A stretch of 64,000 nt of DNA from Escherichia phage phiC120. Both the position numbers and the translations under genes were made by a program. Within the stretch, counting starts at the first letter, position 1; each line of letters starts with the position of its first letter. The DNA is taken from the sequence record KY703222. The stretch is one strand, 5' to 3'. The notes under the pieces were generated by a model. It was not told where the DNA came from and did not search any database. It was given only the letters and a program-made list of their open reading frames with translations. This document shows, one piece after another, positions 1 through 64,000 of this stretch.

Positions 1-22
1 CCATCAAAAAATGTAAAGCATA

Positions 23-274
23 TTAGAACTTAATTTCTATCCAATGTCCATCACGTTGGTCGTGATTAATTTTATACTGAAAGCCGTTATCACGAAGCCA
101 TTGACCGACTTGTTCAGTTATAGTTAAATCATTCTTTGACGGATAGTACGTGAATTGTGTCTGGCCTTTGTCAGCGGCTTTCTCTGCCATCACAGAGAAG
201 TTAGTAATAAAATCACTCAACAAATTGGCTTTAGTGGCCAGGGCCCTTTCTCTTAATTCCTGTGCAAAACTCAT
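23..274 (-). CDS. hypothetical small protein (83 aa), downstream of hoc
   Basis: ORF in six-frame track; compact spacing with neighbouring minus-strand ORF; no recognisable motif. Confidence 0.4.
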   Translation of the reverse strand: MSFAQELRERALATKANLLSDFITNFSVMAEKAADKGQTQFTYYPSKNDLTITEQVGQWLRDNGFQYKINHDQRDGHWIEIKF

Positions 275-471
275 TTCTTCACCTTTTTGTTAATCAAACG
301 TTTACGGTATACAACTTTTTCTTTTGCTTTAAACTTTGACCGAGCTGTCTCGGCTTTAGTCCATAGTAATCCAACTTCTTTAGGTTGTAAACCGATTTTT
401 TGAGCAATTTCTACGAATGAAAATCCCGCCTCATGTAATGTATAAACTTCAACTTCAGCTCTCATAATCAA
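271..471 (-). CDS. hypothetical small basic protein (66 aa), possible helix-turn-helix
   Basis: ORF with 4-nt overlap to downstream ORF; segment FSFVEIAQKIGLQPKEV resembles an HTH; lysine-rich C-terminus. Confidence 0.4.
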   Translation of the reverse strand: MIMRAEVEVYTLHEAGFSFVEIAQKIGLQPKEVGLLWTKAETARSKFKAKEKVVYRKRLINKKVKK

Positions 472-544
472 TCCAGTGTTATTTGGTTTGTGCCATTATA
501 TACATCAATCTCAAGTTGTGTTTTATATGCTTTAAAAACGAAGA

Positions 545-562
545 AAGGGGCCGAAGCCCCTT
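545..562 (-). terminator. stem-loop (GGGGC-CGAA-GCCCC) followed by T-run on minus strand, downstream of hoc
   Basis: Perfect inverted repeat with CGAA loop; T-rich tract follows on minus strand. Confidence 0.5.
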
Positions 563-566
563 ACGA

Positions 567-1982
567 TTATGGATATGTATAGATGATACCGGTTTCCAAA
601 GCAGTTTTATGGATGACGTATCCATTACGTGATTCTTGAACATCAACTTCCGGATAGTCTTTCATCATCTTCTGAAGAGTGTAACGATGCAGGTAGTATT
701 TACTATCTGGATCTTCAGTTTTCCAATCTTTACCTTCTTCAGTCATTTTTTGTATTTCATCCATAACCCACCAACCGCACCAGATGTAAGCTGAAGTACG
801 ATGTGGAAGAGGATGAACATAAGGTAGTTCACCTTCTGGTTCAATTGGAGTCCGTTCAGCAATAACAACTTCAGCGGTTGAACTAATTGTCTTTGAAGTA
901 TAGTTATCTTTAGTTAATACTGCTTCAACTTTAATTGTATGAGTACCAGCTGAGGAGGTATCAATACTGTAAGTATTAGTAGAATTACTTTCTGCTACGT
1001 TGTCTTTCTTCCAAGAATACACAATATTAGTATCACCTGGAGCACCAGTAACAGATGCTGTTAAAGTTGCAGTTCCACCAACAGTAGTATTAACTGATGG
1101 GGGAGATAAAGAAATGGTGGCACTATTAAATGTAGCATTATTAGTTACTACTGTTGCTTCTGCTGAAATTTCTTTTGTAACATAATTTGATGCAGAAACA
1201 GATACGGTGCATTTAAGAGTTTTACTTCCGACCTCGGTTGGAGTGAATTTATACGTAGCAGAAGTTGCATCTGGAATATTACTGTCATCCATTGACCACT
1301 GGAATGATGTAGTAGCACCTGAAGGTGCACCAGAGACATTTGCAGTTAAAGTAATAGGAACACCAAAGACTGTAGTCGGAGACTCAGGCGTAATTTTTAG
1401 TGTTGAAGAATTAGCCTTTTTATTTACAGTCAAAGAAACCGCTGATGATTCTACTGTTTTATCAACGTAATCAGTTGCAGTCACTGTGACGGAGCAAGTT
1501 ATAGACTTAGTTCCTTCAGATGTTGGCGTATATTCAAAGGTTGATTGCTTTTGACCATCAACAGCAACCCCGTCAACTTTCCATGTATAAGCAATAGCAG
1601 CACCACTAGGTTGATTGCTTACATTAGCAGTGAATGTTGTTGCTGTTCCAATTTCTACCGCCGCCGGAGAAGCCGGAGTAACAGCGACGGTAGAATTATT
1701 TTCTTTCTTATTAACAGTGATAGTTGTTGACGCTTCAGCTATTTCCGGATCTCCTGCGGAAAGTGTATTAGTTGCAACCACTTTAATTTTTTTTGTTCCT
1801 GCTGGAGAAGCAAGAGTATAATCCATTGTAGCAGCCGTAGACTCCTGTGCTATATCATCTACAGTCCAGACGTATGTAATAGTACCATCTGGAGTTTCAC
1901 CTGCAGGTGTAGCAGTGAATGTTTGTGAACCTCCAATAACCCCTGTAGGAGTTAAAGGAGATAACGTGACAGTGAATGTCAT
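567..1982 (-). CDS. hoc: Hoc outer capsid decoration protein with four tandem Ig-like domains
   Basis: 471 aa; four ~90-aa repeats with recurring TxT...YxW...KxI motifs; C-terminus YVHPLPHRTSAYIWCGWWVMDEIQ...GIIYTYP matches remembered T4 Hoc capsid-binding domain; position next to inh/uvsW. Confidence 0.8.
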   Translation of the reverse strand: MTFTVTLSPLTPTGVIGGSQTFTATPAGETPDGTITYVWTVDDIAQESTAATMDYTLASPAGTKKIKVVATNTLSAGDPEIAEASTTITVNKKENNSTVAVTPASPAAVEIGTATTFTANVSNQPSGAAIAYTWKVDGVAVDGQKQSTFEYTPTSEGTKSITCSVTVTATDYVDKTVESSAVSLTVNKKANSSTLKITPESPTTVFGVPITLTANVSGAPSGATTSFQWSMDDSNIPDATSATYKFTPTEVGSKTLKCTVSVSASNYVTKEISAEATVVTNNATFNSATISLSPPSVNTTVGGTATLTASVTGAPGDTNIVYSWKKDNVAESNSTNTYSIDTSSAGTHTIKVEAVLTKDNYTSKTISSTAEVVIAERTPIEPEGELPYVHPLPHRTSAYIWCGWWVMDEIQKMTEEGKDWKTEDPDSKYYLHRYTLQKMMKDYPEVDVQESRNGYVIHKTALETGIIYTYP

Positions 1983-1991
1983 AAGTTATCC

Positions 1992-2660
1992 TTATTTTAA
2001 TGTTATGAAAGAAGAATTACGAGTTTCACGAATTAGAACTGATCCATCGCGATTAATATAATAAATTAAGCTAAATAATGTTTGGTGAGCAGAAGCATGC
2101 ACAAAACTCGTTGGGCGAGATTTCCAATCAGGTGTTTCGGCTATCCATTGATAAATCCACCAAGGAACAGTAACATATCCTGGGCCTTTGCCTAATTTAA
2201 CGAGTGTAGGACTAAAATTTTCAGGCAGAACAAATTTTACTTCTTTATTTACCTCTGTCTCAGGCTCTTTTTCAGATTCAACAACCTGAGTAATTGCTTC
2301 TTCAAATTTATCATGGTCGAATTCTTTTTCTTGTTCGACAACTTCTAATACTTCAACTTGTTCTGTTGGAGAATCAAACAACAGAATAGCTTCTTCTTTA
2401 ACCTCTTCGTTGGTGAAATTAACACCGTCCACATCATCTGCTGCAGTAATTAAATCGGTGATAGATAATCCATCAGTTTCAGGTAATGGTTCATCAGCCA
2501 GTGCGTTAAGAGCTTCTTCGATATCAATAACAATATTATCGAATGATTTTGTTTTCTTAACACTAATGCCAAATTGTTTCGCATATTCGAACAGTTTAGC
2601 TTTGGCTTCCTTTTTATCAGAAAGAGCACGTAACTCTTCAATATAGTCTTTATCGATCAT
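1992..2660 (-). CDS. inh: acidic protein at the position of Inh (prohead protease inhibitor)
   Basis: 222 aa, acidic; lies between hoc and uvsW as inh does in T4; assignment by position and size only. Confidence 0.45.
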   Translation of the reverse strand: MIDKDYIEELRALSDKKEAKAKLFEYAKQFGISVKKTKSFDNIVIDIEEALNALADEPLPETDGLSITDLITAADDVDGVNFTNEEVKEEAILLFDSPTEQVEVLEVVEQEKEFDHDKFEEAITQVVESEKEPETEVNKEVKFVLPENFSPTLVKLGKGPGYVTVPWWIYQWIAETPDWKSRPTSFVHASAHQTLFSLIYYINRDGSVLIRETRNSSFITLK

Positions 2661-2673
2661 GGTATTTCCTCAT

Positions 2674-2681
2674 TATAAATA
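2674..2681 (+). promoter_or_regulatory. late promoter TATAAATA upstream of uvsW
   Basis: Exact TATAAATA about 30 nt upstream of the uvsW start codon. Confidence 0.6.
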
Positions 2682-2710
2682 TAACTATATTTATTACATG
2701 GTAATTTGAC

Positions 2711-4225
2711 ATGACTGACATTAAAGTACATTTTTATGATTTTAGTCACGTTCGCATTGAATGCGACGAAAGTACGTTTTACGAACTTCGTGACTTTTTT
2801 AGCTTTGAAGCCGACGGGTATAAATTTAACCCAAAATATCGCTATGGGCAATGGGATGGTAGAATTAGACTTTTAGATTACAATCGTTTGTTACCATATG
2901 GACTTGTAGGTCAAATAAAAAAGTTCTGTATCAATATGAGTTATTCTGTATGGATTGACCCTAAAATCTTTGAGACTGAAGACCTTACCAGGGAAGATTT
3001 TGACGCATGGCTTTCTAAACAAGAAATTTATTCGGGCAACACCAAAATCGAACCACATTGGTATCAAAAAGATGCAGTATATGAAGGACTAGTTAATCGT
3101 CGTCGAATTTTAAACCTTCCGACATCAGCAGGTAAATCACTAATCCAAGCACTTTTAGCTCGGTATTATCTAGAGAACTATGAAGGTAAAATTCTCATTA
3201 TCGTCCCTACAACAGCATTGACAACCCAAATGGCTAATGATTTTGTTGATTATCGCTTGTTTAGTCATTCGATGATTAAGAAAATTGGTGGTGGTGCTGA
3301 TAAAGCAGACAAATCTAAAAACGACGCTCCAATTATTGTTGGCACATGGCAAACGGTAGTTAAGCAGCCTAAAGAATGGTTCTCTCAGTTCGGTATGATG
3401 ATGAACGATGAATGCCACTTAGCAACAGGCAAAAGTATTTCTTCAATCATCTCAGGATTAAATAATTGCATGTTTAAATTCGGTTTATCTGGCTCATTAA
3501 GAGACGGAAAAGCCAATGTAATGCAGTACGTAGGTATGTTCGGCGAAATCTTCCGTCCTGTTAGCACGTCTAAATTAATGGAAGACGGACAGGTAACTGA
3601 GCTTAAGATTAATAGTATTTTCCTTCGTTATCCAGACGAATTCGCCACCAAATTAAAAGGTAAAACATACCAAGAAGAAGTTAAAATTATTACCGGACTA
3701 AAACGTCGTACAAAGTGGATTGCTCAACTTTCAGTCAAATTGGCTAAGAAAGACGAGAACGCCTTTGTAATGTTTAAACACGTTACACACGGTAAAGAAA
3801 TATTTGAAGCTATTAAAGAGCTTGGATACGAAAAAGTTTATTACGTATCAGGTGAAGTTGATACTGAAACACGTAACGCGCTTAAAGTCATGGCAGAAAA
3901 TGGTAAAGGCATCATTATTGTCGCATCATATGGAGTATTCTCTACCGGTATTTCAGTCAAGAATCTTCATCATGTTATTTTTGCCCATGGTGTTAAATCA
4001 AAAATTATCGTACTTCAAACAGTAGGTCGTGTGCTTCGTAAGCATGGTTCTAAAGCTGTTGCTACAGTTTGGGATCTCATCGATGACGCAGGTGTAAAAC
4101 CTAAATCATTAAATACTAAAAAGAAGTATACTCATCTTAATTACTTGTTAAAACACGGTATTGATCGTATCCAACGTTACGCTGATGAGAAATTTAACTA
4201 TGTAATGAAAACAATTAATTTATAA
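2711..4225 (+). CDS. uvsW: UvsW RNA-DNA/DNA-DNA helicase (SF2)
   Basis: 504 aa; N-terminus MTDIKVHFYDFSHVRIECDES close to remembered T4 UvsW; Walker A-like LPTSAGKS and DECH box. Confidence 0.95.
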   Translation: MTDIKVHFYDFSHVRIECDESTFYELRDFFSFEADGYKFNPKYRYGQWDGRIRLLDYNRLLPYGLVGQIKKFCINMSYSVWIDPKIFETEDLTREDFDAWLSKQEIYSGNTKIEPHWYQKDAVYEGLVNRRRILNLPTSAGKSLIQALLARYYLENYEGKILIIVPTTALTTQMANDFVDYRLFSHSMIKKIGGGADKADKSKNDAPIIVGTWQTVVKQPKEWFSQFGMMMNDECHLATGKSISSIISGLNNCMFKFGLSGSLRDGKANVMQYVGMFGEIFRPVSTSKLMEDGQVTELKINSIFLRYPDEFATKLKGKTYQEEVKIITGLKRRTKWIAQLSVKLAKKDENAFVMFKHVTHGKEIFEAIKELGYEKVYYVSGEVDTETRNALKVMAENGKGIIIVASYGVFSTGISVKNLHHVIFAHGVKSKIIVLQTVGRVLRKHGSKAVATVWDLIDDAGVKPKSLNTKKKYTHLNYLLKHGIDRIQRYADEKFNYVMKTINL

Positions 4226-4240
4226 GGGCTTCGGCCCTTA
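4223..4240 (+). other. intercistronic stem-loop (TAAGGGC-TTCG-GCCCTTA) between uvsW and uvsW.1
   Basis: Perfect inverted repeat with TTCG loop overlapping the uvsW stop, immediately followed by the RBS GGAGA of the next ORF. Confidence 0.5.
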
Positions 4241-4250
4241 GGAGATAAAA

Positions 4251-4481
4251 ATGGTACTTGAATTTAAACAATTTTTATACGAAGCATCTATTGACGAATT
4301 CATGGGTAAAATTGCTAGTTGTCATACCCTAGAAGGGCTTGAAGAATTGGAAGCTTATTATAAGAAACGTATAAAAGAAACGGAATTAAAAGATACAGAT
4401 GATATTTCTGTCAGGGATGCCTTAGCAGGTAAGCGTGCCGAACTTGAAGGCGACGATGAGGATGAGGAAGAAGACTTCTAA
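4251..4481 (+). CDS. uvsW.1: UvsW.1-like small acidic protein
   Basis: 76 aa ORF directly downstream of uvsW with its own RBS; acidic C-terminus; size and position match T4 uvsW.1. Confidence 0.65.
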   Translation: MVLEFKQFLYEASIDEFMGKIASCHTLEGLEELEAYYKKRIKETELKDTDDISVRDALAGKRAELEGDDEDEEEDF

Positions 4482-4486
4482 TTAAA

Positions 4487-4520
4487 AAAAGGCCCGACCT
4501 TTTTGGAAGGGCCAAAAACC
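4487..4520. terminator. bidirectional terminator between convergent uvsW.1 and minus-strand uvsY-side ORFs
   Basis: GGCCC...GGGCC inverted repeat flanked by A-run upstream and T/A-runs on both sides. Confidence 0.45.
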
Positions 4521-4540
4521 ATAGGCAAAAAAAGGTAACA

Positions 4541-4708
4541 CTATAGTAAAAGTTGGGTTTCGTTCAATTGCTCTTCTGAACTTTCTGAAACCGGCAATTG
4601 TTGTACATAATTATAACAAGGACCAGGATGTGCTGGACCTTTGTCTGTTTCAACAACCAATGCAGAATCGATTGGAGTTTTACAGACAACACAAATCTTA
4701 TCTGACAT
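4541..4708 (-). CDS. small Cys-containing protein (55 aa), possible zinc-binding; uvsY.-2 position
   Basis: Hand-translated: MSDKICVVCKTPIDSALVVETDKGPAHPGPCYNYV...; RBS GGAGG upstream; below the 60-aa cutoff of the ORF track. Confidence 0.4.
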   Translation of the reverse strand: MSDKICVVCKTPIDSALVVETDKGPAHPGPCYNYVQQLPVSESSEEQLNETQLLL

Positions 4709-4740
4709 GATTGCCTCCTAAGTTGAAATTACATATCTAT

Positions 4741-4965
4741 TTATACCACTCGCATGCACATATCGATACCCATATCTTTTGTATAAAAATACTCGTCGAT
4801 GTACCCAGCAAACTTCCCTTTAATATAAAGGACGTCTTCACCACAAGGGTGGTCTGCCAGGATACGAATATCCTGACGTCGTAGACGATACTTTTCCATT
4901 AAGAATTTAATTTCTGTTTCAAATTCTTCATCATTATTAAAGGCATCTTCAATTGAATAACGCAT
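4741..4965 (-). CDS. hypothetical protein (74 aa), uvsY.-1 position
   Basis: ORF immediately downstream of uvsY on the minus strand, abutting its stop. Confidence 0.5.
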   Translation of the reverse strand: MRYSIEDAFNNDEEFETEIKFLMEKYRLRRQDIRILADHPCGEDVLYIKGKFAGYIDEYFYTKDMGIDMCMRVV

Positions 4966-5378
4966 TATTGCCCCGCTTCAAATTCTCGCATATCTTGAAT
5001 ATGTTTAAGTGCAAAACTACGAGACTTAACTGCATCAAGTGCACCACTACAGAACTCAAGTAAAATTCCCCAGTATTGTAAAGTAGTCTCTATTTTAAGC
5101 ACATCTTTATCTGCAGCCAGGACAGTTTTCATTTCAGATTTTTCGTATCGGTCCATACTGAATTCATCACCGTCACCTCGTCCCGAGTAGTAGTCTAATC
5201 TTGCTTTTAGAGCAGTTTTCTTCTGAGTCTCTATACGCAACATTTCTTTACGAATAAATGAGTGCTTACGTAGCCATTTGCTGTATAACTTAACATTATT
5301 CGCCGTCTCATATTGCAACTTTGTCGTATCAATAGCTAAGTCTGCGTCTAACTCTTCCTGTAAATCTTCCAGCTTCAT
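4965..5378 (-). CDS. uvsY: UvsY recombination mediator (137 aa, start at internal Met of the 164-aa ORF)
   Basis: Sequence from MKLEDLQEELDADLAIDTTKLQYE...DMREFEAGQ matches remembered T4 UvsY; a middle promoter lies inside the upstream ORF extension, supporting the shorter start. Confidence 0.9.
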   Translation of the reverse strand: MKLEDLQEELDADLAIDTTKLQYETANNVKLYSKWLRKHSFIRKEMLRIETQKKTALKARLDYYSGRGDGDEFSMDRYEKSEMKTVLAADKDVLKIETTLQYWGILLEFCSGALDAVKSRSFALKHIQDMREFEAGQ

Positions 5379-5433
5379 AATGTTCTCTCTTTTAACTAAT
5401 AATCTCCCGGCTGTATCGGAAGGACCTAAAACC

Positions 5434-5458
5434 ATTATACATAGGTTGCCTTGAAGCA
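5434..5458 (-). promoter_or_regulatory. middle promoter (MotA box TGCTTCA plus TATAAT) for uvsY
   Basis: On minus strand: TGCTTCA, ~12-nt spacer, TATAAT; matches T4 middle-promoter architecture. Confidence 0.7.
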
Positions 5459-5857
5459 TTACACTCTATTGCTTGACGCTAACTGAAGTTTAATTTGTTC
5501 AATATCGTCAGGGTTGTCTACGACCGAAAATCTAATCTCTACTATAACTGTATAGTCATCATATACTGGCGTTACACTTACAGAAAGTTTGTCGATGCGT
5601 GGCTCATAGTTACGAACAGCTGCTTGGATATTACGCTCAATAGTATCGGCTGTAAGTGGTGTCATGTTCTCGAAAAGTTCATCGACCAAATCGCATCCAA
5701 ATTCAGGGTCGAAGGGGCGTGAGCCTTTTCTAGTTGTCACTATGCCAAGAAGACTATTTTTAATAGAACGAAGTCCTACAGAACGAGCAACGTCCTTGTT
5801 CCAATCCATACGCATTTCTGGGTCGATATCTGAATAAAGTTTATTGATATTAGACAT
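5459..5857 (-). CDS. 25: gp25 baseplate wedge subunit
   Basis: 132 aa; MSNINKLYSDIDPEMRMDWNKD...IEQIKLQLASSNRV close to remembered T4 gp25. Confidence 0.95.
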   Translation of the reverse strand: MSNINKLYSDIDPEMRMDWNKDVARSVGLRSIKNSLLGIVTTRKGSRPFDPEFGCDLVDELFENMTPLTADTIERNIQAAVRNYEPRIDKLSVSVTPVYDDYTVIVEIRFSVVDNPDDIEQIKLQLASSNRV

Positions 5858-6483
5858 TATAATAACTCAAAGAATTCTTTGAGGCCTCGTATTGTGTGAA
5901 CGTGTGACGCCCCACATTTGGGACATTTAATAGGGGTTGCCAGATAAATTGATGGCGACACCAAAAGATTTTTAATATTGATCATGTCATCTTCTGTTAT
6001 AAGACCATAAAGGTCGTTTATTTCTGCTTCAGTTAAATCTTCAACAGGGATGGACTCTCCATTGACAAAAACAGCCTCAATACATGAAGCAATCATTAAC
6101 GCGATATTTTTATCATCAAATAATTTAGGTTGACGGAACTTAATTTTAATACCACTGAACGAATACCAGGGATCGGCCTGTTCATCTAATTGAGTGTGCA
6201 ATAAATTCATATAGACTTGAAATGAATGCCCACAGGAACAATTCCAGGTGTGTTCTTGATTCACTTCACCCAATGAATGTGCCCACAGATTTACCAACAA
6301 TAACTCGGCTTCTTGTTTAGTCAAGTTTTTAGCGTTAGAGCAATTAGTGATAATATTGTTCACTGCTGATTCAATAGTACCGGTAGCCCGCGCACCTATG
6401 AGTCCTAAATATTCTTTTAAAGTAAAGGCTCTACAATTCACTTCTTTATCGCCTAAACGTACGGTAAACGTATATTTGTACAT
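5857..6483 (-). CDS. 26: gp26 baseplate hub subunit
   Basis: 208 aa (T4 gp26 is 208 aa); gene order 25-26-51. Confidence 0.8.
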   Translation of the reverse strand: MYKYTFTVRLGDKEVNCRAFTLKEYLGLIGARATGTIESAVNNIITNCSNAKNLTKQEAELLLVNLWAHSLGEVNQEHTWNCSCGHSFQVYMNLLHTQLDEQADPWYSFSGIKIKFRQPKLFDDKNIALMIASCIEAVFVNGESIPVEDLTEAEINDLYGLITEDDMINIKNLLVSPSIYLATPIKCPKCGASHVHTIRGLKEFFELL

Positions 6484-6501
6484 GTTAACTCCTTTATTGT
6501 G

Positions 6502-6513
6502 TATTTATAAATA
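6502..6513. promoter_or_regulatory. palindromic divergent late promoter TATTTATAAATA between genes 26 and 51
   Basis: 12-nt palindrome containing TATAAATA on both strands, in the 47-nt gap between divergent late genes. Confidence 0.65.
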
Positions 6514-6530
6514 ATAGAAAAGGAGTAATT

Positions 6531-7283
6531 ATGGCTAATATAATTCGTTGTAAATTACCGGATGGTGTTCATCGTTTTAAGCCGTTCACTGTGGCGGATT
6601 ATAGAGACTTTTTACTAGTTAGAAATGATATCGAACATCGTTCGCCGCAAGAACAAAAAGAAATAATTGCCGATCTGATTGATGATTATTTTGGCGAGTA
6701 CCCTAAAACATGGCAACCATTTATATTCCTGCAAGTTTTTGCAGGCTCTATAGGCAAAACAAAAGTTCCCGTTATTTTCACTTGCCCTAAATGCTCTAAA
6801 GAAAAAACTGCACCATTTGAGATATATCAAAAAGAACTAGTCGAACCTGAACTTGATGTTGCTGGTATAAAAATACGTTTTTCTTTCCCTGAAAAGTTTT
6901 ATGACAACAAGGCATTAATGATAAGTGAAAACATAAAAGAAATATATTATAATGGCGAATGGTACCCATGGAATGATTTGACTGAAGAGAACCAAATCCA
7001 AGTAATAGAAGCAATAGACATTGACTCTCTCGAGAAGGTTATTGCTTCTATGAACCCTATTAATTTGACCCTTAGATTAGGTTGTTGTGAACGCCATGTT
7101 AAAACATATACTGATATCTTAGAGGTTTTTAAATTGTTAGTTAACCCTGATGAGATTTTTACATTCTATCAGATAAACCATTCACTAGTAAAGAGTCAAT
7201 ACACATTGGATTCTATTATGCAAATGATTCCTGTTGAACGTGGTATTGCTTTAACATTAGTAGAAAAGGACCATAAAAAATGA
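6531..7283 (+). CDS. 51: gp51 baseplate hub assembly catalyst
   Basis: 250 aa (T4 gp51 about 249 aa); RBS AGGAG; gene order. Confidence 0.8.
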
Positions 7284-8452
7284 CAGTATTCCAACGTCCA
7301 GGATATCCTAACTTAAGCGTTAAATTATACCAAGATTATTCGGCTTGGCAAGAAAATAGATATGTTGAACTCGCAGCAACAATAACAACTTTAACCATGC
7401 GAGATTCACTATATGGAAGAAATGAAGGGATTCTTCAATTTTATGACACTAAAAACATCCACACTAAAATGGATGGTAGACAGATAGTTCAAATCTCTGT
7501 TTCAAATTCAAACACACCTCTTCAAGTTAGAACTCGAATTTATGGATGTAGACATTATTCTGTGTCTGTGGACTCAAAAGGTGACAATATTATCGCAATT
7601 GAGCTTGGAACAATACATTCTATAGAGAACCTTAAATTTGGGCGACCATTCTTCCCAGATGCAGGCGAATCTATACGTGAAATGTTAGGTGTCATATACA
7701 AAGACCGTACGTTAATTACTCCGCCAATAAACACTATTAATGCTTATGTTCCTGATATTCCTTGGACAAGCACATTTGATGATTATTTGGCATATGTCAG
7801 AGAATTAGGACTTGCTACAGCGAGTGATAAGTTCGTATTCGTATGGCAAGATATTTTAGGCGTAAACATGATTGACTACGATACTCTTATTGGCCAGGAA
7901 GGCATTAAGATGGTTGTAGGCGAGCCAAATACCGTAGGTCAGTATATTCAAGAGCTTGAGTATCCATTAGTATGGGATTTTACCTGGATGACTAAAGCTA
8001 ACCAATTTACAAGAGACCCTATTAAAAACGCCACGGTATTCGCCCATTCATTTTTAGATACATCTATTCCGGTTATTGTTACAGGTGATGGTGATAACGC
8101 TATTGTTGTGTCAAGATCTGGTGGATATTCCGAAATGACCTATCGTAATGGATTTGAAGAAGCAAGTCGTCTTCAGACAATGGCTCAATATGACGGATAT
8201 GCTAAATGCACTACTACAGGTAATTTTAACATAACGCCTGCTACTAAAATTATATTTGTTGACCAAAAGAACCAATTCAAATCCGAATTTTACGTGGATG
8301 AAGTTATTCATGAGTTATCAAATAACAACTCACAAACTCATCTGTACATGTTTACCAACTCAATGGTGTTAGAACCTGTTAACCCAGTTAAGGTTAAAAA
8401 TGAACTTAAATCTGATTCTACCTCTAAAGAAAATAATTCTACCACAGTCTAA
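7280..8452 (+). CDS. 27: gp27 baseplate hub subunit
   Basis: 390 aa (T4 gp27 is 391 aa); ATGA overlap with gene 51; gene order. Confidence 0.85.
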
Positions 8453-8933
8453 TAAAAAGGTAATGATTCCTAAATTAGGGCTCAAACATTATAATCTTTT
8501 AAAGGACGTTAAAGGCCCTGATGAAAACATGAAAATCTTAGCTGATTCTATTTGTAAAAATATGAGTCCAGCAGATTTTGATTTTGCATGTCTACACATA
8601 TTGGAATTTAATAACAAACTTAAGTCTGAAGTTGAAAAAGACAGATTCACATATAAACTAGATGACGTCTATGTATGCCAACGAACAGAATTCCAATTCC
8701 AAGGCAATACTTTTTATTTTAGACCTCCAGGCAAATTTGAACAATTCGCTACAATCAGTGAAATGTTATCAAATTGCTTAATAAAAGTTAATGACGAAGA
8801 GAAAGAAATTTCTTTCCTTGAGATGCCTGCTTTTGTAATCAAATGGGCAGAAGACCTTTCGACAACTATTGCTATTCCAGGCCCTAATGGTCCTATTAAG
8901 GGTATAGCAGAAATTATTGGATTGCTTGAATGA
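8400..8933 (+). CDS. 28: gp28 baseplate distal hub subunit
   Basis: 177 aa (T4 gp28 is 177 aa); gene order. Confidence 0.8.
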
Positions 8934-10703
8934 AACCTGAAGAAATGAAATCCATGCGTAGAAATAAGGTCATTGCCGATAATAAACCACAAAAAGTAGC
9001 TGCAACAGCAGCTACCGATTCATTAGAAGCATTGAATGATATTTCATCAAAACTAGACGATGTCCAAGCCGCGTCTGAACTCACATCGCAAAGTGTAGAA
9101 GATAAAGGCAACGGAATTATTGAATCAATTGGAGACTTAAAGAATTCTACAGATAATACTGCTGAAGGCACAGAGCTTATCGCAGAAGTTATTGAAAAAC
9201 AAACTGAAGTCACTAAAAGTATAAACGAAGTTTCTAGTGCAATAAGCTCTAAGTTAGACCGATTAGCTACATTATTAGAGCAAAAATTACAAACATCCAC
9301 CGCTATTCAAAATACAGGAGGCACCTCTCTTGAAGTAATTGAGAACGCAATACCTGTTAAAGTGGTTGAGAACGAAACTTCTGATGAGTTGTTTAAAGCA
9401 TTACCTACACCTGAAAAGATTGATAATAAGCCAGACGAAGATTTCTTCCCAGCACCGGTTCAAGAAAGTGCTAATTCTACTTCCGATTCTAAAGGCGGAA
9501 TTAGCTTTAAATTGAGTGATAAAATTGCAATGCTCACCAAAACAGTTCAAGCCGGGTTTAATAAATCAATATCAATTTCAGACAGAATTGCTGGAATGCT
9601 TTTCAAATACACTATAACGGCTGCTATTGAAGCAGCAAAAATGGCCGCACTTATTCTTGGTATTGTTATCGGTATTGATTTATTGATAGTCCATTTCAAA
9701 TACTGGACAGACAAGTTCACTTCTGCCTGGGATTTATTTGATGAAAACTTTACTAAATTCTCCGACGAAGCTAAAGAGTGGGGTAAATTCTTAAGCGATA
9801 TATTCACTTCTATTGACTCGATAAAACAATTGTGGGAAGCTGGAGACTGGGGTGGTTTAACCGTTGCTATTGTCAAAGGTGTAGGAACAGCATTAATGAA
9901 CTTAGGTGAACTAATTCAATTAGGAATGGCTAAACTCTCCGCGTCTATATTGCGTGCTATAGGTTTTGGTGATACCGCGGACGAAATAGAAGGACGTGCT
10001 TTAGAAGGATTCCAAGAAACTACTGGGAACAAATTAAAGAAAGAAGACCAAGAGAAAGTCGCCAAATATCAAATGAAGCGTGACGACGGGGAATTAGGAA
10101 CCGTTTCTAAAGGTCTTGATATGTTACAACGCGGCAAAACATTCGTTACTAACTGGGTTCGTGGTAATGACAATAAAGAAGAGTTTAGTACAAGCGATGA
10201 GCGTGCTGCAGAATCGGCAAAATTAAAAGAGTTACCTGAAGAGGAACGTAAAGAGGCATATATAAAAGCTAATGAAACTCGGGCGGCCTTAGTTAGATTT
10301 GAGGATTATATCGATAAAATCGATATGACTAATCCGGAAAATGCTAAAAACGTTGAGAAGTCTTATGCCGATTTAAGTAAACTTATTAAAGACCCTGAAC
10401 TTAATAAAACTCCTGTTGTTAAAAAGGAATTAGATGCTAGATTTGAAAAGCTAAATAATAAAATGGCTGAAGCAAAAAAAAACTCAGACAACAGTTAAGC
10501 CTGAATCTTCAACTAAATCTCCGGAAGCAAAACAAGTTCAGTCAATAGAGAAAGGACGTGCTTCTGAATCTAAACAACAGCAACCGGTAGCGACGATTAG
10601 TAACACAAATAATGTCGTCAAAAAGAATACCGTAGTCCAGAATATGACCCCTGTAACAAGTACAACGGCTCCTGGAATTTTCCATGCCACCGGTGTTAAT
10701 TAA
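8930..10703 (+). CDS. 29: gp29 baseplate hub / tail-length determinator, interrupted by a frameshift at an A9 tract (522-aa N-terminal ORF plus 73-codon C-terminal frame)
   Basis: 8930..10498 is open; the next frame is open from 10482 to the stop at 10701..10703 just before the gene 48 RBS; removing one A joins them into exactly 590 aa, the length remembered for T4 gp29. Confidence 0.75.
10474..10482 (+). other. A9 homopolymer at the gene 29 frameshift site
   Basis: Nine consecutive A at the junction of the two gp29 reading frames. Confidence 0.8.
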
Positions 10704-10711
10704 GGATTATT

Positions 10712-11821
10712 ATGATTAGTGTAAAAGAAATAGTAGTAGATGCAAAGGATTTAAATAAAGCAATCCCAGTCTCAGAAAGTGCTGGGCAAAGCACTAAAAC
10801 CGAAACAACTACTAAAACTTATGTTGCTCAATTTCCTACAGGAAGAGCAGCCGGAAATGACTCCACAGGAGACTTCCAGGTAACAGACCTTTATAAGAAC
10901 GGATTATTATTTACCGCGTACAATATGTCTGCACGCGATTCAGGATCCCTAAGAAATTTACGTCCGGCATATGCCAGGACTTCATCTAATGGTATCTTAT
11001 CAGATTTAACTGATAACGTGAAAGATGCAGTGACTAAATTCTCAAACGGATTGCTTCCTGCCGGAGCTAATAAATCTACTATAAATAAAACTCCTGTTGC
11101 TAATATCCTTTTGCCGCGTTCCAAATCTGACGTTGATACAACTTCGCATCGTTTTAATGATATCGGTGATAGCCTTATTACTAAAGGTGGAGGTACTGCT
11201 ACAGGTGTTTTAAGTAACATTGCTTCTACTGCAGTCTTTGGTGCATTAGATTCTATTACTCAAGGTCTTATGGCTGATAATAACGAACAGATTTATACGA
11301 CTTCTCGTAGTATGTACGGCGGTGCTGAGAACCGTACTAAAGTCTTTACATGGGATTTAACTCCACGTTCAACTGAAGACCTTATGGCTATTATAAACAT
11401 TTACCAATATTTTAACTATTTCTCATATGGCGAGACCGGTAAATCACAATACGCCCAAGAGATTAAAAGTTATTTAGACGAATGGTACCGTTCAACGTTT
11501 ATTGAGCCTATGACACCAGACGATGCTGTAAAAAATAAGACATTGTTTGAAAAGATTACTGCGTCATTAACAAACGTATTAGTTGTAAGCAACCCTACGA
11601 TTTGGATGGTTAAAAACTTTGGACACACATCTAAATTTGACGGGTTAACTGATGTATTTGGCCCATGTCAAATTCAAAGCGTACGTTTTGATAAAACTCC
11701 AAATGGACAATTTAATGGTCTCGCTGTTGCTCCTAACTTACCATCAACATTTACGTTAGAGATAACAATGCGAGAAATTATTACATTAAACCGTTCTTCA
11801 CTTTATGCGGGGACTTTCTAA
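10712..11821 (+). CDS. 48: gp48 baseplate tail-tube cap
   Basis: 369 aa (T4 gp48 about 364 aa); RBS AAGGA; gene order 29-48-54. Confidence 0.85.
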   Translation: MISVKEIVVDAKDLNKAIPVSESAGQSTKTETTTKTYVAQFPTGRAAGNDSTGDFQVTDLYKNGLLFTAYNMSARDSGSLRNLRPAYARTSSNGILSDLTDNVKDAVTKFSNGLLPAGANKSTINKTPVANILLPRSKSDVDTTSHRFNDIGDSLITKGGGTATGVLSNIASTAVFGALDSITQGLMADNNEQIYTTSRSMYGGAENRTKVFTWDLTPRSTEDLMAIINIYQYFNYFSYGETGKSQYAQEIKSYLDEWYRSTFIEPMTPDDAVKNKTLFEKITASLTNVLVVSNPTIWMVKNFGHTSKFDGLTDVFGPCQIQSVRFDKTPNGQFNGLAVAPNLPSTFTLEITMREIITLNRSSLYAGTF

Positions 11822-12783
11822 TGTACTCTTTAGAAGAATTTAATAACCAAGCTATAAATGCAGATTTCCAACGAAACAATATGTTTAGTTGTGTATTTGC
11901 TACTACACCGTCGACCAAATCGTCTTCACTAATTTCGTCAATTGGTAGTTTTGCTTATAATAACTTAGGGTTGGATTCCGATTGGCTAGGATTGACTCAA
12001 GGTGATATCAATCAGGGCGTAACAACCCTGATTACAGCAGGAACACAGAAATTAATTCGAAAATCAGGTGTAAGTAAATATCTGATTGGAGCAATGAGTC
12101 AACGTACGGTACAAAGCTTGTTAGGTGAATTCACAGTAGGAGCTTATCTGATAGACTTCTTCAATATGGCATATAATAATACAGGTTTAATGATTTATTC
12201 TGTAAAAATGCCTGAGAACCGATTATCTTATGAAACAGATTTCAACTATAACTCACCGAACATCCGAATTACCGGTCGTGAAATGGACCCGTTAGTAATA
12301 AGCTTTAGAATGGATTCCGAAGCATCTAACTTTAGAGCAATGCAAGACTGGGTAAACTCAGTCCAAGACCCTGTAACAGGTCTTCGTGCTTTACCGCAAG
12401 ACGTCGAAGCAGATATTCAGGTTAATTTACATGCACGAAATGGTTTACCACATACCGCTGTCATGTTCACCGGATGTATTCCTGTTAGTGTCTCTTCTCC
12501 TGAGTTAACGTATGATGGTGATAATCAGATAACAGTTTTTGATGTAACATTTGCTTATCGCGTTATGCAATCAGGTGCTGTAAATAGGCAGGCCGCTTTA
12601 GAATGGCTGGAATCAGGACTTATTAGTAGCGTTTCAGGAATGTTTGGGAATAATCAAAATGATTCTGGGCTAGGAAGTGCGGTATCAAGACTTTCTAGAT
12701 TAGGTGGGACTGCTGGAGGTGTGTCTAATATAAACACATTGACAGGTGTGGTGAATTCTGCATCAAGAGTTTTAGGTCTATAA
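11821..12783 (+). CDS. 54: gp54 baseplate tail-tube initiator
   Basis: 320 aa (T4 gp54 is 320 aa); 1-nt overlap with gene 48. Confidence 0.85.
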   Translation: MYSLEEFNNQAINADFQRNNMFSCVFATTPSTKSSSLISSIGSFAYNNLGLDSDWLGLTQGDINQGVTTLITAGTQKLIRKSGVSKYLIGAMSQRTVQSLLGEFTVGAYLIDFFNMAYNNTGLMIYSVKMPENRLSYETDFNYNSPNIRITGREMDPLVISFRMDSEASNFRAMQDWVNSVQDPVTGLRALPQDVEADIQVNLHARNGLPHTAVMFTGCIPVSVSSPELTYDGDNQITVFDVTFAYRVMQSGAVNRQAALEWLESGLISSVSGMFGNNQNDSGLGSAVSRLSRLGGTAGGVSNINTLTGVVNSASRVLGL

Positions 12784-12790
12784 GAAAAAA

Positions 12791-12807
12791 GGGAGACGTT
12801 GTCTCCC
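12791..12807. terminator. bidirectional terminator hairpin GGGAGACGTTGTCTCCC between gene 54 and the alt-side ORF
   Basis: Perfect stem-loop flanked by A-run upstream and T-run downstream. Confidence 0.6.
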
Positions 12808-12816
12808 TTTAGGGGT

Positions 12817-13110
12817 TTATTTACGGAATGAAAGAAATGCTGGTGCTCGGAATGGAGTATCATCTTTAGAGTATTTAACTAATACGACCATTGGTACCTC
12901 TGTTTCTAAATGACCTGTCAGCACACCGATAAAAATTTGATCAGTGTGCTCAGGGTCACGAAAGTTTTTAAGAGGTTCCATAGCAATATGGAATGCACCT
13001 GGGAATACTCGATTCAATTCGTCAATCACAGCTTCGTTAAAAACATCATCCGCTGGGATAACATCTTCAACTACTAGTTCTTGACCATTAAAGCGAAGCA
13101 TAGATTTCAT
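12817..13110 (-). CDS. hypothetical protein downstream of alt (97 aa from internal Met)
   Basis: ORF 12817..13182 in track; start revised to 13110 (MKSMLRF...) because an early promoter and RBS GAGGAAAA lie inside the longer version. Confidence 0.5.
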   Translation of the reverse strand: MKSMLRFNGQELVVEDVIPADDVFNEAVIDELNRVFPGAFHIAMEPLKNFRDPEHTDQIFIGVLTGHLETEVPMVVLVKYSKDDTPFRAPAFLSFRK

Positions 13111-13138
13111 AACGTTTTCCTCATGTTGTTGATAGGAT

Positions 13139-13169
13139 GATAGTATCACACATCCATGTGCTTGTAAAC
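13139..13169 (-). promoter_or_regulatory. early-type promoter (GTTTAC -35, TACTAT -10) upstream of 12817..13110
   Basis: Minus strand reads GTTTAC-N18-TACTAT followed by RBS and ATG; same motif family recurs at 23600 and elsewhere. Confidence 0.5.
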
Positions 13170-15256
13170 TATCCTTGAACAAATTTAAACGGAACCGATT
13201 CCAAATCCATTAAAGATGCTAACAGTTTCAAACCTTTAGGTGCACTAGTTTTTTCTACAAATGAAGAGAATGATACCGGCTCATCTGATTCGATTTCACC
13301 CGTCATAGCAACCACTTCGCCTGTTTCCATGAGAACATCACCATCGTAAATGACAGCTTCGTCCAACTGGTCTGAGGACATGACTTCAGCTTGAATAAAT
13401 TTAAGGTTGGATTCTAAACCTGCACCAGTGTCAGATGACGCATCTGTAATTTTATTTATCTGCAAGAGAATGCCTCTAGGCAAAATAATTTCTTGCTCAT
13501 TAGGGTGATTACTCAACTGTCCTGGATAAATCACGTTAACTTTATGAGCGCCATCAATAGCCCATCCAACGTTAACACGGATTTGTTCTGGTGCATGCAT
13601 AGCTGTTCTTACTTGACTAGGAGAAATAGTAACACCTTCGTCATTATTGTCAATGTTAAGCTCTTTGCGAACTTCTTCAGGAGCAAGTCCAAGGGCAACG
13701 TTTTCTTTAAACCCGCCAAAAATAATAGGAGCTAATGAAGTAGAAACATAGTTTCTGAAGTAGAATACCTTATTTTTAACCATTGCTTCGTAAATAGGCA
13801 TTCTGATAGACTGAGCTCTATACAACGTTAATCCTTCAGGTAAACGGTCTCCATTTAAAAACGCCGAATCAAGACCATCAATAGCGCGTTTAACTTCATC
13901 TTCATCTGCAACATCATAAAAATCCGGTTTATAGCGACCTAACAACATATTATTGATATCGGTATACGCAGAAGAGGCATATTCACGAATAGCTCGTTTT
14001 TCAGCAACAGAGTATTGTTTAGGGTCCCGATTCATTGTTATATTAAAGGTGCCTCTAGCCGATTCTCGTGCATAAGTATACATCACATTAGACAAGAACG
14101 CTGATTTACGTTGTTTCCAAGTTTTTTCAGATACTTCAGCTAAAACGTCATCAGCCAGTTGGAAATTATCTCGTCTAAAATCTTCAAACCATTCGTCTCT
14201 AATAGAGTCTGCAATTTCGTTTGCAGCTTCAACAAAAGCAGCTAATGCTTTAACAGATGTTGTTTTTTCGGTTTTAATTTTCTTAGCAAACTTTTCTAAA
14301 GTCGGCTTAATAACACTACCATAAGAAACTTCATCAGCAAATCTAAAGGATTCATCAATACGATTATAAATCTTATTTTCGATATCAGCAACTAAAGTGC
14401 CTTTTGCTGTGGACGATGCTTGGGCTAGTACGATTTCATATGCTTCAGGAAGTAATTCGGCTGTAGCCGGGCCACTAACTTCTTTAGCAGAATTTTCGTA
14501 TTTCTGGAATAACTCACCTTCTTGTCGGTCAGCTTCTAAAGATTGGCTCGCGGCAATAGCGCGACGAGAAATTTTAGTACGAGCAATAACAGGCTTATCT
14601 TTACGTTTTTCTTCTACAGCAGCAATAGAACCAGCGATAGCCGTTTCTTTGGTGACTTTTTCGCCAGTCTTTTTACTCACATAAACTTCACCAACATCAG
14701 AATCTACTTTCGTGTACAACTCTGTGTTAATGTTAGGGATGCCTTTAATATCTTCAATGTTGGCATTTTTACGAACCATCATCACATATGTGTGTTTACC
14801 TGTGAATTGATACATTGCAGACAATACTTTAAAACGACCACCAGTTTTAGTAGAAACTAAACGAGCAAGAAGAGTTTGAAGTTGTTGTCCACGTCCTTTC
14901 AATTTCTTGGTAGGAAATCGGAACAGAACTGCATCCATACGAAGAGCTTTAACCTGTTCATACACTGTATTGAAAATGGTGTTGATTGCATCAATAGGAG
15001 CAGGACCAAGGCCATTTTTCAATTCAGCGAGATTACCCTTTTCAGATAGACTCATAATAACAACATGAGCGTATTTGTCGCCAAGTTTAACTTGTTTTAC
15101 AGCATCACCTTCGGAAAGGTAAGAGAATAAGCGAACTACAATGTTTGTATCGATATCACCAATTTTCCAGACTTGTGGAACTTTAGCTTTAGGGTTCAAA
15201 TTGACGACAGGAAGACTGCCTTCAGATTCAAACACTTCATTTAATTGTTCAGACAT
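13169..15256 (-). CDS. alt: Alt ADP-ribosyltransferase (virion-packaged, modifies host RNA polymerase)
   Basis: 695 aa (T4 Alt about 682 aa); position between gene 54 and DNA ligase as in T4; ART-like region near FYFRNYVSTSL. Confidence 0.8.
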   Translation of the reverse strand: MSEQLNEVFESEGSLPVVNLNPKAKVPQVWKIGDIDTNIVVRLFSYLSEGDAVKQVKLGDKYAHVVIMSLSEKGNLAELKNGLGPAPIDAINTIFNTVYEQVKALRMDAVLFRFPTKKLKGRGQQLQTLLARLVSTKTGGRFKVLSAMYQFTGKHTYVMMVRKNANIEDIKGIPNINTELYTKVDSDVGEVYVSKKTGEKVTKETAIAGSIAAVEEKRKDKPVIARTKISRRAIAASQSLEADRQEGELFQKYENSAKEVSGPATAELLPEAYEIVLAQASSTAKGTLVADIENKIYNRIDESFRFADEVSYGSVIKPTLEKFAKKIKTEKTTSVKALAAFVEAANEIADSIRDEWFEDFRRDNFQLADDVLAEVSEKTWKQRKSAFLSNVMYTYARESARGTFNITMNRDPKQYSVAEKRAIREYASSAYTDINNMLLGRYKPDFYDVADEDEVKRAIDGLDSAFLNGDRLPEGLTLYRAQSIRMPIYEAMVKNKVFYFRNYVSTSLAPIIFGGFKENVALGLAPEEVRKELNIDNNDEGVTISPSQVRTAMHAPEQIRVNVGWAIDGAHKVNVIYPGQLSNHPNEQEIILPRGILLQINKITDASSDTGAGLESNLKFIQAEVMSSDQLDEAVIYDGDVLMETGEVVAMTGEIESDEPVSFSSFVEKTSAPKGLKLLASLMDLESVPFKFVQG

Positions 15257-15296
15257 AGTGTTTTCCTTTTAGTAATAATTTATATTTATGCCAAAA

Positions 15297-15312
15297 AGAG
15301 CCCGAAGGCTCT
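15297..15312 (-). terminator. hairpin AGAGCCCGAAGGCTCT with T-run on minus strand
   Basis: Perfect inverted repeat with CGAA loop; T-run follows on minus strand. Confidence 0.45.
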
Positions 15313-15500
15313 TAATCCACAATCGGGAGCAAAGTACGATAAACTTCAAAATTAGGGCCTTTTTCGTACCCATTAACGTTATCTACGAAAACCCGATACG
15401 AATTTTCATTAGGAAAATCTAATATAATCTGAGAGCAAGAGGTGGAAACATCTCCACCATCCTTCTTAGCTACAATAACTGTTTCTAAATAAGCTTTCAT
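15312..15500 (-). CDS. hypothetical small protein (62 aa) between DNA ligase and alt
   Basis: ORF 15312..15521 in track; internal Met at 15500 gives a TAATG overlap with the ligase stop. Confidence 0.4.
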   Translation of the reverse strand: MKAYLETVIVAKKDGGDVSTSCSQIILDFPNENSYRVFVDNVNGYEKGPNFEVYRTLLPIVD

Positions 15501-16993
15501 TATAAACCTGTCTGGGACCACGGTCCAAATACGTCTTCAAATGAATCCGCTTCTGTTTTATCAAAACGGAACCCTTTAATAATTGGAAGGAAAATACCTA
15601 CAGTGCCTTCACGTCCTTTAGAATGAACCCAACCATTGCATTCACAATCAGCAATACGTCCAATCAATTTACCTTCACGAGCTTCAGCCATTAATCGTTC
15701 ACGGTCTAAATCATGACGCTCATCTAAAGGAATAAGAACCTTTACACCATCAACTGTTTTATGAGTTGTATCTTTAAACCCTGAACCACAATCGGTTGTA
15801 ATACGACGACAACGTGATACGAGTTCGACACCACCTAATTTGTTAGGGTCTTTAGAGTGTTCATAATATCCCACAACTTCTAAAGCGATATCAATAACTT
15901 CTTTAAATTTAATTAGGTTCTTAGAGCGTTTGTTTTCCCAATATGAATCACGGTTTTTAAGGATAATACCTTCAAGACCTTGGTCAACATATTTTTTATA
16001 AACCACTTTAGCTTCGTCAAGATTACGAACTAACTGATTTTCAATTGGCTCAATTCGCTTAAAGCCTTCAGCCATATTTTCAAGAGCAGCAAAACGAACA
16101 TCGTATTTCTGACCTTTAATTTTGCCATCAGAATAGACTTCATCTAAAGGAACATAGTCCCAGGCTTGAAGAACCATACCTTCAGCTTCTTTAGGAGAAA
16201 TAGTCCCTTGAAGAGATTTATTTGCTAAACCGTTTGAAGTGCTACGGTCTGCAACTTGTACTTCTTCGGATTCTTCATTATCGCCAAATAAGAACGACAG
16301 GTCATTTCCTGAGCTCACAGCCTTTTTAATATCAAATGAATGATAAACTAATTCGCCGTCGATTAAAACCCCATTAGGGTGTCTTTCACGAGCTTCTTTA
16401 GTCATTTCCATTAGTTCATCTGCTAATAGGGTAAGACCATGGTATTCATTACCAGCACGAGAAAAGAATTGAACACCATCATCGCGAACTTCAGCGAAAC
16501 AACGAGCACCATCTGCTTTTAATTGAGCAAATGCAGGCCATTTAATATTTTTAGTAATCAATTTCTCGTCATATGCAGATGCTAACATCTGCGGTTGCAA
16601 TTGAATAAGTCCAGGCCATACCTTATTCGCGATAGACACTGAAGCACCTACTTCAAGGTCGCGCATCATTACACGACGTAGTACTTCAACATCATCAGGT
16701 TTACCGTCAGCGATATAACCCATGAGCTCTTTAATTGCAGCATTACCGGTGAGTTTACGAGTGGCTAATGTGAACTCAATAAAATCCAACATGTCATCTA
16801 ATTCAAGAAGACCATACGCTTGAGACCTTTCACCTGGTCCTGGCCATTTCTTAATATAATACTGGATACCACGTGCATATGTTAAACGATACACACGTTC
16901 AAGTAATTTGTTGTCCTTATTTTTCTTAAGGATTTCCTGTTTTGTTTTAGTAGAACCGATCGCAGCTATTTGGTTTAAAATATCTAAAATCAT
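15500..16993 (-). CDS. 30: DNA ligase (gp30), ATP-dependent
   Basis: 497 aa; MILDILNQIAAIGSTKTKQEILKKNKDNKLLERVYRLTY... close to remembered T4 DNA ligase; KADGAR adenylation motif. Confidence 0.95.
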   Translation of the reverse strand: MILDILNQIAAIGSTKTKQEILKKNKDNKLLERVYRLTYARGIQYYIKKWPGPGERSQAYGLLELDDMLDFIEFTLATRKLTGNAAIKELMGYIADGKPDDVEVLRRVMMRDLEVGASVSIANKVWPGLIQLQPQMLASAYDEKLITKNIKWPAFAQLKADGARCFAEVRDDGVQFFSRAGNEYHGLTLLADELMEMTKEARERHPNGVLIDGELVYHSFDIKKAVSSGNDLSFLFGDNEESEEVQVADRSTSNGLANKSLQGTISPKEAEGMVLQAWDYVPLDEVYSDGKIKGQKYDVRFAALENMAEGFKRIEPIENQLVRNLDEAKVVYKKYVDQGLEGIILKNRDSYWENKRSKNLIKFKEVIDIALEVVGYYEHSKDPNKLGGVELVSRCRRITTDCGSGFKDTTHKTVDGVKVLIPLDERHDLDRERLMAEAREGKLIGRIADCECNGWVHSKGREGTVGIFLPIIKGFRFDKTEADSFEDVFGPWSQTGL

Positions 16994-17259
16994 TTGATAT
17001 CCTCGATTTTGGTTACGGTTCTATTATAAGCCACTTCATCTAGAAGCGATTTCAGCGTTTTCTGATAAGTGGTAATCCGTTTACCGAGTCCTTCAACATA
17101 ATATTCTGAAATGTAGATAAACCCTTGTTCAACACACTCTTTAAATATTTCTGCGTCTTTTACTGAACGAAACATTGGCCAGTCTCGAAAGAACATGTTA
17201 ACGTGACCGTAGTCACGCGTTGTGTTTTTGCCATCTGTAATATCATGAACTACAAACAT
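16990..17259 (-). CDS. hypothetical protein (89 aa), 30.1 position
   Basis: ORF with ATGA overlap to the ligase gene. Confidence 0.45.
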   Translation of the reverse strand: MFVVHDITDGKNTTRDYGHVNMFFRDWPMFRSVKDAEIFKECVEQGFIYISEYYVEGLGKRITTYQKTLKSLLDEVAYNRTVTKIEDIK

Positions 17260-17268
17260 AATTAACCC

Positions 17269-18093
17269 TTAACAATTTATAGACCAAGTCCATTTAGACG
17301 AATCTAAAGGAAAGTTTTGAATCGTCCACCATGGCTGCATATCGGTTGGTCCTGGGGTTCGCCAGGTATATGGAGTACGTGTTGTCGAGGGGCCACCAAT
17401 TTGATTAGGCCATGCACCTGGACTTGTTGCACCAGATTCTTTAAGCAAATCCGCCAATCGTTTTAAAAGGTCTTCACGATCTGAATCTGAATTATGCTCG
17501 GGTGGAACCAAACGAGATTCAATATCATCCCACGTGTGTACACGTTGTGCAGTACGAGGAATATCATCACGTTCACCACGGGCCAACCAATAAATCGGTA
17601 CATTAAGAATTTCTGCCGCATGGTCACAATGATGAGCTAAATCGTCAACATAACAAATCACGTTATATTTTGTTTTAGCTAGTTCGAATAATTGTTCTTT
17701 TGAAGAATCATGACCACACATCATTACTTCAGAGAAAGCGCCTGGGAACAAAGCGTTCAAATTAAATTGTCTATTCAATCGAGCATCAATTGAATCACCT
17801 AGCGCCGTCACGGCTACAAAATTATAGTCTTCTTTTAGTTTATTGATAACTCGAAGAGCATCTGAATAAGGCGCTAAGTAACGAATAAAATCAGAGCGAT
17901 TATATTTTTCTATTAATTGTTTACCGAGGTTATCGTCGGTATTGAATAGTTTACCAGGAGAAATAAATTTTTCGTCCTGAATCATTTTTAAAATATGTTC
18001 TAATGGAAGATTATATTTTTGGGCAAAATAAGGAAGTCCAGATTGCCAGCTTAAACATACACCATCAATATCAGTCAAAATAGTAGGCTTCAT
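17269..18093 (-). CDS. HAD-like hydrolase motif protein, 30.2 position
   Basis: 274 aa; N-terminal ILTDIDGV resembles HAD motif I (DxDG); later ICYVDD resembles motif IV. Confidence 0.5.
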   Translation of the reverse strand: MKPTILTDIDGVCLSWQSGLPYFAQKYNLPLEHILKMIQDEKFISPGKLFNTDDNLGKQLIEKYNRSDFIRYLAPYSDALRVINKLKEDYNFVAVTALGDSIDARLNRQFNLNALFPGAFSEVMMCGHDSSKEQLFELAKTKYNVICYVDDLAHHCDHAAEILNVPIYWLARGERDDIPRTAQRVHTWDDIESRLVPPEHNSDSDREDLLKRLADLLKESGATSPGAWPNQIGGPSTTRTPYTWRTPGPTDMQPWWTIQNFPLDSSKWTWSINC

Positions 18094-18557
18094 AAAGAGT
18101 CTCTTAATAGGTTTAACACATCGATAAATTCAGCTTCAGTTAGTATTGTATCATCTTTTGTTAGGTGGCTGGCCATGCTATGCTTCAAAATTTTTCCTTT
18201 AGAGGCTTGTAAGGCATCGCGAAACCCCTTGTTTTGGATCGCTGCTTCAAAATATGCATTTGTGTATAATTCTTTCCATGCTTCAGAGTATCTTGAAAAC
18301 GGAACTCCTAACCAGAAGAGAGTTCCACGGTCCTGAGCTCTTGCATAAGACCTTCCGGCTTGCTGTGCAACCAATCCAGATAACCCAAATATACGTCTTT
18401 GTTGTTCAACATTTTTCACCTTACATCCTTGGAGAAATCCTTCAAGACCTCCGAATTGAATACCATCCATAACAAAAGGCCATTGAGCAAAGTTACTTAG
18501 TGCACATGACGGCCACTTGAAATTGCTTCTTATCTCTAACTCAGACATCTTTAACAC
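18090..18557 (-). CDS. NADAR/YbiA-like (DUF1768) domain protein, 30.3 position
   Basis: 155 aa; SNFAQWPFVMDGIQFGGLEGFLQGCK parallels the E. coli YbiA core FSNFAAWPIKVDGKTWPTSEHYFQAQK as remembered. Confidence 0.6.
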   Translation of the reverse strand: MLKMSELEIRSNFKWPSCALSNFAQWPFVMDGIQFGGLEGFLQGCKVKNVEQQRRIFGLSGLVAQQAGRSYARAQDRGTLFWLGVPFSRYSEAWKELYTNAYFEAAIQNKGFRDALQASKGKILKHSMASHLTKDDTILTEAEFIDVLNLLRDSL

Positions 18558-18759
18558 TTATAATTTCAACATCAGCCCAATGGCCGTATCCTGGTATACG
18601 GTCTTCGATAGATAAATTTCCGTCATTTTTAGGCATTTTAATTGACGTAACGTATGGTTCTAAACGGTTTTCTGCATAATATGGAAAAACGTCCGTCACA
18701 CGATAAGTAACTTCAATCATTTCTGTACCAAACAATTTCTGGATTAATTTTTTAAGCAT
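18541..18759 (-). CDS. hypothetical small protein (72 aa)
   Basis: ORF in a tightly packed minus-strand early cluster. Confidence 0.4.
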   Translation of the reverse strand: MLKKLIQKLFGTEMIEVTYRVTDVFPYYAENRLEPYVTSIKMPKNDGNLSIEDRIPGYGHWADVEIISVKDV

Positions 18760-18763
18760 TTTA

Positions 18764-19051
18764 TTAGAACCTCATCTGAAAGCCGTGTGATTTAACATTA
18801 CCGCCGCCAATATCAGAAATGTTAATTTCACTTGCAATCGAAGGATCGATGTCAATTTCACGATTAAGTTTAGTGATAGCTAAAGTATCATGTCCATTTA
18901 CTGTACGAAACTCCAAAGGACATACTACGTTGACATAGTGTTTAATTGACTCGCTAGTAGGTTGCAAATGGGCCGGAAGGTCTTTAGGTGCTTTAGAGAA
19001 AACAACTTCACAAAAGTTTTTGCGGGTATCAAAATAAGTGGTCATAAACAT
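18764..19051 (-). CDS. hypothetical protein (95 aa)
   Basis: ORF in a tightly packed minus-strand early cluster. Confidence 0.4.
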   Translation of the reverse strand: MFMTTYFDTRKNFCEVVFSKAPKDLPAHLQPTSESIKHYVNVVCPLEFRTVNGHDTLAITKLNREIDIDPSIASEINISDIGGGNVKSHGFQMRF

Positions 19052-19067
19052 AATATTTTCCTCAATT

Positions 19068-19083
19068 GGGAGCCGAAGCTCCC
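19068..19083 (-). terminator. hairpin GGGAGCCGAAGCTCCC (intercistronic)
   Basis: Perfect inverted repeat with CGAA loop between two ORFs. Confidence 0.45.
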
Positions 19084-19090
19084 AGTTAAA

Positions 19091-19456
19091 TTAGATATCG
19101 AATTCATTAAGAACTACATCAAAGATTGCTTCGAGATGTTCAGGTTTAGCTCGGTTACTCAGGATATGACGAATCCAAGTTTTAACCAAAAGTTTACGAT
19201 TGACACCGTTCCAGCAAGGATGAGTACCTAAATCACGCTGACGGAAATCATCATCTAATGCAATTTTGAAGTTGGAACCTTCCATCGTGATTGAAACCGT
19301 GATGCCATTTTCAAATCGCATATAAACGTAATTAGGAGTCATGCACTGTTCGATTTCACAAACTGTACCGTTTTTGTGTTTCCATAAGCAAATAACTTCA
19401 GAAGAACCAGCGATACCGTTAGAAACATATTTACGTTCGAAGTTGATGTAGTTCAT
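19091..19456 (-). CDS. hypothetical protein (121 aa)
   Basis: ORF preceded by early-type promoter and RBS GGAGAATAAA. Confidence 0.45.
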   Translation of the reverse strand: MNYINFERKYVSNGIAGSSEVICLWKHKNGTVCEIEQCMTPNYVYMRFENGITVSITMEGSNFKIALDDDFRQRDLGTHPCWNGVNRKLLVKTWIRHILSNRAKPEHLEAIFDVVLNEFDI

Positions 19457-19497
19457 TTTATTCTCCAGATGTTTAAGTTGTTTGTTGGTACAGGTCT

Positions 19498-19526
19498 ATA
19501 ATAACATAACCTGTACCAAAGTAAAC
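19498..19526 (-). promoter_or_regulatory. early-type promoter (GTTTAC -35, TATTAT -10) with -10 inside inverted repeat GGTACAGG/CCTGTACC
   Basis: Minus strand GTTTAC-N17-TATTAT; the -10 is bracketed by an 8-bp perfect inverted repeat. Confidence 0.5.
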
Positions 19527-19530
19527 TGTT

Positions 19531-19899
19531 TTATGCAACTTTAATCCAATTGTCTAAATTTAAAACACCTTTGGCTTTCATTTTTTCGATCAGGTTATCT
19601 GCTGTAATGCGTCCATTTTGATACCATGTAACATCTTCAGAGTAACCAGTTTCTTCGTCAACATATGTTTCTGAACGAATTTTACCTGTAATAATAGTTT
19701 TTAATTCGTATGTGTCACCTGTGAAAAAGTTTGCTAACACAATTTTCCAAGAGAAATCATTTGAAGGACCTTCAGGAGTTGTACAACCTACGATCTCAAA
19801 TTGCTCTTTGTATAACATCCACTGGAATTCTTTAATTTCGATAGCTTTATAACCGTCGTGGTCTTTACATTTGATGTATGAGTTCAGATTGATTTTCAT
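19531..19899 (-). CDS. hypothetical protein (122 aa)
   Basis: ORF preceded by early-type promoter and RBS. Confidence 0.45.
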   Translation of the reverse strand: MKINLNSYIKCKDHDGYKAIEIKEFQWMLYKEQFEIVGCTTPEGPSNDFSWKIVLANFFTGDTYELKTIITGKIRSETYVDEETGYSEDVTWYQNGRITADNLIEKMKAKGVLNLDNWIKVA

Positions 19900-19941
19900 T
19901 TTGTTCTCCAGTTTGTTTTATTGATTAGGTGGTACAAGTCT

Positions 19942-19970
19942 ATAGTAACACATCCTACAGGAGAGTAAAC
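19942..19970 (-). promoter_or_regulatory. early-type promoter (GTTTAC -35, TACTAT -10)
   Basis: Minus strand GTTTAC-N17-TACTAT upstream of ORF 19531..19899. Confidence 0.5.
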
Positions 19971-20006
19971 ATCTTTTTAAACTTTTTCTGCCCTAAACGC
20001 ACAAAA

Positions 20007-20024
20007 GGGAGACCGAAGTCTCCC
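20007..20024 (-). terminator. hairpin GGGAGACCGAAGTCTCCC with T-run on minus strand
   Basis: 18-nt perfect stem-loop; the identical element recurs at 35112. Confidence 0.55.
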
Positions 20025-20029
20025 TAAAA

Positions 20030-20206
20030 TTATGCAACAACCTTTCCAAAACGAGAAGCATCATCTCGAAGAACTGCACGTGCTCTGCGCATGATCTTCT
20101 CAACTGTTTGATTAATACGAGAGTTCGACCCACGCTTGTATCCAGCGCGTTTAGAATCACCGACTTTCTTTTCAACTGCTTTCTTTGCTTTAGTTTGTTT
20201 TGCCAT
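20030..20206 (-). CDS. small basic protein (58 aa)
   Basis: Hand-translated MAKQTKAKKAVEKKVGDSKRAGYKRGSNSRINQTVEKIMRRARAVLRDDASRFGKVVA; lysine/arginine-rich; below the 60-aa cutoff. Confidence 0.4.
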   Translation of the reverse strand: MAKQTKAKKAVEKKVGDSKRAGYKRGSNSRINQTVEKIMRRARAVLRDDASRFGKVVA

Positions 20207-20578
20207 TATAAATTCTCTTTAAATGAAAATGCAGGACTTATTGACATTGCCTGCTCAAGCCCTCAAGGGGAACATAGGTTTTTGGATATTTAACGACCAG
20301 GATAACCATAAACCCGTCATCATACCTTATAGCTCTTATCTGTTGCACACCGTTAGCTTAAAGGTTCCGGGTTCGATTTCTCGAGGATAAGATATATACT
20401 GATGGATATATAGGCCTTGAGGCGTACTCCCGATTAGCCATCACCTCGGGGTAGCATGCACTTACCGCTATAAGAACAACATTCAAGAGGTACACCGTAA
20501 AATTGTCGGGGCGGTACTTCTAAAACATACCGATTCGCAAATCGATAATCAGACAATTCGACGGCTCCTCGATTTAAC

Positions 20579-20827
20579 TTACTTCAGGGTAATAACAAAA
20601 TGACGAACTGCTTTACGAGCTGCTGAAGCCAGAGGCTTAGCATATTTCAATTCATCTTTCTGAGCCAGTACATCACGAAGATCGGCCTGTGCTGGATTCA
20701 GATGTTTGAAATACTGTAAGATTTCCAGTGCTTCGGCTTCAACATCAATTGACGCACCGTAGTTTTCGTGACCATTATTCCATGCATGGCGTTGCAGTTC
20801 AAGAGCGTGTTGTAATTGTTTAATCAT
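20579..20827 (-). CDS. rIII: RIII lysis-inhibition accessory protein
   Basis: 82 aa; MIKQLQHALELQRHAWNNGHENYGASIDVEAEALEIL... close to remembered T4 RIII. Confidence 0.9.
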   Translation of the reverse strand: MIKQLQHALELQRHAWNNGHENYGASIDVEAEALEILQYFKHLNPAQADLRDVLAQKDELKYAKPLASAARKAVRHFVITLK

Positions 20828-20951
20828 TTTAAATTCTCAATTCGAGATAATATTTAGTAGCCACGTTCGTCTGAATTTCACCTTCTTTCGACAAGTCTCT
20901 CAGTTGTAGGCTACCGCTTAGAAGAGTGTTCTCTTCATATAGTTATTTATA

Positions 20952-21284
20952 TCACTTATAAAGACACGGAATAGCTTTATAGTGGCATGTTACGAATTTC
21001 TGTTTAATTTCTTTAGGTTGTTTAAGACCTAAAGCCACAAATGGATGTGGAACATTTCGAATTTGTCCAACTGGTAGTGGAGTCAAATCACCGGCTTCAA
21101 CAAAACCTTCAGGAACATCAGGACCTACAGAATGAACTACACATAGTTCAGGAACTTCACCTTGAACACGTTTACCAATCACAAGTCCTGATTCGGTAAC
21201 TTCTTCATCACCTGCTTGAGCGGGTTCAGAAACCAGAATGACATATTCACCAACAGCACGAATTGGGAGTTGTACTTCAGACAT
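20952..21284 (-). CDS. 31: gp31 co-chaperonin (GroES-like)
   Basis: 110 aa; [34 protein letters not shown]... close to remembered T4 gp31. Confidence 0.9.
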
Positions 21285-21314
21285 CTTATTTCCTTGTTGT
21301 TTGACGATAGATTA

Positions 21315-21339
21315 ATAATACCATACTATTCGTAAAGCA
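21315..21339 (-). promoter_or_regulatory. middle promoter (MotA box TGCTTTA plus TATTAT) for gene 31
   Basis: Minus strand TGCTTTA, 12-nt spacer, TATTAT, then RBS and the gene 31 ATG. Confidence 0.55.
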
Positions 21340-21341
21340 TA

Positions 21342-21650
21342 TTACATAAGAAGCAAACGTTCGACCGGAGTACCATCAACCGAAATTACTTTATCAAGGC
21401 GGAAAGAACGCCACTGACCTAACTCGGTATCGAATGCTCGAACTGATTCACGAGGTTCAGAACGAACTTCTGTTGATGGGTTACTATTTTCATATTTGAC
21501 TTCAAGTTCATCGCGCGAAGCAAACATAGTGCGTACATCACCGTTAGCCTTTTCAAATACAACACAATGAACGCCTACAGACAGAATAGTTTTAATACGT
21601 TCACGAAGAACCATAGTTTCTTGTTCAGTTAAAATCATATTATTCACCAC
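21342..21650 (-). CDS. hypothetical protein (102 aa), 31.1 position
   Basis: ORF between cd and gene 31. Confidence 0.45.
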   Translation of the reverse strand: MVNNMILTEQETMVLRERIKTILSVGVHCVVFEKANGDVRTMFASRDELEVKYENSNPSTEVRSEPRESVRAFDTELGQWRSFRLDKVISVDGTPVERLLLM

Positions 21651-22221
21651 AAAAGTTTCGGATTTGTTCCCAATTCAGAGAACGAAGATTATTACGAGAG
21701 TACTGAATTACTTCAATACCAGCTTGTTTTAGAATATCTGCCCAATTTTCAGGAGATCGGTCGTATAATTCTGCGTATACGACCTTTTTAATACCTGACT
21801 GCGTAATAGCTTTAGTACAATCAGGACATGGAGAAAGCGTCGTATATAACGTAGCACCTTCAATAGAATTACCTTTACGAGCTGCAAACAAAATTGCATT
21901 CAATTCTGCATGGATTTCATTATTAGCAGACCATGCACTATGAGCAGCTCGATGTTCTTTGGCTAAAACAAAATTATCTACTCGTCCAAATGCTGTAGTG
22001 CCTTCTTTATGTCCAGCAACGATGACTGGGATTGGTTTATTCTTCAACCAACCATTTTCAGATGCATGTTCGCAACAGTTAACGCCACCTGCAGGTGAAC
22101 CGTTATATCCAGTAGAGATAATGCGTCCATCTTTTTCAATGACGGCACCAACTTTCCATGAACAACATTTTGATTCTTGAGAAATCAGATATGCAATCTG
22201 AAGGTATGTGCTAGCTTTCAT
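21640..22221 (-). CDS. cd: dCMP deaminase
   Basis: 193 aa; zinc-binding HAE...PCxxC motifs (HAELNAILFAA, SPCPDC); close to remembered T4 Cd. Confidence 0.9.
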   Translation of the reverse strand: MKASTYLQIAYLISQESKCCSWKVGAVIEKDGRIISTGYNGSPAGGVNCCEHASENGWLKNKPIPVIVAGHKEGTTAFGRVDNFVLAKEHRAAHSAWSANNEIHAELNAILFAARKGNSIEGATLYTTLSPCPDCTKAITQSGIKKVVYAELYDRSPENWADILKQAGIEVIQYSRNNLRSLNWEQIRNFCGE

Positions 22222-23213
22222 TATTGAACCTTATTAATATAAGTTAACAGCTCTTTAGTTTGTTCCCAACTGATGCACGCATCGGTAACGGAAACGCCAT
22301 AGGACATATTATCAGAAATTTTTTGATTTCCTTCATGTAGGAACGATTCTATCATAATTCCTTTGACCAAATCATTAGCTGCTAAATTTTTACCAATACC
22401 AATTTGATTGCTATAATGCCCATCAGCGTTTGCATGGCTACAGTCAACCATTACATAATGATTCAGACCTACTGCCCTTGCTTTGTTAGAAGCTTCTTGA
22501 ATATCAGAAGAATGATAGTTCGGGCCGTTGGTCCCGCCACGCAATACGATATGCGTATTCTGATTACCTTCAGCTTCAACAATGCCTACAGTACCATCGA
22601 CGTCCATACCCATATACCGATGAGGCCAGGCGGCACTATACATCGCGTCTGTAGCTACTTTAATAGAACCATTGGTTGCGTTCTTGAAGCCTACGCACAT
22701 CGGTAGACCTGAAGCAATTTCACGATGTGTCTGACTTTCAGTCGTACGGGCGCCAATAGCAACCCATGAGAAAATACCAGAAAGATACTTAATCGTGAAT
22801 GGGTCTAATACTTCAGTTGCTAATGGAAGTCCCATACGTAGAAGTTTACGACACAATGTTCGTGCAACTATAAGACCGTGGTTCATATCAAAACTTCCGT
22901 CAAGATATGGATCATTTACAAGACCTTTCCAACCTACGGTAGTTCGAGGCTTTTCAAAATAAACGCGCATCACTAACAGAACATTAGGAAGACGAGTTTG
23001 AAGTTCAGCCAGACGTTTGCCGTATTCAACAGCAGCAATAGGGTCATGAATTGAACAAGGACCTACAACAATAAGTTTGCGTGGGTCTTCACCGTTCATA
23101 ATCGAATTAACTTGTTCGCGATGAGAAGCCACTTGTGATGCGTAAGCTTCCGACAAAGGAATAATCTCAGCCAGTTCTTTTGGAGAAATAAGTTTTCCGA
23201 CGACAGGTAACAT
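22221..23213 (-). CDS. class I DAHP synthase (3-deoxy-7-phosphoheptulonate synthase, AroG/AroF-like)
   Basis: 330 aa; VMRVYFEKPRTTVGWKGL, IGARTTESQTHRE, GFKNATNGSIKVA, LRGG..PNY, VMVDCSHAN and IESFLHEGNQ align with remembered E. coli AroG motifs. Confidence 0.85.
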   Translation of the reverse strand: MLPVVGKLISPKELAEIIPLSEAYASQVASHREQVNSIMNGEDPRKLIVVGPCSIHDPIAAVEYGKRLAELQTRLPNVLLVMRVYFEKPRTTVGWKGLVNDPYLDGSFDMNHGLIVARTLCRKLLRMGLPLATEVLDPFTIKYLSGIFSWVAIGARTTESQTHREIASGLPMCVGFKNATNGSIKVATDAMYSAAWPHRYMGMDVDGTVGIVEAEGNQNTHIVLRGGTNGPNYHSSDIQEASNKARAVGLNHYVMVDCSHANADGHYSNQIGIGKNLAANDLVKGIMIESFLHEGNQKISDNMSYGVSVTDACISWEQTKELLTYINKVQ

Positions 23214-23333
23214 AACAATCCTTAGGAGATATAAACAGATTCTGATTCAACAATACCTTTAACCGGATTAGACAGGCTAAGTTGGTAGTGCTCAGATTTA
23301 TGACCATTCTCAATAGTAATGAGATAGCTCTCA

Positions 23334-23570
23334 TTATAGTGTTCCATATACTCGAGTTGCTTCAACAAGACCATCACTGCCTAATTTAAGGCTAGTAATC
23401 TGGTCACCATCTTTAGGATTAACGATTATGAGAAAAGAACGTGGAGATTCTTGAATAACTCGTAATGTTGCATCCTGGAAACGTTCAGACACTTTATTGA
23501 TGAGTGCTTGAGCAAATTCTTTTACTTTAATCTGAAATTCGTGTACTGTAATTGGGGTTTCACTTAGCAT
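23334..23570 (-). CDS. hypothetical protein (78 aa)
   Basis: ORF preceded by early-type promoter and RBS GAGGAAA. Confidence 0.45.
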   Translation of the reverse strand: MLSETPITVHEFQIKVKEFAQALINKVSERFQDATLRVIQESPRSFLIIVNPKDGDQITSLKLGSDGLVEATRVYGTL

Positions 23571-23599
23571 TTCGATTTCCTCATTGTGTTGGTAGAGTT

Positions 23600-23629
23600 A
23601 TAGTATCACAACTCCACCATGTTGTAAAC
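23600..23629 (-). promoter_or_regulatory. early-type promoter (GTTTAC -35, TACTAT -10)
   Basis: Minus strand GTTTAC-N18-TACTAT; shares the TAGTATCACA core with the element at 13141. Confidence 0.5.
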
Positions 23630-23905
23630 TTAAATTGCAAAACATTTAATTTCTTGTGAATCGAAATCAACTTCACACTGAATTACTAGTTCGGCATCAA
23701 GACCAAACACAACAATCGCATGAGCCGAGCTGGGCAGCAATGTAACAGACACAGAATCCACTTGGTCAGGCACCAGAGTATTCAAAACGTAGAGTAGTTC
23801 AGAGTGGACCTTAAGCTCAGTAGCAGTATCCAGCTTATCAAAGAAATGATTTGCGATAATCTGGCTAAAAACTACCTTTACAATTTCAGAATATTTAGGG
23901 AACAT
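23630..23905 (-). CDS. hypothetical protein (91 aa)
   Basis: ORF in the cd-pseT accessory cluster. Confidence 0.45.
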   Translation of the reverse strand: MFPKYSEIVKVVFSQIIANHFFDKLDTATELKVHSELLYVLNTLVPDQVDSVSVTLLPSSAHAIVVFGLDAELVIQCEVDFDSQEIKCFAI

Positions 23906-23912
23906 AATTACC

Positions 23913-24137
23913 TCAGTGCACAGTATTTACTTTAACTCGAACAACAAATTGCTCGGTCGGTTCACCTACAGGAACAAACTCTACATGATATTCGCCTTTG
24001 TAACGAGTATTCAGGTCGTTACGAATTTCGGTAAGCTTGTTGATTAATGTAGAACTCATATTAAGTCCTACTAGTTTACGAAGCATTTTGTATGCTTCAT
24101 CTTCGATTTCATGATGTTTATCGTACATAATTTTCAT
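23913..24137 (-). CDS. hypothetical protein (74 aa)
   Basis: ORF in the cd-pseT accessory cluster. Confidence 0.45.
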   Translation of the reverse strand: MKIMYDKHHEIEDEAYKMLRKLVGLNMSSTLINKLTEIRNDLNTRYKGEYHVEFVPVGEPTEQFVVRVKVNTVH

Positions 24138-24308
24138 TTAACCATTCAATTGCCTGGTCGACGTTATCAAATATACCACCGTCCAAACGTTCTTCATGCT
24201 CATAGTCCAGCACATCAATACCGAACTGTCCATTTACTAAAGGCCAGGCTACAAACAAATATTCTTTATGCTGTTCGATGGCCTCAATCACTTCATATAA
24301 TCGTTTCA

Positions 24309-24309
<1 letters not shown>
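24118..24309 (-). CDS. hypothetical protein (63 aa)
   Basis: ORF abutting pseT. Confidence 0.4.
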
Positions 24310-25395
<1,086 letters not shown>

Positions 25396-25396
<1 letters not shown>

Positions 25397-25695
25397 TATT
25401 TTATTCCTAAGAAAGTTTCAAGAATACGAATGTTATGCTCGCGCCGGTCTTTATTAATTTCAGCAACGTTTTTATTAATTGACGTACTTCTAACGTTTGA
25501 AGAAATAAATTTAATCATATGACTTTTGAGTTGTTGCAAATCCAACCCTTTTTCTTTAGCAGCTTTACGAAGAGCTTTACCTGCTTCATCTAGTGCCTTT
25601 GCAGCATCTTTGTCATAATTGTCAAGTGACGTTCCACGGCAGATATCAATATACTCATCAGACCGTTTTATGTAATTCTCTAGTAATGTTTTCAT
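25396..25695 (-). CDS. hypothetical protein (99 aa)
   Basis: ORF preceded by early-type promoter. Confidence 0.4.
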
Positions 25696-25718
25696 TTAGA
25701 TTTCCTCAATTATCCATA

Positions 25719-25753
25719 GGAGCATTATACTCTGCTCCCGAGAGTTTGTAAAC
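25719..25753 (-). promoter_or_regulatory. early promoter (GTTTAC -35, TATAAT -10) with -10 inside inverted repeat GGAGCA/TGCTCC
   Basis: Minus strand GTTTAC-N18-TATAAT; element GGAGCAGAGTATAATGCTCC recurs near 54006. Confidence 0.55.
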
Positions 25754-25977
25754 TATTTTACTAAAGATTCGATATACTCATGAAGAGCTTTAGTCGCTAC
25801 TGCCCACTTGTTTTGGTATTCATTTTTCAGATTAGCACGAGACTGAACTAACAAGCGGTCATTAGTCGGAGGCAAAGATTCTAATCGTTGAATCTGGCGC
25901 CCATAAATCATAGCCGCCATTTCAGATTCATAGATAAGCCCTTTAATGTATTCATGCTGTTCTTTAGTCATTGGCAT
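25753..25977 (-). CDS. hypothetical protein (74 aa)
   Basis: ORF between the spanin pair and pseT. Confidence 0.4.
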   Translation of the reverse strand: MPMTKEQHEYIKGLIYESEMAAMIYGRQIQRLESLPPTNDRLLVQSRANLKNEYQNKWAVATKALHEYIESLVK

Positions 25978-26258
25978 TTTTCCTCTTTTAAACCACTACG
26001 ATAATAACATAACATAGTCTTCTGGTCATGTACATATCTTTTTACGTCGTTTAACCAGATACGAAATTCTTGAGAGTCTTCAAATGGCATTCCAACCCAT
26101 GGATTACCATCAATAACCTTTACTTGCCATTTCTGGTTATATTCAGCAATAGATTCAGGCCATTGCGGATGTAAAGTTTCTTTAGGGCTTAAGGGCACAT
26201 CCTGGGCACATCCGGCCAAAATGCCAATAGATAATACAACTGCGGTTAATTTAATCAT
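25968..26258 (-). CDS. outer-membrane spanin (lipoprotein), pseT.2-like
   Basis: 96 aa; signal peptide with lipobox LAGC; immediately downstream of the i-spanin candidate. Confidence 0.7.
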   Translation of the reverse strand: MIKLTAVVLSIGILAGCAQDVPLSPKETLHPQWPESIAEYNQKWQVKVIDGNPWVGMPFEDSQEFRIWLNDVKRYVHDQKTMLCYYRSGLKEEKCQ

Positions 26259-26611
26259 TCTGAGAGCTTCCTGAGGTCTTCTGCAAAGGAATCGAAGGAC
26301 CTGTTGATTTGTTTTTCGACCAATCCTGGCTTACTTGCCACCACGTTCTTCTTCTTCGAATCCTTACGGAGCTTTTCATTTTCAGCCTTAAGTTGGTCAA
26401 CTAAAACACGGTTCTTATAAGTCATTTCTTCGATTGACTGATATTGAACTTTGAAGTCGTCTAATACTTTAGCATTGTTTTTAGCAGCCTCTTTAACAGA
26501 AGCTAATTCAGTATTCAACGAATCAACTTTGTTGTTTAAGACAACTATTGTTACCGTAGAAACTAGAGCAAAAGCTGCTACTATAGCGTAAATCGGATTT
26601 ACTTTAAGCAT
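26255..26611 (-). CDS. inner-membrane spanin, pseT.3-like
   Basis: 118 aa; N-terminal transmembrane helix IYAIVAAFALVSTVTIVVL then coiled-coil-like region; 4-nt overlap with the lipoprotein ORF. Confidence 0.7.
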   Translation of the reverse strand: MLKVNPIYAIVAAFALVSTVTIVVLNNKVDSLNTELASVKEAAKNNAKVLDDFKVQYQSIEEMTYKNRVLVDQLKAENEKLRKDSKKKNVVASKPGLVEKQINRSFDSFAEDLRKLSE

Positions 26612-27099
26612 GTTTTAATAATCTCAATGATTTCATCTCGGGATAATCCATTGATAAGAACGGTTTTCAAACCATCACACTGGATTTTGTACGATTCAAA
26701 CAATACACACAACTCTTCTGCTGTATGATACGGGCTTGAAATTCCGAGGCGGTTGAATTTGTCGGTAAGAGGGTCGCAAATAATGTAGAATTTTATACCT
26801 GCGATATGTACGTTTGGTTGACTAATATTAATGAACACATTAGCGTCATATTTAGTCAAATTGTTTTGAAGAAATTCAACCATGGCATTAACCGCTTCCG
26901 GCATTGCTTCACGTTTTTCTTCAGCGTATCGAGTAGAATACTCTTTTTGTTTTACTTTCTTTTTAAGATTTTTGGCCAGTGTAACACGGAGGTCAGTAAG
27001 ATAACCAACTGGACGGCCTTTCTTAAAGACTCGGATTCCATCTGTAGAATCACCAAATGCTGCCACAACCATATCGTTAGTAATCAATTGCATATTCAT
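26599..27099 (-). CDS. alc: Alc, inhibitor of host (cytosine-DNA) transcription
   Basis: 167 aa from internal Met (MNMQLITNDM...), the remembered T4 Alc length; early promoter and RBS GAGGAGAAAA lie inside the longer ORF version. Confidence 0.75.
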   Translation of the reverse strand: MNMQLITNDMVVAAFGDSTDGIRVFKKGRPVGYLTDLRVTLAKNLKKKVKQKEYSTRYAEEKREAMPEAVNAMVEFLQNNLTKYDANVFINISQPNVHIAGIKFYIICDPLTDKFNRLGISSPYHTAEELCVLFESYKIQCDGLKTVLINGLSRDEIIEIIKTCLK

Positions 27100-27129
27100 A
27101 ATTTTCTCCTCGTGTTGTTGATAAAAGCC

Positions 27130-27159
27130 ATAGTAACACCTTCCTTGGTGTTTGTAAAC
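27130..27159 (-). promoter_or_regulatory. early-type promoter (GTTTAC -35, TACTAT -10) for alc
   Basis: Minus strand GTTTAC-N18-TACTAT followed by RBS and ATG. Confidence 0.5.
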
Positions 27160-27161
27160 CA

Positions 27162-28295
<1,134 letters not shown>

Positions 28296-28341
28296 TCAGT
28301 TAGTTTTTTTAAATTGTACCACAATCCTTGTGGTATGTAAA

Positions 28342-28752
28342 CTACTTTTTCTTATGTTGGATATTCCAAGGCGGGTTGAACTTTTTGATAAAAAGCGGTT
28401 CTTCAAGGTCCATTGTTGCGATGGTCATTGAACCAAGTTCGTTGGTGACTGAAAGGTCAAAACATTGGCGGGCCCAGAATTCAACCTTTTTACCTTGCAT
28501 TAAGGCATCCAAAATCATAAGTGATTTTCTTGAATCTGAAGTCTGGTCTTTTCGATTTATGGCTGTTCGATAATAGTTAATGCGTTTCTTTAAATTCTTG
28601 GTTTTACCAATATACACAAGTTCGTCATCTATAGCAATAGCGTATATGACATTTTTCTTATTAGGGGCATCAATGGTTTTAATTGTTGCATCTTCTAATA
28701 GCTCCAATTCTATATATTTAATAAAGGAATATTCGGCGGCAATATCTTTCAT
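28342..28752 (-). CDS. denA: endonuclease II (GIY-YIG-like)
   Basis: 136 aa; VIYAIAIDDELVYIGKTKNLKKRINYYRT (GIY-YIG-type) and C-terminal FNPPWNIQHKKK close to remembered T4 EndoII. Confidence 0.85.
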   Translation of the reverse strand: MKDIAAEYSFIKYIELELLEDATIKTIDAPNKKNVIYAIAIDDELVYIGKTKNLKKRINYYRTAINRKDQTSDSRKSLMILDALMQGKKVEFWARQCFDLSVTNELGSMTIATMDLEEPLFIKKFNPPWNIQHKKK

Positions 28753-28759
28753 AATAAAG

Positions 28760-28773
28760 TGGGACCGAAGTCC
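28760..28773 (-). terminator. hairpin GGGACCGAAGTCCC
   Basis: Perfect inverted repeat with CGAA loop between nrdB and denA. Confidence 0.45.
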
Positions 28774-28778
28774 CGTCC

Positions 28779-29954
28779 TTAGAAATATTTTTTGTATGAA
28801 TTGATTACATTTTGGTCTACATCATTATCAATTTGTGCAACAAGATAAGAACTGATTTCAACTTCCTGAGGAGCTGCTTGAACTAAATCAGAGTTCAGAT
28901 ATTCACGAATCCAAGGATAAGGATGTTTGGTCGGAGCATCAGTAATTGGACACGGTAAACCACATTGTTTCATACGAGACACAGTCAAGTAATCAACAAA
29001 AGCACACATACTCTGTGTATTGATACCTGGACATGTACCGTCTTTAAAGAGGTGTGCAGCCCATTCCTTCTCTTGACTATTTACTTCCATAAAAATGTCA
29101 ACTGCTTCTTGTTCACATTCTTTAGCAATTTGGACCCACTCATCGCCATCAGTACCAGATTGAAGTTGACGGATAATGTACTGAGTACCCTTGAGATGGA
29201 GTTGTTCGTCACGAGCAATGAACTTCATAATCTTTGCATTGCCTTCCATAATTTCCATATTTTTATGGAAGTTGAAAGTACATGCAAATGATACGTAAAA
29301 ACGAATAGCTTCTAAGGCGTTGATAACATGCAAACAGAGATAAAGAGACTTCATTAAATCACGCTTGGCGTTAAACATTATTTCTTCGTACATCTCAATA
29401 TCATTCTGCTGGCATGAGCCTATTGAACACTCATAAACTTCCTTAGCATTTTCCCAATGGCGGGTCTTGACTAGAACATCATCGTAATATTTACCTATTG
29501 ATTCGGCTCGTTTCATGATTGCTTCGTCTAATACAATCTCATCAAATACCTTAGATGGATCGGTATAAAGATTTCGCATAATATGAGTATACGAACGAGA
29601 GTGAATAGTTTCACTGAATGTCCATGTTGCAACCCACGTATCTAATGAAGGGTCGGAAAGCAGTGCCATAAGTACCGCAGATGGGGCCCTGCCTTGGATA
29701 GAATCCAATAATGATTGATACTTAAGATTGTTTGTAAAGATGTCCTGTTGGAACTGAGGAAGCTTATTGAACTGTGCGGAGTCCAACATCAAGTTTACCT
29801 CTTCTGGGCGCCAGAAAAACGACAATTGTTTTTCAATAAGTTCTTCGAAAACTTTATGACGCTGAATATCATACCGCGCGAGGCCAAGACCAGAACCAAA
29901 GAACATCGGTTCATTCAAAACATCGACTTGTTGTGTGTTAAAAACTGTACTCAT
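28779..29954 (-). CDS. nrdB: ribonucleotide reductase small subunit (uninterrupted)
   Basis: 391 aa continuous ORF with di-iron/tyrosyl radical features; gene order. Confidence 0.9.
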   Translation of the reverse strand: MSTVFNTQQVDVLNEPMFFGSGLGLARYDIQRHKVFEELIEKQLSFFWRPEEVNLMLDSAQFNKLPQFQQDIFTNNLKYQSLLDSIQGRAPSAVLMALLSDPSLDTWVATWTFSETIHSRSYTHIMRNLYTDPSKVFDEIVLDEAIMKRAESIGKYYDDVLVKTRHWENAKEVYECSIGSCQQNDIEMYEEIMFNAKRDLMKSLYLCLHVINALEAIRFYVSFACTFNFHKNMEIMEGNAKIMKFIARDEQLHLKGTQYIIRQLQSGTDGDEWVQIAKECEQEAVDIFMEVNSQEKEWAAHLFKDGTCPGINTQSMCAFVDYLTVSRMKQCGLPCPITDAPTKHPYPWIREYLNSDLVQAAPQEVEISSYLVAQIDNDVDQNVINSYKKYF

Positions 29955-30009
29955 TATATTTTCTCACTTAGTTATTAACTCATCCATGAGTAAATTATAA
30001 TCAAAAGTC

Positions 30010-32265
30010 TTAAAGCTTACAAGCAGAACAATCTTCAGCTTTAGGTGTTTCTAATTCATAGTCATCTGTACCTGACCCATCACGAGTGTTATGATAGTAG
30101 AGATTTTTTCCGCCAAAGTACCAGAAGTAAAGCAGATCGTCAAGCATTACCGACATTGGCACTTTACCTTTCTCAAATACTGCAGGGTCATAGTAAGTAT
30201 TAGCAGAAGCAGATTGGCACACCCATTTCAACATGATAGCAACTTGTGTCAAATAAGGTTTATTACCTTTCTTAGCAAGTTTCCACGCATAGTCGTAAAG
30301 ACTCATATTATGTTCGATATTAGGAACAACCTGACGGAAGTTGCCTTCTTTAGATTCTTTAATACTTACAGGTCCACGAGGTGGTTCTATACCGTTTGTG
30401 CTATTTGAGACTTGACTGCTTGATTCGCATGGCATGAGAGCACTAAGTGTACTGTTACGAATTCCGTGTTCTTTGAGTTCAGCTCGAAGTTCTTCCCAGT
30501 CACAGACGTAGTTCGGGGCTGCGATTTGGTCAATCTTTTTATTGTACCAGTCGATAGGTAATTCGCCTCTAGACCATTTAGTGTCTGAATAATACTCACA
30601 AGGCCCTTTTTCTTTGGCGAGTTTGATTGAAGCTTTGATAAGGCCATATTGTAATCTCTCGAACAATTCATGAGTCAAATCGTTAGCGTCTTCATATGAA
30701 GCAAAGTTAGAAGCTAACCATGCAGCGTAGTTCGTCACACCAACACCGAGATTTCGACGCTTTTTAGCTTTTAAAGCTTCTGGAACCGGATAATCTTGAT
30801 AGTCTAACAGGTTATCAAGTGCACGTACTTGTACTTCAGCAAGTTCATTAATTTTATCTTGGTCTTGCCAATCAAATTTATCTAATACAAAAGCAGATAA
30901 CGTACATAAACCAATTTCAGCATCAGGACCATTCACATCATTAGTTGGAATAGCGATTTCACAACATAAGTTACTCTGACGAATTGGAGCTTTTTCACGA
31001 ATAAACGGAGTGTAGTTATTCGTGTTATCAACAAACTGTGGATAAATTCGAGCAGTACCAGAACGTTCAGTCATGAACAATTCAAAGAGTTCTAGTGCTT
31101 TGATTCTTTTCTTTCTGATTGTTGGGTCTTTTTCAGCTTTCTCATAAAGCTCACGGAATTTATCTTGATCTTCAAAGAATGAGTAATATAGTTCGCCTGA
31201 CATTTCGTGAGGGCTAAATAAAGTAATATAATCATTTTTACCAAGGCGTTCCATCATGAGGTCATTAATCTGAATTCCGTAGTCCATATGTCGAATACGG
31301 TTTTCATCCACGCCTTTGTTATTTTTCAGAACTAATAGGTTCTCTACTTCTAAGTGCCACATCGGATAATACGCTGTAGCAGCACCACCACGAATACCAC
31401 CTTGAGAACAAGATTTTACTGCAGTTTGGAAATGTTTCCAGAATGGAATAACACCTGTATGTCGAACTTCACCCATACCGATCTTAGAACCTTCTGCACG
31501 AAGCATACCAACGTTGATACCGATACCAGCTCGTTTAGAAATATATTCAATAATTGATGCTGAAGTTTTGTTAATAGATTTTAACGAATCGCCGGCTTCA
31601 ATAACTACACAACTAGAGAACTGGCGAGTTGGAGTACGAGCACCTGCCATAATTGGAGTAGGCAATGAAACTTGATGAGTAGAAACGGCATCATAAAAAC
31701 GAATAATATGTTTCAAACGGTCATGAGTTTCGTCTTGATGTAAGGCCATACCGATAGCCATGATAGCAAACTGTGGAGTTTCATAAATCTTCCCAGTTGT
31801 TTTATCTTTAACCAGGTATTTTTCTTTAAGCTGCATAGCACCAGCATAAGTCAAATCAAAATCTCGCTCATGTTTAATCCGAGAATCAAGATAAATGATT
31901 TCTTCTGCAGAATATCTAGACAACAACTCAGGATCGTATTTGCCTTCATTAACACAATACGAGATATGGTCGATAAAAGCAGGAGGTTCAAACTGTCCGT
32001 ACACATCTTTACGAAGTGCAAACATTAATCCTTTAGCGGCAACATATTGATAATCAGGTTCTTCGACAGAAATCGAGTTGGCTGCAACTTTAATACAAAT
32101 CTTCTGAATATCTTTGGTGCTCATCCCGTCAACAAGATGGGTCTTAATTTCTTCGTACAATTCATATGGGTCGATTTGTGTTCCTTCACATTGCCACGTT
32201 AATACTTGAATAATTTTCTGTGCATCAAAATTTTGGGATACCCCACTGCTCTTAGTTACTTGCAT
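30010..32265 (-). CDS. nrdA: ribonucleotide reductase large subunit
   Basis: 751 aa; ATP-cone N-terminus and C-terminal redox cysteine pair CSACKL. Confidence 0.95.
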   Translation of the reverse strand: MQVTKSSGVSQNFDAQKIIQVLTWQCEGTQIDPYELYEEIKTHLVDGMSTKDIQKICIKVAANSISVEEPDYQYVAAKGLMFALRKDVYGQFEPPAFIDHISYCVNEGKYDPELLSRYSAEEIIYLDSRIKHERDFDLTYAGAMQLKEKYLVKDKTTGKIYETPQFAIMAIGMALHQDETHDRLKHIIRFYDAVSTHQVSLPTPIMAGARTPTRQFSSCVVIEAGDSLKSINKTSASIIEYISKRAGIGINVGMLRAEGSKIGMGEVRHTGVIPFWKHFQTAVKSCSQGGIRGGAATAYYPMWHLEVENLLVLKNNKGVDENRIRHMDYGIQINDLMMERLGKNDYITLFSPHEMSGELYYSFFEDQDKFRELYEKAEKDPTIRKKRIKALELFELFMTERSGTARIYPQFVDNTNNYTPFIREKAPIRQSNLCCEIAIPTNDVNGPDAEIGLCTLSAFVLDKFDWQDQDKINELAEVQVRALDNLLDYQDYPVPEALKAKKRRNLGVGVTNYAAWLASNFASYEDANDLTHELFERLQYGLIKASIKLAKEKGPCEYYSDTKWSRGELPIDWYNKKIDQIAAPNYVCDWEELRAELKEHGIRNSTLSALMPCESSSQVSNSTNGIEPPRGPVSIKESKEGNFRQVVPNIEHNMSLYDYAWKLAKKGNKPYLTQVAIMLKWVCQSASANTYYDPAVFEKGKVPMSVMLDDLLYFWYFGGKNLYYHNTRDGSGTDDYELETPKAEDCSACKL

Positions 32266-32352
32266 ATATTCCTCGGTATAGGTTGATAGACATTACTCCA
32301 AACGGGATAGTATTTATCCCGTTAATTTATTATACACTTTTAAACTGAAGCG

Positions 32353-32607
32353 TTAATTATTCTTAGCAATAATTTCTTTGTATTCTTTAGGAGTCAAGAC
32401 CGTGATATTGAAATAAACCAACGGTTCTTTTTCCATACCGTAACCACCACAAAATTCACGATATTCATAAATTCGTTCATGTGAATAACAAACGAATCGT
32501 TCACCTTTAACTGTGATTTCACTATTTGGTGAAGGGATATCCAGTTCACTTGGATTTTTCATTTCAAAAATTGTGGTGCCATATGAATTAATAAAACGTA
32601 AAATCAT
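32353..32607 (-). CDS. hypothetical protein (84 aa), nrdA.1 position
   Basis: ORF between td and nrdA. Confidence 0.4.
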   Translation of the reverse strand: MILRFINSYGTTIFEMKNPSELDIPSPNSEITVKGERFVCYSHERIYEYREFCGGYGMEKEPLVYFNITVLTPKEYKEIIAKNN

Positions 32608-32608
32608 T

Positions 32609-33469
32609 TTATACCGCCATTTTAGCTTTGATAGCTGGATGTGATTCGTAATTTTTAAGAACGAAATCAGAATGTGTCATCGTTCCAGTAACCCAGTCCA
32701 TTTGGATTTTTGTAGGCCAATTCTCAAAATTACTAGGCCAATTAATTTCAAGAGAACACAACTCTTTAGGTTCACGACGAAGAACTTCTTTGCATTGCTC
32801 TACGTGGTTGCTGTAGATATGCGTATTGCCGCCTGAGAATACTAAATCACCCGGGATAAGATTACACATCTTAGCCACAATATGCGTCAAGGCAGCGTAC
32901 GAGGCAATATTGAATGGCAAACCCAAGAAAACATCAACACTTCTTTGGTACCATTGTAAATCAAGATAACCATTACGCACATTGAACTGATAGAACATGT
33001 GGCAAGGAGGAAGAGCCATTTGATTTATTTCGGCTGGATTCCAGGCAGAAACAATTTGACGACGATCAGTTGGTAATTTTTTAATACGGTCGATTGTTTC
33101 AACTAATTGGTCCACACCGCCGAAATCACGCCATTGTTTACCATATATAGGACCAAGTTCACCACTATGATAACCAAGGTCTTTTGCCTGATTTTCGTAG
33201 TTATCGTCCCAAATAGTTTTACCTTCAATTAGACTACCATGAGTACGAAGTCGTAATTCATTAACATTAGTAGAACCAGACATGAACCATAGTAACTCGG
33301 CAATACAAGCTTTCCATGCTAATTTCTTAGTTGTTACTGCAGGGAATCCTTTAGTCAGATCCCAACGTAATTTAGTTCCGAATAGGGCAATAGTGCCTGT
33401 GCCTGTACGGTCGTCTGTTTCGTAGCCATTTTCTAGGATGTCATTAATCAGGTATTGGTATTGTTTCAT
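32609..33469 (-). CDS. td: thymidylate synthase (uninterrupted)
   Basis: 286 aa continuous ORF; active-site ALPPCH and LGLPFNIASYA motifs; no intron-like interruption. Confidence 0.95.
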   Translation of the reverse strand: MKQYQYLINDILENGYETDDRTGTGTIALFGTKLRWDLTKGFPAVTTKKLAWKACIAELLWFMSGSTNVNELRLRTHGSLIEGKTIWDDNYENQAKDLGYHSGELGPIYGKQWRDFGGVDQLVETIDRIKKLPTDRRQIVSAWNPAEINQMALPPCHMFYQFNVRNGYLDLQWYQRSVDVFLGLPFNIASYAALTHIVAKMCNLIPGDLVFSGGNTHIYSNHVEQCKEVLRREPKELCSLEINWPSNFENWPTKIQMDWVTGTMTHSDFVLKNYESHPAIKAKMAV

Positions 33470-34053
33470 TTATACACGCTCTCAGTAATTTCGGTGAGTT
33501 CATCGATTCTGTAGTAATGAGATTCTACCATAGAACGTTGAAGCATAATATCTTGGATGAAATCTTTATCAAGTTGAACGTCTGAATTAACACGACATTT
33601 CTTAATGATTTTAGTCATAACAATTTCATCAGCATAAGGCAATGCTTGTTTAAGTAGAGCAGGACCGCCGATAACCGAGACATCGACATGTTCAGTAGAA
33701 AGTTTAAACGGTACGTCTGTTGAAGGGCTGAACAAGTTAATTTCACTACCCATTACCAAGGTAATAAATTCTGCTTGGGTGATATAGAAATGTGCAAGTT
33801 CGTCGGCTTTAGTCCTAGGCAGTTTTCTGGCCATATCAATGACAACCACATGAGTACGATCTGGGAGTAGACGAGGTAATGATGCAAATGTCTTAGCACC
33901 CATAACCATTACAGTGTTTTTAGTGCGAGCAACAAAGTTACTCATATCTTGTTTGATATGCTTCCATGGAAGTCCATCACCTAATCCAAAAGCATATTCT
34001 AGTTTATCATCAACTGTTTTAGACGGAGCACATGCGAACACTAATTTAAGCAT
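33466..34053 (-). CDS. frd: dihydrofolate reductase
   Basis: 195 aa; ATGA overlap with td; AFGLGDGLPW motif close to remembered T4 Frd. Confidence 0.85.
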   Translation of the reverse strand: MLKLVFACAPSKTVDDKLEYAFGLGDGLPWKHIKQDMSNFVARTKNTVMVMGAKTFASLPRLLPDRTHVVVIDMARKLPRTKADELAHFYITQAEFITLVMGSEINLFSPSTDVPFKLSTEHVDVSVIGGPALLKQALPYADEIVMTKIIKKCRVNSDVQLDKDFIQDIMLQRSMVESHYYRIDELTEITESVYK

Positions 34054-34055
34054 TT

Positions 34056-34367
34056 TTATTTCCTCAGATTTTTCTTAACAACTTTCCAATCAGCTTTAAA
34101 CGATTCAACGTCAGAGTGGTGAATCCAGAATCCTGCACTTTCGCCGTCTTCGTAGAGTGGACATCCGTCACATTCTTCGTTCCAACCCATTTCACGTAAA
34201 GCTTCTTCAGCTTGTTCAAGGAGTTCAGCATCTTTACCAACGACGTTGAAGTACCATTTACCTTTAACTTCAGAATCTTTGATGCTCTGACGTTGTAATC
34301 TCATTTTATTCTCCTTCACTTTTGATTTGATAGGGCTACTATAACATAACCCTATCTGTTTATACAC
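34056..34367 (-). CDS. hypothetical protein (frd.1 position; start uncertain, 103 or 82 aa)
   Basis: ORF; an internal Met at 34304 is preceded by RBS GAAGGAG. Confidence 0.4.
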   Translation of the reverse strand: MYKQIGLCYSSPIKSKVKENKMRLQRQSIKDSEVKGKWYFNVVGKDAELLEQAEEALREMGWNEECDGCPLYEDGESAGFWIHHSDVESFKADWKVVKKNLRK

Positions 34368-34813
34368 TACTTTTTAAAAGTTTTTTGCAAAAGTTTGATG
34401 ATTTCGTCGACGTTGGTTTCATCTACGATACAATGGATTTTTGTTACACCTAAAGTTATACCTTCGTTAGTAGGTTGAGGCTTTACTAAATCTACCTCAG
34501 TAAAGTATTTGAACTCGTCAGGATAAATCTCAAAATAAGTTTCAATTTCACCACCGGCAGAACATACAGTACCATCTTCCATAGTTACACTTACTACGTT
34601 TGGCGTATCGTTATCATAATCAGGTTCCATTCCGTTTACAACAAAACTAGGCCCATGGAGTTCAATCAATTTTAACATCTTAGCGTTATTGTGTGGTGCT
34701 TCTTGAACAAAGTCGTCTTTAAATAAAGGGTTAATGATATAAGATTTTCCGATTTCCATTTTGATTTCCTCATTTGTTGATGTGTTGTAATAAAGATTCC
34801 GCAAACGTCTCAT
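34367..34813 (-). CDS. hypothetical protein (148 aa)
   Basis: ORF in the frd-32 cluster. Confidence 0.4.
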   Translation of the reverse strand: MRRLRNLYYNTSTNEEIKMEIGKSYIINPLFKDDFVQEAPHNNAKMLKLIELHGPSFVVNGMEPDYDNDTPNVVSVTMEDGTVCSAGGEIETYFEIYPDEFKYFTEVDLVKPQPTNEGITLGVTKIHCIVDETNVDEIIKLLQKTFKK

Positions 34814-35021
34814 ATGATTCCAGGTGTTCTTCTTTAATGCGAACTACATGATTATCACCCGAAGAATAGAACATCTGTACGATAAGAGCTTCGTAATCAG
34901 ACGAAATACATGCTACGTTTTCCGGCTTCAGGCATTCATTGTATGTCGCAACTGGGTCAGTGAAAGCTGCAACGTTTTTGCTACCGCAGTAATCCATACT
35001 TCTTTGAATAATAAAAATCAT
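34770..35021 (-). CDS. hypothetical protein (83 aa)
   Basis: ORF preceded by early-type promoter and RBS GAGAGGAAAA. Confidence 0.4.
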   Translation of the reverse strand: MIFIIQRSMDYCGSKNVAAFTDPVATYNECLKPENVACISSDYEALIVQMFYSSGDNHVVRIKEEHLESYETFAESLLQHINK

Positions 35022-35051
35022 TTTATTTTCCTCTCATTTGTTGATAAGTCT

Positions 35052-35080
35052 ATAGTATCATGTTTAAATGAAAAGTAAAC
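35052..35080 (-). promoter_or_regulatory. early-type promoter (GTTTAC -35, TACTAT -10)
   Basis: Minus strand GTTTAC-N17-TACTAT upstream of ORF 34770..35021. Confidence 0.5.
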
Positions 35081-35111
35081 AACTTTTTCGGTAATTTACA
35101 GATACTCAAAA

Positions 35112-35129
35112 GGGAGACCGAAGTCTCCC
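35112..35129 (-). terminator. gene 32 terminator hairpin GGGAGACCGAAGTCTCCC
   Basis: 18-nt perfect stem-loop followed by T-run on minus strand, just downstream of the gene 32 stop. Confidence 0.65.
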
Positions 35130-35135
35130 GATTTA

Positions 35136-36038
35136 TTATAGACCAGCTAACAGGTCATCGAGGTCACCATCATCAGAGGATGAGGTAGAGCTCATGAAGT
35201 CATCTTCAGTTTTTGCAGAACTAAAGGCTTCCATGTCTTTATCAAAATCGTCAAGGTCAGAAGCAACTTTATCTGCAACAGAAGCTGCTGCGGCTGCTGC
35301 ACCACCAAGAGCGGCAGTACCAAGAACCTTAGCGAAAGATTCATTTAATTTTTCAAAAGATTTGAACTGGTCTTTAGCCGTCAAAGTAGTAAGGTCTACC
35401 ATCTGGTCATACAGTTCTTTCTGGAATGCTTCGTCATTAATACGAGGAATTTCAGATTGACCCAAGAATTTAGATTCGTCATAGTTGCTAAAACCGGAAA
35501 CCTGCTTAGCTTTCAGAACAAAGTTAGCACCTTCAAACGGACAAGTAACGTCAACTGGAGTTTCACCCATTTCGGTATCAACAGCAATCATTGCATTGAT
35601 TTTGTCCCAAATCTTTTTACCGAAACGATATTTAAATACTTTACCTTCGTTATCTGGAGCTTGAGGGTCTTTAACAACCAGAATATTAGCCCAATAAGAA
35701 GTTTTACGTTTCAGTTGAGAATATTCAGTTTTGTTGGTATTGTATAGGTCATTTTTACTAATGTACTGACATACAGGACAAGAGTCGTAATCACCGTGTG
35801 TAGAAGAACAATTTTCAATATACCATTTACCATTTTTCTTGAAACCGTGGTTAACAAGAATTGCAAATGGTAGTGCATCATCAGTTTTTGCTGGCAAGAA
35901 ACGAATTACCGCTTGACCATTACCTGATGCATCTAGCTTCAGCTTCCATTCGCCTTTATCTTCTGAAGAGAAACCTTTGTTACCGTTCAGTTTAGCCATT
36001 TGAGCAGCGAGGTCAGCAGTAGATTTACGTTTAAACAT
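35136..36038 (-). CDS. 32: gp32 single-stranded DNA-binding protein
   Basis: 300 aa; [36 protein letters not shown]... close to remembered T4 gp32; acidic C-terminal tail. Confidence 0.95.
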
Positions 36039-36154
36039 TATATTTACCTTTATTTAGATTATTTAATTTATTTACAGTTGGTTGCTACGACACTTATACC
36101 TCGTAGCTGGTATGATTTATTTATAAAGTAATTTTAACACACAAGAAATAAAGC
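36039..36154 (-). promoter_or_regulatory. gene 32 leader: A/U-rich translational operator, upstream hairpin, late- and middle-promoter-like motifs
   Basis: Minus strand reads ...GCTACGAGGTATAAGTGTCGTAGC (hairpin)...AAATAAATTAAATAATCTAAATAAAGGTAAATATAATG; also TTTATAAATAAAT and AAGCTTTA motifs. Confidence 0.55.
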
Positions 36155-36808
36155 TTAATACTTACATGATTTGATTGTTTCTATGAACAATTTCTTAGCA
36201 GCATTTCCATCGATTTGAAGTATTTTTCGATATGCCTTTAATTTGGTAGAATAATTTTGCCAGACTAAATTGTCGGTGAGTTCGTCGTGCTTATCTATAA
36301 TATTCAAGAATGAATCCAACAACAAGAAGGTTTCAAACGAAATTATATTGCTTTGTAACAATTTAAATATGTAGCTCGACTGAACTTTATTATTATAATC
36401 AAATATCTCTTGAAGCGCACTAACTTCCACTTTCTTACTGAAATAGTAGATGTTACGTACGTCTTCAGCAAACGTCTCCTTGGCCTGTTTGAGACGTCCA
36501 ATATATTCCCTATAGAAAACTAATGCATCAGCGTCCGATATCTCACCAATCCATGCATCTTGGTTAGCAACTAAGTTACTGATGAATATCAAAGTGAGTT
36601 CCTTTAACTTATATTTCTCTGATAGTTTCTCAAAGAAATATTTATCTCGGCGTTTTTGATACGCATTATCCGAAACACGCATGCACCAGTTATATTTGAT
36701 TACGTCATACCGACCATTAAAATGTTGTTTGCACATCAAGTATAGTTTGTATACCGATTTTCCATTAATATAACGTTCTCCATCAGGAGGCATGCGTATT
36801 TTAATCAT
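36155..36808 (-). CDS. 59: gp59 helicase loader
   Basis: 217 aa (T4 gp59 is 217 aa); gene order 32-59-33. Confidence 0.8.
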   Translation of the reverse strand: MIKIRMPPDGERYINGKSVYKLYLMCKQHFNGRYDVIKYNWCMRVSDNAYQKRRDKYFFEKLSEKYKLKELTLIFISNLVANQDAWIGEISDADALVFYREYIGRLKQAKETFAEDVRNIYYFSKKVEVSALQEIFDYNNKVQSSYIFKLLQSNIISFETFLLLDSFLNIIDKHDELTDNLVWQNYSTKLKAYRKILQIDGNAAKKLFIETIKSCKY

Positions 36809-37143
36809 AATAAGAAATCTAACGTATTAGTTTTTTCACCACGAGCAACTGATGGGCGAAGCATATTTTCGTCAATTGCTTCACTTGTAATTTTTTCAAC
36901 AATTCCTGTAGGAATAAATTTAGCAAATTGTGTTTCTGGAATAGAATTTTCTTCCAAGAAAGCAGTTGTTGCTTCTAAATAAGACATACCAAATTGTTCA
37001 ACCATGGATTCGATAATGAATCCGTTTTCTTGACGGTCAAGCAATTTAGCGATATCATCTTTATCGTGTTTTACTGCTAATTCTTGTTCAGATAAACCGG
37101 CCTCATCAACCGGTTTAATATCACTTAGTGAAAACTGTGTCAT
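36805..37143 (-). CDS. 33: gp33 late-transcription co-activator
   Basis: 112 aa (T4 gp33 is 112 aa); acidic; gene order. Confidence 0.8.
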   Translation of the reverse strand: MTQFSLSDIKPVDEAGLSEQELAVKHDKDDIAKLLDRQENGFIIESMVEQFGMSYLEATTAFLEENSIPETQFAKFIPTGIVEKITSEAIDENMLRPSVARGEKTNTLDFLL

Positions 37144-37390
37144 AAAGCTCGACTACCTCTTCGTTTTCAGCTTCAAATTGGTCACGAGCATCTTTATGAT
37201 AAAGAGCTAACAAACGATTAAACATTTTTCCATCAACGCCAAGCTCTTCTTTAGCACGAGTACGAATGTCTTTAATCAGTTCATTATAACCAGAAATTTT
37301 AAGTTTGTTATCGGAAGCTTCCTTGACTAGTTTAGCCAGTTCTTCACCATGCACATCTTGATTAAATTCAACTGCTTCTTTCTTAGCCAT
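37121..37390 (-). CDS. dsbA: DsbA double-stranded DNA-binding protein (89 aa from internal Met)
   Basis: ORF 37121..37408 in track; Met at 37390 gives 89 aa, the T4 DsbA length; basic helical protein. Confidence 0.65.
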   Translation of the reverse strand: MAKKEAVEFNQDVHGEELAKLVKEASDNKLKISGYNELIKDIRTRAKEELGVDGKMFNRLLALYHKDARDQFEAENEEVVELYDTVFTK

Positions 37391-37397
37391 GTTTACC

Positions 37398-38315
37398 TCA
37401 GAATTCATTAATTACACTTGTTAATTTAGAAAGACCCGATTTTACAAAGTATGAATAAATCTTGCCTTTAGGTTGTTGTTTATACGAGTTATAATACTCT
37501 ATAATGGTTGAAGCAATATTATCAGGGATATAATCAAAATCAATGAGAACCAAATTTTCTTGATACCGTTTATATTCTTCTGCACTTAATAATACTTCAG
37601 CTTGAGAACGGTCATTAGCAATTGCTTCAATAATTGATGTTTTCATGCTTGGAGTTCGTTCACCTTCAACTCGAGTAAACCAGAAGTCACCACGAACTCG
37701 AACAGATGCAACACCATCTTTACGGTCGCCTTTAAGAATTTTAGTCATGCAATCAATTTCGGCAGAACCATTCTTAATTTTAACCCATTTTTTCTGTGGT
37801 GGCGACCACTGTTTAACGTTAGGATATTTGTGTAATTGTGTAAAGTCACCATCTGATGCAACAATACACACCTTATGACCAGCTAATGACAAATATTTAG
37901 TTAATACACCGATATGGTCATCCGCTTCGTATTTGTCAATATCCATTACAACATATGGCATATATTTCTTAATCTCATCAACAACTTGATGAAGTGCAGT
38001 AAAATATCCTTCCCAATCCCACTTTGAAGCTTCACGATCGGTTTTACGATTTTTCTTATAATAATAAGCAAAGTCACGACGCCAATATCCAGAAGTAGCG
38101 TTATCCATGCACAATACAAATTTTGTATAACCTTGCTTACGGAACATCACTACGTTTTTACGAATTGAATTCAAGACTACGTGACGAACCATCGGAACAG
38201 TAATTTTATCACCCTCTTCAAAGTTGTTTAATGCAGCTGCCAATGCAATGTTACTAAAGTCTGCAAGCGCAATACCTTCTTTGTAATCTTCATCCAACAT
38301 CATTTCTAAATCCAT
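37398..38315 (-). CDS. rnh: RNase H (5'-3' exonuclease / flap endonuclease)
   Basis: 305 aa (T4 RNase H is 305 aa); FEN-family acidic residue clusters; gene order. Confidence 0.9.
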   Translation of the reverse strand: MDLEMMLDEDYKEGIALADFSNIALAAALNNFEEGDKITVPMVRHVVLNSIRKNVVMFRKQGYTKFVLCMDNATSGYWRRDFAYYYKKNRKTDREASKWDWEGYFTALHQVVDEIKKYMPYVVMDIDKYEADDHIGVLTKYLSLAGHKVCIVASDGDFTQLHKYPNVKQWSPPQKKWVKIKNGSAEIDCMTKILKGDRKDGVASVRVRGDFWFTRVEGERTPSMKTSIIEAIANDRSQAEVLLSAEEYKRYQENLVLIDFDYIPDNIASTIIEYYNSYKQQPKGKIYSYFVKSGLSKLTSVINEF

Positions 38316-38393
38316 ATGAACCTCTTGTTCAGTTAGTCAACTTAGACCATAGTAACATACTAGTTCGAAAGCGTAAATAGTCTTTTACTCATT

Positions 38394-38401
38394 TATAAAT
38401 A
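38394..38401 (+). promoter_or_regulatory. late promoter TATAAATA for gene 34
   Basis: Exact TATAAATA about 35 nt upstream of the gene 34 start. Confidence 0.65.
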
Positions 38402-38435
38402 GTAAAATAGAACACATAATGATAAGAGGACTACC

Positions 38436-41400
38436 ATGGTTGACATCAAACGTAAGTTCAGGGCCGAAGATGGTCTTGACGCAGGCGGTGATAAGATAGT
38501 TAACGTTGCGCTTGCTGACCGCACAGTTGGCACCGATGGCGTGAACGTTGACTTTTTGGTGCAAGAAAACACCGTACAGAATTATGACGATACGCGCGCG
38601 TATACAAAAGATTTTATTGTTCTTTATGATAATCGTTTTTATCAAGCTTTAAGCGATATTCCAGCTCCGGCAGGCCCTTTCTCTTTGGCTAAATGGAAGG
38701 CAACTCGTACAGATGCAGAATGGATTACAGTTCAAGGCGGAGATTTCCAATTATCAGTAGGTAACTCTATTGCGGTTGATACTTCAGCTGGCACTGATAT
38801 TAATTTCACTTTGCCTCAAAATCCTTTAGATGGCGATACAGTTATTTTGTCTGATATTGGCGGTAGAGTAGGCTATGTAAAAGTTCAAATTACTGCAGCG
38901 GCTCAAAGTATTGTAAACTTTAGAGGACAGCAGGTTCGTTCAGTTTTAATGACGCACCCAAAATCTAAAATGGTCTTCATTTTTAGCAACCGCCTATGGC
39001 AAATGTATGTTTCTGATTACGAACGTAATGCAGTCACAGTAACTCCTGCTAAGCCATATCAGGCGCAACCTAACGATTTTATCATTCGACGTTTTACATC
39101 AGCCGCTCCTATTAATATTACATTGCCTCGCAATGCTAATAATGGCGATATTATTAATTTAGTTGTTTTAGACAAATTAAACCCATTATATCACACAATT
39201 GTCAAAACTTACGATGATACAACTTCTATACGAGAAGCCGGTGTTCATGTAGCAGAAGGACGTAATACTGCGGAAGCATTCTTTGTTTATGATTCTGCTA
39301 ATAGCTTATGGCGTGTTTGGGAAGGTGACCAGAAATCTCGTTTACGTATAGTTCGTAATGATACTGATTTACACCCTAATGAAGAAGTTCTTGTTTTTGG
39401 AACTAATAATGATACAATCTCGACGGTAAATCTTACTTTGCCTACAGATATTTTGTCTGGTGATACTGTTAAAATATCGTTGAATTATATGCGTAAAGGG
39501 CAAACTGTAAAAATTAAAGCTGCCGAAGGCGATACAATTGCTAGCAGTATTTCTTTATTACAGTTCCCAAAACGTTCAGAGTATCCACCTGATGCACAAT
39601 GGGTTTCTGTTAATGAGTTGGAATTTAATGGTGATACTTCGTATGTACCTGTACTTGAGTTAGCTTATATAGAAGATTATTCATCTGAAACAAAATATTG
39701 GGTAGTTCAACAAAACACCGTAACCGTCGAACGAGTCGATGCATCGAGCAATACAACTCGAGCTCGTTTAGGTGTTATTGCTCTTGCTTCTCAAGCGCAA
39801 GCAAATGTTGATTTAGAAAATGCTCCTGGTAAAGAACTGGCTATTACTCCGGAAACATTAGCAAATCGTACAGCAACTGAAACTCGTCGTGGTATTGCTC
39901 GTATTGCAACAACTGCACAAGTTAACCAGAACACCGATTTTGCATTCCAAGACGACTTGATTATTTCTCCTAAGAAATTGAACGAACGTACAGCAACTGA
40001 AACCCGTAGAGGTGTTGCTGAAGTTGCAACTCAGGCTGAAACTAATGCTGGCACAGATGATACCACTATTATTACTCCTAAGAAATTGGATGCTCGTCAA
40101 GGTTCTGAAGTTTTATCTGGTATTGTAAAATACACATCTACGACTGGTACTACAGCTGCTACTATTCGTGGTAATGCTGGGACTAACGTTTATAACAAAG
40201 CTGTAGATAATTTAACTATTTCTCCAAAGGCTCTTGACCAGTATAAAGCTACCCCTACTCAACAGGGCGCAGTAATTCTTGCTATTGAAAGTGAAGTTAT
40301 CGCTGGCGAATCACAAGCCGGTTGGGCTAATGCTGTAGTGACTCCTGAAACTCTGCATAAGAAAACTTCTACTGATGGACGTATTGGTTTAATTGAAATT
40401 GCTACGCAAGCAGAAACTAACACTGGAACTGATTATACTAGAGCAGTAACGCCTAAGACGTTAAATGATAGGAAAGCTACGGAAGGATTATCCGGCATAG
40501 CCGAAATTGCTACGCAAGTTGAATTTGATACTGGAACTGACGATACTCGTATCTCGTCTCCACTGAAAATTAAAACTCATTTTGATTCTTCTGACCGTAC
40601 CAGTGTTAATTCTGATTCCGGACTTATTGAAGAAGGAACCTTGTGGAACCATTATACTCTTGATATTTCTAAAGCAAATGAAACACAACGCGGTACACTT
40701 CGCGTAGCGACCCAAGCAGAATCTAATGCAGGAACTTTAGATGATGTTCTTATTACTCCTAAAAAGCTTTTAGGGACTAAGTCCACTGAAACATCTGAAG
40801 GTGTAATTAAGGTTGCTACTCAAGATGAAACTGTAACGGGAACTTCTGCTAATACTGCTGTATCTCCTAAGAATTTAAAATGGATTGTTCAATCAGAACC
40901 AACATGGGCTGCTACTACGGCAATTCGTGGATTCGTTAAAACTTCATCTGGTTCTATTACATTCGTTGGTGACGATACTCAAGGTAGTACCCAGGACCTG
41001 AATCTTTACGAGAAAAATAGTTATGCTATTTCTCCATATGAATTAAACCGTGTACTTGCTAACTATTTGCCATTGAAAGCTAAAGCCGTAGATAGTAATC
41101 TGTTAGATGGTCTAGATTCTCTTCAGTTCATCCGTAGAGACATCGACCAGACGGTTAATGGTTCTTTAAGTCTTACTAAACAGACCAACCTGAGTGCTCC
41201 TTTAGTATCTACAAGCACTGCTTCTTTTGGGTCCGAAGCATCTGTTACTCGTAGATTAACTCTTAATGACTCTAGCGGTTCCGAAATAGTTTTCACTAAA
41301 GGAACTCAATCTCTTAGTAATAAAGAGAATTTCGTTGTTAGAGCATGGGGTAATAGCGCTACAGATGGTGCCCGTGATACAATATTTGAAGCTGGTGACG

Positions 41401-42269
41401 AAACCGGATACCATTTCTATTCTCAGCGCGCTTCTGATAATAAAGTATCATTTAATATTAATGGAACACTTTATTCAACAGGTATTGTTTCTACAAATGG
41501 ATTAAATGTTACAGGTGTTTCTACCTTTACCGGGCCTATTAGTGCTACAGGTGAAATTGTTTCTAGTTCTCCTATTGCATTCAGAGCTATTAACGGTAAC
41601 TATGGTGTTATGCTTTATAATGCTGGTGACAGTTCTTATATTGCATTAACTAACTCAGGTGACCAGACAGGGACGTTTAATAACTTACGCCCGATCACGA
41701 TTAACAATGCCACAGGATTAGTTCGTCTTGACAATGGTGTTCAAATCACAAGTGGTGCAACAATAACTACCGGTGGGTTAACTGTAAATAACAGGATTAT
41801 TTCTAATGGCGTTAAAACTGCCACTGTTTATACCGATAAACCAACAGCTTCTACTGTAGGTTTTTGGTCTATTGACATTAACGATTCTGCTGTATATAGC
41901 CAATTCCCTGGTTACTGGACACGTGATAACAAAGGTAACCGTGACCAAGAAATTAAATATCCTGGTACTTTGACTCAATTCGGCAATAGCTTAGATTCGC
42001 TTTATCAGGATTGGATTTGTTATCCTACAGGTGCAAATGGTGGTAGTATTCGTTATACTCGTACCTGGCAGAAAAATAAAGATGCTTGGACTTCATTTGC
42101 AATGGTATTTGATAGTGGCAACCCACCTTCACCTAGCGATGTCGGTGCTATCCCATCTGATAATGCTGTTATTGGAAACCTTACTGTTCGAGACTTCTTA
42201 CAATTAGGAAATGTGAGAATTGTTCCAGACCCGGTTAACAAAACCGTTAAATTTATATGGGTTGAATAA
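38436..42269 (+). CDS. 34: gp34 long tail fibre proximal subunit
   Basis: 1277 aa (T4 gp34 about 1289 aa); internal tandem ~35-aa ATxAE...GTDDT..ITPKKL repeats; gene order 34-35-36-37-38. Confidence 0.9.
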   Translation: MVDIKRKFRAEDGLDAGGDKIVNVALADRTVGTDGVNVDFLVQENTVQNYDDTRAYTKDFIVLYDNRFYQALSDIPAPAGPFSLAKWKATRTDAEWITVQGGDFQLSVGNSIAVDTSAGTDINFTLPQNPLDGDTVILSDIGGRVGYVKVQITAAAQSIVNFRGQQVRSVLMTHPKSKMVFIFSNRLWQMYVSDYERNAVTVTPAKPYQAQPNDFIIRRFTSAAPINITLPRNANNGDIINLVVLDKLNPLYHTIVKTYDDTTSIREAGVHVAEGRNTAEAFFVYDSANSLWRVWEGDQKSRLRIVRNDTDLHPNEEVLVFGTNNDTISTVNLTLPTDILSGDTVKISLNYMRKGQTVKIKAAEGDTIASSISLLQFPKRSEYPPDAQWVSVNELEFNGDTSYVPVLELAYIEDYSSETKYWVVQQNTVTVERVDASSNTTRARLGVIALASQAQANVDLENAPGKELAITPETLANRTATETRRGIARIATTAQVNQNTDFAFQDDLIISPKKLNERTATETRRGVAEVATQAETNAGTDDTTIITPKKLDARQGSEVLSGIVKYTSTTGTTAATIRGNAGTNVYNKAVDNLTISPKALDQYKATPTQQGAVILAIESEVIAGESQAGWANAVVTPETLHKKTSTDGRIGLIEIATQAETNTGTDYTRAVTPKTLNDRKATEGLSGIAEIATQVEFDTGTDDTRISSPLKIKTHFDSSDRTSVNSDSGLIEEGTLWNHYTLDISKANETQRGTLRVATQAESNAGTLDDVLITPKKLLGTKSTETSEGVIKVATQDETVTGTSANTAVSPKNLKWIVQSEPTWAATTAIRGFVKTSSGSITFVGDDTQGSTQDLNLYEKNSYAISPYELNRVLANYLPLKAKAVDSNLLDGLDSLQFIRRDIDQTVNGSLSLTKQTNLSAPLVSTSTASFGSEASVTRRLTLNDSSGSEIVFTKGTQSLSNKENFVVRAWGNSATDGARDTIFEAGDETGYHFYSQRASDNKVSFNINGTLYSTGIVSTNGLNVTGVSTFTGPISATGEIVSSSPIAFRAINGNYGVMLYNAGDSSYIALTNSGDQTGTFNNLRPITINNATGLVRLDNGVQITSGATITTGGLTVNNRIISNGVKTATVYTDKPTASTVGFWSIDINDSAVYSQFPGYWTRDNKGNRDQEIKYPGTLTQFGNSLDSLYQDWICYPTGANGGSIRYTRTWQKNKDAWTSFAMVFDSGNPPSPSDVGAIPSDNAVIGNLTVRDFLQLGNVRIVPDPVNKTVKFIWVE
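39840..40880 (+). repeat. tandem ~35-aa coding repeats within gp34 (fibrous repeat units)
   Basis: At least six copies of T-ETRRG-A-IATxAxxNxGTDxTxxITPKxL-like units in the translated sequence. Confidence 0.6.
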
Positions 42270-42277
42270 GAGGTTAT

Positions 42278-43402
42278 ATGGAAAAATTTATGGCAAGGTT
42301 TGGACAGGGATACGTCCAAACGCCATTTTTATCGGAAAGCAATTCAGTTAGATTTAAACTAAGTATAGCGGGTTCATGCCCGCTTTCAACAACTAATCCG
42401 TATATTTTGTTCCAAAATGAGCCTTTAGGGTTGCAGTCTTTTGGTATTGGACTAAATGTTAGGGTAATAAATCCGGAAAATGGAACTATAGTTGATAGTA
42501 AATTATACAATTTTGCGCCTACAAATAATGCAACTTCAGCTGCATTTATTTCGTTTGTTAATACATACGCAGATAATTTCATTTTCGCATTTATTTCTAA
42601 TAACAAATTTAATTTGCCGCCAGAAATAATTGAATGGTTTAAAGCTGCCGGGAGTTCAGTTATACCGTCAATTGAAGTTGCTAGTCTTGTTGATATTTCA
42701 TATTCAGCGTTTTATGTTTCAGGTAAAAATACTATTGCATTAGAACACATAAAATACAGTAATAAGAAAACAATTTCGGATTACTCAACTCCATTAGATA
42801 TTGTATATGACTCTATTGCTGATATAGGTGCTACCGGCTATCCTAGACGTACATATGAAGCTCTAGAAACGTTTTTATCTCCTGTTGGAAGAACTAACAA
42901 TGAAATAAAAAGGATGCCTACATCATCCCTTGTTACTCCTATCGCAAACTATGGATTAAAGCCTACAGATTTTCTTTATTTGAAATTTCAATTAATGGCT
43001 GATGAAGCATTACTAGAGGAAGGAACCACAAGACTTTCAATTCGTTTCTTTAAGTCTCCATCTAGCTCTCCTATATTGTCTAAAGATATAAACTTTGACG
43101 GAACTGCTGGTGAATGGAAGCTATATGAAGAATACGTTGAAATACCAGCTGAAGCCGATGGCTTTACAGTATATTGTTACCGTACGGCCCCAGTCGGTCA
43201 AGGTGGACTAAGAAATGTTATTTTCACTGAAGTATCATGTAACGGAAGTATAGCAAAACCTGCCGAGTTTGGCCTAAACGGTATTCGTGCTAATTACATC
43301 GATGAATCATTAATCGGTAATGATATAATGGACTTGCCTACTCAGTTATCTAACGACACAGGTAAGGTATTTGGGCAGGAATTTAAAGAGTACACAGAAT
43401 AA
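42278..43402 (+). CDS. 35: gp35 long tail fibre hinge (knee) protein
   Basis: 374 aa (T4 gp35 about 372 aa); gene order. Confidence 0.8.
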   Translation: MEKFMARFGQGYVQTPFLSESNSVRFKLSIAGSCPLSTTNPYILFQNEPLGLQSFGIGLNVRVINPENGTIVDSKLYNFAPTNNATSAAFISFVNTYADNFIFAFISNNKFNLPPEIIEWFKAAGSSVIPSIEVASLVDISYSAFYVSGKNTIALEHIKYSNKKTISDYSTPLDIVYDSIADIGATGYPRRTYEALETFLSPVGRTNNEIKRMPTSSLVTPIANYGLKPTDFLYLKFQLMADEALLEEGTTRLSIRFFKSPSSSPILSKDINFDGTAGEWKLYEEYVEIPAEADGFTVYCYRTAPVGQGGLRNVIFTEVSCNGSIAKPAEFGLNGIRANYIDESLIGNDIMDLPTQLSNDTGKVFGQEFKEYTE

Positions 43403-43403
43403 A

Positions 43404-43419
43404 GGAGACCGAAGTCTCC
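43404..43419 (+). terminator. terminator hairpin GGAGACCGAAGTCTCC plus T-run after gene 35
   Basis: Perfect stem-loop followed by TTTT. Confidence 0.6.
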
Positions 43420-43427
43420 TTTTCGCG

Positions 43428-43435
43428 TATAAATA
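43428..43435 (+). promoter_or_regulatory. late promoter TATAAATA for gene 36
   Basis: Exact TATAAATA about 27 nt upstream of the gene 36 ATG. Confidence 0.65.
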
Positions 43436-43461
43436 CTTTAATATTAATAAGGAGACACGAA

Positions 43462-44118
43462 ATGGCCGATTTAAAAGCCGGAAGTACAGTTGGTGGTTCC
43501 GTCATATGGCATCAAGGCAATTTTCCTTTAATGCCAGCTGGCGATGACATCCTATATAAAACATTTAAATTATACACTGAATATAACAAGCCAAAAGCGG
43601 CTGATAACGATTTCGTATCTAAAGCAAACGGCGGGACATATCTCAAAAAGGTAATCTTTAACGAAGGTGTTGCAGTCAAAACAGCAGATGACCAAACGAA
43701 TGGTATTTTTTCTGGTGGTGGTGACGCCGCGACATTCGACCAAACAAACATGGATATTGTTTCGTGGTATGGTATTGGGTTTAAATCATCTCAAGGTACC
43801 GGTGAAAGAACTGTTGTAATTGATACTCGCACCGGTAATATAAGTTCTAAAGGCGTTATTGAAGCATCTCAATTCAGAGCCACAACGTTAGCACCTTTAA
43901 ATAATTACGACCTTACTCGCAAAGATTATGTTGATAGTCAAATAAATACAGTTAATGCTAATGCAAACAGTCGCGTACTCCGTTCAGGAGATACGATGAC
44001 CGGCGCTCTAACAGCCCCAAACTTTTTCTCACAGAATCCTGCATCTCAACCCTCGCATGTTCCACGATTTGACCAAATTGTTATTAAGGATTCTGTTCAA
44101 GATTTCGGCTATTATTAA
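43462..44118 (+). CDS. 36: gp36 long tail fibre distal connector
   Basis: 218 aa (T4 gp36 about 221 aa); gene order. Confidence 0.8.
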   Translation: MADLKAGSTVGGSVIWHQGNFPLMPAGDDILYKTFKLYTEYNKPKAADNDFVSKANGGTYLKKVIFNEGVAVKTADDQTNGIFSGGGDAATFDQTNMDIVSWYGIGFKSSQGTGERTVVIDTRTGNISSKGVIEASQFRATTLAPLNNYDLTRKDYVDSQINTVNANANSRVLRSGDTMTGALTAPNFFSQNPASQPSHVPRFDQIVIKDSVQDFGYY

Positions 44119-44126
44119 GAGGACTT

Positions 44127-47100
44127 ATGGCTACTTTAAAACAAATACAATTTAAAAGAAGCAAAACTGCAGGAGCACGTCCTGCCGCTTCAGTATTAGC
44201 CGAAGGTGAATTGGCTATAAACTTAAAAGACCGTGTACTTTTTACTAAAGATGACCAAGGAAATATTATTGATCTGGGTTTTGCTAAAGGCGGTAGTATT
44301 GACGGGAATGTTATTCATACAGGTAATTATAACCAAACTGGCGATTATACTTTAAATGGTGTCTTCACTCAGACTGGTAATTTTAATTTAACTGGTATTG
44401 CTCGAGTAACTCGTGATATTATCGCCGCTGGGCAGATTATGACTGAAGGCGGAGAACTTATTACAAAAAGTTCAGGTACAGCACATGTTCGTTTTTTCGA
44501 TAACAATAGCCGCGAACGTGGAATCATTTATGCCCCGGCTAATGATGGTTTAACTACACAAGTACTTAATATCAGGGTTCAAGACTACGCCGCTGGTGGT
44601 GAAAGCACCTATGCATTTTCGGGCAGTGGACTATTTACTTCACCTGAAGTATCAGCATGGAAATCTATTTCGTCTCCACAAATTCTGACCGACAAAGTTA
44701 TTACAAATGGGAAGAAGACAGGCGATTATGATATCTATTCATTATCAAATAACACTCCAATGGCAGAAGGCGAAACGGCTATTAACCACCTCCGTGTTAT
44801 GCGAAATGCTGTAGGAGCAGGTATTTTCCACGAAGTTAATGTTAATGACGGAATAACCTGGTATTCCGGAGATGGCTTAGACACTTATCTTTGGTCGTTT
44901 AACTGGGCCGGTGGATTGAAAGCGGGTCATTCTATTTCTATAGGTATCCCAGGCGGTCCAAAAGGACATTCTGAATTAGGAACTGCTTCGATTGCTCTTG
45001 GTGATAATGACACCGGGTTAAAATGGCATCAAGATGGATATTTCTATACAGTAAACAACGGAACAAAAACTTTCATCTATGGTCCAGGAGAAACGCAAAG
45101 CCTTAGAAAAATGGTTATGGCTTATTCTCCAGATGGGCTTCTTATGACAACGCCACCGACAGAAAACTATGCTTTGGCCACTGTTGTTACTTACCATGAT
45201 AATAACGCGTATGGTGACGGTCAAACTCTTTTAGGTTATTACCAAGGCGGTAACTATCATCACTATTTCCGCGGTAAGGGTACTACAAACATTAATACTC
45301 ATGGCGGTTTGTTAGTTACTCCAGGTAATATTGATGTTATTGGCGGTTCTGTTAATATAGATGGTAGAAATAATTCTTCTACACTAATGTTTAGAGGCAA
45401 CACAGCAGGATACAGCTCGGTTGATAATATGGATATTAAAGTTTGGGGTAATACGTTTGTTGATCCAAGCGGAGGTATCCGTAAAAACATTATGGAAATT
45501 TCTGATGCAACTAGCTGGATGAGCTATATTCAAAGACTTACTACTGGCGAAGTAGAAATGAACGTTAATGGTTCATTTGAATCATCTGGTGTTACTGCTG
45601 GAGATAGAGGAGTTCACACAACAGGTGAAATTTCATCTGGAGCAGTGAATGCTCTTCGTATTTGGAACGCAGATTATGGAGCCATTTTTAGACGTTCAGA
45701 AGGAAGTCTTCATATTATTCCAACTGCTTATGGCGAAGGCAAAGATGGCGATATCGGTCCACTTCGCCCGTTTAGTATGGCTTTAGATACCGGTAAAGTT
45801 ACTATTCCAGATTTACAATCAAGTTACAATACGTTTGCTGCGAATGGCTATATTAAATTTGTTGGTCATGGAGCGGGTGCCGGCGGTTATGACATTCAAT
45901 ATGTTCAAGCGGCTCCTATTTTCCAGGAAATCGATGATGACGCTGTAAGCAAATATTATCCTATTGTTAAACAGAAGTTTTTAAACGGTAAATCCGTTTG
46001 GTCTTTAGGTACCGAAATTGAATCAGGTACATTCGTTATTCATCATCTGAAAGAAGATGGTTCACAAGGCCATGCGTCTCGTTTTAATCAAGACGGTACT
46101 GTTAACTTCCCAGATAACGTTCTGGTCAGCGGCGATATTAACATGAAAGGCGTGATGACTTTTGACCCCGGACGTTTAGGATCACGAGATTATTTTAAAT
46201 TTAACCATTGGGGTGATAGTAATAATGGTCGTGATAACATCATCCAGTTAGAAGATAGTCGAGGCGCTCATTTTTCCACTGAACGTACTTTAGCGACAGG
46301 TGCAATTAAAACTCGTTTCTTTGGCGAAACCTTCACTGACGGTACATTATACCTAAATCAGATGAATAATAGCTCTGAACGATTCTCTATCAACAATTGG
46401 GGAAATTCAGAAGTTGGTCGCGCGGCAGTATTGGAAGTCGGCGATTCAAAAGGTTATCACTTCTATGCTGAACGCAGGACAGATAACAGTTTGATGTTTG
46501 ATGTTGCTGGTGCTTTGACCGTGCATGGACCTAACGGAATAACCATCAAAAACTCAACTGGTGCACGACATATCTGGTTTAGAGATGATAGCGATGCAGA
46601 AAAGGCTGTTATCTGGGCTACAGATGATGGTATTTTACATATACGAAATAATTATGGGGGTTCATTTAGTCATCACTTCCGGGGTGCAATGATTCTAGCG
46701 GGAGAGCGTGTTCCATATAATAGTGAATACGCTCTTATCCGTGGTAATATTTCCGGTGGTGCATGGGTAGACTGGCGAGATCGTCCGGCTGGATTATTGG
46801 TAGACTGTCAGGACTCACGAAATCAAGCATATAACATTTGGAAAGCTACTCATTGGGGCGAACAGCACCTTGCGGCGATGGGTGTTCATGCTGGCGGTGG
46901 TAATCCTCATGTTGTATTGCATGTGGGTGGGAATGATTATGCATTTGCATCTAACGGTGATTTTACTGCTGGTGCTGCTGTATATTGTAACGACGTTTAT
47001 ATTCGTTCTGACCGTCGTCTGAAAATTAATGTTGAAGACTACGAAGAGAATGCGGTGGATAAGGTAAATAAACTCAAAGTTAAAACCTATGATAAAGTTA

Positions 47101-47360
47101 AATCTCTTTCTGACCGCGAAGTTATCGGCCATGAGATTGGTATTATCGCACAGGATTTGCAAGAAGTATTACCGGAAGCTGTTAGCACTTCTAGTGTCGG
47201 ATCTCAGGATAACCCAGAAGAAATTTTAACAATTTCAAACTCTGCTGTGAACGCGCTTTTAATTAAGGCCATTCAGGAAATGAGCGAAGAAATTAAAGAA
47301 TTGAAAACGCCTCTCTTTACTAAAATTGCTCGCAAAATTAGTAAATATTTTAAATTCTAA
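44127..47360 (+). CDS. 37: gp37 long tail fibre distal subunit with C-terminal intramolecular chaperone-like domain
   Basis: 1077 aa; N-terminus MATLKQIQFKRSKTAGARPAASVLAEGELAINLKDR typical of gp37/gp12-type fibres; C-terminal ~110 aa (DKVNKLKVKTYDK...GIIAQDLQEVLPEAV) resembles self-cleaving chaperone domains. Confidence 0.85.
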   Translation: MATLKQIQFKRSKTAGARPAASVLAEGELAINLKDRVLFTKDDQGNIIDLGFAKGGSIDGNVIHTGNYNQTGDYTLNGVFTQTGNFNLTGIARVTRDIIAAGQIMTEGGELITKSSGTAHVRFFDNNSRERGIIYAPANDGLTTQVLNIRVQDYAAGGESTYAFSGSGLFTSPEVSAWKSISSPQILTDKVITNGKKTGDYDIYSLSNNTPMAEGETAINHLRVMRNAVGAGIFHEVNVNDGITWYSGDGLDTYLWSFNWAGGLKAGHSISIGIPGGPKGHSELGTASIALGDNDTGLKWHQDGYFYTVNNGTKTFIYGPGETQSLRKMVMAYSPDGLLMTTPPTENYALATVVTYHDNNAYGDGQTLLGYYQGGNYHHYFRGKGTTNINTHGGLLVTPGNIDVIGGSVNIDGRNNSSTLMFRGNTAGYSSVDNMDIKVWGNTFVDPSGGIRKNIMEISDATSWMSYIQRLTTGEVEMNVNGSFESSGVTAGDRGVHTTGEISSGAVNALRIWNADYGAIFRRSEGSLHIIPTAYGEGKDGDIGPLRPFSMALDTGKVTIPDLQSSYNTFAANGYIKFVGHGAGAGGYDIQYVQAAPIFQEIDDDAVSKYYPIVKQKFLNGKSVWSLGTEIESGTFVIHHLKEDGSQGHASRFNQDGTVNFPDNVLVSGDINMKGVMTFDPGRLGSRDYFKFNHWGDSNNGRDNIIQLEDSRGAHFSTERTLATGAIKTRFFGETFTDGTLYLNQMNNSSERFSINNWGNSEVGRAAVLEVGDSKGYHFYAERRTDNSLMFDVAGALTVHGPNGITIKNSTGARHIWFRDDSDAEKAVIWATDDGILHIRNNYGGSFSHHFRGAMILAGERVPYNSEYALIRGNISGGAWVDWRDRPAGLLVDCQDSRNQAYNIWKATHWGEQHLAAMGVHAGGGNPHVVLHVGGNDYAFASNGDFTAGAAVYCNDVYIRSDRRLKINVEDYEENAVDKVNKLKVKTYDKVKSLSDREVIGHEIGIIAQDLQEVLPEAVSTSSVGSQDNPEEILTISNSAVNALLIKAIQEMSEEIKELKTPLFTKIARKISKYFKF

Positions 47361-47366
47361 CAACAA

Positions 47367-47381
47367 GGGGGAAATGCCCCC
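47367..47381 (+). terminator. hairpin GGGGGAAATGCCCCC after gene 37
   Basis: 5-bp G/C stem followed by TTT. Confidence 0.4.
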
Positions 47382-47396
47382 TTTGGAGTATAAATT

Positions 47397-48176
47397 ATGG
47401 CAGTAGTTGGAGTTCCTGGCTGGATTGGAAGTTCAGCCGTAAATGAAACGGGCCAGCGCTGGATGAGTCAAGCAGCTGGTCAATTAAGATTGGGTGTTCC
47501 TTGCTGGATGAGTCAATTTGCAGGTCGCTCAAGAGAAATTATTCACACTCTTGGAGCAGACCATAACTTTAATGGTCAATGGTTCCGTGACCGTTGTTTT
47601 GAAGCCGGTGGCGCTCCTATAGTGTTTAATATCACAGGCAACTTAGTATCATATTCTAAAGACGTTCCTTTATTCTTCATGTATGGTGATACTCCTAACG
47701 AATATGTTACTTTGAATATTCATGGTGGTGTTCATATGTGGGGCCGAGGTGGTAACGGTACTGTAAACGGAAACCCAGGCACAAATGGCGGCGATGTAAT
47801 CCAAAATGATATCGGCGGAAGACTTCGTATTTGGAACTATGGCGTTATTGCATCAGGCGGTGGTGGTGGTGGTGCAGTGTCATTACAGAATAGCTGGGCG
47901 CCAAATGCTACAGCAGGTGGCGGTGGTGGTAGACCATTTGGCATCGGCGGAGGCGGCGTTAATTGGCCGGGTGGTAATGCTAGTTATGACGCCCCGGGCG
48001 GCGCCGGTTACACTTCCCAATTCGGCGGAGGCAATGGCGGCGATGCTGGAGGTCGGGGCGGAGATGGATGGGGTAATCACTTATCTAGATCTGGTGGCGG
48101 TGCTCCTGGCAGAGCAGTATTCGGAAGTTCACCGTCATGGGGTGCTACAGGCACAATCTACGGCTCCTGGATTTAA
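47397..48176 (+). CDS. 38: gp38 tail-fibre adhesin of the T2 type (glycine-rich motifs)
   Basis: 259 aa; C-terminal half has poly-glycine islands (GGGGGGA, GGGGGR, GGGG) separated by short variable segments, as in T2-type receptor-recognising gp38. Confidence 0.8.
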
Positions 48177-48194
48177 ACGATAATACCTCTCAAT

Positions 48195-48202
48195 TATAAA
48201 TA
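48195..48202 (+). promoter_or_regulatory. late promoter TATAAATA for holin gene t
   Basis: Exact TATAAATA upstream of RBS GGGAGG and the t start codon. Confidence 0.6.
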
Positions 48203-48209
48203 TTGATAA

Positions 48210-48881
48210 ATGGGAGGTAATATGGCAGCACCAAAAGTATCATTTTCGCCTAGTGATATTTTATTTGGGTTGCTAGACCGCATTTTCAAAGATAACGCCT
48301 CTGGAAATATTCTTATTTCAAGAGTTGCTGTTGTAGTTCTTTTGTTCCTAATGGCACTAATATGGTACAAAGGGAGTATTTTTATGGATTATTACGTGAG
48401 GTCGAAATATGATACTTACACAGAAGTAATTCAAAAAGAAAGAAATACACGATTTGAATCTGCGGCTTTAGAACAACTACAAATAGTCCACGTCACATCA
48501 AGGGCGGATTTTAGTTCGGTGTATTCTTTCAGACCTAAAAATCTAAATTATTTCGTCGACCTTATTGCGTATGAAGGTAAGTTACCTAGCACAGTAACTG
48601 AAAAATCTATGGGAGGATTTCCTGTCGATAAAACAACAGCAGAATATTCGGTCCATTTAAGTGGACTTCACTTTACTTCTAAAACAGATTTTGCTTTCTT
48701 ACCTACCAAAACAAAAACTCCGGAATTAGCATATATGTATAGTTGTCCTTACTTCAATTTGGATAACATATATGCTGGAACTGTTTCTATGTATTGGTAT
48801 AAGGGGTCGGACGTGTTAAATGAAGAACGCTTGGCTGCAATATGCAACCAAGCAGCAAGGATATTAGGGCGAGCTAAATAA
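48210..48881 (+). CDS. t: holin T
   Basis: 223 aa; single N-terminal transmembrane segment; C-terminus AICNQAARILGRAK and PKNLNYFVD motifs close to remembered T4 holin. Confidence 0.9.
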   Translation: MGGNMAAPKVSFSPSDILFGLLDRIFKDNASGNILISRVAVVVLLFLMALIWYKGSIFMDYYVRSKYDTYTEVIQKERNTRFESAALEQLQIVHVTSRADFSSVYSFRPKNLNYFVDLIAYEGKLPSTVTEKSMGGFPVDKTTAEYSVHLSGLHFTSKTDFAFLPTKTKTPELAYMYSCPYFNLDNIYAGTVSMYWYKGSDVLNEERLAAICNQAARILGRAK

Positions 48882-49154
48882 TTAGTTGTTAGAATACATC
48901 GTCAAATGGCGATAAATATTTTCAAAACCTTCATTGAATTCACTAATCAGTGTTTTCTTTTCTTCGGCAGTTAAATTTGTAATTAGTTTTCTGAACGAAT
49001 TCTGATTTAGCTGTCGACCATCTTTTTTAATTCCAATCTCATTCAAGAATCCGATGAAATTTGCTCGGTCTTCAACAATATCTTCCCTAGAGAATTTAAT
49101 CAAAATAGAAGCAATAGTAATAATTTCACGTACAATTTCGATATCTTTATTCAT
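48882..49154 (-). CDS. asiA: AsiA anti-sigma-70 factor
   Basis: 90 aa; MNKDIEIVREIITIASILIKFSREDIVEDRANFIGFLNEIG... close to remembered T4 AsiA. Confidence 0.9.
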   Translation of the reverse strand: MNKDIEIVREIITIASILIKFSREDIVEDRANFIGFLNEIGIKKDGRQLNQNSFRKLITNLTAEEKKTLISEFNEGFENIYRHLTMYSNN

Positions 49155-49200
49155 AACGTTTTATTCATTCCACTTAATTGTTAGGAGTATAGTACCATTA

Positions 49201-49401
49201 TCAGTGTTGATTGTAAACGGCTTTTTCTACGCTTTTAACGTAATCAATGTAGTCTTCCTGTTCATACGAGTGTAAGGCCAAGAACGTGGCTAATAGTTCA
49301 TTATAGACTAAAGCCTCACGCTCACGTTCTGCCTCTACTACGTTCTGAAGATTATGGCTCATATCATTCCTTATAACTATCAATGTAGTCCTGTATGTCA
49401 A
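49201..49401 (-). CDS. hypothetical small protein (start uncertain)
   Basis: ORF overlapping the next ORF by 38 nt; an internal Met at 49362 would remove the overlap. Confidence 0.35.
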   Translation of the reverse strand: MTYRTTLIVIRNDMSHNLQNVVEAEREREALVYNELLATFLALHSYEQEDYIDYVKSVEKAVYNQH

Positions 49402-49651
49402 AGAATGACATTTCGTATTCTAGGACATTAAGAGCCCGTTCTTCAGTATAGTCAGAACCAAATACGATAGTGATTTCACCAGGCTTCATATGATTGAAAT
49501 CGACACTAAAAGGAATACGAGAACATACTTCGTCTGCCATATCGGCAACAACACTACGATATACTTTTCGGTTAACCTGATAAAGCTCTGCAAGTTCTTC
49601 ACATCGAATAACAAGTTCAGTGGCAGGATTTTCTTTGATTTTAGTAAGCAT
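49364..49651 (-). CDS. acidic protein (95 aa); possible Arn-like anti-restriction protein
   Basis: Net acidic composition; sits in the asiA-motA interval where T4 encodes Arn; no sequence motif confirmed. Confidence 0.4.
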   Translation of the reverse strand: MLTKIKENPATELVIRCEELAELYQVNRKVYRSVVADMADEVCSRIPFSVDFNHMKPGEITIVFGSDYTEERALNVLEYEMSFFDIQDYIDSYKE

Positions 49652-49725
49652 AGTCTTTACCCTTATGTTTTTGTTTACGTTTAGATTGAAGTTCTGATTT
49701 CTTCTTGTCCTTATGGACAGAAGCT

Positions 49726-49953
49726 TTATTGAAATCGTGTTTTGCTACAAGATTGTTCATAATGATTTATAACCTCATTTAAACATTTATCAGTAAAGGA
49801 AAACTTTTTAGCCACAGAACATTCGATAATGTGTTCTTTCAAATCTTTAGAGTCGGTATAACCCATCTCAGTAATAAAGTGGCGAATTAAAGCTTTATTC
49901 TTATCATTAACAGAATTAAAATAATCTGCTTTAGAATCAATTATTCTCATCAT
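49726..49953 (-). CDS. hypothetical protein (75 aa)
   Basis: ORF in the asiA-motA accessory cluster. Confidence 0.4.
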   Translation of the reverse strand: MMRIIDSKADYFNSVNDKNKALIRHFITEMGYTDSKDLKEHIIECSVAKKFSFTDKCLNEVINHYEQSCSKTRFQ

Positions 49954-50218
49954 CTAATTTCCTTAATTGATATTGCAACGAGCTAATAATTTCTTCGTTC
50001 ATTTTAATATACATGTCACGCAAGAAAGGTTTTAACCCTTCACGAATAATTGCTAATGTATCACCTTTACATAAATTAACCAAATAAGGATGATCTAAAG
50101 CGTCCCAACCAGGCTGATTAGCATACATACCATAGTTTTCTTCCATCATATGATTAAGACGTTTGATATCTTGGATACGTGATTCAATAGCATCTTTCTG
50201 GAGTTGTTTAATATTCAT
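49937..50218 (-). CDS. hypothetical protein (93 aa)
   Basis: ORF in the asiA-motA accessory cluster. Confidence 0.4.
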   Translation of the reverse strand: MNIKQLQKDAIESRIQDIKRLNHMMEENYGMYANQPGWDALDHPYLVNLCKGDTLAIIREGLKPFLRDMYIKMNEEIISSLQYQLRKLDDENN

Positions 50219-50679
50219 TAATAAAGGTCCTCTGAATAAAGTTCTTTCTCACTTCCGCCACGTTCAATACGTACCTGTCCAGCATACGTTGCAATAATCA
50301 TTGCTTCTTCACGCGTCCAGTAATTAGAATATTGGTCAATAAAGCCTTGGTCGTCACCACAAACTTGTTGCGAGACTAATTGAGGACCAACTATATCAAG
50401 TACTTCAGCCATATCTTTGGAGTAATGACGAACTCCAGGAATAACCAGAGTTCTACCACTCTTCAATTTAAACCTATTAGCTGCACATACTATAACACGT
50501 TGAACTTTTTGGTCATTGTTCCAATAGCACGTTTGCCAACAGATTTCAGGAACTTCATTCATTATATCATCAGCAGAATAATTATAACCGTAGGACTGGA
50601 ATTTTTCTGCTAGACTTTCAGGAGTCTCACGAGACAAGGCCAAATCTAATAGCTCTAAGCGTTCTTTAAATGATTTCAT
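50218..50679 (-). CDS. hypothetical protein (153 aa)
   Basis: ORF abutting neighbours. Confidence 0.45.
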
Positions 50680-51020
50680 TTAAACCATTCCTTAATACGT
50701 TGCCAAATAGATTTTTGTGCTTGTTTATTTACACCAATCGAACGAATAACCGGTTGTGACTGCTGATATTCTTTATAATCTTCTTTATAGATTTCGTAAG
50801 CTGCATCAACAAATGAACTGATCGCTGCCATGTAGTTTTTACGTACACCGCCTGGAGCTACTCCATTAGGAAATTCAGAATTTTCGCGAATAATTAAATA
50901 TAACCCAGCTCTAACTTTAACGATAGTTCCAAGATAAGCTCCATGGTACCAAATATCCCATCCTTCCTGAGTAGGTTCTGCACATTTACGAAGTTCGTTA
51001 ATAATATTCAGCTTATTCAT
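50676..51020 (-). CDS. hypothetical protein (114 aa)
   Basis: ORF with ATGA overlap to the downstream ORF. Confidence 0.45.
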
Positions 51021-51030
51021 TATGTATTCC

Positions 51031-51663
51031 TCACAGTACGTTAGTTACAAGGGTAATGATTTCTTTGGACACATTAGGGAAGTCAATGTAAGTATATTTA
51101 CCACCGATCTTAATCTTAACATCATTTTCAAGAGAAGTAAACAGCTTTGATTCAGTTTCTGACATGTTGTATGCAAAGATTCTAAGAGCGCCATCTCGTC
51201 GAATTTCAATTTGGCGAATGCCTAGAACTCGTTTAGCGAATCGAACTTCTAAGTTACTACGGTTTTCACCAATTTCTTTAACTTCAACTTTATCTTTAAT
51301 ATTTTCAAAAACAAAGTTTGCTAATTCATGCATTTCAGGAGTAACTCCACGTGCTTTTCTAGTGTTACGTTTCTGAAGAAGTTCTGGAGCATTTTCTTGA
51401 GCAAATAGGTCTGCAGCTTTTTGGATAATATCCATTGCTTCGCCGGTTGCCACAAGTCCATCACCAGATTTTTCGACTAAACCTTTCTTAATCAATACAC
51501 CAATGTTAGAGTTAACAACTGATGCATTGTATTCTGCTTCCAGAGCTTCACGGACATTGGCAGCAGTGGTGAAGTTGTTCTTAATGATATAAACCATTAT
51601 TGCCGCAGTTTTTTCATTCAGAGCGTTTTCAGAAGCTTTGATGATGTAAGTAACTTTAGACAT
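51031..51663 (-). CDS. motA: MotA middle-transcription activator
   Basis: 210 aa (T4 MotA is 211 aa); N-terminus MSKVTYIIKAS... close to remembered T4 MotA; preceded by early promoter. Confidence 0.85.
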   Translation of the reverse strand: MSKVTYIIKASENALNEKTAAIMVYIIKNNFTTAANVREALEAEYNASVVNSNIGVLIKKGLVEKSGDGLVATGEAMDIIQKAADLFAQENAPELLQKRNTRKARGVTPEMHELANFVFENIKDKVEVKEIGENRSNLEVRFAKRVLGIRQIEIRRDGALRIFAYNMSETESKLFTSLENDVKIKIGGKYTYIDFPNVSKEIITLVTNVL

Positions 51664-51701
51664 TTTATTTCTCCAATTTGGTTGTTTTGTTTTGATAGGT
51701 C

Positions 51702-51731
51702 TATAATATCACGTTTGAAGCACATGTAAAC
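51702..51731 (-). promoter_or_regulatory. early promoter (GTTTAC -35, TATTAT -10) for motA
   Basis: Minus strand GTTTAC-N17-TATTAT followed by RBS GGAG and the motA ATG. Confidence 0.5.
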
Positions 51732-51760
51732 TGTTTTGTGAGAAAAAAAAAATGCACAAA

Positions 51761-51776
51761 GGGAGCCGAAGCTCCC
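51761..51776 (-). terminator. hairpin GGGAGCCGAAGCTCCC with long T-run, between gene 52 and motA
   Basis: Perfect stem-loop followed on minus strand by TTTGTGCATTTTTTTTTT. Confidence 0.6.
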
Positions 51777-51852
51777 TAATCGTGATTGTCCAACCAATAC
51801 AGCCAAATCACTAGTGCGGCTATTGCACCGAGAAATCCTAAGGCTAGGGCAC

Positions 51853-53178
51853 TCAAAGTGCCTCCAAGTCTTTAGTGTACTCTGTCACAACATCAGTAGA
51901 CTTCCAATACTCATTTTCTTCTTTCTTAGCTTTAGCTTCTTCTGCTAGTTTACGTGCTTCATCGGAAGTGATATGGAAGATGTTAAGACCTACCAGTTTA
52001 TCGACATGTTCTTTATACATTTCGATTTGTGCTAGCTCTTCAGTCAAAGCTTTACGAGTCTTGCCCTGAATCACAATTTCACCACTGATAACTTTTTTGA
52101 TGAAGTGTGCCTTAGCAAAAGCCAGTTTAAATGCTTTTTCAGATTCAAGGATTTTGTTGTCAATACGTTTCTGAACGTAAGTCTTACGGACTTCAACAAA
52201 ATCTTTGATTAAGTCTACTACATTATCGTAGACCGCTAATTTACCTTTTTCATTAATCACTGTGATGTTTTGTGAACGACGTTCGATGAGACTAAAATCT
52301 TTCATGATTTTTTCATGACGTAGCTCTTCATTATCAGGAAGCGAGTACTCTTTACGGAACTTCACCTTAAACCCAAAGCCGTGTTCACCACAATCATCTT
52401 CCCATGAGATTAGACCTTTGTCTTCCAACGGGTCAAGAACCTTACTCACATACGTTTCACGGTCGAATTTATATGGGATTTCAGTTATCTGCATTTGAGT
52501 ACGAGATGTGAACTTATATGTTCCATGAATCTCATATCGCCCATCAACTTCATGCACTTCACCACGGAATTCCGGGAATTCAACTTTTGGCTTAGTGACA
52601 TTTTTACCTTGAAGAGCTTGTAATACAGCCTTTTTGACTGATTTAAAACTATGAGGCAGAATATTTGTTGCGTAACCGGTTGCAATACCAGAGACACCAT
52701 TCAAAAGAACTGTCGGAATAATAGGAAGATAGAATTTTGGTGGAACGTGTTCTTTATCTTCATGAGCTGGAGCATATTCAGTATCTTTATAGACATTATA
52801 GAAATTTTTACTTACACGAGCAAAAATATAACGAGATGCTGCAGCTTTTTGGACTGTTCTAGAACCAAAGTTGCCTTGGCCATCTAACAGTGGATAGTTG
52901 TTGTTCCATGTGTTAGCCATCAATGCACCTGCATCTTGTGCAGAAGATTCACCATGGTGATAACCTAAATCTGCAACACCACCCGCAATTGACGCAAGTT
53001 TATGAAATTTTTCTTTATTACCACGAGCCAAATCTAATGCACGATGAACCACAAAACGTTGAACCGGCTTAAATCCATCAATCATATTTGGGATTGCACG
53101 GTTTTCAACGGTGTACATCGCGTATGCTAAGGCTTCGTTATCAATAATACTTTTTAGATTACGAGAATTCAATTGCAT
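51853..53178 (-). CDS. 52: gp52 DNA topoisomerase II medium subunit (GyrA-like cleavage subunit)
   Basis: 441 aa (T4 gp52 is 442 aa); GyrA-like N-terminus NEALAYAMYTVENRAIPNMIDGFKPVQRF. Confidence 0.95.
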   Translation of the reverse strand: MQLNSRNLKSIIDNEALAYAMYTVENRAIPNMIDGFKPVQRFVVHRALDLARGNKEKFHKLASIAGGVADLGYHHGESSAQDAGALMANTWNNNYPLLDGQGNFGSRTVQKAAASRYIFARVSKNFYNVYKDTEYAPAHEDKEHVPPKFYLPIIPTVLLNGVSGIATGYATNILPHSFKSVKKAVLQALQGKNVTKPKVEFPEFRGEVHEVDGRYEIHGTYKFTSRTQMQITEIPYKFDRETYVSKVLDPLEDKGLISWEDDCGEHGFGFKVKFRKEYSLPDNEELRHEKIMKDFSLIERRSQNITVINEKGKLAVYDNVVDLIKDFVEVRKTYVQKRIDNKILESEKAFKLAFAKAHFIKKVISGEIVIQGKTRKALTEELAQIEMYKEHVDKLVGLNIFHITSDEARKLAEEAKAKKEENEYWKSTDVVTEYTKDLEAL

Positions 53179-53182
53179 ATTT

Positions 53183-53323
53183 TCACCATATTAATGAACG
53201 AATAATCATTATAACATCTGAAATGAAAAGCACTACTTGGATTAGTCCAAACATCACACCGTAGTACAGAACCGTAAGCAACAACAAGAGCCCGAAGGCT
53301 CCTGCTAAGATGTTCTTAATCAT
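53183..53323 (-). CDS. small hydrophobic membrane peptide (46 aa)
   Basis: Hand-translated MIKNILAGAFGLLLLLTVLYYGVMFGLIQVVLFISDVIMIIRSLIW; TAATG overlap with upstream small ORF; below the 60-aa cutoff. Confidence 0.4.
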   Translation of the reverse strand: MIKNILAGAFGLLLLLTVLYYGVMFGLIQVVLFISDVIMIIRSLIW

Positions 53324-53469
53324 TACTCGCCTTTTAACACGTTAATAAGAGCTAAGACCGCTAAGGTACCTTGTGATACTGCCTGTTGAAATACTGTTGT
53401 TTCGCCCGTAACTAAAGTGTTAACGAATAAAAACGACCAACACAGCAATGCAATAATCCATGCTACCAT
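53323..53469 (-). CDS. small membrane peptide (48 aa)
   Basis: Hand-translated MVAWIIALLCWSFLFVNTLVTGETTVFQQAVSQGTLAVLALINVLKGE; RBS AGGTAATTAAAATG; below the 60-aa cutoff. Confidence 0.4.
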   Translation of the reverse strand: MVAWIIALLCWSFLFVNTLVTGETTVFQQAVSQGTLAVLALINVLKGE

Positions 53470-53521
53470 TTTAATTACCTCAAAAATAAATTAAAGGCCT
53501 AACTTAATAGGTCCGTATAAA

Positions 53522-53968
53522 TTAGTAACTCTGCAGAATGAATTTGAAATTATCAGCCAGAAGACGGTTCATTTCAGTGAGTGTTTGATATTCTGACGTA
53601 TGGTTGCGAGTGAATGCCAGAGCCAATTGACCTTTACCATAACCAGTAGTCAGTGGTTTCATGTTCTTAGCTGCAACAAAGATTACATCATATTCAATAT
53701 TGTTAGTGGCCATGGTACGAGCTAGTTGTGAACGGCCTTGACGAATGTGAGAAAGAATTGCATCTAACCCTTGTTTAGAACGTTGACGTCCTACAAAGAA
53801 TCGTGCTGCTACTTGACGCCAGTCAGATGAACCTTTAACGAAGAAGTAAAAACCTTCACGAGAACGAAACTCTTTAGAAACTTCAGAACCGTATTCGCCA
53901 TTACGAACTACTGCAACAACTTCACCACCGACTGCCAGAAGGTCTTTACGAGTTAAATATTTGGTCAT
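53522..53968 (-). CDS. ndd: Ndd nucleoid-disruption protein
   Basis: 148 aa; ...[31 protein letters not shown]...[22 protein letters not shown]...[12 protein letters not shown] matches remembered T4 Ndd pattern. Confidence 0.75.
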
Positions 53969-54005
53969 GCTAATTTCCTCAATTGATTAATGTTTTTGTA
54001 ATCCA

Positions 54006-54040
54006 TGAGAGCATTATACTCTGCTCTCAAGAGTTTGTAC
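54006..54040 (-). promoter_or_regulatory. early promoter-like element with TATAAT inside 8-bp inverted repeat TGAGAGCA/TGCTCTCA, upstream of ndd
   Basis: Core AGCAGAGTATAATGCT is the same as at 25719; followed by RBS GAGGAAA and the ndd ATG. Confidence 0.5.
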
Positions 54041-54044
54041 AATT

Positions 54045-54245
54045 TTATTCGGCCATATCAGAACGTTCAAAAAGCTCTTCAACAGTTAAACATTCAGTGT
54101 CATCCTCGATAAAGAATCGGGTCCAACACGTTGGGGCGATGCAGTTATGAGTTTGTCCAGCTATAGAAGCTACACGAATAAGCTGCTGTCCATTATTCAG
54201 GACAAATTTTTCACCAATTTCAACATCTTTAAAAAGCTTAGCCAT
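54045..54245 (-). CDS. hypothetical protein (66 aa)
   Basis: ORF preceded by early-type promoter. Confidence 0.4.
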   Translation of the reverse strand: MAKLFKDVEIGEKFVLNNGQQLIRVASIAGQTHNCIAPTCWTRFFIEDDTECLTVEELFERSDMAE

Positions 54246-54259
54246 TTTGTGTTCCTCAT

Positions 54260-54300
54260 GTTTAAGTAGGACTACTATACCATAATCCTACTGTGTTGTA
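54260..54300 (-). promoter_or_regulatory. early-type promoter (GTTTAC -35, TATAGT -10)
   Basis: Minus strand GTTTACAACACAGTAGGATTATGGTATAGTAGTCC; near-identical to the element at 54775. Confidence 0.5.
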
Positions 54301-54495
54301 AACAATTAAATTACATTAAGATATGTTAAAGCCAACCATGTTCCAGTGAACGAGCATGCAATGTAAAAAACCGTATCACAAAATGTTCTTAGTACAATAA
54401 GAAGTGCATTTTTCATAAGTACCTCAACACAATTGAAAATATTATACAAATCATTGGGATACTAAGCAACCATATTCCTATCCACATTTTAGAGC

Positions 54496-54759
54496 TCATA
54501 TCTCAACTTCCGTGAGTTCCATATATCCTTTGTTGATAACCTCTTTAAGGTCTTTAGAAAGAATAACACCAAAATGGTCATTCATATGTCCATTAACTAA
54601 ACGAGTTATTTCGGCTTCGGATGACATATAAGGCACGTCTGAGTCCCAATGAGATAGACCTAAATGAGTATAAATCATCCCTTCGTCATCTGCAGTGTTG
54701 TACATTGAAACAAACTCACCAGTCACTTTATGTTTTGCGTAGAAAAATTTAAATTTCAT
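54496..54759 (-). CDS. hypothetical protein (87 aa)
   Basis: ORF preceded by early-type promoter and RBS. Confidence 0.4.
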   Translation of the reverse strand: MKFKFFYAKHKVTGEFVSMYNTADDEGMIYTHLGLSHWDSDVPYMSSEAEITRLVNGHMNDHFGVILSKDLKEVINKGYMELTEVEI

Positions 54760-54774
54760 GATGTTATCCTCTTT

Positions 54775-54815
54775 TAGATAGGACTACTATATCATAGTCC
54801 TACTTAGTTGTAAAC
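54775..54815 (-). promoter_or_regulatory. early-type promoter (GTTTAC -35, TATAGT -10)
   Basis: Minus strand GTTTACAACTAAGTAGGACTATGATATAGTAGTCC. Confidence 0.5.
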
Positions 54816-54828
54816 ACTTTTTATGGAA

Positions 54829-55449
54829 TTAAAGATGAAGATACCACCCGTTGTAGTTGCTCTTACGAACGATTTTCTTTAGGTCTTCATGGTCTCCCAC
54901 GAACTTTATAGAATAAGAGAAGACGTCAGGTGAGGTTTCTTTGACATTCAATATAATAATACAGTCTGCAACTCGATGATTCAGGAAGGGCCCTATGTTG
55001 ATTCCGTTGCCACCCGGATAATCACCACTGTATCCTGTGGTAACAGAAATCCATTTAGAATCCATCTGATGTGTCTTGACTTCTACACGAATTCCACAAT
55101 ATTTAGGATGGGCTAACACGTCCCATGCATACGTGTACGGGTCTTCTACGTCTTCATTACCTTTATTAACATATCCGTCTAGCCAATTTGCTACTACATA
55201 CTCTGCAAAGACTGCAACCTTACAACGTCGAACTACATCTTCTTTGTTTTGGTCTGGATTTTGGCTCAATGAATATCGAGCAGTGTCAGCAATCTTCACT
55301 TTCATTTCACTAGTCAAAAACTCATTCGACAGGATAAATGTCGGAAGATTCTTCAGTCTCAACAGTCCCAAGTTCGTCTTTACCATAGATACCTCTGATG
55401 TGTAGTTCGCCAAAATAAATGCGGTCTCCTTCTTCAAGATAGTTAGCAT
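54829..55449 (-). CDS. hypothetical protein, possibly DenB-like (start uncertain)
   Basis: 206-aa ORF near rIIB where T4 encodes endonuclease IV (denB); overlaps ORF 55322..55609 by 128 nt, so one start is wrong; no catalytic motif confirmed. Confidence 0.4.
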   Translation of the reverse strand: MLTILKKETAFILANYTSEVSMVKTNLGLLRLKNLPTFILSNEFLTSEMKVKIADTARYSLSQNPDQNKEDVVRRCKVAVFAEYVVANWLDGYVNKGNEDVEDPYTYAWDVLAHPKYCGIRVEVKTHQMDSKWISVTTGYSGDYPGGNGINIGPFLNHRVADCIIILNVKETSPDVFSYSIKFVGDHEDLKKIVRKSNYNGWYLHL

Positions 55450-55609
55450 CTACCGGTGGGATTTCAATAACAACTTCGTCGCATTCTAACCAGCCATAGT
55501 GTGCATCACCAGGATGTTTTACCAATTTAGCACAATAAACTGATTTACACTTATGATGACCACGAAGATTAGCAATTTTGGATTCTGATACGTCAAATGG
55601 ATGAATCAT
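55322..55609 (-). CDS. hypothetical protein (95 aa), conflicting with 54829..55449
   Basis: ORF directly downstream of rIIB; Cys/His-containing. Confidence 0.3.
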   Translation of the reverse strand: MIHPFDVSESKIANLRGHHKCKSVYCAKLVKHPGDAHYGWLECDEVVIEIPPVDANYLEEGDRIYFGELHIRGIYGKDELGTVETEESSDIYPVE

Positions 55610-55629
55610 AATTACCCCTAAAGAAAAAA

Positions 55630-55645
55630 GGGGACCGAAGTCCCC
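55630..55645 (-). terminator. hairpin GGGGACCGAAGTCCCC with T-run after rIIB
   Basis: Perfect stem-loop followed on minus strand by TTTTTTCTT. Confidence 0.6.
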
Positions 55646-55650
55646 AATTA

Positions 55651-56586
55651 TTATTCTGCAAATAATTCAGTAACGTCTGAAATTACTTCATAACGACAAG
55701 TACGCATCTTAGCATCACCATAGTCAACTGGGATGGATACAACATCACGTGGATGAACTTTAACCTTAACAACTTTATCTGAGCTAGAACCAAAGTAACG
55801 AATATATGATTTAGCGCAAACATGTAGACCGCGGGAGCAGGTTTGTGTATCATCATCGTTAACACGAGTACGAGGCATTGAAACAACTTTACCTGGTGAG
55901 TTATCAAATGTACCGCTATAACAATCTAAATAGTCTTTACGAACTACTTTCCACGCATAGAAATACCCATCTTCAGTGATTTCAATATCATTTGCAACCA
56001 AGAAGTCGAATAAACGTTGTACAGCTTTTTCGCTTGGGTTTTCTAACAGGTTTTCAAGGAATGGCAGATAGAATTTAAAGTCTTCGCCTTTTTCCATGGA
56101 ATCAATAATACGATTAACCAGTCCTGAACGAATTTCTATACCTTGATAAAATAAACTACCGCCTTCAATAGTAACATTACCATCAACAAACTTAGTAATA
56201 GCTTTCTTGATGTTAATAAGTTCGACAGCTTTACTAAGGTTTCCTGCGACCAGATTAGCTTTAATTTCTTCAAAATTTGCATGACTTGATGGGGTCGCAT
56301 TGTATGCTACGCGTCCTTCAATGATTGAAATAAATTTAGATGACGCGTTCCATATGATTTCTGGACGATGTCCGCCGATAATAGGTTCATCATTTTCTGG
56401 GACCTGTTCTTCGTCTTCAAATTCAGCTGCTTTCTCTTCAGCTTTAAAATTCTTAACAATCTTACGAAGAGTGTCGGTGGAAATATTGAAGTAATCAGCA
56501 ATTTCCTGACGGGTCCATTGGCCTGATTTAACCAGTCCGTAAGCTTCTAACTGTTCTTCTTGGGACAAGCATTTAATATTGTACAT
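55651..56586 (-). CDS. rIIB: RIIB
   Basis: 311 aa (T4 rIIB is 312 aa); immediately downstream of rIIA. Confidence 0.85.
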   Translation of the reverse strand: MYNIKCLSQEEQLEAYGLVKSGQWTRQEIADYFNISTDTLRKIVKNFKAEEKAAEFEDEEQVPENDEPIIGGHRPEIIWNASSKFISIIEGRVAYNATPSSHANFEEIKANLVAGNLSKAVELINIKKAITKFVDGNVTIEGGSLFYQGIEIRSGLVNRIIDSMEKGEDFKFYLPFLENLLENPSEKAVQRLFDFLVANDIEITEDGYFYAWKVVRKDYLDCYSGTFDNSPGKVVSMPRTRVNDDDTQTCSRGLHVCAKSYIRYFGSSSDKVVKVKVHPRDVVSIPVDYGDAKMRTCRYEVISDVTELFAE

Positions 56587-56595
56587 AATGTTTCC

Positions 56596-58809
56596 TTATT
56601 TGGCCGCTTCCACGGCCTTCATGAATTTAACGATTTGAGCGACCTGTTCTTTGGAAAGAGTACCACGTCGTCCCATGTAGTCTGACACAATATGATAATT
56701 GGTTTCGAATTCAATAACCATTTTATCATCATTATCGTAAGCATTATCTTTAAGCTTATCGAAAATTTTAGCACACAATTCTAACTTCTTATTCAGTTCT
56801 CTGTTAGTAGCACCTGAGAATCGATTCCATCCCCAACGATTATTTACTGTTGAGAGTTTTGCAAAATCTTTACTGATTTCTTTGTTCTTAGAGCTAAAAT
56901 ACTTACTAAGGAAGTTAAGCTCTTCATTACGAGTAATATGATTCAAATAAGGTTGAGCTCTACGACTTGGTGATACATACTCATCATAATCCACTTTATC
57001 GATTAGCGTAATATAGTCATTAATTGATTTTTCGAACAAGCATTCTACTTCACCAAGTTTACGAACTTTCTTAGCAATCTGCGGACGAACTACAGTGAAC
57101 TCTTTAATACCTGACAAATCAGCAATACGGGTCAAGAAATTGGAGTCATAGTTCAACCAACCTTTATCTGCGTCAAGACATTCAGCATTAGAACGATTAC
57201 GAACTATAGCATAACCTTGGATTTCATCTGCTTCACTTGCCGGAATAAAGAGGTCTTCTGATACCCAAACATCGTTTTCATTCTTAAAGAATCGATGAGC
57301 ACTTGGCGATTTAGGACGAGGCTCATTAGTCCGTTTCCTGACTTCAATCCATGGCTTAACGATTTGTAAAAGCTCTGAAGTCTTGTACATGTTAATGTTG
57401 TCGCCATCAAAGATAACTTTAAGGCGTTCCAGAAGTTTCATTGCATCTTCGTCTGTAGGGTCAACGAATATTACGCTTTTACCAAAACCGCGCGGAACTT
57501 TACCAGTTAATTTAACCTCGTCTTTAGACATTTCAATTGAATTAAGAGCTCGCATTAATGGAACGCGTCCCTTAACGTCGTCAATAACAATTTCAACGTT
57601 TTTAATGTTAATGCCAATCAGACTGTTAATTGAAATGGTTGCCGTTGAGCTACCGCTTTCACGAATACGGCGAAGACGAGTGGATTCAACGATATCGTAT
57701 ACTACGCCAAGATTACACCACTCAGGCCCCATTTTAAAACGTTTGTACAACTCAGAATAAGTTAGTTGTTCTTTGGAGTATTTCAGTGATTCAATATTAG
57801 ACCCAGCCTTTTCCATGTATTTACGAGCGGTATAGCCAAGAGAATCAATTTCACGGAACACATGACGTGGGTATTTACAATCAATCCATTTCTTAGAATC
57901 TTCAGCGAACAATTTAGCATCTATTTCTGCAACGCGTTTATGGATATTTGCTACTGTACGTTTATCAAACGACAATGCTTCACGAGACGGGGCTACATCT
58001 AGTTCACCCATAGGGAATTTAATATAAGCTGTAGTGCATCGTGTCATCATCCATGTTTGTTCTTTAATAACACTTCCGATTGGATATACAATACCGCCAT
58101 AAACAGCCATGATATTACCACGTTCACCCCATGGAGCTTCCTTGGCCAAATATACATCGTCAAATTCAGGGAAGTATTTAATATCTTTAACACCACGAAC
58201 TTCTGCAATATCACCTAGAGGACGCATAACATATGCAATTTCGGATGCAAACTTTTCAAAATCTTCCGGGTTAACCGGTACAACTACTTCTACACCCGTA
58301 CGGTCGTCAGGACCCATCTTATCTACAAATGTCGGCTTAATTTGTGGACCTGTGTCATCTTGGTAGATTACGTAACCACGAACTTCACCGTTGTGATAAG
58401 ACGTAAGGTTAAACGTATCAGTATATGCTAATGGAGCTTTAGAACCGAGTCCGAATCCACCGATGAAATCGTTACTCGATGTTTTAGTTGAAGCAAAATA
58501 TGAGTTATAGATTCCTGGCTCTTCGTCATTACCTCGAATGGTGAAATCACTCATACCAGGACCAAAGTCTCGAACTACAAAACGTGGGTCTAAACGACCT
58601 GGAGCCTGAACAATAAACTTATCAGTGCAACCATTAAGAATTTGTCCATCGATACAGTTTGTAATTAATTCACGTACACAAGCCAATTCTTTGTTTGTAT
58701 AAAGGTCATTAGACAAAATCTTATAAACTTTGCTATTGCCTTGAATAGTGAATGCTGTGCTCTTACCACCTGAACCAATAATCGTTTCTTTAGCCGTTTC
58801 AATAATCAT
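56596..58809 (-). CDS. rIIA: RIIA (membrane-associated, GHKL-like ATPase N-terminal region)
   Basis: 737 aa (T4 rIIA about 725 aa); N-terminal ELITNCIDG / GxGxS-like ATPase motifs; order rIIA-rIIB. Confidence 0.9.
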   Translation of the reverse strand: MIIETAKETIIGSGGKSTAFTIQGNSKVYKILSNDLYTNKELACVRELITNCIDGQILNGCTDKFIVQAPGRLDPRFVVRDFGPGMSDFTIRGNDEEPGIYNSYFASTKTSSNDFIGGFGLGSKAPLAYTDTFNLTSYHNGEVRGYVIYQDDTGPQIKPTFVDKMGPDDRTGVEVVVPVNPEDFEKFASEIAYVMRPLGDIAEVRGVKDIKYFPEFDDVYLAKEAPWGERGNIMAVYGGIVYPIGSVIKEQTWMMTRCTTAYIKFPMGELDVAPSREALSFDKRTVANIHKRVAEIDAKLFAEDSKKWIDCKYPRHVFREIDSLGYTARKYMEKAGSNIESLKYSKEQLTYSELYKRFKMGPEWCNLGVVYDIVESTRLRRIRESGSSTATISINSLIGINIKNVEIVIDDVKGRVPLMRALNSIEMSKDEVKLTGKVPRGFGKSVIFVDPTDEDAMKLLERLKVIFDGDNINMYKTSELLQIVKPWIEVRKRTNEPRPKSPSAHRFFKNENDVWVSEDLFIPASEADEIQGYAIVRNRSNAECLDADKGWLNYDSNFLTRIADLSGIKEFTVVRPQIAKKVRKLGEVECLFEKSINDYITLIDKVDYDEYVSPSRRAQPYLNHITRNEELNFLSKYFSSKNKEISKDFAKLSTVNNRWGWNRFSGATNRELNKKLELCAKIFDKLKDNAYDNDDKMVIEFETNYHIVSDYMGRRGTLSKEQVAQIVKFMKAVEAAK

Positions 58810-58821
58810 ATTTTTCTCTCA

Positions 58822-59022
58822 TCACAAGTTACGTTTAAAAATTTCCGCTACTTCAAGAAGTTCTTCTTTAGTAGCTGTATCGGTTTGTATTTTATATCGA
58901 ATTTCTTTAAAGCGTTCTTTAAAGAACTCTGCTGACTCGATATCAAAAAATCTTTGGATAAGCCGGAATTCCCGGAGCACCGCTTTATCAAAAAGTTCCA
59001 AGTTCACGTTATATGTTCTCAT
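58822..59022 (-). CDS. hypothetical small protein, rIIA.1 position
   Basis: 66-aa ORF immediately upstream of rIIA. Confidence 0.5.
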   Translation of the reverse strand: MRTYNVNLELFDKAVLREFRLIQRFFDIESAEFFKERFKEIRYKIQTDTATKEELLEVAEIFKRNL

Positions 59023-59114
59023 AATATTCTCTTCAGTAGATTCCTAGGGCACTATTACTAAAGACCATATAATCTATCATCTTATGTGTAATAGTGCCTC
59101 AGGCGATTCAGGAT

Positions 59115-60215
59115 TTACGCTGTGAAGATTTTATCCCACATCGCAACAACTGCATCTCGGTTATACTTCTTCCATACTGCTTCAGCACGTTTAACTCGAG
59201 CTTCGTACGTGTCAGTGAATTCTAATACAGCTTTTGTGTAAAGCGCAACTACTTCTTTCTTAGGAGTAGAGGAATCAATTTCTACACGCACAGTATCTGG
59301 GTCATATTCGAATGTCGCATGCGGATAATCCTTAAAAACTAACTGAATTACAGGGACACCTTTAGAAATGGCTTCAATAGAACTATTCTCTACCGTACCT
59401 GTGTCAGGACACGTATTAATAAGTGCTTTAGCTGTTTTAAGACGTTCCATAATTTCACTGTGTGGAGCATCAATAATAACAGGATACTTAGCCGGTGGTG
59501 CCCATTTGCTTGGACAATAACCAATACCATTTTCGCCTAGTGCTTTAATCGCTTCAAGAGCAACATCAGTACGACGCATTTTAGTGTCATAACGTTGTGC
59601 ACTAATAATCAGATCAGTCGCCGGAAGAACTTCAGGTTTCTCATTCAAACAAATAACCGGATAATCTTCGGCTTCAAACAACGGATTTGCTCGCCAATAA
59701 TCATAATCAATTTTGTCAGTCAGACCTGAAGTCATATAACAATATTTGCGTTCAAATTCACGGAAGGCTTTAGTAGGAGCATAACTCTTACCACCGTTCT
59801 TATGAATTTGAATAGTCTGGTCCCAAATTTGAACAATGCCACGAGATACCGGTTCAAATGGTGTTGCCATAAAATTCTTATGAACTTTAGAGAGGCCCGC
59901 GTCTTTAATTGCCTGAACAGTTAGTTTGGTCGGTTCCATTGTAACAACGAAATCGTACTCATTAATGCCGGCTAGTTCAACAATCTTACGAGCCATAGTA
60001 TAACTCATACCTAGACTGAATTTAGTCAGATGACCAACAGGATGATGATTAACCTTCCAATCACCAAATGTGTCATTATCAAAACCGATATAATCAATAT
60101 CGGCACCGATAGAAACTAAATATTTCAACACATTTAAATGTACTGCTTCAAGACCACCTTGTACACGTTCAGGATTAAATGGGACTGCACGAGATGGGAT
60201 AAACATAACTTTCAT
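59115..60215 (-). CDS. GT-B fold (GT4-like) glycosyltransferase; candidate DNA sugar-modification enzyme
   Basis: 366 aa; N-terminal PFNPERVQGGLEAVHLNVLKYLVSIGADIDYIGF resembles the GT4 donor-binding motif; C-terminal DTGTVENSSIEAISKGVPVIQ resembles the GT4 E-x7-E region. Confidence 0.6.
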   Translation of the reverse strand: MKVMFIPSRAVPFNPERVQGGLEAVHLNVLKYLVSIGADIDYIGFDNDTFGDWKVNHHPVGHLTKFSLGMSYTMARKIVELAGINEYDFVVTMEPTKLTVQAIKDAGLSKVHKNFMATPFEPVSRGIVQIWDQTIQIHKNGGKSYAPTKAFREFERKYCYMTSGLTDKIDYDYWRANPLFEAEDYPVICLNEKPEVLPATDLIISAQRYDTKMRRTDVALEAIKALGENGIGYCPSKWAPPAKYPVIIDAPHSEIMERLKTAKALINTCPDTGTVENSSIEAISKGVPVIQLVFKDYPHATFEYDPDTVRVEIDSSTPKKEVVALYTKAVLEFTDTYEARVKRAEAVWKKYNRDAVVAMWDKIFTA

Positions 60216-60243
60216 AATTAAGCCTTATTAAAATTAAAATGAA

Positions 60244-60260
60244 GCTCCCGAAGGAGCTTA
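60244..60260 (-). terminator. hairpin AGCTCCCGAAGGAGCT between the HNH and GT genes
   Basis: Perfect inverted repeat with CGAA loop. Confidence 0.4.
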
Positions 60261-61055
60261 GGACATCCAACACATTTTATAACCTTTGCAGGTTCTGTTA
60301 GGATTATTTAATGCTTTCAATATATTAGAAGACCCTATACCTAAATACTCCCTTAATTCATAAAGATAGTTAAAATCAATAGTTTCACCTGTTTTTACAC
60401 TTGTGATTCTTATAGGCCTTCTTTCATATTTAGATTTATACAACTCTCTAGTCTTAGCTTTAGTTTCTTCTGACCTAGGAGTGTATGGTTTAAATCCTTT
60501 TGTTTTAAATGTTTCCATTCTTGATTTAGTTATTTTATCCTGATGTTCTTTTGTTTTTACAGGTGCTTTTCGCCCATTCTCCCAAGATAACTTGTTGGCC
60601 TGTATTATTTTATCTATTGCTTCTTGCGTATGAGTTTTACCATAAAATGGATTTAATTCGCCTATACGTTGTGAAGCAATATGTGACATTAATTCTCTTG
60701 TTGCTTTAGTATGTTTTTTACCTTTAAATGGGTTGCCATTTTTAGCAATCCATTCTTTCATAAATCTAGAGTGCTCTTTAGAGAATTCTTGTTTAAGCCA
60801 ATCATAATCTCTAGAATTTCTAGCTCCTATGTAAAAAGCTCTAATAGCCATAAGCATAGAACGGTTCTTATGAATTTTATAAAGCAATAAATGGGCGATA
60901 AAATGCTCTCTAGGGGTCATTTTAACTAGATTTGATTTAGCATTACTCCCGCCCATAGATTTAGGCAAAATATGGTGAGTTTCAGTATAATTAGGAATAG
61001 TGCTGCGGTTTTTAGCCGCAGCGATAAGTTTATCATAAATTTTACGATAATTCAT
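60258..61055 (-). mobile_element. free-standing HNH homing endonuclease with NUMOD-like DNA-binding repeats (Mob-like)
   Basis: ORF 60258..61070 in track; likely start MNYRKIY at 61055 gives a TAATG overlap with the gene 39 stop; HNH motif ETHHILPKSMGGSNAKSNLVKMTPREHFIAHLL; repeated NPFKGKKHT / NPFYGKTHT units. Confidence 0.75.
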
Positions 61056-62875
61056 TATCCTAGCATCCAATCTTTACGGAGTTCAGGGTCGTTACCCATG
61101 AGCATTTCAAATAGTTCTTTCCAATTTTCAGGAAGTTTAACTACGTCGTACACAGGGTTTTGAATCATTTCTTTATATTCATCTCGCTGAAGTGAGCCCA
61201 ATCCCTTGATGTATCGAATACTATGCTTAGGAAGCGTATCTTTAGCTTCTTCATACTCAGCTACAGTATAAAACCATTTTTGAGATTTGCCAATTTGTGC
61301 AATAATTACAGGTGTTTTAACAAAGCGAATACGTCCTTGTTCAAACAATTCAGGCCAATTACTAAAGAAAGCAAGCAAAGCCGGATAGATACTTCCAAGA
61401 CCGTCATGATCGGCATCGGTCATAATTGCAATATTACGATAGTTCGTATTCTCTGCCTTTTCACCAAGAATAAGACCTGTGATAGCACAGATATCGAATA
61501 ACTCTTTGTTCTTCATCATATCAGCATATGACATACCCCAGCTATTCATCACCTTACCACGTAATGGGAATCCGCCGTGTAGTTCACGGTCACGAACATC
61601 AATGAGATATCCAATTGCCGAATCACCTTCTGTTAAGAACAATGTCGTATCTGCATCTTTACCGCATTGGTTAGCTTTAATATGCTTATGAACCTTAGCT
61701 TTAGTTGCCTTTTTAGCTGCTTTAGTTTCTGCAGCCTTTTCTGCTGCCAATTTACGAGCTAATGCTGCTTCAACAATAGGCATAATCAAGGATTCGTTTT
61801 TAAGAAGTGCCTGAGCAATTTTCTTAGCATCTAATTGGATATGATTACGAATATCACCATACGTTGACGTTAAACGTTCTTTAGTCTGAGAATCAAAACG
61901 CATGTTGCTCATGTCTCTAATAAACATCAACATTGTGAGGCATTCTTTAACACGAGCTTTAGTGACTTCAATACCCTTATATTTCTTTTTAATACCCGGC
62001 AAAAGATGTTCGCAGATATCATCCATTACACATTCAACATGATGACCACCATTTTTAGTATGGATGTTATTCACATAAGTTAAATGACGGAAGCCATCTG
62101 GTGATGTTGTGAATGCTATAGAGACTTTATCATTTTCTTGAATGATGTTATCTTCACCAAATTGTTTAGCAAATCGTTTAAAATTACCATCAACCTTTTT
62201 ACCATTAAATGTGAACTTGATATCAGGATAAACGACTGCCAATGTTTGAAGTCGGTCTAAAGTAATATCTAAATAAATTTGAGATAAATTATGCTCTTCA
62301 AATGAAGTGAAATCAGGAGTGAAGATTACTTTAGTGCCTTTACCTTTAGATTTCTTAGAAGACCATGATTTGTTTTCCATTCCGTTTGAACAGTTAACAG
62401 TGATTTCATTTTCGCCATCTGACGTGATGCCTGTAAACAACGTAGAGAAGATATTAGTTAAACTACTCCCGACGCCGTTCATACCACCAGTCTTGCGTTC
62501 AGAATCATCACCAAAGTTACCACCGGCCTTTGGAATAGTCCAGGCTGCTACAGGACCAGGAATTTGTTCACCTGTTTGGTCGGTAACTAAACCTTGAGGA
62601 ATACCACGTCCGTTATCTTCCACCGAAACTTGATTATTTTTAATTTGCACATCAATTTTATTTGCAAACTTAAATGATGTACGAATAGCTTCATCAACCG
62701 AGTTGTCAATAATCTCATCGATTAATTTAACCAGACCAGGAACATATTCAACTTGTTGATATTTACCAAACAAAAAACGCTCGTGGGCTTCTTTAGCAGA
62801 AGAACCAATATACATGCCACTACGTTTCTTAATATGTTCTACATCTGACAGTACCTTAATTTCATTTTTAATCAT
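61055..62875 (-). CDS. 39: DNA topoisomerase II large subunit (GyrB-like ATPase + Toprim), single fused 39/60-type ORF
   Basis: 606 aa continuous; GHKL ATPase N-terminus and Toprim EGDSA motif in one frame; no internal untranslated gap. Confidence 0.9.
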   Translation of the reverse strand: MIKNEIKVLSDVEHIKKRSGMYIGSSAKEAHERFLFGKYQQVEYVPGLVKLIDEIIDNSVDEAIRTSFKFANKIDVQIKNNQVSVEDNGRGIPQGLVTDQTGEQIPGPVAAWTIPKAGGNFGDDSERKTGGMNGVGSSLTNIFSTLFTGITSDGENEITVNCSNGMENKSWSSKKSKGKGTKVIFTPDFTSFEEHNLSQIYLDITLDRLQTLAVVYPDIKFTFNGKKVDGNFKRFAKQFGEDNIIQENDKVSIAFTTSPDGFRHLTYVNNIHTKNGGHHVECVMDDICEHLLPGIKKKYKGIEVTKARVKECLTMLMFIRDMSNMRFDSQTKERLTSTYGDIRNHIQLDAKKIAQALLKNESLIMPIVEAALARKLAAEKAAETKAAKKATKAKVHKHIKANQCGKDADTTLFLTEGDSAIGYLIDVRDRELHGGFPLRGKVMNSWGMSYADMMKNKELFDICAITGLILGEKAENTNYRNIAIMTDADHDGLGSIYPALLAFFSNWPELFEQGRIRFVKTPVIIAQIGKSQKWFYTVAEYEEAKDTLPKHSIRYIKGLGSLQRDEYKEMIQNPVYDVVKLPENWKELFEMLMGNDPELRKDWMLG

Positions 62876-62924
62876 GTTGTCTCCTCGTTATGAAGGTATT
62901 CTATCATCCTAAATCTAAAGCAAA

Positions 62925-62940
62925 AAGGGCCGAAGCCCTT
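62925..62940 (-). terminator. hairpin AAGGGCCGAAGCCCTT with T-run on minus strand
   Basis: Perfect stem-loop overlapping the stop of ORF 62939..63364. Confidence 0.5.
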
Positions 62941-63364
62941 ATTTAAATTTAATTTTCTGAAGTGCATCAATTGCAGCCAGGCGCCCTTGTTCACTTTTAA
63001 CTGTAATGACCACATCGCCTGATACGATCACCGAACCATCAACAAATTCTATAGAGCCTTTTTTGAAATCAACAGATGTATCTGGTTCCGGAACTTCTTC
63101 AAAGAATTTAAATTCTGCACCATAAAGCAGAATATCACCTTGCATACTATGAATAGTTCGGCCATAATCGCCTACGGCTTCTACAGCAATAACCGAAACA
63201 CCGTAACCAATCATCTCTTCCACAATAAAATCTTTGGACAATAAAGTAGTATGCAGATTAGTATTAAGACGTTTACCAGTCGTATTAAGAATTCTCAAGA
63301 AATTATCTTCCTGTCCTTTGATAATACGATATTTCTTACCAACTTCAAAACCTTTAAAAGCCAT
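62939..63364 (-). CDS. hypothetical protein (141 aa)
   Basis: ORF upstream of gene 39. Confidence 0.4.
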   Translation of the reverse strand: MAFKGFEVGKKYRIIKGQEDNFLRILNTTGKRLNTNLHTTLLSKDFIVEEMIGYGVSVIAVEAVGDYGRTIHSMQGDILLYGAEFKFFEEVPEPDTSVDFKKGSIEFVDGSVIVSGDVVITVKSEQGRLAAIDALQKIKFK

Positions 63365-63366
63365 AA

Positions 63367-63546
63367 TTAACCCTTCTTAAGTAAGTCGTAAAAACCACCG
63401 TTCACATGTTTAGGAGCAGAAACCCGACGAGTAGACAGACGATGACATTCAGGGCAAACATCGTTTTCTCGTTCAGAAATCCTTTTAATTTTTTCATATT
63501 CATGGCCACAATCTTCAGATTGACATTTATAGTCGTATAACGGCAT
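63367..63546 (-). CDS. small zinc-ribbon protein (59 aa)
   Basis: Hand-translated [59 protein letters not shown]; two Cys pairs; TAATG overlap with upstream ORF. Confidence 0.45.
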   Translation of the reverse strand: MPLYDYKCQSEDCGHEYEKIKRISERENDVCPECHRLSTRRVSAPKHVNGGFYDLLKKG

Positions 63547-63977
63547 TATTGTTCCTTAAAATGTGCTTTCAACATTTGATACAAAGACCATGCCTGGTCA
63601 TTATTTTCGATAGTAATCGTCATCACAGGAAATTCAGACAATTCGTCAAGTTCACCAGAATCTTGCTCTTCGGACGCTTGATACGGATTTCCAACTTCAT
63701 CAAAAAACTCTGCTTCACTAGTAGAGAGCCAGATAAAGTTTTCATCAAGAATATCACCACCAGTTGCGTATCCAACCATGCCAGTAGATGTCACAATTTT
63801 AGTAGGTCGTCCAAGATGGTCAACATCTAATACTTTAAATGGTTCCATGCCAAGACGTCGTGCATAAATCCCATTATCAGTGTGGTTTTTAATAAACTCT
63901 TCTTGGGCACGTTTATCTTTAAATTGGTACCATGAGTTAACGCGGAATTTATTAGCCATTAGTAAGTTTCCTTCCAA
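63546..63977 (-). CDS. hypothetical protein (143 aa; start may be at Met 7)
   Basis: ORF at the window edge; acidic C-terminal half. Confidence 0.4.
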
Positions 63978-64000
63978 TAAGTTGTACCATTTTCAGTGAT

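Follow-up and report, generated by a model that had tools for sequence, protein, structure and literature searches.

Long-tail-fibre tip of Escherichia phage phiC120: a gp37 precursor with a predicted self-cleaving chaperone and a gp38 adhesin assigned to the OmpF type

How does a phage whose tail-fibre genes occupy the same positions as those of T4 recognise its host: with the tip of gp37, or with a separate gp38 adhesin, and through which receptor? A sequence-only reading of the stretch analysed here (64,000 nucleotides of Escherichia phage phiC120, KY703222; the window) had proposed a T2-type receptor-recognition module made of the following two genes.

44127-47360, + strand: gene 37, distal long-tail-fibre subunit precursor, 1077 aa (ORF; phrog_1699)
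47397-48176, + strand: gene 38, tail-fibre tip adhesin, 259 aa (Pfam, phrog_2056, PDB)

The genome that carries them is that of an RB69-like (Mosigvirus) T-even phage. We consider it very likely that the module is the distal receptor-recognition end of a Mosigvirus long tail fibre of the T2/T6/S16 kind, and nothing found contradicts this explanation.

Gene order and late transcription

Open reading frames and Pfam/PHROG profile matches give the order 34-35-36-37-38-t around the module, with gene 38 directly after gene 37 and before the holin gene t. Two signals accompany the genes.

43428-43435, + strand: T4-type late promoter motif TATAAATA, exact match, upstream of gene 36
47366-47382, + strand: GC-rich intercistronic hairpin, GGGGG-AAATG-CCCCC (RNA fold and comparison across phages)

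Equivalent TATAAATA motifs precede gene 34 (38394) and t (48195). Since the 10 copies in the whole window are at chance level (7.5 expected), only the three just upstream of genes 34, 36 and t are meaningful. The copy before gene 36 is probably the start of a late transcript of genes 36, 37 and 38, its promoter role being taken from knowledge of T4. The hairpin between genes 37 and 38 is followed by an SD sequence, GGAG, at 47385-47388; nine further T-even phages, T4 among them, have a hairpin at this position, with stems of different sequence. Neither ARAGORN nor Rfam at the gathering threshold found a tRNA or structured RNA in the window, and scanning 43300-49000 for sigma-70 promoters and terminators returned promoter-like sites at chance level only, which is uninformative, as expected for late genes. 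An alternative-frame ORF of 125 aa within gene 38 (47806-48183) was rejected as a GGN-rich by-product that lacks independent support.

The gp37 shaft and its C-terminal chaperone

The profile phrog_1699 ('long tail fiber protein distal subunit') covers gp37 end to end with 1317 bits. The protein can be divided as follows.

44127-46076, + strand: gp37 aa 1-650, conserved proximal shaft, N-terminal end adjoining gp36 (nucleotide identity)
45378-45809, + strand: gp37 aa 418-561, gp34-like trimerisation domain (Pfam, PDB matches)
46077-46886, + strand: gp37 aa 651-920, variable distal shaft allele (nucleotide identity profile)
46887-47006, + strand: gp37 aa 921-960, beta-helical tip ending DVYIR960 (alignment to the S16 gp37 tip 6f45_A; AF2 strands)
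47007-47024, + strand: putative autoproteolysis motif S961-D-R-R-L-K966, Ser nucleophile and Lys base (homologue conservation)
47007-47357, + strand: gp37 aa 961-1077, intramolecular chaperone (IMC), Peptidase_S74, 117 aa (Pfam PF13884, AF2, Foldseek)

The proximal shaft has 80-100% nucleotide identity to RB69, fPS-2 and AR1, and by BLASTP gp37 aligns with RB69 over aa 1-669 (89%) and with T4 over aa 1-640 (35%). Within this part, the Pfam family Gp34_trimer matches aa 453-550 (E 1.9e-7) and the gp34 chains 4uxe and 5nxf match aa 418-561 (E about 4e-12). The distal shaft is variable, with 28-57% nucleotide identity to RB69, fPS-2 and AR1 versus 89-100% to ESh27 and Bas46; the allele is distantly T6-like (33% at the amino acid level) and common only to a Mosigvirus subset, and a PDB search found no solved homologue of aa 651-920. 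An additional binding site in this stretch, perhaps one for the LPS core, is unlikely. If there were one, it would account for the reported LPS dependence of phages that carry the module, and host range would be set by two cassettes that can be exchanged independently: the shaft allele and the set of hypervariable segments (HVS) in gp38.

The last 117 aa of gp37, C-terminal to the fibre, bear the marks of an IMC. PF13884 matches aa 961-1019 with 54.7 bits (cut-off 22, E 1.3e-14), and AF2 predicts an IMC fold in which short helices and beta-hairpins precede a long helix at the C-terminus, at pLDDT 83-95 over most of the domain and 79 in two blocks. The model is a monomer prediction, and the tip before the IMC has moderate confidence in it (pLDDT 54-79). 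The top 11 Foldseek matches in the PDB are all IMC/ICA domains (7dc3, 3gud, 3gw6), with an E-value of 2e-5 for 7dc3, modest values of 0.03-0.09 for 3gud and 3gw6, and probabilities of 0.89-1.0; a profile search also finds 6f45_A, 8jov, 7dc3 and 3gud. The endosialidase, GA-1 neck appendage and MyRF chaperones (3GW6, 3GUD, 7DC3) share the fold, the Ser-x4-Lys motif at the start of the domain and a C-terminal location behind a trimeric beta-helix, but their sequence identity is only 9-21% and their upstream passenger domains are different. The sequence-only reading had noted a segment of about 110 aa that resembles self-cleaving chaperones and had suggested looking for a conserved Ser/Lys site. 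The Pfam match, the fold and the S961/K966 pair agree with that view, while the size of the segment is corrected to 117 aa counted from the conserved Ser.

Ser961, Asp962 and Lys966 are invariant across 60 diverse homologues. SDRRLK aligns with SDRRIK of S16 gp37, with SDERHK of GA-1 and with the MyRF ICA domain, and the deposited GA-1 IMC chain 3gud_A begins with SDERHK. On this conservation, gp37 is predicted to be cut between R960 and S961 (DVYIR960^S961DRRLK); the published predicted cut in fPS phages is DVYIR^SDGRLKI (PMC7917993). Processing of the gp37 C-terminus was described first for T2 (Drexler 1986, as cited in PMC3157838), where gp37 of T2 and T6 is said to be cut proteolytically and then capped by gp38. 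In Salmonella phage S16, the IMC cleaves itself and uncovers the gp38 docking face (PMC7917993), and PMC7917993 and PMC3157838 give autocatalytic release after trimerisation as shown for the S16 homologue and T2 gp37. By analogy, we predict that the chaperone here is released after gp37 trimerisation and that the tip (aa 921-960), once cleaved, is the gp38 docking face, as in the S16 structure (PMC6851490, PMC7917993). The S16 gp37(3)-gp38 tip (PDB 6F45) shares with this module the trimeric tip and an IMC with an SDRR(I/L)K site; S16 gp37 aligns with aa 921-1061 here, and its tip sequence is DLNVS versus DVYIR.

The gp38 adhesin and its receptor

That gp38 is a glycine-rich protein of 259 aa with the architecture of an adhesin, rather than of the 183-aa T4 chaperone, was a central point of the earlier reading and withstands closer analysis. 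The reading frame is exact, glycine makes up 25% of the protein and 35% of residues 110-259, and glycine runs occur at 154-159 (GGGGGG), 174-178 (GGGGG) and 184-187 (GGGG). The Pfam matches are far beyond chance, both against a cut-off of 25: PF21721 (Gp38_N) at aa 1-42 (73.5 bits, E 1.4e-20) and PF05268 (GP38) at aa 47-259 (278.5 bits, E 5.7e-83). The profile phrog_2056 ('tail fiber protein; host specificity') spans aa 1-259, and two solved structures align with gp38 along its whole length, the S16 adhesin 6f45_D (E 1e-48) and the PP01 receptor-binding domain 9v85 (E 1.6e-72). Comparison across 17 adhesins that have different receptors divides gp38 into the following parts, GRM denoting the glycine-rich motifs.

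47397-47540, + strand: aa 1-48, attachment domain, T6 subtype (Trp prongs W9, W22, W37)
47541-47741, + strand: aa 49-115, conserved central part, assigned as beta-helix (conserved alignment block)
47742-47759, + strand: aa 116-121, GRM1, GRGGNG (G116, R117, G118, G119, G121 invariant)
47760-47786, + strand: aa 122-130, HVS1, TVNGNPGTN (variable, indel-rich columns)
47853-47873, + strand: aa 153-159, GRM2, SGGGGGG (G154-G158 invariant)
47874-47915, + strand: aa 160-173, HVS2 (not one conserved column in 17 adhesins)
47916-47951, + strand: aa 174-185, GRM3 (G174, G175, G177, G178, R179, P180, G182, G185 invariant)
47952-48029, + strand: aa 186-211, HVS3, two loops around invariant G201 (variable columns)
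48030-48059, + strand: aa 212-221, GRM4 (G212, G214, G215, G218, G221 invariant)
48060-48098, + strand: aa 222-234, HVS4 (variable, indel-rich columns)
48099-48173, + strand: aa 235-259, GRM5 and conserved C-terminal end (G238, A240, G243, P246, W248, G252, G256 invariant)

The C-terminal half thus consists of five GRM blocks with invariant Gly and four variable, indel-rich segments between them. The gap-poor alignment to 6f45_D and 9v85 points to a polyglycine-II sandwich fold, and the beta-helix assignment of aa 49-115 follows the description of the S16 structure (PMC6851490). The three Trp residues of the attachment domain are invariant in the 17 adhesins, and their role as prongs comes from the 6F45 structure (PMC6851490). 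S16 gp38 shares the three-Trp attachment domain, beta-helix and polyglycine-II sandwich architecture at about 50% amino acid identity; it differs in attachment subtype (G--PW versus VGVPGW here), in its HVS and in its receptor, Salmonella OmpC. The proposal that the segments between the glycine islands determine host range is in keeping with their variability in the alignment and with PMC3157838, PMC6851490 and PMC12892980, which identify such segments as host-range determinants and the last of which places PP01 loop-D in a region corresponding to HVS3.

Tip assembly probably proceeds as follows. The 1077-aa gp37 precursor would be made late, and its C-terminal Peptidase_S74 chaperone would drive trimerisation of the beta-helical shaft before excising itself by Ser961/Lys966 autoproteolysis at the Arg960/Ser961 bond. 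Cleavage would lay bare a trimer tip, flat and hydrophobic, with NDVYIR at its end; one gp38 monomer would dock there via its N-terminal three-helix attachment domain, with Trp9, Trp22 and Trp37 as prongs. The remainder of gp38 would form the beta-helix and the polyglycine-II 'sandwich' built of the conserved GRMs, and the distal loops, the four HVS, would contact the receptor. Most of these steps, including the cleavage, the 3:1 stoichiometry and OmpF binding, are carried over from homologues. For near-identical alleles, published work has the protein staying at the fibre tip and binding the receptor.

Several near-identical genes are annotated 'distal long tail fiber assembly catalyst' in GenBank records, as would suit a gp38 that acts only as an assembly catalyst or chaperone while the gp37 C-terminus binds the receptor. 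This is the arrangement of T4, where gp37 has no IMC and a receptor-binding needle of its own, and the 183-aa gp38 is an unrelated chaperone absent from the virion. The annotation is a historical carry-over from T4, and even the records of RB69 and T4 note that in the T2 subfamily gp38 is the adhesin. The gp38 studied here has no detectable similarity to T4 gp38 (BLASTP best E 2.1; 19% identity in a forced alignment) and instead matches solved adhesins over their full length, so a T4-type chaperone was rejected. A T4-type needle was rejected too, as homology with T4 gp37 is confined to aa 1-640, no T4 gp37 tip or needle-domain structure is among the PDB matches, and the gp37 C-terminus has the features of a self-removing IMC. 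A T4-like division of labour is hence hardly credible for this module.

If gp38 is the adhesin, its receptor can be predicted from its loops. From Bas46, gp38 differs only by G72S and I183L, both outside the HVS (in the beta-helix and in GRM3, respectively), and beyond residue 48 G72S is the sole difference from RB69. Bas46 and RB69 carry exactly the same four HVS, HVS2 among them, and fPS-2 agrees wherever its residue is determined (position 208, within HVS3, is an X in its record). Given these shared loops, the phage almost certainly uses the porin OmpF as its primary receptor and depends on the LPS core. OmpF is the receptor of Bas46 and Bas47, together with the LPS deep core for Bas46 (supplementary table of PMC8594841), of fPS-2 (PMC7917993), of FL33 and FL34 (PMC12032242), and of RB69 and RB51, with the LPS core for RB69 (PMC3157838).

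A receptor other than OmpF, such as OmpC, Tsx or FadL, or the need for a second protein receptor, is very improbable in light of these identities and of the four independent studies that found OmpF for this allele. Nonetheless, receptor use in the Gp38 family can switch with one or two substitutions in the HVS, and even with a single one (SV76 versus T2, PMC3157838), so the two differences from Bas46 could matter in principle, even though they sit in the beta-helix and GRM3. RB69 was also reported to depend on FhuA (Trojet 2011), and FL33 and FL34 show a weak TolC effect (PMC12032242); the receptor picture may thus exceed OmpF alone.

Allele type and relation to other T-even phages

By sequence, the allele is a T6-subtype attachment domain fused to an OmpF-type specificity domain of the RB69/Bas46 kind. 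In the attachment domain (aa 1-48), a single residue separates gp38 from T6 and 23 of 48 separate it from RB69, while the RB69 specificity domain (aa 49-259) is the same save G72S. The distal 40% of RB69 gp37 including the IMC is also a different allele, at about 40-55% nucleotide identity. The T6 DNA is 87-89% identical at the end of the IMC and the start of gene 38. T2 and T6 have the same modular design with unrelated HVS and other receptors, FadL for T2 (gp37 of 1341 aa) and Tsx for T6. Because gp38 is 51.5% identical to T2 gp38 (68-69% to T6), the name 'T2-type' given in the earlier reading holds for the architecture only and not for the sequence.

The closest relatives carry the same genes in the same order with the same intergenic hairpin. 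In Shigella phage ESh27 (ON528737), the module DNA is 97.4% identical (98.0% for gp37 and 99.2% for gp38 as proteins); in Escherichia phage ChristianSchoenbein (Bas46, MZ501056), gp38 is also 99.2% identical and gp37 is 89.6% identical, the difference lying mainly in aa 151-350 (55-88% nucleotide identity).

The module is therefore ordinary and already well described, the sole refinement being its allele type. The architecture has been published in genetic work from 1985-2011, the structures for S16 (2018) and PP01 (2026), and the receptor used by this very allele for RB69 (2011), the BASEL phages (2021) and fPS-2 (2021). The result opens no new question, and its use is limited to annotation and host-range prediction: gene 37 can confidently be annotated as encoding a precursor whose IMC cleaves itself off and gene 38 as encoding an adhesin of the OmpF type, and host-range engineering has obvious targets in the HVS at the positions listed above.

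Gene layout and putative expression signals

DNA similarity places the window in Mosigvirus, among the RB69-like T-even phages. Both open reading frames of the module, genes 37 and 38, lie exactly at the coordinates proposed by the sequence-only reading. Across all 4050 bases the module is 97.4% identical in DNA to that of Shigella phage ESh27, and 653 phage records match it.

Features of the module and its surroundings (window coordinates; neighbouring genes named from Pfam and PHROG models)
38394-38401, T4-type late-promoter motif TATAAATA, immediately 5' of gene 34
38436-42269, gp34, 5' of the module
42278-43402, gp35, 5' of the module
43428-43435, T4-type late-promoter motif TATAAATA, immediately 5' of gene 36
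43462-44118, gp36, 5' of the module
44127-47360, + strand, gene 37 (ORF, 1077 aa)
47366-47382, GC-rich hairpin GGGGG-AAATG-CCCCC, between the gene 37 stop and the gene 38 Shine-Dalgarno
47397-48176, + strand, gene 38 (ORF, 259 aa)
48195-48202, T4-type late-promoter motif TATAAATA, immediately 5' of t
from 48210 (as listed), T-type holin, 3' of the module

Across the window TATAAATA occurs no more often than chance would give, and only its placement is suggestive; because copies precede genes 34, 36 and t, the arrangement suggests that genes 36, 37 and 38 form a single late transcript, as in T4. Between genes 37 and 38, a hairpin is found at the same spot in nine of nine comparison phages (ESh27, Bas46, fPS-2, RB69, AR1, T2, T6, S16 and T4), with stems and loops that differ among them, several having UUCG loops, which suggests a conserved intercistronic RNA element that perhaps stabilises the transcript or tunes gp38 translation relative to that of gp37.

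Two side observations concern the neighbouring genes. The listed holin ATG at 48210 gives 223 aa and an alternative ATG at 48222 gives 219 aa; the latter is favoured because of TATAAATA at 48195-48202 and GGAGG at 48213-48217. The Bas46 (ChristianSchoenbein) holin is annotated from the start equivalent to 48222, whereas that of RB69 is annotated as the longer form. Residues 58-131 of the gp35 hinge protein match Pfam ILEI (interleukin-like EMT inducer, PF15711; E 6.5e-7) at 30.2 bits, barely over the curated cut-off of 27.

Adhesin architecture of gp38

The proposal that gp38 has the architecture of an adhesin rather than of the 183-aa T4 gp38 was borne out. Pfam Gp38_N and GP38 match aa 1-42 (E 1.4e-20) and aa 47-259 (E 5.7e-83), respectively, and PHROG 2056 (tail fiber protein; host specificity) matches end to end. 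Among solved structures, the adhesin of Salmonella phage S16 (6f45_D) aligns over the full length (E 1e-48) and the PP01 gp38 receptor-binding domain (9v85) aligns at E 1.6e-72. Similarity to T4 gp38 was absent (BLASTP E 2.1); given this and the adhesin matches, a T4-type chaperone is ruled out.

Glycine makes up 25% of gp38 and 35% of residues 110-259, in runs of four to six. The GGN codons account for a local rise in G+C to 0.48 and for a stop-free alternative frame at 47806-48183 (+); the 125-aa ORF in this second frame, over the glycine-rich half of gene 38, is most simply a by-product of GGN-rich sequence without stop codons.

The alignment of gp38 with 16 other adhesins, including those of T2, T6, RB14, RB32, AR1, S16 and RB69, whose published receptors are FadL, Tsx, OmpA, OmpC and OmpF, delimited four hypervariable segments (HVS) between glycine-rich motifs (GRM), as had been proposed. 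Invariant positions comprise these motifs and W9, W22 and W37 of the attachment domain.

Segments of gp38 (aa)
116-121, GRM1, GRGGNG, invariant positions
122-130, HVS1, variable and indel-rich
153-159, GRM2, invariant positions
160-173, HVS2, variable and indel-rich
174-185, GRM3, invariant positions
186-211, HVS3, variable and indel-rich
212-221, GRM4, invariant positions
222-234, HVS4, variable and indel-rich
235-248, GRM5, invariant positions

Trojet et al. 2011 had defined the same layout by genetics (PMC3157838). The S16 complex accounts for it in structural terms, with the motifs forming a polyglycine-II sandwich and the hypervariable segments the distal loops (PMC6851490), and loop contacts between PP01 and OmpC were later demonstrated through cross-linking (PMC12892980). 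Outside the window, a 25.7 kb contig of an NCBI E. coli assembly carries a 303-aa predicted protein (P0007) in which the N-terminal ~155 aa of a gp38 adhesin, up to and including GRM2, run straight into a gp37 tip and intramolecular chaperone (…VYCNDVYIRSDRRLK…). Either assembly or annotation produced a chimera, or the protein is a genuine recombinant at the glycine-rich motif.

The intramolecular chaperone of gp37

Pfam Peptidase_S74 matches gp37 aa 961-1019 at 54.7 bits (cut-off 22), and the domain begins S961-D-R-R-L-K966 directly after ...NDVYIR960. The Ser/Lys autoproteolysis site sought in gp37 is present as S961/K966, the S, D and K of the motif being invariant when gp37 is aligned with 59 homologues, the most distant at 27% identity. 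The AlphaFold2 model of aa 880-1077, with pLDDT 83-95 across most of the chaperone part, consists of short helices and two beta-hairpins, closed by a long terminal helix. Its best 11 Foldseek PDB matches are all intramolecular chaperone or autocleavage domains, namely the MyRF ICA domain 7dc3 (E 2e-5), GA-1 3gud and endosialidase 3gw6, and the next match stands at E about 1. The alignment profile matches 6f45_A (S16 gp37, SDRRIK), 8jov, 7dc3 and 3gud, whose deposited chain starts at the Ser aligned with S961. The chaperone-like fold anticipated for this end of gp37 is therefore found, and the sequence and model support an intramolecular chaperone, predicted to be self-cleaving; the predicted cut at R960/S961 would yield a 960-aa mature gp37 and a released fragment of 117 aa. 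In S16, autocleavage exposes the gp38 docking face, and the fPS phages, which share the DVYIR tip sequence with phiC120, have a predicted cut DVYIR^SDGRLKI (PMC7917993). That T2 and T6 gp37 are processed was already known from Drexler et al. 1986, cited in PMC3157838.

Elsewhere in gp37, aa 418-561 (window 45378-45809) resemble the gp34 proximal-fibre trimerisation domain, with matches to Pfam Gp34_trimer and to PDB 4uxe and 5nxf (E about 4e-12); the likeness is evidence of domain sharing between both half-fibres.

Mosaic alleles and the probable receptor

Sliding nucleotide identity and BLASTP mapped the module as a mosaic. Residues 1-650 of gp37 are common to RB69, AR1 and fPS-2 at 80-100%, gp37 aa 651-1077 with gp38 aa 1-48 represent an allele other than that of RB69 (about 40-55% nucleotide identity), and gp38 beyond aa 48 is 98-99% identical to RB69. 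The end of the chaperone and the gp38 attachment domain are T6-like (87-89% nucleotide identity), with one amino-acid difference from T6 in gp38 aa 1-48. This cassette pattern is of the usual kind, and it fits the lock-and-key rule by which each gp37 C-terminal subtype is paired with one gp38 N-terminal subtype (PMC3157838). Judged by sequence, phiC120 gp38 joins a T6-subtype attachment domain to an RB69/OmpF-type specificity domain. Accordingly, the earlier label 'T2-type' holds for architecture but not for allele, gp38 being only 51.5% identical to that of T2.

The adhesins of Bas46, ESh27, NHEP29, phage 132 and G2540 are 99.2% identical to gp38, and that of fPS-2 is 98.5% identical. Two substitutions alone separate gp38 from that of Bas46, G72S of the beta-helix and I183L within GRM3, and from residue 49 onward RB69 differs only by G72S; all four hypervariable segments are therefore the same as in Bas46 and RB69. 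The fPS-2 segments agree as well wherever a residue has been determined, the record carrying an X at 208 in HVS3. Published receptors are OmpF and the LPS deep core for Bas46 and Bas47 (PMC8594841, supplementary table), OmpF and the LPS core for fPS-2 (PMC7917993), OmpF with a minor TolC effect for FL33 and FL34 (PMC12032242), and OmpF for RB69 and RB51, for which FhuA and full-length core are also reported (PMC3157838). From these receptors of the same allele, we strongly infer that phiC120 gp38 would bind OmpF. A separate binding function in the distal shaft of gp37 that varies between alleles (aa 651-920, structure unsolved) is very improbable, and no evidence of one was found.

Overall, the module described from the sequence is confirmed, and its interpretation as an adhesin with hypervariable segments between glycine-rich motifs and a gp37 chaperone is supported. 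The module is a near-identical copy of a described system, the structure, processing and receptor of which are already published.

Follow-up and report, generated by a model that had tools for sequence, protein, structure and literature searches.

The window analysed here, 64,000 nt of DNA from Escherichia phage phiC120 (KY703222), belongs to an RB69-like Mosigvirus; its identity was 98% with Shigella phage ESh27 and 96.6% with RB69 itself. The interval between asiA and motA contained seven genes, all on the minus strand, which are listed below together with the two boundary genes.

48882..49154, minus strand: asiA (anti-sigma-70), downstream boundary; Pfam AsiA 113 bits; 74% identity to T4 AsiA
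49201-49362, minus strand: 53-aa ORF, AsiA.1 counterpart; phrog_5245
49364-49651, minus strand: 95-aa ORF, diverged Arn homologue (supported by sequence and model); PHROG 8202
49641-49760, minus strand: 39-aa ORF, the seventh gene; Pfam DUF7230
49726-49953, minus strand: arn.1, 75 aa; phrog_4452
49937-50218, minus strand: arn.2, 93 aa; phrog_1844
50218-50679, minus strand: arn.3, 153 aa; core Pfam PF26092 (precomputed, in homologues)
50676-51020, minus strand: arn.4, 114 aa; phrog_1594
51031..51663, minus strand: motA (middle-transcription activator), upstream boundary; MotA_activ 134 bits, MotCF 34.5 bits

Gene content and transcription signals of the interval

In the direction of transcription, the gene order was motA, arn.4, arn.3, arn.2, arn.1, the DUF7230 micro-gene, the Arn-like gene, the AsiA.1-like gene, and asiA. 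The distance from motA to arn.4 was 10 nt, neighbouring genes within the interval were at most 1 nt apart and overlapped by up to 35 nt, and a Shine-Dalgarno-like sequence was found before each ATG; the seven genes are expected to be translationally coupled and expressed early or at the middle stage. A sequence-only reading of this region had described six tightly packed and unassigned small ORFs in the place where T4 encodes arn and arn.1-4. All six were present and the packing was indeed tight, although the 39-aa gene had been overlooked. Each of these six ORFs (53-153 aa) matched a PHROG family with E 1e-22 to 1e-70, and the dN/dS values, wherever dS could be estimated, were 0-0.19 versus RB69 and 0.08-0.46 versus T4 or IME341. 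Because of the PHROG matches and of dN/dS values well below 1, the interval ORFs were regarded as real coding genes, and by the same ratios all seven are under purifying selection.

The best BLASTP matches of arn.1, arn.2, arn.3, and arn.4 were their T4 counterparts (E 1e-20 to 1e-90, order kept), with 41-79% identity at the protein level. Judged from these alignments, the four genes are clear orthologues of their T4 namesakes, so that the word "unassigned" does not apply to them, and the equation of the interval with the T4 arn region, flanked by asiA and motA, was correct. Over 72 aa, Arn.1 matched RB69 Arn.1 without a difference (100% identity), and its identity to T4 Arn.1 was 74-79%. The T4 arn.1 gene is annotated with 43 aa from an internal methionine, which corresponds to the C-terminal part of the 75-aa Arn.1 here, and the T4 frame ahead of the annotated start was open and homologous. 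Similarly, T4 arn.4 is annotated with 68 aa from an internal methionine, equal to the C-terminal part of the 114-aa Arn.4 here; its upstream frame was open and conserved, but has ATA where ATG stands in phiC120. The identity of Arn.4 was 86% to RB69 Arn.4, 68% to T4 Arn.4, and 76% to IME341, and that of Arn.2 was 100% to RB69 Arn.2, 41% to T4 Arn.2, and 63% to IME341. Arn.1, Arn.2, Arn.4, and the 39-aa protein were searched by sequence against solved structures. The PADLOC profiles Hp1 for Arn.2 and REase_II for Arn.4 (both E ~1e-3) and the NCBIfam profile MphB for Arn.1 all fell far under their cutoffs and were rejected as chance matches.

The 53-aa protein showed 98% identity to RB69ORF258c and 41% to its IME341 counterpart. 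It has the N-terminal MSHNL in common with T4 AsiA.1, with 30% identity across 40 aa (E 0.002, for a small database). According to these comparisons it corresponds to T4 AsiA.1 in position, with weak sequence similarity. Its start lies one base after the upstream stop (TGAtATG) with an AAGGAA Shine-Dalgarno sequence ahead, and for domains it was compared with family libraries only. The length of 53 aa is counted from this ATG, and the mechanical ORF list gives a 66-aa form starting at TTG.

The 39-aa ORF encodes a very basic protein (net charge +8) that matched Pfam DUF7230 over the whole profile with 49.3 bits versus a cutoff of 27, and the same profile was matched by 5/5 tested homologues. 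Its overlap with arn.1 amounts to 35 nt, and that with the Arn-like gene to 11 nt. Compared with RB69, five synonymous and no non-synonymous changes were found, and dN/dS versus T4 was 0.08. By tblastn, homologues were present in 1341 phage records, including an equivalent in T4 at NC_000866 161580-161699; the reference records of T4 and RB69 do not annotate the ORF. A resemblance of this basic ORF to ArfA (alternative ribosome-rescue factor) was considered but not supported, the profile search of PDB chains being empty at E up to 10 and Pfam at E up to 10 returning DUF families only. DUF7230 stood beside an Arn-like acidic gene in Tequatro-, Mosig-, Dhaka-, Karam-, and Pseudotevenvirus, and the proposal of an obligate Arn partner was rejected, as the pairing was broken in Proteus PM2 and a Vibrio Schizotequatrovirus.

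With the asiA-to-motA segment (2.9 kb) as query, 146 records covered at least 80% of it. The region had been called hyperplastic. The gene content did differ from genus to genus, but by this count the six-gene cassette is not hyperplastic within Mosigvirus. The interval itself is ordinary and occurs in hundreds of sequenced phages; in this RB69-like T-even phage it represents the "arn operon", which is well conserved.

Candidate transcription signals found in the region are given below.

49189..49217, minus strand: candidate T4-early-type promoter (GTTTACA, 17-nt spacer, TACTAT, extended -10 TG; consensus scan)
51703..51730, minus strand: candidate sigma-70/T4-early-type promoter (TTTACA, 16-nt spacer, TATTAT, TG), upstream of motA
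48828..48854, minus strand: terminator-like hairpin and T-run (12-bp stem, 6 GC pairs; consensus match)

The number of promoter and terminator consensus matches in the region was not above chance. The site at 51703..51730 was the best of the region with a consensus match of 10/12, and from there to asiA the minus strand had no terminator-like site, so it is likely, as far as the motif match goes, the start of a motA-to-asiA transcript. The other candidate promoter lies just upstream of asiA and reaches into the 53-aa gene at its 3' end, and the terminator-like hairpin lies downstream of asiA within the opposite-strand holin gene t. The MotA box WWTGCTTYA did not occur between window positions 43629 and 57973, and the Rfam scan of 48700-52000 returned no RNA family. 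For T2 arn.2, a pairing site of ArcZ has been reported. The T4/T2 ArcZ site CCAGGGAAAU was absent from the phiC120 interval, the best ArcZ duplexes with the interval were no better than those with shuffled sequence, and the 70-nt arn.2-arn.1 spacer described for T2 was missing in phiC120. The absence of the ArcZ site suggested that regulation may differ from that in T2 and T4.

The 95-aa acidic protein and its proposed activity

The 95-aa protein corresponds to RB69ORF259c and was annotated "hypothetical" in every listed record inspected. It had been singled out as the one acidic product, possibly Arn. Its acidity was confirmed (net charge -9, pI 4.5); however, the 153-aa protein (-7) and the 53-aa protein (-6) were acidic as well. 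Direct BLASTP versus T4 Arn gave no match. The AF2 model of the 95-aa protein, for which the alignment consisted of seven close sequences, reached a pLDDT of 87.6, and in the Foldseek search against PDB the sole match with E <1e-3 was 3WX4, the structure of T4 Arn (E 4.7e-4), which lies within the AlphaFold training data. The two superimposed with TM 0.78/0.76 over 93 columns, and the runner-up match had TM 0.34.

An exhaustive search of 1.84 billion proteins with the profile of the 95-aa family yielded two credible relatives only, P0007 and P0011. P0011 matched the profile with E 4.5e-7 and T4 Arn with 33% identity over 90 aa (pairwise E 7e-11), indicating that it is an intermediate sequence which links the 95-aa family to T4 Arn. 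Downstream of the gene for P0011 there were a 42-aa ORF with MSHNL, asiA, and holin t, and the IME341 homologue of the 95-aa protein occupies the identical genomic slot. The hhalign comparison of the 95-aa family with T4 Arn gave 91.4% probability (E 8.9e-7, 83 columns). Furthermore, 8 of the 16 acidic residues of T4 Arn were aligned with acidic residues in the 95-aa protein (3.0 expected, p ~0.002), and hydrophobic positions coincided 32 times versus 21.8 expected. Based on the 3WX4 fold match, the P0011 link, hhalign, and synteny, it is supported that the 95-aa protein is a remote, strongly diverged homologue of T4 Arn, in agreement with the earlier suggestion of Arn.

Several other candidates were considered. 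The PP7 coat protein 6n4v matched the 95-aa ORF with E 2.9e-4 when its tandem-dimer chain was counted twice and with E 0.65 as a single chain, and no PP7 coat protein was among the 50 best fold matches listed, so that the match was attributed to chance, as was Pfam NEL, which fell far under its cutoff. As Arn homologues, CC31p263 (hhalign probability 9.7%) and the 109-aa acidic ORF of RB43 (0.1%) were not supported. Arn-fold proteins of 86-93 aa were present in other T4-like phages. T4 Arn was found in 485 records only, all at least 88% identical, and the 95-aa family in 177 records other than those; by this distribution, the two replace one another across records.

T4 Arn is a DNA-mimic inhibitor of the host restriction enzyme McrBC (PMC12871103; bioRxiv 10.64898/2026.06.19.733364), and both McrBC inhibition and the binding of DNA-binding proteins are reported only for T4 and T2 Arn. 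By analogy, the 95-aa protein would most likely be a DNA mimic that counteracts nucleases of the McrBC type. It would be made early and display a DNA-like carboxylate array, and this array would sit in the DNA-binding site of McrBC and other modification-dependent nucleases; further DNA binders, e.g., H-NS or PUA-Cal-HAD, might be targeted as well. As a result, new hydroxymethyl-cytosine DNA that is still unglucosylated would be shielded after replication.

The identity to T4 Arn of 16-18% implies that target specificity may have changed. We therefore considered that the protein could have the Arn fold and act on another target (H-NS, PUA-Cal-HAD-type filaments, type I R-M, or RecBCD-like) rather than McrBC, which we regard as possible, if rather doubtful. 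Consistent with such a shift, the 95-aa protein was among the three fastest-evolving proteins of the interval, with dN 0.85 versus T4 compared with 0.15 for Arn.3. T4 Arn itself is reported to bind several targets, and T4 and T2 Arn differ by three residues, which suffice to alter PUA-Cal-HAD inhibition (PMC12871103). However, the 95-aa protein has retained 50% of the acidic positions seen in T4 Arn. Mosigviruses also make hydroxymethyl-cytosine DNA, so that McrBC should exert the same selection on them. Overall, we consider it probable that this is an RB69-type arn operon in which the acidic 95-aa protein is the Arn of Mosigvirus and Dhakavirus, a putative McrBC-type DNA mimic. None of the six ORFs of the sequence-only reading (0/6) had an established non-defence function, and one is, by the supported homology, related to a proven anti-restriction protein.

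Arn.3 and its CmdA-like N-terminus

Arn.3 was the most conserved protein of the interval. In the model, a module of two helices (4-16 and 20-29) is made up by residues 1-30 (nt 50590-50679), and residues ~45 to 153 form a conserved core that was confidently folded. Invariant residues of Arn.3 are AANR 66-69, RH 84-85, QGFxD 111-115, R123, Q135, and SEDLY at the C-terminus. The core matched no known fold, and it may be enzyme-like. The PADLOC profile PD-T4-9_B matched residues 1-30 of Arn.3 with E 1.9e-7. It was matched as well by the isolated 45-aa N-terminal fragment and by 8/8 further Arn.3 homologues with the N-terminal extension (best E 2.5e-10), whereas Arn.3 of CC31, which is without the extension, and the reversed and shuffled Arn.3 controls gave no match. 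The match spanned positions 1-34 of the 77 profile positions only. The former statement that these proteins have no recognisable motifs was thus too strong, as the homologues of the 153-aa protein carry PF26092 and its N-terminus is CmdA-like.

PD-T4-9 is the CmdTAC toxin-antitoxin-chaperone defence, the second gene of which encodes the antitoxin CmdA, described as an N-terminal helix pair followed by a disordered tail. No CmdA was found with the N-terminal 45 aa of Arn.3 in a word-indexed protein search, nor by blastn against E. coli genomes or tblastn against plasmids or phages, and a CmdA pattern scan of genome contigs returned just one unrelated segment, in an Anaerolineae MAG contig. Among the long Arn.3 homologues, no domain fusion was recognised by Pfam.

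If the interval encodes a second counter-defence activity, Arn.3 is the strongest candidate, as it joins a CmdA-like hairpin to an enzyme-like core without a solved relative. According to this proposal, the hairpin would mimic the toxin-binding part of CmdA and so neutralise CmdT-like ADP-ribosyltransferase toxins or disturb toxin-antitoxin-chaperone systems. The PD-T4-9_B matches to the fragment and to the eight extended homologues, with negative controls, and the correspondence of the CmdA helix pair to the two model helices are in its favour. On the other hand, the likeness is a profile-level match of just 30 residues, and T4 has the same module (weaker, E 0.0026), yet CmdTAC of ECOR22 blocks T4 and the T4 escape mutants mapped to alt.-3 rather than arn.3, and we therefore regard counter-defence by this route as unlikely. 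A more elaborate version, in which Arn.3 is a two-module factor whose hairpin docks on CmdT-like mRNA ADP-ribosyltransferase toxins or the TAC complex while the novel core neutralises or reverses their action, and in which the DUF7230 micro-gene is a further near-universal small effector of T4-like phages, seems quite improbable.

Comparison with T4 Arn and CmdTAC

The proteins and genes of the phiC120 interval were compared with the known systems. T4 Arn (3WX4) and the 95-aa protein are of similar size (92 versus 95 aa), both have a net charge of -9 with pI 4.55 versus 4.51, and they have in common a predicted alpha/beta fold and the C-terminal motif [YF][DE]I[QEH]DY[IF][DE] (YEIxDYFE-type). 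In the direction of transcription, both genes are preceded by the DUF7230 micro-gene and followed by the AsiA.1-like gene and asiA. The 95-aa protein differs from T4 Arn by the low identity given above and by its separate PHROG (8202, unknown function). That it is instead an unrelated acidic ORFan, a non-homologous swap for Arn whose fold match is an AlphaFold artefact, might be suggested by the absent BLAST likeness, the shallow alignment behind the AF2 model, and the variable gene content among genera, but this is very improbable and already largely refuted by the P0011-T4 Arn match and hhalign, both independent of AlphaFold, and by length, charge, C-terminal motif, and flanking genes all being kept.

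If the 95-aa protein is the Arn of these phages, Arn is not limited to the nearest relatives of T4, and Mosigvirus (RB69-type) and Dhakavirus retain a version of it. This version is missed by sequence searches, suggesting that Arn is undercounted in phage anti-defence catalogues. In public records, the label "anti-restriction nuclease" sits on arn.1-4 homologues via gene-name propagation, whereas the presumed true Arn homologue is called "hypothetical". The Arn pair at ~17% identity offers a natural experiment on whether the targets of a DNA mimic are retained or change, and in what way, and the CmdA-like module on Arn.3 gives a concrete lead into the four arn.x genes, which have been puzzling since the annotation of the T4 genome.

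At the level of the operon, T4 arn.1-4 and asiA.1 have the same order and orientation as in the phiC120 interval. CmdA and Arn.3 match in the first ~30 residues, both predicted as an alpha-helix pair. Beyond this module they differ, as CmdA continues with a disordered tail that carries a ClpXP degron and confers chaperone addiction, whereas Arn.3 has a folded 110-aa domain instead. Unlike cmdA, arn.3 is a gene of a lytic phage, with arn.2 and arn.4 as neighbours and without a CmdT or SecB-like partner. By sequence and predicted structure, Arn.3 is not a member of the CmdA family, and the two proteins have one module in common only.

The asiA-motA interval and its genes

The 2.9-kb stretch around the interval between motA (51031-51663) and asiA (48882-49154) showed 98.4% identity to Shigella phage ESh27 and 96.6% to RB69, and at least 80% of it was covered in 146 phage records. 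The gene order was t, asiA, RB69ORF258c, RB69ORF259c, arn.1, arn.2, arn.3, arn.4, motA, 52 in the RB69 record, and asiA, asiA.1, arn, arn.1-arn.4, motA at the corresponding place in the T4 reference. By this sequence identity and gene order, the window belongs to a Mosigvirus, a T-even phage of the RB69 type, with the interval as its arn operon. The six small ORFs that the sequence-only reading had placed there were all found on the minus strand, each with a PHROG family match (E 1e-22 to 1e-70) and a Shine-Dalgarno-like sequence before it, but the count was one short, as a seventh gene of 39 aa was also present.

Features of the interval (percentages from BLASTP)
51730-51703, minus strand: best promoter-like site in the region, upstream of motA (TTTACA, 16-nt spacer, TATTAT with TG)
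50676-51020, minus strand: Arn.4, 114 aa; RB69 86%, T4 68%
50218-50679, minus strand: Arn.3, 153 aa; RB69 99%, T4 77%
49937-50218, minus strand: Arn.2, 93 aa; RB69 100%, T4 41%
49726-49953, minus strand: Arn.1, 75 aa; RB69 100% over 72 aa, T4 74-79%
49641-49760, minus strand: 39-aa DUF7230 gene
49364-49651, minus strand: RB69ORF259c, 95 aa; no BLAST similarity to T4 Arn
49201-49362, minus strand: RB69ORF258c, AsiA.1-like, 53 aa; N-terminal MSHNL, net charge -6
Within the end of the 53-aa gene, just upstream of asiA, minus strand: T4-early-like promoter site (GTTTACA, 17-nt spacer, TACTAT)

Neighbouring genes were separated by 1 nt at most and overlapped by up to 35 nt. The dN/dS of the interval genes was 0-0.19 against RB69 and, from unsaturated dS only, 0.08-0.46 against T4 or the Dhakavirus phage IME341; by this measure all of them are under purifying selection. 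The 53-aa gene starts with the ATG at 49362 and not the upstream TTG, as both the PHROG profile and the RB69 annotation begin there, and its MSHNL N-terminus and net charge of -6 were common to T4 AsiA.1 and the counterparts in IME341 and a metagenomic contig.

The 39-aa ORF matched Pfam DUF7230 with 49.3 bits (cutoff 27), showed 5 synonymous and 0 non-synonymous differences from RB69 and a dN/dS of 0.08 against T4, and was detected by tblastn in 1341 phage records, far above any neighbour gene. Its ends overlap the start of arn and the end of arn.1, and its product reads MNNLVAKH(D/N)FNKASVHKDKKK...RKQKHKGK. In T4 it lies, not annotated, at NC_000866 161580-161699 on the minus strand (2081-2200 minus in the extracted T4 locus, L003), and it is likewise unannotated in the RB69 reference genome.

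In T4, the window, IME341, CC31 and RB43-type phages, DUF7230 was followed by an acidic protein, about 92 aa long except in RB43, where it has 109 aa. In T4, the window, IME341 and the metagenomic contig, the next genes were an AsiA.1-like ORF and asiA; CC31 and RB43 did not show this order. Both IME341 and CC31 are without arn.1; IME341 has one extra gene, of 112 aa, CC31 has two, which stand before asiA, and Proteus PM2 and a Vibrio phage carry DUF7230 in unrelated contexts. Judged from this comparison, the interval is stable within a genus and modular between genera. Beyond asiA, just upstream of holin t (48210-48881), a 259-aa ORF at 47397-48176 on the plus strand has glycine-rich runs (GGGGGG, GGGGG, GIGGGG) and lies on a local GC peak (0.55); its position is that at which T-even phages encode a gp38-type tail-fibre adhesin.

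No relatives of Arn.1, Arn.2 or Arn.4 were found among solved structures by sequence search, nor a family in Pfam or NCBIfam, and no function of arn.1-arn.4 was reported in the literature up to June 2026 (bioRxiv 10.64898/2026.06.19.733364). A literature search found no mention of RB69ORF258c, RB69ORF259c or DUF7230. Homologues of arn.1, arn.2, arn.3 and arn.4 carry the label "anti-restriction nuclease" (records under H1, H13 and H30; proteins P0014, P0016 and P0022), as does phrog_4452 (Arn.1), while phrog_8202, the true Arn homologue, is labelled hypothetical; the label on the arn.x homologues appears to be gene-name propagation. The T4-like phage proteins P0004, P0006 and P0016, deposited in NCBI as Escherichia coli or Salmonella enterica, probably come from phage sequence within bacterial assemblies.

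The 95-aa protein as a diverged Arn

The 95-aa gene was "hypothetical" in every annotating record among those listed, because its product has no BLAST similarity to T4 Arn. Its AlphaFold2 model (pLDDT 87.6, pTM 0.75, from a shallow alignment) was compared with 350,542 PDB chains, and the sole match below E 1e-3 was 3WX4, the T4 Arn crystal structure, which is older than AlphaFold training (E 4.7e-4, TM 0.78/0.76, 93 aligned columns, 16% identity); the second-best match had a TM of 0.34. When 1.84 billion representative proteins were searched exhaustively with the 95-aa family profile in HMMER, only two credible relatives emerged. One intermediate protein, P0011 (91 aa), matched the profile with E 4.5e-7 and T4 Arn with 33% identity over 90 residues (pairwise E 7e-11), and its gene is immediately followed by a 42-aa MSHNL ORF, asiA and a holin gene. 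The IME341 homologue (34% identity) occupies the slot between the 39-aa gene and the AsiA.1-like gene. When P0011 and the Dhakavirus homologue were included, hhalign of the family against T4 Arn gave a probability of 91.4% (E 8.9e-7, 83 columns), and the alignment showed a common helix motif, LY(R/H)S(I/V), and C-terminal motif, (Y/F)(D/E)I(Q/E/H)DY(I/F)(D/E).

Both proteins have a net charge of -9 and a pI of 4.5. Acidic residues of T4 Arn aligned with acidic ones in the 95-aa protein at 8 of 16 positions (3.0 expected, p ~0.002), and hydrophobic positions coincided in 32 columns (21.8 expected). T4 Arn was found in 485 records only, each at least 88% identical to it, and the 95-aa family occupies the Arn slot in 177 other records. 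Among predicted viral structures, Arn-fold proteins of 86-93 aa were present in the T4-like phages EcS1, KP179 and AmPh_EK29 (TM 0.65-0.78). The earlier guess that this acidic ORF is possibly Arn was thus borne out by fold, intermediate sequence, profile, synteny, charge and distribution, which support the 95-aa protein as a strongly diverged, newly recognised member of the known anti-restriction family Arn.

As a DNA mimic, T4 Arn inhibits McrBC, whose substrate is hydroxymethyl-cytosine DNA, and it also binds H-NS (PMC12871103; bioRxiv 10.64898/2026.06.19.733364). By homology, the 95-aa protein would most likely act as T4 Arn does, early in infection. The 95-aa protein is fast-evolving (dN 0.85 against T4; 0.15 for Arn.3), and T4 Arn blocks the PUA-Cal-HAD defence filament whereas T2 Arn does not, a difference in target range brought about by three substitutions (PMC12871103), so that a shift in its targets has to be taken seriously as an alternative for the 95-aa protein.

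Arn.3 and its CmdA-like N-terminus

Arn.3 was the most conserved protein of the interval. Its homologues formed 125 clusters, among them some from jumbo phages and some of stand-alone forms about 85 aa long, and all but one of the best 120 of these carried the precomputed Pfam domain PF26092. The invariant residues (AANR 66-69, RH 84-85, QGFxD 111-115, R123, Q135 and the C-terminal LxSE(D/N)LY) look enzyme- or ligand-binding-like.

PD-T4-9 is CmdTAC, a toxin-antitoxin-chaperone system of E. coli defence against T-even phages; its gene 2 product, the antitoxin CmdA, has an N-terminal helix pair followed by a disordered chaperone-addiction tail. Arn.3 residues 1-30, with two modelled helices (4-16 and 20-29), matched positions 1-30 of 77 in PD-T4-9_B, the PADLOC profile of CmdA (E 1.9e-7). 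A lone 45-aa N-terminal fragment and all eight further extension-bearing homologues also matched (E down to 2.5e-10), while CC31 Arn.3, without the extension, and ten reversed or shuffled controls (E up to 10) gave no match, and the segment matched no Pfam family. It is improbable that Arn.3 would mimic the toxin-binding end of CmdA: T4 Arn.3 has the CmdA-like module as well (weaker match), yet T4 is blocked by CmdTAC, and the mutations by which T4 escapes lie in alt.-3 and not in arn.3. The module is present twice in the homologue P0018 (203 aa), and P0034 (170 aa) starts MIPMELDWDG..., as does the extra 112-aa gene that IME341 carries between arn.4 and arn.3; these two sequences indicate module shuffling at this locus. 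The interval has already been sequenced hundreds of times; follow-up is best directed at the likeness between Arn.3 and CmdA and at the DUF7230 gene, which lacks annotation.

Transcription and gene boundaries

A consensus scan of the minus strand found no terminator-like site from motA to asiA and one downstream of asiA; promoter and terminator calls are consensus matches whose number was not above chance in the region. Together with the coupled starts, the two promoter-like sites and this terminator pattern suggest one transcript from motA to asiA and a separate promoter for asiA within it. No MotA-box consensus was present in positions 43629-57973. A 62-aa TTG ORF (51618-51806, minus strand) overlaps the promoter region and start of motA; ESh27 has a matching ORF, annotated by PHANOTATE, T4 has the unrelated motA.1 there, and it is probably not a gene.

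Arn.4 was far more diverged from RB69 (50676-51020 against 2378-2707 of the RB69 sequence L001; dS 0.31, dN 0.06, 5-aa indel) than its neighbours (dS 0.03-0.14), which suggests a small recombination patch. In T4 the frame between motA and annotated arn.4 (L003 3335-3460) contains no stop and matches the first 44 residues of full-length Arn.4 (window 50886-51020) almost completely, with a 41-nt identical run and ATA in place of ATG; T4 arn.4 may use a non-canonical start codon or have recently lost its start codon. Arn.1 ends ...SCSKTRFQ here (49726-49734) against ...SCSKT in RB69, three residues longer, which looks like a stop-codon difference; ESh27 Arn.1, with a CDS of equal length, is apparently also longer.

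The 70-nt arn.2-arn.1 "intergenic region" of T4/T2 holds a reported RNase E site. The T4 spacer (L003 2307-2381) forms an open frame (INSKSDYFNSLNDKDKNLIRHFIVEMGY...) with homology to the first 29 residues of full-length RB69-type Arn.1 (window 49867-49953), without ATG in T4. For ArcZ, pairing in the window was no better than in shuffled controls. In the T4 sequence the ArcZ pairing site reported for T2/T4 was recovered (CCAGGGAAAU), and, unlike in T2 and T4, arn.2 in the window overlaps arn.1 without a spacer.

Follow-up and report, generated by a model that had tools for sequence, protein, structure and literature searches.

The locus between rIIA.1 and gene 39

The window, by which we mean the whole 64,000-nucleotide stretch of Escherichia phage phiC120 DNA analyzed here (KY703222), carries on its minus strand, at 59115..60215, an ATG-initiated open reading frame of 366 amino acids that encodes a GT-B glycosyltransferase (GT). 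An initial annotation of the DNA had placed the reading frame at exactly this position, between rIIA.1 and gene 39 with an adjacent homing endonuclease, and both the coordinates and the neighbors proved to be as it described. rIIA (56596-58809) and rIIA.1 (58822-59022; Pfam T4_RIIA1, E 1.5e-30) lie on the same strand as GT. Upstream of the GT start, also on the minus strand, are a spacer of 42 nt (60216..60257), the homing endonuclease with HNH and NUMOD3 domains (60258..61070; Pfam NUMOD3 E 5e-9, weak HNH matches, PHROG 655 E 1.6e-54) and the large subunit of topoisomerase II, a fused gene of the 60+39 type (61055-62875). The order rIIA.1, GT and topoisomerase II large subunit is the same in the window, in RB69 and in Bas46. 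Elsewhere the window holds the genes of Alc (26599-27162; Pfam PF17527, E 1.3e-41), of DenA and of a DenB-like endonuclease (54829-55449); Alc and the DenB-like protein had been recognized before.

GT is a genuine gene and not a chance reading frame, because its match to PHROG 8302 covers the full length (residues 1-366, E 7e-223), and because it occurs in 162 phage records at nucleotide identities of at least 90%, and differs from its RB69 counterpart by 34 synonymous and only 4 nonsynonymous codon changes. The label of PHROG 8302 is "unknown function". Overlapping short plus-strand reading frames (40-50 amino acids) at the locus found no support, a scan for sigma-70 promoters around the gene yielded 9 hits compared with 8.9 expected from shuffled sequences, and a scan of the window for Rfam families detected no RNA families. 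A phase-variable contingency locus, as reported for agt of T2, was ruled out, the longest homopolymer in the gene being T5.

Comparison with other phages revealed that GT is the same gene as ORF003c (gp3) of RB69 and bas46_0103 of Bas46. The RB69 protein (NP_861693) is likewise 366 amino acids long and is 98.9% identical to GT over 366/366 residues, the differences being E16D, N85H, I231A and T327I. A third ortholog, the glycosyltransferase of phage HY126, is 98% identical to GT with seven substitutions, and its crystal structures are public as PDB entries 9IQZ (apo) and 9IR0 (with UDP), both released on 2025-07-16. We take He et al. 2026, who established how UDP-Araf is made in HY126 (AfhE, AfhF), to be the probable source of these two entries.

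The spacer in front of GT holds a hairpin (60259..60242, minus strand) with a 7-bp stem and a UUCG tetraloop followed by a T-run, located 16 nt upstream of the AAGG ribosome-binding site of GT. The entire 42-nt spacer recurs unchanged in RB69, immediately after gene 60+39, and in the Yersinia phage fPS-90, whose annotation calls the hairpin a terminator. The hairpin is a terminator-like site, a candidate terminator or attenuator of transcription, past which GT may be expressed by read-through or from an unrecognized promoter.

Relative to database phages, the region 39500-64000 of the window is a mosaic. GT and the endonuclease are 100% identical to those of Escherichia phage phiE142 and the surrounding 10.9 kb are 98.6% identical, while identity to phiE142 drops to 91-95% in the tail-fibre region and the upstream layout differs. 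The best overall match over 24.5 kb is Shigella phage ESh27 (97.5%), followed by Bas46/ChristianSchoenbein (96.3%). Both are Mosigvirus-type phages, and the window accordingly belongs to an RB69-like Mosigvirus. The phiE142 record itself (NC_055709; 121 kb, "complete") contains two baseplate modules of ~11 kb (genes 6-12), at 19059-30067 and 32574-43561, that are 99.9% identical to each other, and at the origin of the record gene 12 directly abuts gene 36. This arrangement is probably a misassembly, which may be the reason why phiE142 was given a genus of its own (Carettavirus) despite its Mosigvirus-like genes. The window also carries an auxiliary metabolic gene, a DAHP synthase of the AroF/G/H type that uses up erythrose-4-phosphate and PEP (22221-23213, minus strand, 330 amino acids; NCBIfam TIGR00034 at 428 bits, where the cut-off is 173; Pfam DAHP_synth_1, E 5e-75). 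The gene adjoins that of the dCMP deaminase and might conceivably have a link to the supply of pentose phosphates for making arabinose.

The homing endonuclease next to GT

The endonuclease reading frame shares 16 nt with the end of gene 39 (61055-61070) and terminates with TGGATGTCCTAA (WMS*; 60258-60269), which is the original terminus of gene 39 in RB69, whereas gene 39 of the window ends in DWMLG*. The endonuclease was thus inserted within the last codons of gene 39, which thereby acquired a new C-terminus. In RB69 and Bas46 no HNH endonuclease separates GT from gene 39, as it does in the window. Since GT sits beside gene 39 in these phages and the spacer of RB69 is identical, the insertion left GT and its leader untouched. 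We concluded that the endonuclease is an independent mobile insertion that lies outside the glycosylation system.

Its distribution differs from that of GT; the endonuclease was found in 29 records, Tequatroviruses among them, compared with the 162 records of GT. The Tequatrovirus fPS-90 has no GT gene and carries the same endonuclease, 99.6-99.7% identical, between rIIA.1 and gene 39. Alignment of fPS-90 with the window delimited a Mosigvirus-like tract (about 2620-3902 in fPS-90, corresponding to ~61455..60169 of the window) that runs from ~400 nt of the 3' end of gene 39 through the endonuclease and the hairpin into the GT reading frame, whose first 47 nt it includes. Identity within the tract is 96-100%, as opposed to 64-80% in the remainder of gene 39, and at an ATCCTGA microhomology the tract passes back into the end of the resident gene 39. 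It looks like a co-conversion tract, left by what appears to be a recent endonuclease-driven exchange between a phage with arabinosylated 5-hydroxycytosine and a phage with glucosylated 5-hydroxymethylcytosine (hmC), even though by report RB69 and T4-type phages do not recombine (PMC6024577). Judging from these alignments, the endonuclease crosses genera and GT did not go along. The initial annotation had taken the adjacent endonuclease as a sign that the GT locus is mobile. This reading fails, because RB69 and Bas46 hold GT at the same site without an endonuclease, the two genes differ in their number of records, and fPS-90 received only the 47-nt fragment of GT; the endonuclease therefore says nothing on the mobility of GT.

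Fold and family of GT

Structure comparison showed that two Rossmann-like domains of GT match solved GT-B enzymes, in a model (AF2) that is poor at residues 117-186. The match to the GT-B fold, for which a profile and structure search had been proposed, thus bears out the fold suggested initially. The family is very small: a search of 5.8 billion proteins returned 5-6 clusters, and one of 1.84 billion representatives returned ~10 true relatives. GT itself gave 0 matches to Pfam at E<=1 and 0 to NCBIfam at E<=0.01, and the profile of the GT family matched no solved glycosyltransferase in the PDB except 9iqz. The sole sequence bridge to GT4 was P0017, a protein that aligns with residues 247-352 of GT (E 5e-5) and itself matches Pfam Glycos_transf_1.

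The two motifs on which the initial annotation had relied are present. The N-terminal glycine-rich motif PERVQGGLEAVHLNVLKYL (60117..60173, minus strand) corresponds to residues 15-33, and alignments of the family showed that G20 and G21 are invariant or nearly so; R208, R214 and E94 are also conserved in the family. Thomas et al. (2018) aligned Gly-20 of ORF003c with Gly-15 of the T4 alpha-glucosyltransferase, which contacts the beta-phosphate (PMC6024577), and the glycine-rich motif of GT, through Gly-20, would have such a phosphate-contact role. The motif of the C-terminal domain, TGTVENSSIEAISKGVPVI (59346..59402, minus strand; residues 272-290), is a variant of the EX7E motif of GT4. BLASTP alignment to P0017 revealed that the canonical EX7E is absent, with T272 in place of the first glutamate and a one-residue insertion, that the second glutamate is kept as the invariant E281, and that another invariant glutamate, E276, is located between the two positions. 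Since Pfam and NCBIfam gave no match and the link through P0017 is transitive, membership in GT4 is not demonstrable by sequence. GT is GT4-like in its fold, and we refrain from counting it as an established GT4 member. Of the signatures claimed initially, the GT-B, GT4-like fold and the quoted motifs hold, whereas GT4 is undetectable with curated sequence models.

Bacterial retaining enzymes of the GT4 type (tll1591, BshA, PimA/PimB', WaaB, PglA/PglH, sucrose-phosphate synthase) are 10-15% identical to GT, and they differ from it in that GT has no Glycos_transf_1 or Glyco_transf_4 match and carries Thr272 at the position of the first EX7E glutamate. Furthermore, the predicted acceptor of GT is a sugar on polymeric DNA and its assigned product is beta-linked. 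The T4 alpha-glucosyltransferase (GT72; PDB 1Y6F/1XV5) showed no sequence similarity to GT by HMMER and ranked 32nd in the structural comparison, behind the GT4-type enzymes. It glucosylates hmC at the hydroxymethyl group, whereas GT is predicted to transfer arabinose to a sugar on 5-hydroxycytosine, and its position in the genome is different. Neither sequence nor closest fold ties GT to the T4 alpha- (GT72) or beta-glucosyltransferase (GT63), and it stands outside both families, as had been proposed. GT would work like a UDP-sugar transferase of the GT4 type, with a biological purpose like that of the T4 glucosyltransferases.

DNA arabinosylation and the step assigned to GT

Arabinose in RB69 DNA was described by Thomas et al. 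(2018), who identified ORF003c by HMM and HHpred analysis as the candidate arabinosyltransferase and thought the base to be hmC (PMC6024577). By MS/MS and NMR, Lee et al. (2026) found that in RB69 mono- and di-arabinosylated 5-hydroxycytosine takes the place of all cytosine, and that the modified base is beta-D-Araf-(1->3)-alpha-D-Araf-5-O-dC, its first linkage being alpha and its second beta (PMC13326640). The base of the RB69 type is therefore 5-hydroxycytosine and not hmC, with the sugar ether-linked at C5 without a methylene bridge (PMC13326640, PMC13390438); 5hodCMP is produced by a flavin-dependent homolog of thymidylate synthase (PMC13326640). In an independent study the Mosigvirus NP showed mono- and di-arabinosylation at a ratio of 1:4. 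The DNA of Bas46 and Bas47 is doubly arabinosylated (PMC12923530). The initial annotation had suggested a DNA sugar-modification enzyme, for example an arabinosyl-hmC transferase. The DNA pathway and the arabinose were right (PMC6024577, PMC13326640); the base, however, is 5-hydroxycytosine and the sugar assigned to GT is the second one.

Lee et al. designated gp46:47 of RB69 as arabinosyltransferase 1 and gp3 (ORF003c) as "beta-arabinosyltransferase 2", the latter as a prediction that is not marked as experimentally confirmed (PMC13326640). phiE142 carries the whole cluster of arabinosylation genes, consisting of a ThyA-like synthase, the first arabinosyltransferase (GT1), a U32 peptidase-like protein, a capsule-type phosphatase, an NTP-transferase/kinase and an arabinose-5-phosphate isomerase of the KpsF type. 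We infer that the corresponding phiC120 cluster (5hodCMP synthase, GT1 and UDP-Araf synthesis) lies beyond position 64000 of the window.

To assign GT to a step, we compared the distribution of its family with that of GT1 (phiE142 gp063, 299 amino acids). Homologs of GT1 were present in 347 phage records, of Escherichia, Klebsiella, Serratia, Enterobacter, Proteus, Yersinia, Pseudomonas and Acinetobacter phages, including about 152 Mosigvirus-type records at identities of at least 95%. The GT family, in contrast, was confined to 210 records, namely Mosigvirus-type coliphages and Shigella phages with one copy each, Acinetobacter phages with two copies each, and one Tegunavirus. The single Tegunavirus record is a distant tblastn match (<60% identity). 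The Acinetobacter-phage copies sit inside the cluster, beside the kinase, GT1 and the synthase, whereas GT of the Mosigvirus relatives is ~20 kb away from GT1 and the cluster. The Serratia/Prodigiosinella phage LC53 has GT1 and no member of the GT family, and its DNA bears a single arabinose; Thanatos, whose DNA carries one pentose, has one glycosyltransferase, syntenic with GT1 (PMC13326640). The idea of GT and GT1 being paralogs was ruled out, as the two show no sequence similarity (BLASTP E 0.88).

Acinetobacter phage DLP3 represents the third level. Its gp76 and gp77, for which we used ADLP1_074/075 of DLP1, equated with them by gene order, belong to the same family as GT (41-44% identity over the full length). 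The two paralogs lie within the cluster and jointly add the third (beta-1,5) arabinose, whereas the Mosigvirus GT is single and is assigned to the second (beta-1,3). In vitro, gp76 and gp77 together transferred the third arabinose from UDP-Araf onto RB69 DNA, while each was active only in the presence of the other (PMC13326640); GT may likewise have a partner protein. Glycosyltransferase counts of one, two and three thus track sugar counts of one, two and three, with the GT family supplying the extra enzymes. Because of this correlation, and in agreement with the published proposal, GT most likely adds the second arabinose, a sugar on a sugar, and GT1 the base-proximal one.

Taken as a whole, the reading of GT as the "second" DNA arabinosyltransferase of Mosigviruses is one that we hold with considerable confidence as the best explanation. 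According to this reading, GT would be a GT-B enzyme with two Rossmann domains that binds the UDP-sugar in its C-terminal domain; the fold and the identity of the gene come from our analysis, as does its distribution, and the bound UDP from the PDB complex of the 98%-identical HY126 protein. Most likely it would move D-arabinofuranose from phage-made UDP-Araf to O3 of the alpha-D-Araf on 5-hydroxycytosine. The acceptor would be replicated phage DNA, and the product the beta-D-Araf-(1->3)-alpha-D-Araf-5-O-dC of RB69. For these steps the chemistry of RB69, NP and Bas46 DNA and the extension from UDP-Araf by the paralogs are taken from the literature, and it is the beta-1,3 step by GT that we infer. 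The thicker sugar coat would block host defenses that target DNA.

An alternative is that GT acts next to the base, placing the first arabinose straight onto the modified cytosine, as Thomas et al. proposed for ORF003c. We consider this quite unlikely, given that LC53 and Thanatos, each with one arabinose or pentose, have no member of the GT family but a GT1-type enzyme alone, encoded in synteny with the 5hodCMP synthase, that GT1 is the more widespread of the two enzymes (347 records versus 210), that the characterized paralogs of GT extend DNA which is already arabinosylated, and that the base is not the hmC of that proposal. The requirement of gp76 for gp77 in DLP3 (PMC13326640) raises another explanation, that GT is an obligate partner of GT1 and works in complex with it, so that there is no stand-alone second step. 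Pairing of the gp76/gp77 type cannot apply directly here, as each Mosigvirus record has one member of the GT family where the Acinetobacter records have two, and GT is unrelated to GT1 in sequence and ~20 kb distant from it in relatives; an obligate complex is, in our view, unlikely.

The closest solved folds belong to enzymes whose substrates are lipids, LPS and small molecules (PimA, WaaB/WaaG, BshA, tetrahydrobiopterin glycosyltransferase) and the Mosigvirus gene is located apart from the arabinosylation cluster, both of which would agree with an acceptor other than DNA, such as a host envelope lipid, LPS or a phage protein, and a merely coincidental link to DNA arabinosylation. Yet the family is restricted to phage lineages whose characterized members bear two or three arabinoses, its Acinetobacter-phage members are embedded in the cluster, where the kinase, GT1 and the synthase are their neighbors, and family members act on DNA in vitro, which makes a non-DNA acceptor highly improbable.

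Assignment of GT to the second arabinose has a stereochemical consequence. The two arabinoses are linked differently, the first alpha and the second beta, yet both glycosyltransferases are GT4-like or resemble retaining enzymes; hence one of them must differ in its stereochemical outcome, and if both use one UDP-Araf donor, one inverts. The variant EX7E of GT is suggestive of altered stereochemistry. We tentatively propose that GT may be the odd one out, a GT4-like scaffold which has lost the first EX7E glutamate (Thr272, with the invariant Glu276 and Glu94) and which, with inversion, adds arabinofuranose in beta-(1->3) linkage to a sugar that duplex DNA already carries; this is a possibility that we regard as well short of probable.

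Arabinosylated 5-hydroxycytosine, a hypermodification of phage DNA that was recognized only recently, stops type II restriction, the Brig1 glycosylase and type I CRISPR-Cas, while some type IV enzymes target it (PMC13216743, PMC13326640, PMC13390438). The number of arabinoses alters which defenses are evaded, so that the "second" transferase matters for the host range in phage therapy and for engineered glycosylated DNA.

The role of GT is already known in outline, since the idea goes back to 2018, the chemistry and the assignment of the gene followed in 2025-26, and a crystal structure is public. What the present analysis offers is correct labelling rather than new biology, in that the gene can now carry the label RB69 gp3-type DNA arabinosyltransferase. 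Its usual annotation is "hypothetical protein", found in every annotated record among the nucleotide matches of GT listed and in nearly every Mosigvirus record of the family; the exception seen was Bas46.

Follow-up and report, generated by a model that had tools for sequence, protein, structure and literature searches.

A Mob-type HNH homing endonuclease gene, probably active, inserted within the last codons of the topoisomerase gene 39 of Escherichia phage phiC120

Sequence comparisons lead us to conclude, with high confidence, that Escherichia phage phiC120 has a Mob-type (HNH) homing endonuclease gene that is free-standing, intact and probably active, and that this gene forms a promoter-less cassette of 800 nt lodged within the final codons of gene 39. 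The window analysed was the whole 64,000-nt stretch of phage DNA (record KY703222), and the features discussed here are collected in Table 1. Gene 39 is the host gene of the cassette, its 3' end being the insertion site and the probable target.

Table 1. Coordinates of the features in the window, with the evidence for each
Feature	Position	Strand	Evidence
Candidate DNA arabinosyltransferase gene, 366 aa, RB69 ORF003c/gp3 orthologue	59115..60215	-	362/366 identical to RB69 ORF003c; PHROG 8302
First 47 nt of the arabinosyltransferase-like gene, dead fragment in Tequatroviruses	60169..60215	-	
Tract common to Tequatroviruses fPS-90, F1, BYEP01 and FL12	60169..61400	-	98.9-99.3% identity
Terminator-like hairpin AAGCTCCTTCGGGAGCTT with T-rich tail	60242..60259	-	Terminator scan
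Mob-family HNH homing endonuclease gene, free-standing, 265 aa	60258..61055	-	ORF, NUMOD3, PHROG 655, Mob BLASTP, fold matches
Downstream copy of TTGGATG	60264..60270	-	Comparison with alleles lacking the endonuclease
800-nt insertion relative to the clean empty NHEP36 allele	60264..61063	-	Allele comparison
Left insert end CTAGGATAATG	61053..61063	-	Direct reading
Gene 39, intact fused topoisomerase II large subunit, 606 aa	61055..62875	-	PHROG 543; Pfam DNA_gyraseB, HATPase_c, TOPRIM_C
Cluster B, second endonuclease-linked substitution block, very end of gene 39, MGNDPELRKDWMLG against LGDDSELRKEWMS	61063..61112	-	
Upstream copy of the 7-nt direct repeat TTGGATG (gene 39 Trp-Met codons)	61064..61070	-	
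Cluster A, substitution block in gene 39, candidate (inferred) recognition/immunity site	61172..61199	-	

The endonuclease gene and its family

The minus-strand endonuclease ORF described in the initial annotation is real, but the start given there, 61070, corresponds to an upstream in-frame TTG, from which the maximal frame (60258-61070, ORF call) opens. The likely gene starts at the ATG at 61055, and the same 265-aa ORF (60258-61055) is found in the RefSeq annotation of phiE142, where it is labeled "homing endonuclease". The gene call therefore adds nothing new, as public records already carry this annotation; a literature search found no paper on this particular endonuclease. Read on the minus strand, the junction with gene 39 is ...GAT TGG ATG CTA GGA TAA TG AAT TAT..., and the one-base TAATG overlap noticed at the outset proved exact, with the gene 39 stop TAA at 61057-61055 and the endonuclease ATG at 61055-61053. 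The endonuclease is free-standing, being a separate ORF after gene 39, which is itself continuous and encodes a complete gp39 that matches PHROG 543 over its full length (1.5e-286) and, through residues 452-604, the gp60-type PHROG 7229.

The initial assignment to the free-standing T4 Mob-type HNH homing endonucleases was supported by a match to PHROG 655 ('homing endonuclease', 4.6e-54), by NUMOD3 (Pfam, 4.6e-09, 36.5 bits against a cutoff of 20.4) and by BLASTP matches to MobB (3e-26), MobE (1e-24), MobA of phage CJY920 (3e-23), MobD (5e-23) and MobC (2e-13). The NUMOD3 signal falls in two stretches, in agreement with the repeated NUMOD-like units noticed earlier. Membership in HNH_3, also proposed at that stage, was rejected, as this profile (PF13392) gave no match at E <= 0.1 in the Pfam search. 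Instead, both PF01844 (16.0 bits, cutoff 21.4, E 0.013) and the McrA HNH core align with the motif HH-x13-N-x8-H-x3-H; HNH_5 and HNH_4 score similarly to PF01844 (E~0.01), all of them under their gathering cutoffs. The same Pfam search gave no NUMOD4 signal. The conserved HNH residues (His general base, structural Asn and metal-binding His) are present on alignment at the canonical spacing, as H27-H28...N42...H51...H55. Among the 58 sequences of a family alignment, N42, H51 and H55 never vary, and E25, H27, H28, G35 and G36 are each kept by at least 90%.

An AF2 model of the protein (pLDDT 87 overall, about 95 over residues 1-70) exhibits a beta-beta-alpha fold, with strands at 25-28 and 43-46 followed by a helix at 48-62. 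Its fold matches were I-HmuI (top), Cas8-HNH, McrA and Gme HNH, and by sequence the only match to a solved structure was McrA (E 0.37, over the HNH core). The 265 residues are laid out as an HNH core (~1-70), a helical linker with the two NUMOD3 units (~105-160) and a predicted C-terminal strand/helix DNA-binding module (~215-263). The HNH core and N-terminus are 45-59% identical to T4 MobB, MobD and MobE and to the intact MobA of CJY920, and the C-terminus is MobB-like. Judged by these matches, the endonuclease belongs to the T4 Mob family.

Anatomy and expression of the cassette

The clean empty allele of NHEP36 consists of ...CGTAAAGATTGGATG joined directly to TCCTAAGCTCC, and both sides are identical to those of the endonuclease-bearing allele. 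The left end of the insert supplies gene 39 with new last codons, Leu-Gly, and a TAA stop, in place of the Ser-stop of uninvaded alleles (which end ...EWMS-stop); it also brings an AGGA Shine-Dalgarno just 2 nt before the ATG and the endonuclease start within the TAATG overlap. At the other end, the downstream TTGGATG plus TCC TAA (60263-60258) constitutes the displaced original end of gene 39 (WMS-stop), which now provides the endonuclease with its last codons and stop. In PECP20 and RB69, both lacking the endonuclease, gene 39 ends in GAATGGATGTCCTAA, followed by the same hairpin that is found 3' of the endonuclease. As this hairpin, which overlaps the endonuclease stop codon, lies directly 3' of the gene 39 stop in alleles lacking the endonuclease, it is the terminator of gene 39 itself, taken over by the endonuclease.

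The endonuclease is treated as a promoter-less cassette, presumably transcribed with gene 39, because no late promoter TATAAATA was found within 59900-63100 and sigma-70-like sites were not above shuffled expectation. Readout through the displaced gene 39 end into its terminator, the weak AGGA and the ATG/stop overlap also point to co-transcription with gene 39. Translation would probably be low-level and proceed by termination-reinitiation, as proposed for T4 nrdA/mobE, where the same one-base stop/start overlap with an upstream essential gene is found. A hairpin sequestering the ribosome binding site, as in I-TevI and in mobE of Aeh1, was considered and rejected, the folds of the start region being weak (z -0.46 for 51 nt and -1.9 for 91 nt).

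Distribution among relatives and transfer between genera

Comparison across relatives, proposed in the initial annotation as a check, revealed a polymorphic locus whose gene arrangement differs from phage to phage: 26 records carry the endonuclease, all adjoining the topoisomerase gene, vs ~126 related Mosigvirus records with the uninvaded allele, and RB69 itself is uninvaded. Besides the carriers, the uninvaded alleles and the clean empty site of NHEP36, footprint and mosaic alleles also exist. With respect to clusters A and B, the recombinant alleles lacking the endonuclease include JM17 (A+B-), L021 (A-B+, with a footprint) and NHEP36 (A+B+). Ordinary homologous recombination between co-infecting phages could make mosaic boundaries without a nuclease. 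In IMG/VR, apart from three chance matches, the left-end or footprint motif was recovered only from phiE142 and from one footprint contig, and the chimeric Tequatrovirus junction gave 0 matches. The cassette has spread among the RB69-like Mosigviruses and may since have been lost in some lineages, leaving footprints; derivation of the 19-nt footprint by deletion of the endonuclease is not proven, as four of its first 13 positions differ from the present insert end.

Of the 26 copies, those of AV118 (799 nt, split in tblastn) and ECO111 5-P (797 nt) are apparently frameshifted. Together with the pseudogene state of T4 mobA and the existence of endonuclease-less alleles with flanks of the endonuclease-bearing type, they would fit a decaying or inactive relic, whose patchiness and mosaic flanks came from ordinary recombination and deletion among co-infecting T-even phages. 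We find such a relic very unlikely: the six other copies fetched are full-length with 2-3 residue differences, all seven sequences read being intact with their catalytic residues kept, and the crossing between genera described below, at 58-75% flank identity with a microhomology join, is rare for undirected recombination and typical of break repair. The least likely of the alternatives that we weighed is domestication for a phage function (e.g. competitor exclusion or DNA processing), the gene being kept by selection on the phage and not by selfish homing. The ORF is well conserved, homing endonucleases can benefit the phage, for example through marker exclusion (PMC2988022), and SegB amplifies anti-defence loci (PMC13096335); nevertheless, only about 13% of Mosigvirus records and a handful of Tequatroviruses carry the endonuclease, loss footprints exist, and the 64-kb window contains no second Mob-like gene, paralogue or partner gene.

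Horizontal spread of a probably active homing endonuclease gene is seen in six Tequatrovirus records, which have the same gene at 99.5% identity among surrounding genes that are 58-75% identical. The transferred tract, with 99% identity in that background and co-converted flanks, extends from the gene 39 3' end through the endonuclease, its terminator and the intergenic spacer to 47 nt into the next gene; outside it, in the same phages, the rest of gene 39 is 74-75% identical, rIIA.1 72% and rIIA 58%. The right boundary is fixed at 60169 and the left one varies, lying at 61184-61226 in CJY920 and at 61313-61471 in the other four (fPS-90, F1, BYEP01 and FL12); roughly 130-700 nt of the gene 39 3' end was carried along by the endonuclease, depending on the phage. 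Such variable left boundaries are as would be expected of co-conversion tracts. The Tequatrovirus copies contain the Mosigvirus terminator and the 47-nt start of the ORF003c-like gene, and 28 nt of the resident T4-type gene end persist there as a displaced remnant; the direction was therefore from Mosigvirus to Tequatrovirus. Going by sequence identity, the cassette moved recently from RB69-like into T4-like phages, crossing once, and its entry combined homologous recombination on the left with a microhomology join (AATcCTGA / AATgCTGA) on the right.

The proposal that the endonuclease mobilizes the neighbouring glycosyltransferase gene was rejected, apart from the 47-nt dead fragment. The gene is present, essentially the same in sequence, in Mosigviruses with or without the endonuclease, and Tequatroviruses received its first 47 nt only; this arabinosyltransferase-like gene lies outside the mobile unit. 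Its candidate assignment follows passages on RB69 ORF003c/gp3 in PMC6024577 and PMC13326640.

Candidate target site

Cluster A encodes LQRDEYK in all endonuclease-bearing genomes examined vs LEKSEYR in uninvaded Mosigviruses and in T4/Tequatrovirus, and LE[DE]SEY in three more distant phages lacking the endonuclease. Across four endonuclease-bearing lineages it reads LQRDEYK, LQRSEYG, LSQDEYG or LTEDEYS, compared with five endonuclease-less backgrounds, the distant lineages differing at many other positions too; a scan of IMG/VR using the C-terminus of gp39 yielded no more than about a dozen close loci for this association. Linkage of the clusters to the endonuclease is by itself weak evidence, because clusters A, B and the end structure reassort freely in alleles lacking the endonuclease. 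The shortest co-converted tract, that of CJY920, ends just upstream of cluster A, which we consider a candidate target or immunity site.

In a mixed infection, and judging from its family, the enzyme would nick or cut the gene 39 3' region of a cassette-less phage, and T4-type recombination-dependent repair would copy the cassette from the donor together with a variable length of flank. The likely recognition region would be the conserved GSLEKSEYR-coding stretch, ~120-145 nt upstream of the insertion point; as this stretch is substituted in every cassette-bearing genome examined, carriers would be immune. In RB69 (NC_004928) the GSLEKSEYR codons lie at about 3780-3810.

An active nuclease could also have its target outside gene 39, in the terminator/intergenic region or the 5' end of the arabinosyltransferase-like gene, with the gene 39 substitutions hitch-hiking from the lineage of first landing. 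The cleavage sites of free-standing T4 endonucleases can indeed lie some way from the endonuclease gene, to either side of it (review PMC2988022), and NHEP36-type alleles have the A+B+ haplotype without the cassette. We consider this location unlikely, since the downstream Mosigvirus sequence is without a homologue in the Tequatroviruses (T4), which were nevertheless invaded, the related endonucleases share gene 39 as their only common neighbour with differing downstream genes, and the downstream flank is ~100% identical between endonuclease-bearing and uninvaded Mosigviruses.

Discussion

In unrelated T4-like metagenome phages, the three closest relatives of the endonuclease (41-45% identity) likewise come immediately after the gene for the topoisomerase large subunit, and one of them again has a 27-nt gene-end remnant on its 3' side. 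The genes downstream of these relatives differ, being either a 51-aa ORF with rIIA.1 or RNA ligase 2. At the opposite, 5' end of the topoisomerase large-subunit gene, NUMOD3 or EndoVII ORFs were noticed in some phages. The next-closest homologues, P0005 and P0006 (39-40% identity), adjoin SpoVR/PrkA-type genes and not gene 39, and the site-specific sub-lineage therefore stops at ~41% identity. We tentatively propose, as a plausible reading that may well need revision, that the endonuclease and its 41-45% relatives make up a Mob sub-lineage of their own, adapted to the 3' end of gene 39, each member with a replacement gene end and GSLEKSEYR immunity substitutions, and with invasion completed by microhomology where downstream homology is lacking.

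We compared the endonuclease with known systems, starting with MobB and MobE, with which it shares the N-terminal MNYxKIY...ExHHIxPxxxGGxxxxxNLVxLTxREHFxAH HNH core (45% identity to MobB over 116 aa, 54% to MobE over 71 aa) and the promoter-less cassette; its C-terminus also resembles that of MobB (SNIxKxL...GYxWxY). It differs from both in its site, which is gene 39 and not a-gt/a-gt.2 or nrdA/nrdB, the target being presumably different as well, in the two NUMOD3 units of its middle region and in having entered the final codons of its host gene, whereas theirs lie cleanly between genes. The best structural match, I-HmuI, an intron-encoded HNH nicking enzyme of the Bacillus phage SPO1 (PDB 1u3e), has the same extended modular architecture, in which the HNH lies at the N-terminus and a helical DNA-binding part at the C-terminus (in the present case taken from the model). 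However, identity in structural alignments is only 13-19%, the present gene is free-standing, and it lacks the HNH_3 or NUMOD4 signal. The NUMOD3 units (4.6e-09) are a likeness to the I-TevI DNA-binding domain and to the NUMOD3-containing Seg and Tev endonucleases, whose catalytic domain is GIY-YIG and not HNH.

Like the present element, T4 MobA is a Mob-family HNH gene that invaded the topoisomerase II large-subunit gene and brought replacement coding sequence; the N-terminal 71 aa of the endonuclease are 59% identical to intact MobA. The comparison with T4 drawn in the initial annotation holds, the T4 locus consisting of gene 39, the mobA pseudogene, 60.1 and gene 60 with its 50-nt bypass. 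Bonocora and colleagues are said to have described this T4 MobA cassette in 2011 as mobA plus the 50-nt bypass of gene 60. MobA lies mid-gene, splits genes 39 and 60 and needs translational bypassing, whereas the present element lies at the extreme 3' end and leaves gene 39 whole, with only its last residues changed. The two are not alternatives, as phage CJY920 carries both, and the MobA cassette has inserted independently in several phage clades (Manning & Atkins, bioRxiv 10.1101/2022.08.31.505936). The topoisomerase large-subunit gene emerges as a hotspot for endonuclease genes, with MobA in mid-gene and the present element at the 3' end.

Every stage of a cycle of gain, spread and loss can be read in sequenced isolates of these phages, as uninvaded, invaded, frameshifted, footprint-deleted and clean/immune empty alleles. 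A passage in PMC6024577 reports RB69 as unable to exchange genes with T4, and the tract described here constitutes a case, dated by identity, of DNA movement from RB69-like to T4-like phages across that reported barrier. The sharp target prediction (the equivalent of 61172-61199) makes a simple cleavage assay worthwhile, and marker skew around gene 39 is to be expected when T-even phages infect together, which matters to phage engineers and therapy developers. If the proposed sub-lineage is real, it would be a vehicle that breaches the reported barrier between RB69-type phages, with arabinosyl-modified DNA, and T4-type phages, with glucosyl-hmC, and each invasion could be read from the displaced remnants of gene ends.

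Organization of the locus and identity of the endonuclease

The open reading frame that the initial annotation placed at 60258-61070 does exist, with a slight correction of strand (minus) and start. Position 61070 is an in-frame TTG, and the most plausible start of the homing endonuclease gene (HEG), which is also the annotated one, is the ATG at 61055-61053. This ATG takes its A from the gene 39 TAA stop (61057-61055), so the one-base overlap noticed originally holds, as does the fused state of gene 39 upstream; the overlap is identical to that of nrdA/mobE in T4. A perfect GC-rich hairpin (AAGGGCTTCGGCCCTT) with a terminator score on both strands separates gene 39 from a 141-aa ORF, whose 3' end it overlaps.

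Features of the HEG locus (window coordinates)
Feature	Coordinates	Strand	Remarks
141-aa ORF	62939-63364		
GC-rich hairpin	62925-62940	both	
Gene 39	61055-62875	minus	fused topoisomerase II large subunit, 606 aa
Left tract boundary, Mosigvirus AV115	61619-61766		
Left tract boundary, other four Tequatroviruses	61313-61471		
Left tract boundary, CJY920	61184-61226		
Cluster A	61172-61199		substitutions linked to HEG
Cluster B	61063-61112		substitutions linked to HEG
Insert	61063-60264		800 nt
HEG	60258-61055	minus	
366-aa gene	59115-60215	minus	
rIIA.1	58822-59022	minus	
rIIA	56596-58809	minus	

Across 4.2 kb around the HEG, the window is 100% identical to phiE142 (NC_055709) and 97-98% identical to many RB69-like Mosigviruses of ~168 kb. 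NC_055709 describes a 121-kb circular genome placed in its own genus (Carettavirus); its HEG region is nevertheless syntenic with these ~168-kb genomes at 97-98% identity, and the assembly behind the record may be collapsed or incomplete.

The HEG product belongs to the Mob family by direct comparison with T4 proteins (BLASTP: MobB 3e-26, MobE 1e-24, MobD 5e-23, MobC 2e-13), and the intact MobA of phage CJY920 matched at 3e-23. Identity to these proteins is 45-59% over the first ~70 residues, and the C-terminus is MobB-like (SNIxKxL...GYxWxY). Together with PHROG 655 ('homing endonuclease', 4.6e-54), these matches support the original functional assignment. The Pfam search recovered the repeated NUMOD-like units as two NUMOD3 stretches (4.6e-09), left HNH, HNH_5 and HNH_4 below threshold (E~0.01) and gave no match to HNH_3, the type first proposed, which was dropped. 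The His/Asn residues of the HNH motif are conserved: in a 58-member alignment of homologues N42, H51 and H55 are invariant and conservation is 90% or higher at H27, H28, E25, G35 and G36, and the motif aligns with the HNH core of McrA. An AlphaFold2 model (mean pLDDT 87) predicts strands at 25-28 and 43-46 and a helix at 48-62, followed by a helical linker and a small C-terminal strand/helix module. Ile76 and Gly239, found in the window, are substitutions private to phiE142: the other copies read, one from Mosigvirus AV115 and five from Tequatroviruses, all carry Met76 and Asp239.

Cassette limits and expression

Uninvaded gene 39 alleles, RB69 included, end in ...CGTAAAGAATGGATGTCCTAA (EWMS*), with the hairpin AAGCTCCTTCGGGAGCTT immediately after. 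In the window gene 39 ends in ...GATTGGATG-CTA-GGA-TAA-TG, and the HEG ends in ...TGTTGGATG-TCC-TAA, with that same hairpin behind it. Phage NHEP36, in which the gene 39 sequence found in the window runs directly into TCCTAA, defines the limits of the insert, which has a 7-nt TTGGATG repeat on each side. Judged from these junctions, the cassette gives gene 39 two new codons and a stop, and the HEG itself closes on the original gene 39 end (last codons plus stop), now displaced, and borrows the terminator of that gene. The cassette also carries an AGGA, only 2 nt from the HEG ATG. Neither a late promoter (TATAAATA) within 59900-63100 nor a convincing RBS-sequestering hairpin at the HEG was found, which fits the promoter-less, translationally coupled pattern of T4 mob genes (PMC2988022).

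Allele series and candidate target site

The presence/absence polymorphism that the initial annotation had in mind is borne out across relatives: 26 phage records carry the HEG at ≥98.2% identity, adjoining the topoisomerase gene in every one, and about 126, RB69 among them, carry the uninvaded allele. Two HEG copies seem frameshifted, those of OR352948 (AV118; 799 nt, split in tblastn) and OR844765 (ECO111 5-P; 797 nt), compared to the usual 798 nt; these lengths may reflect frameshift decay or else sequencing error. The six other copies read are all intact, with 2-3 amino-acid differences.

Five allele states were found in Mosigvirus: uninvaded (cluster A LEKSEYR, cluster B LGDDSELRKEWMS*); cluster A alone of HEG type (JM17); both clusters of HEG type with the site empty and clean (NHEP36); 19 extra nt, CTTGGTTAATTGA(T/-)(A/G)GATG (LF82-4, TH12, TH58, phiEC1, CCU7, OLB35 and one metagenome contig); and HEG-bearing. 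The 19 nt look like the start of the insert (13 nt) joined to the right-hand TGGATG and, despite mismatches at 4 of 13 positions, would most simply be a deletion footprint. One HEG-less allele (IMG/VR contig 3300029310_000173, loci L021/L063) combines uninvaded cluster A (LEKSEYR), HEG-type cluster B and the footprint, implying recombination between clusters only ~60 nt apart.

HEG-bearing and uninvaded Mosigvirus alleles differ in both clusters. In cluster B uninvaded T4 and RB69-type sequences also disagree with one another, which marks it as just a variable stretch. Cluster A reads LEKSEYR in both uninvaded genera and LE[DE]SEY in three HEG-less phages that are more distant, and all four HEG-bearing lineages are changed (LQRDEYK, LQRSEYG, LSQDEYG or LTEDEYS). 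The shortest co-converted tract, that of CJY920, ends just upstream of cluster A, and retained recipient remnants start 27-32 nt ahead of the stop codon, which together would place a break roughly 30-170 nt from the end of gene 39. From these observations we tentatively propose cluster A as a candidate recognition or immunity site, with the caution that the sample is small and that the A and B blocks reassort in recombinant HEG-less alleles.

Transfer between genera

Six Tequatrovirus records (fPS-90, F1, FN, BYEP01, FL12 and CJY920) carry the HEG at 99.4-99.6% identity. Compared with four of them, the window is 98.9-99.3% identical over 60169-61400, versus 74-75% in the remainder of gene 39, 72% in rIIA.1 and 58% in rIIA. 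The left tract boundary differs from phage to phage (table), and the right one is the same in all Tequatrovirus copies: behind the HEG lie the terminator and spacer of the Mosigvirus type, then 47 nt from the start of the 366-aa gene and CCTTCGTAAAGAATGGATGAGCCAGTAG, the last 28 nt of the T4-type gene 60/39, after which normal T4 sequence resumes, the joint lying within AATcCTGA/AATgCTGA microhomology. This structure establishes that transfer ran from Mosigvirus to Tequatrovirus, and the shared microhomology joint indicates one founding illegitimate join, followed by spread inside Tequatrovirus. CJY920 has a T4-style split 39/mobA/60 plus the HEG (locus L009, 3001-6660: gene 39 of 517 aa, an intact 272-aa MobA-like ORF, gene 60, then the HEG), showing that the two Mob elements are compatible in one gene.

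The 366-aa neighbour is identical at 362 of 366 positions to RB69 ORF003c, a proposed DNA arabinosyltransferase (PMC6024577, PMC13326640). The suggestion that the HEG mobilizes this glycosyltransferase found no evidence, and the gene was rejected as cargo: Mosigviruses have it in essentially the same form whether or not they carry the HEG, and only the 47-nt stub moved into Tequatroviruses, as flanking DNA dragged along.

Nuclease genes around the topoisomerase gene

The nearest non-identical homologues, three in number (41-45% identity) and each from a different T4-like metagenome phage, directly follow the topoisomerase large-subunit gene, overlapping it (GTGA or ATGA) or lying 34 nt downstream; one has a 27-nt gene-end remnant, CTTCGTAAAGAGTGGATGAATCAATAG, behind the endonuclease. 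The HEG and these three would form a site-specific sub-lineage, and the next homologues (39-40%) occupy other contexts. One T4-like metagenome phage (locus L011) has a Mob-like gene downstream of the topoisomerase gene and, immediately upstream, a 235-aa ORF (1144-1851) with an Endonuclease VII domain (2.9e-17), further evidence of a nuclease-insertion hotspot. In AV115-type Mosigviruses, an extra 227-aa minus-strand ORF with three NUMOD3 units (5570-6253 in AV115, locus L003) overlaps the gene 39 start, just upstream of window ~62875, and looks like a second endonuclease cassette acting on the opposite end of the gene; in these phages the 5' half of gene 39 is divergent, matching the window at 57-87% identity up to about 61620-61766, where the value changes to ~98%.

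The HEG is an ordinary, already annotated element that adds a new, uncharacterised member to the Mob family, and our literature search found no paper on it. Its interest lies in a history of invasion, co-conversion, transfer between genera and loss that can be read with unusual clarity, in a testable target-site prediction, and in the view of the topoisomerase gene as an endonuclease-gene hotspot.
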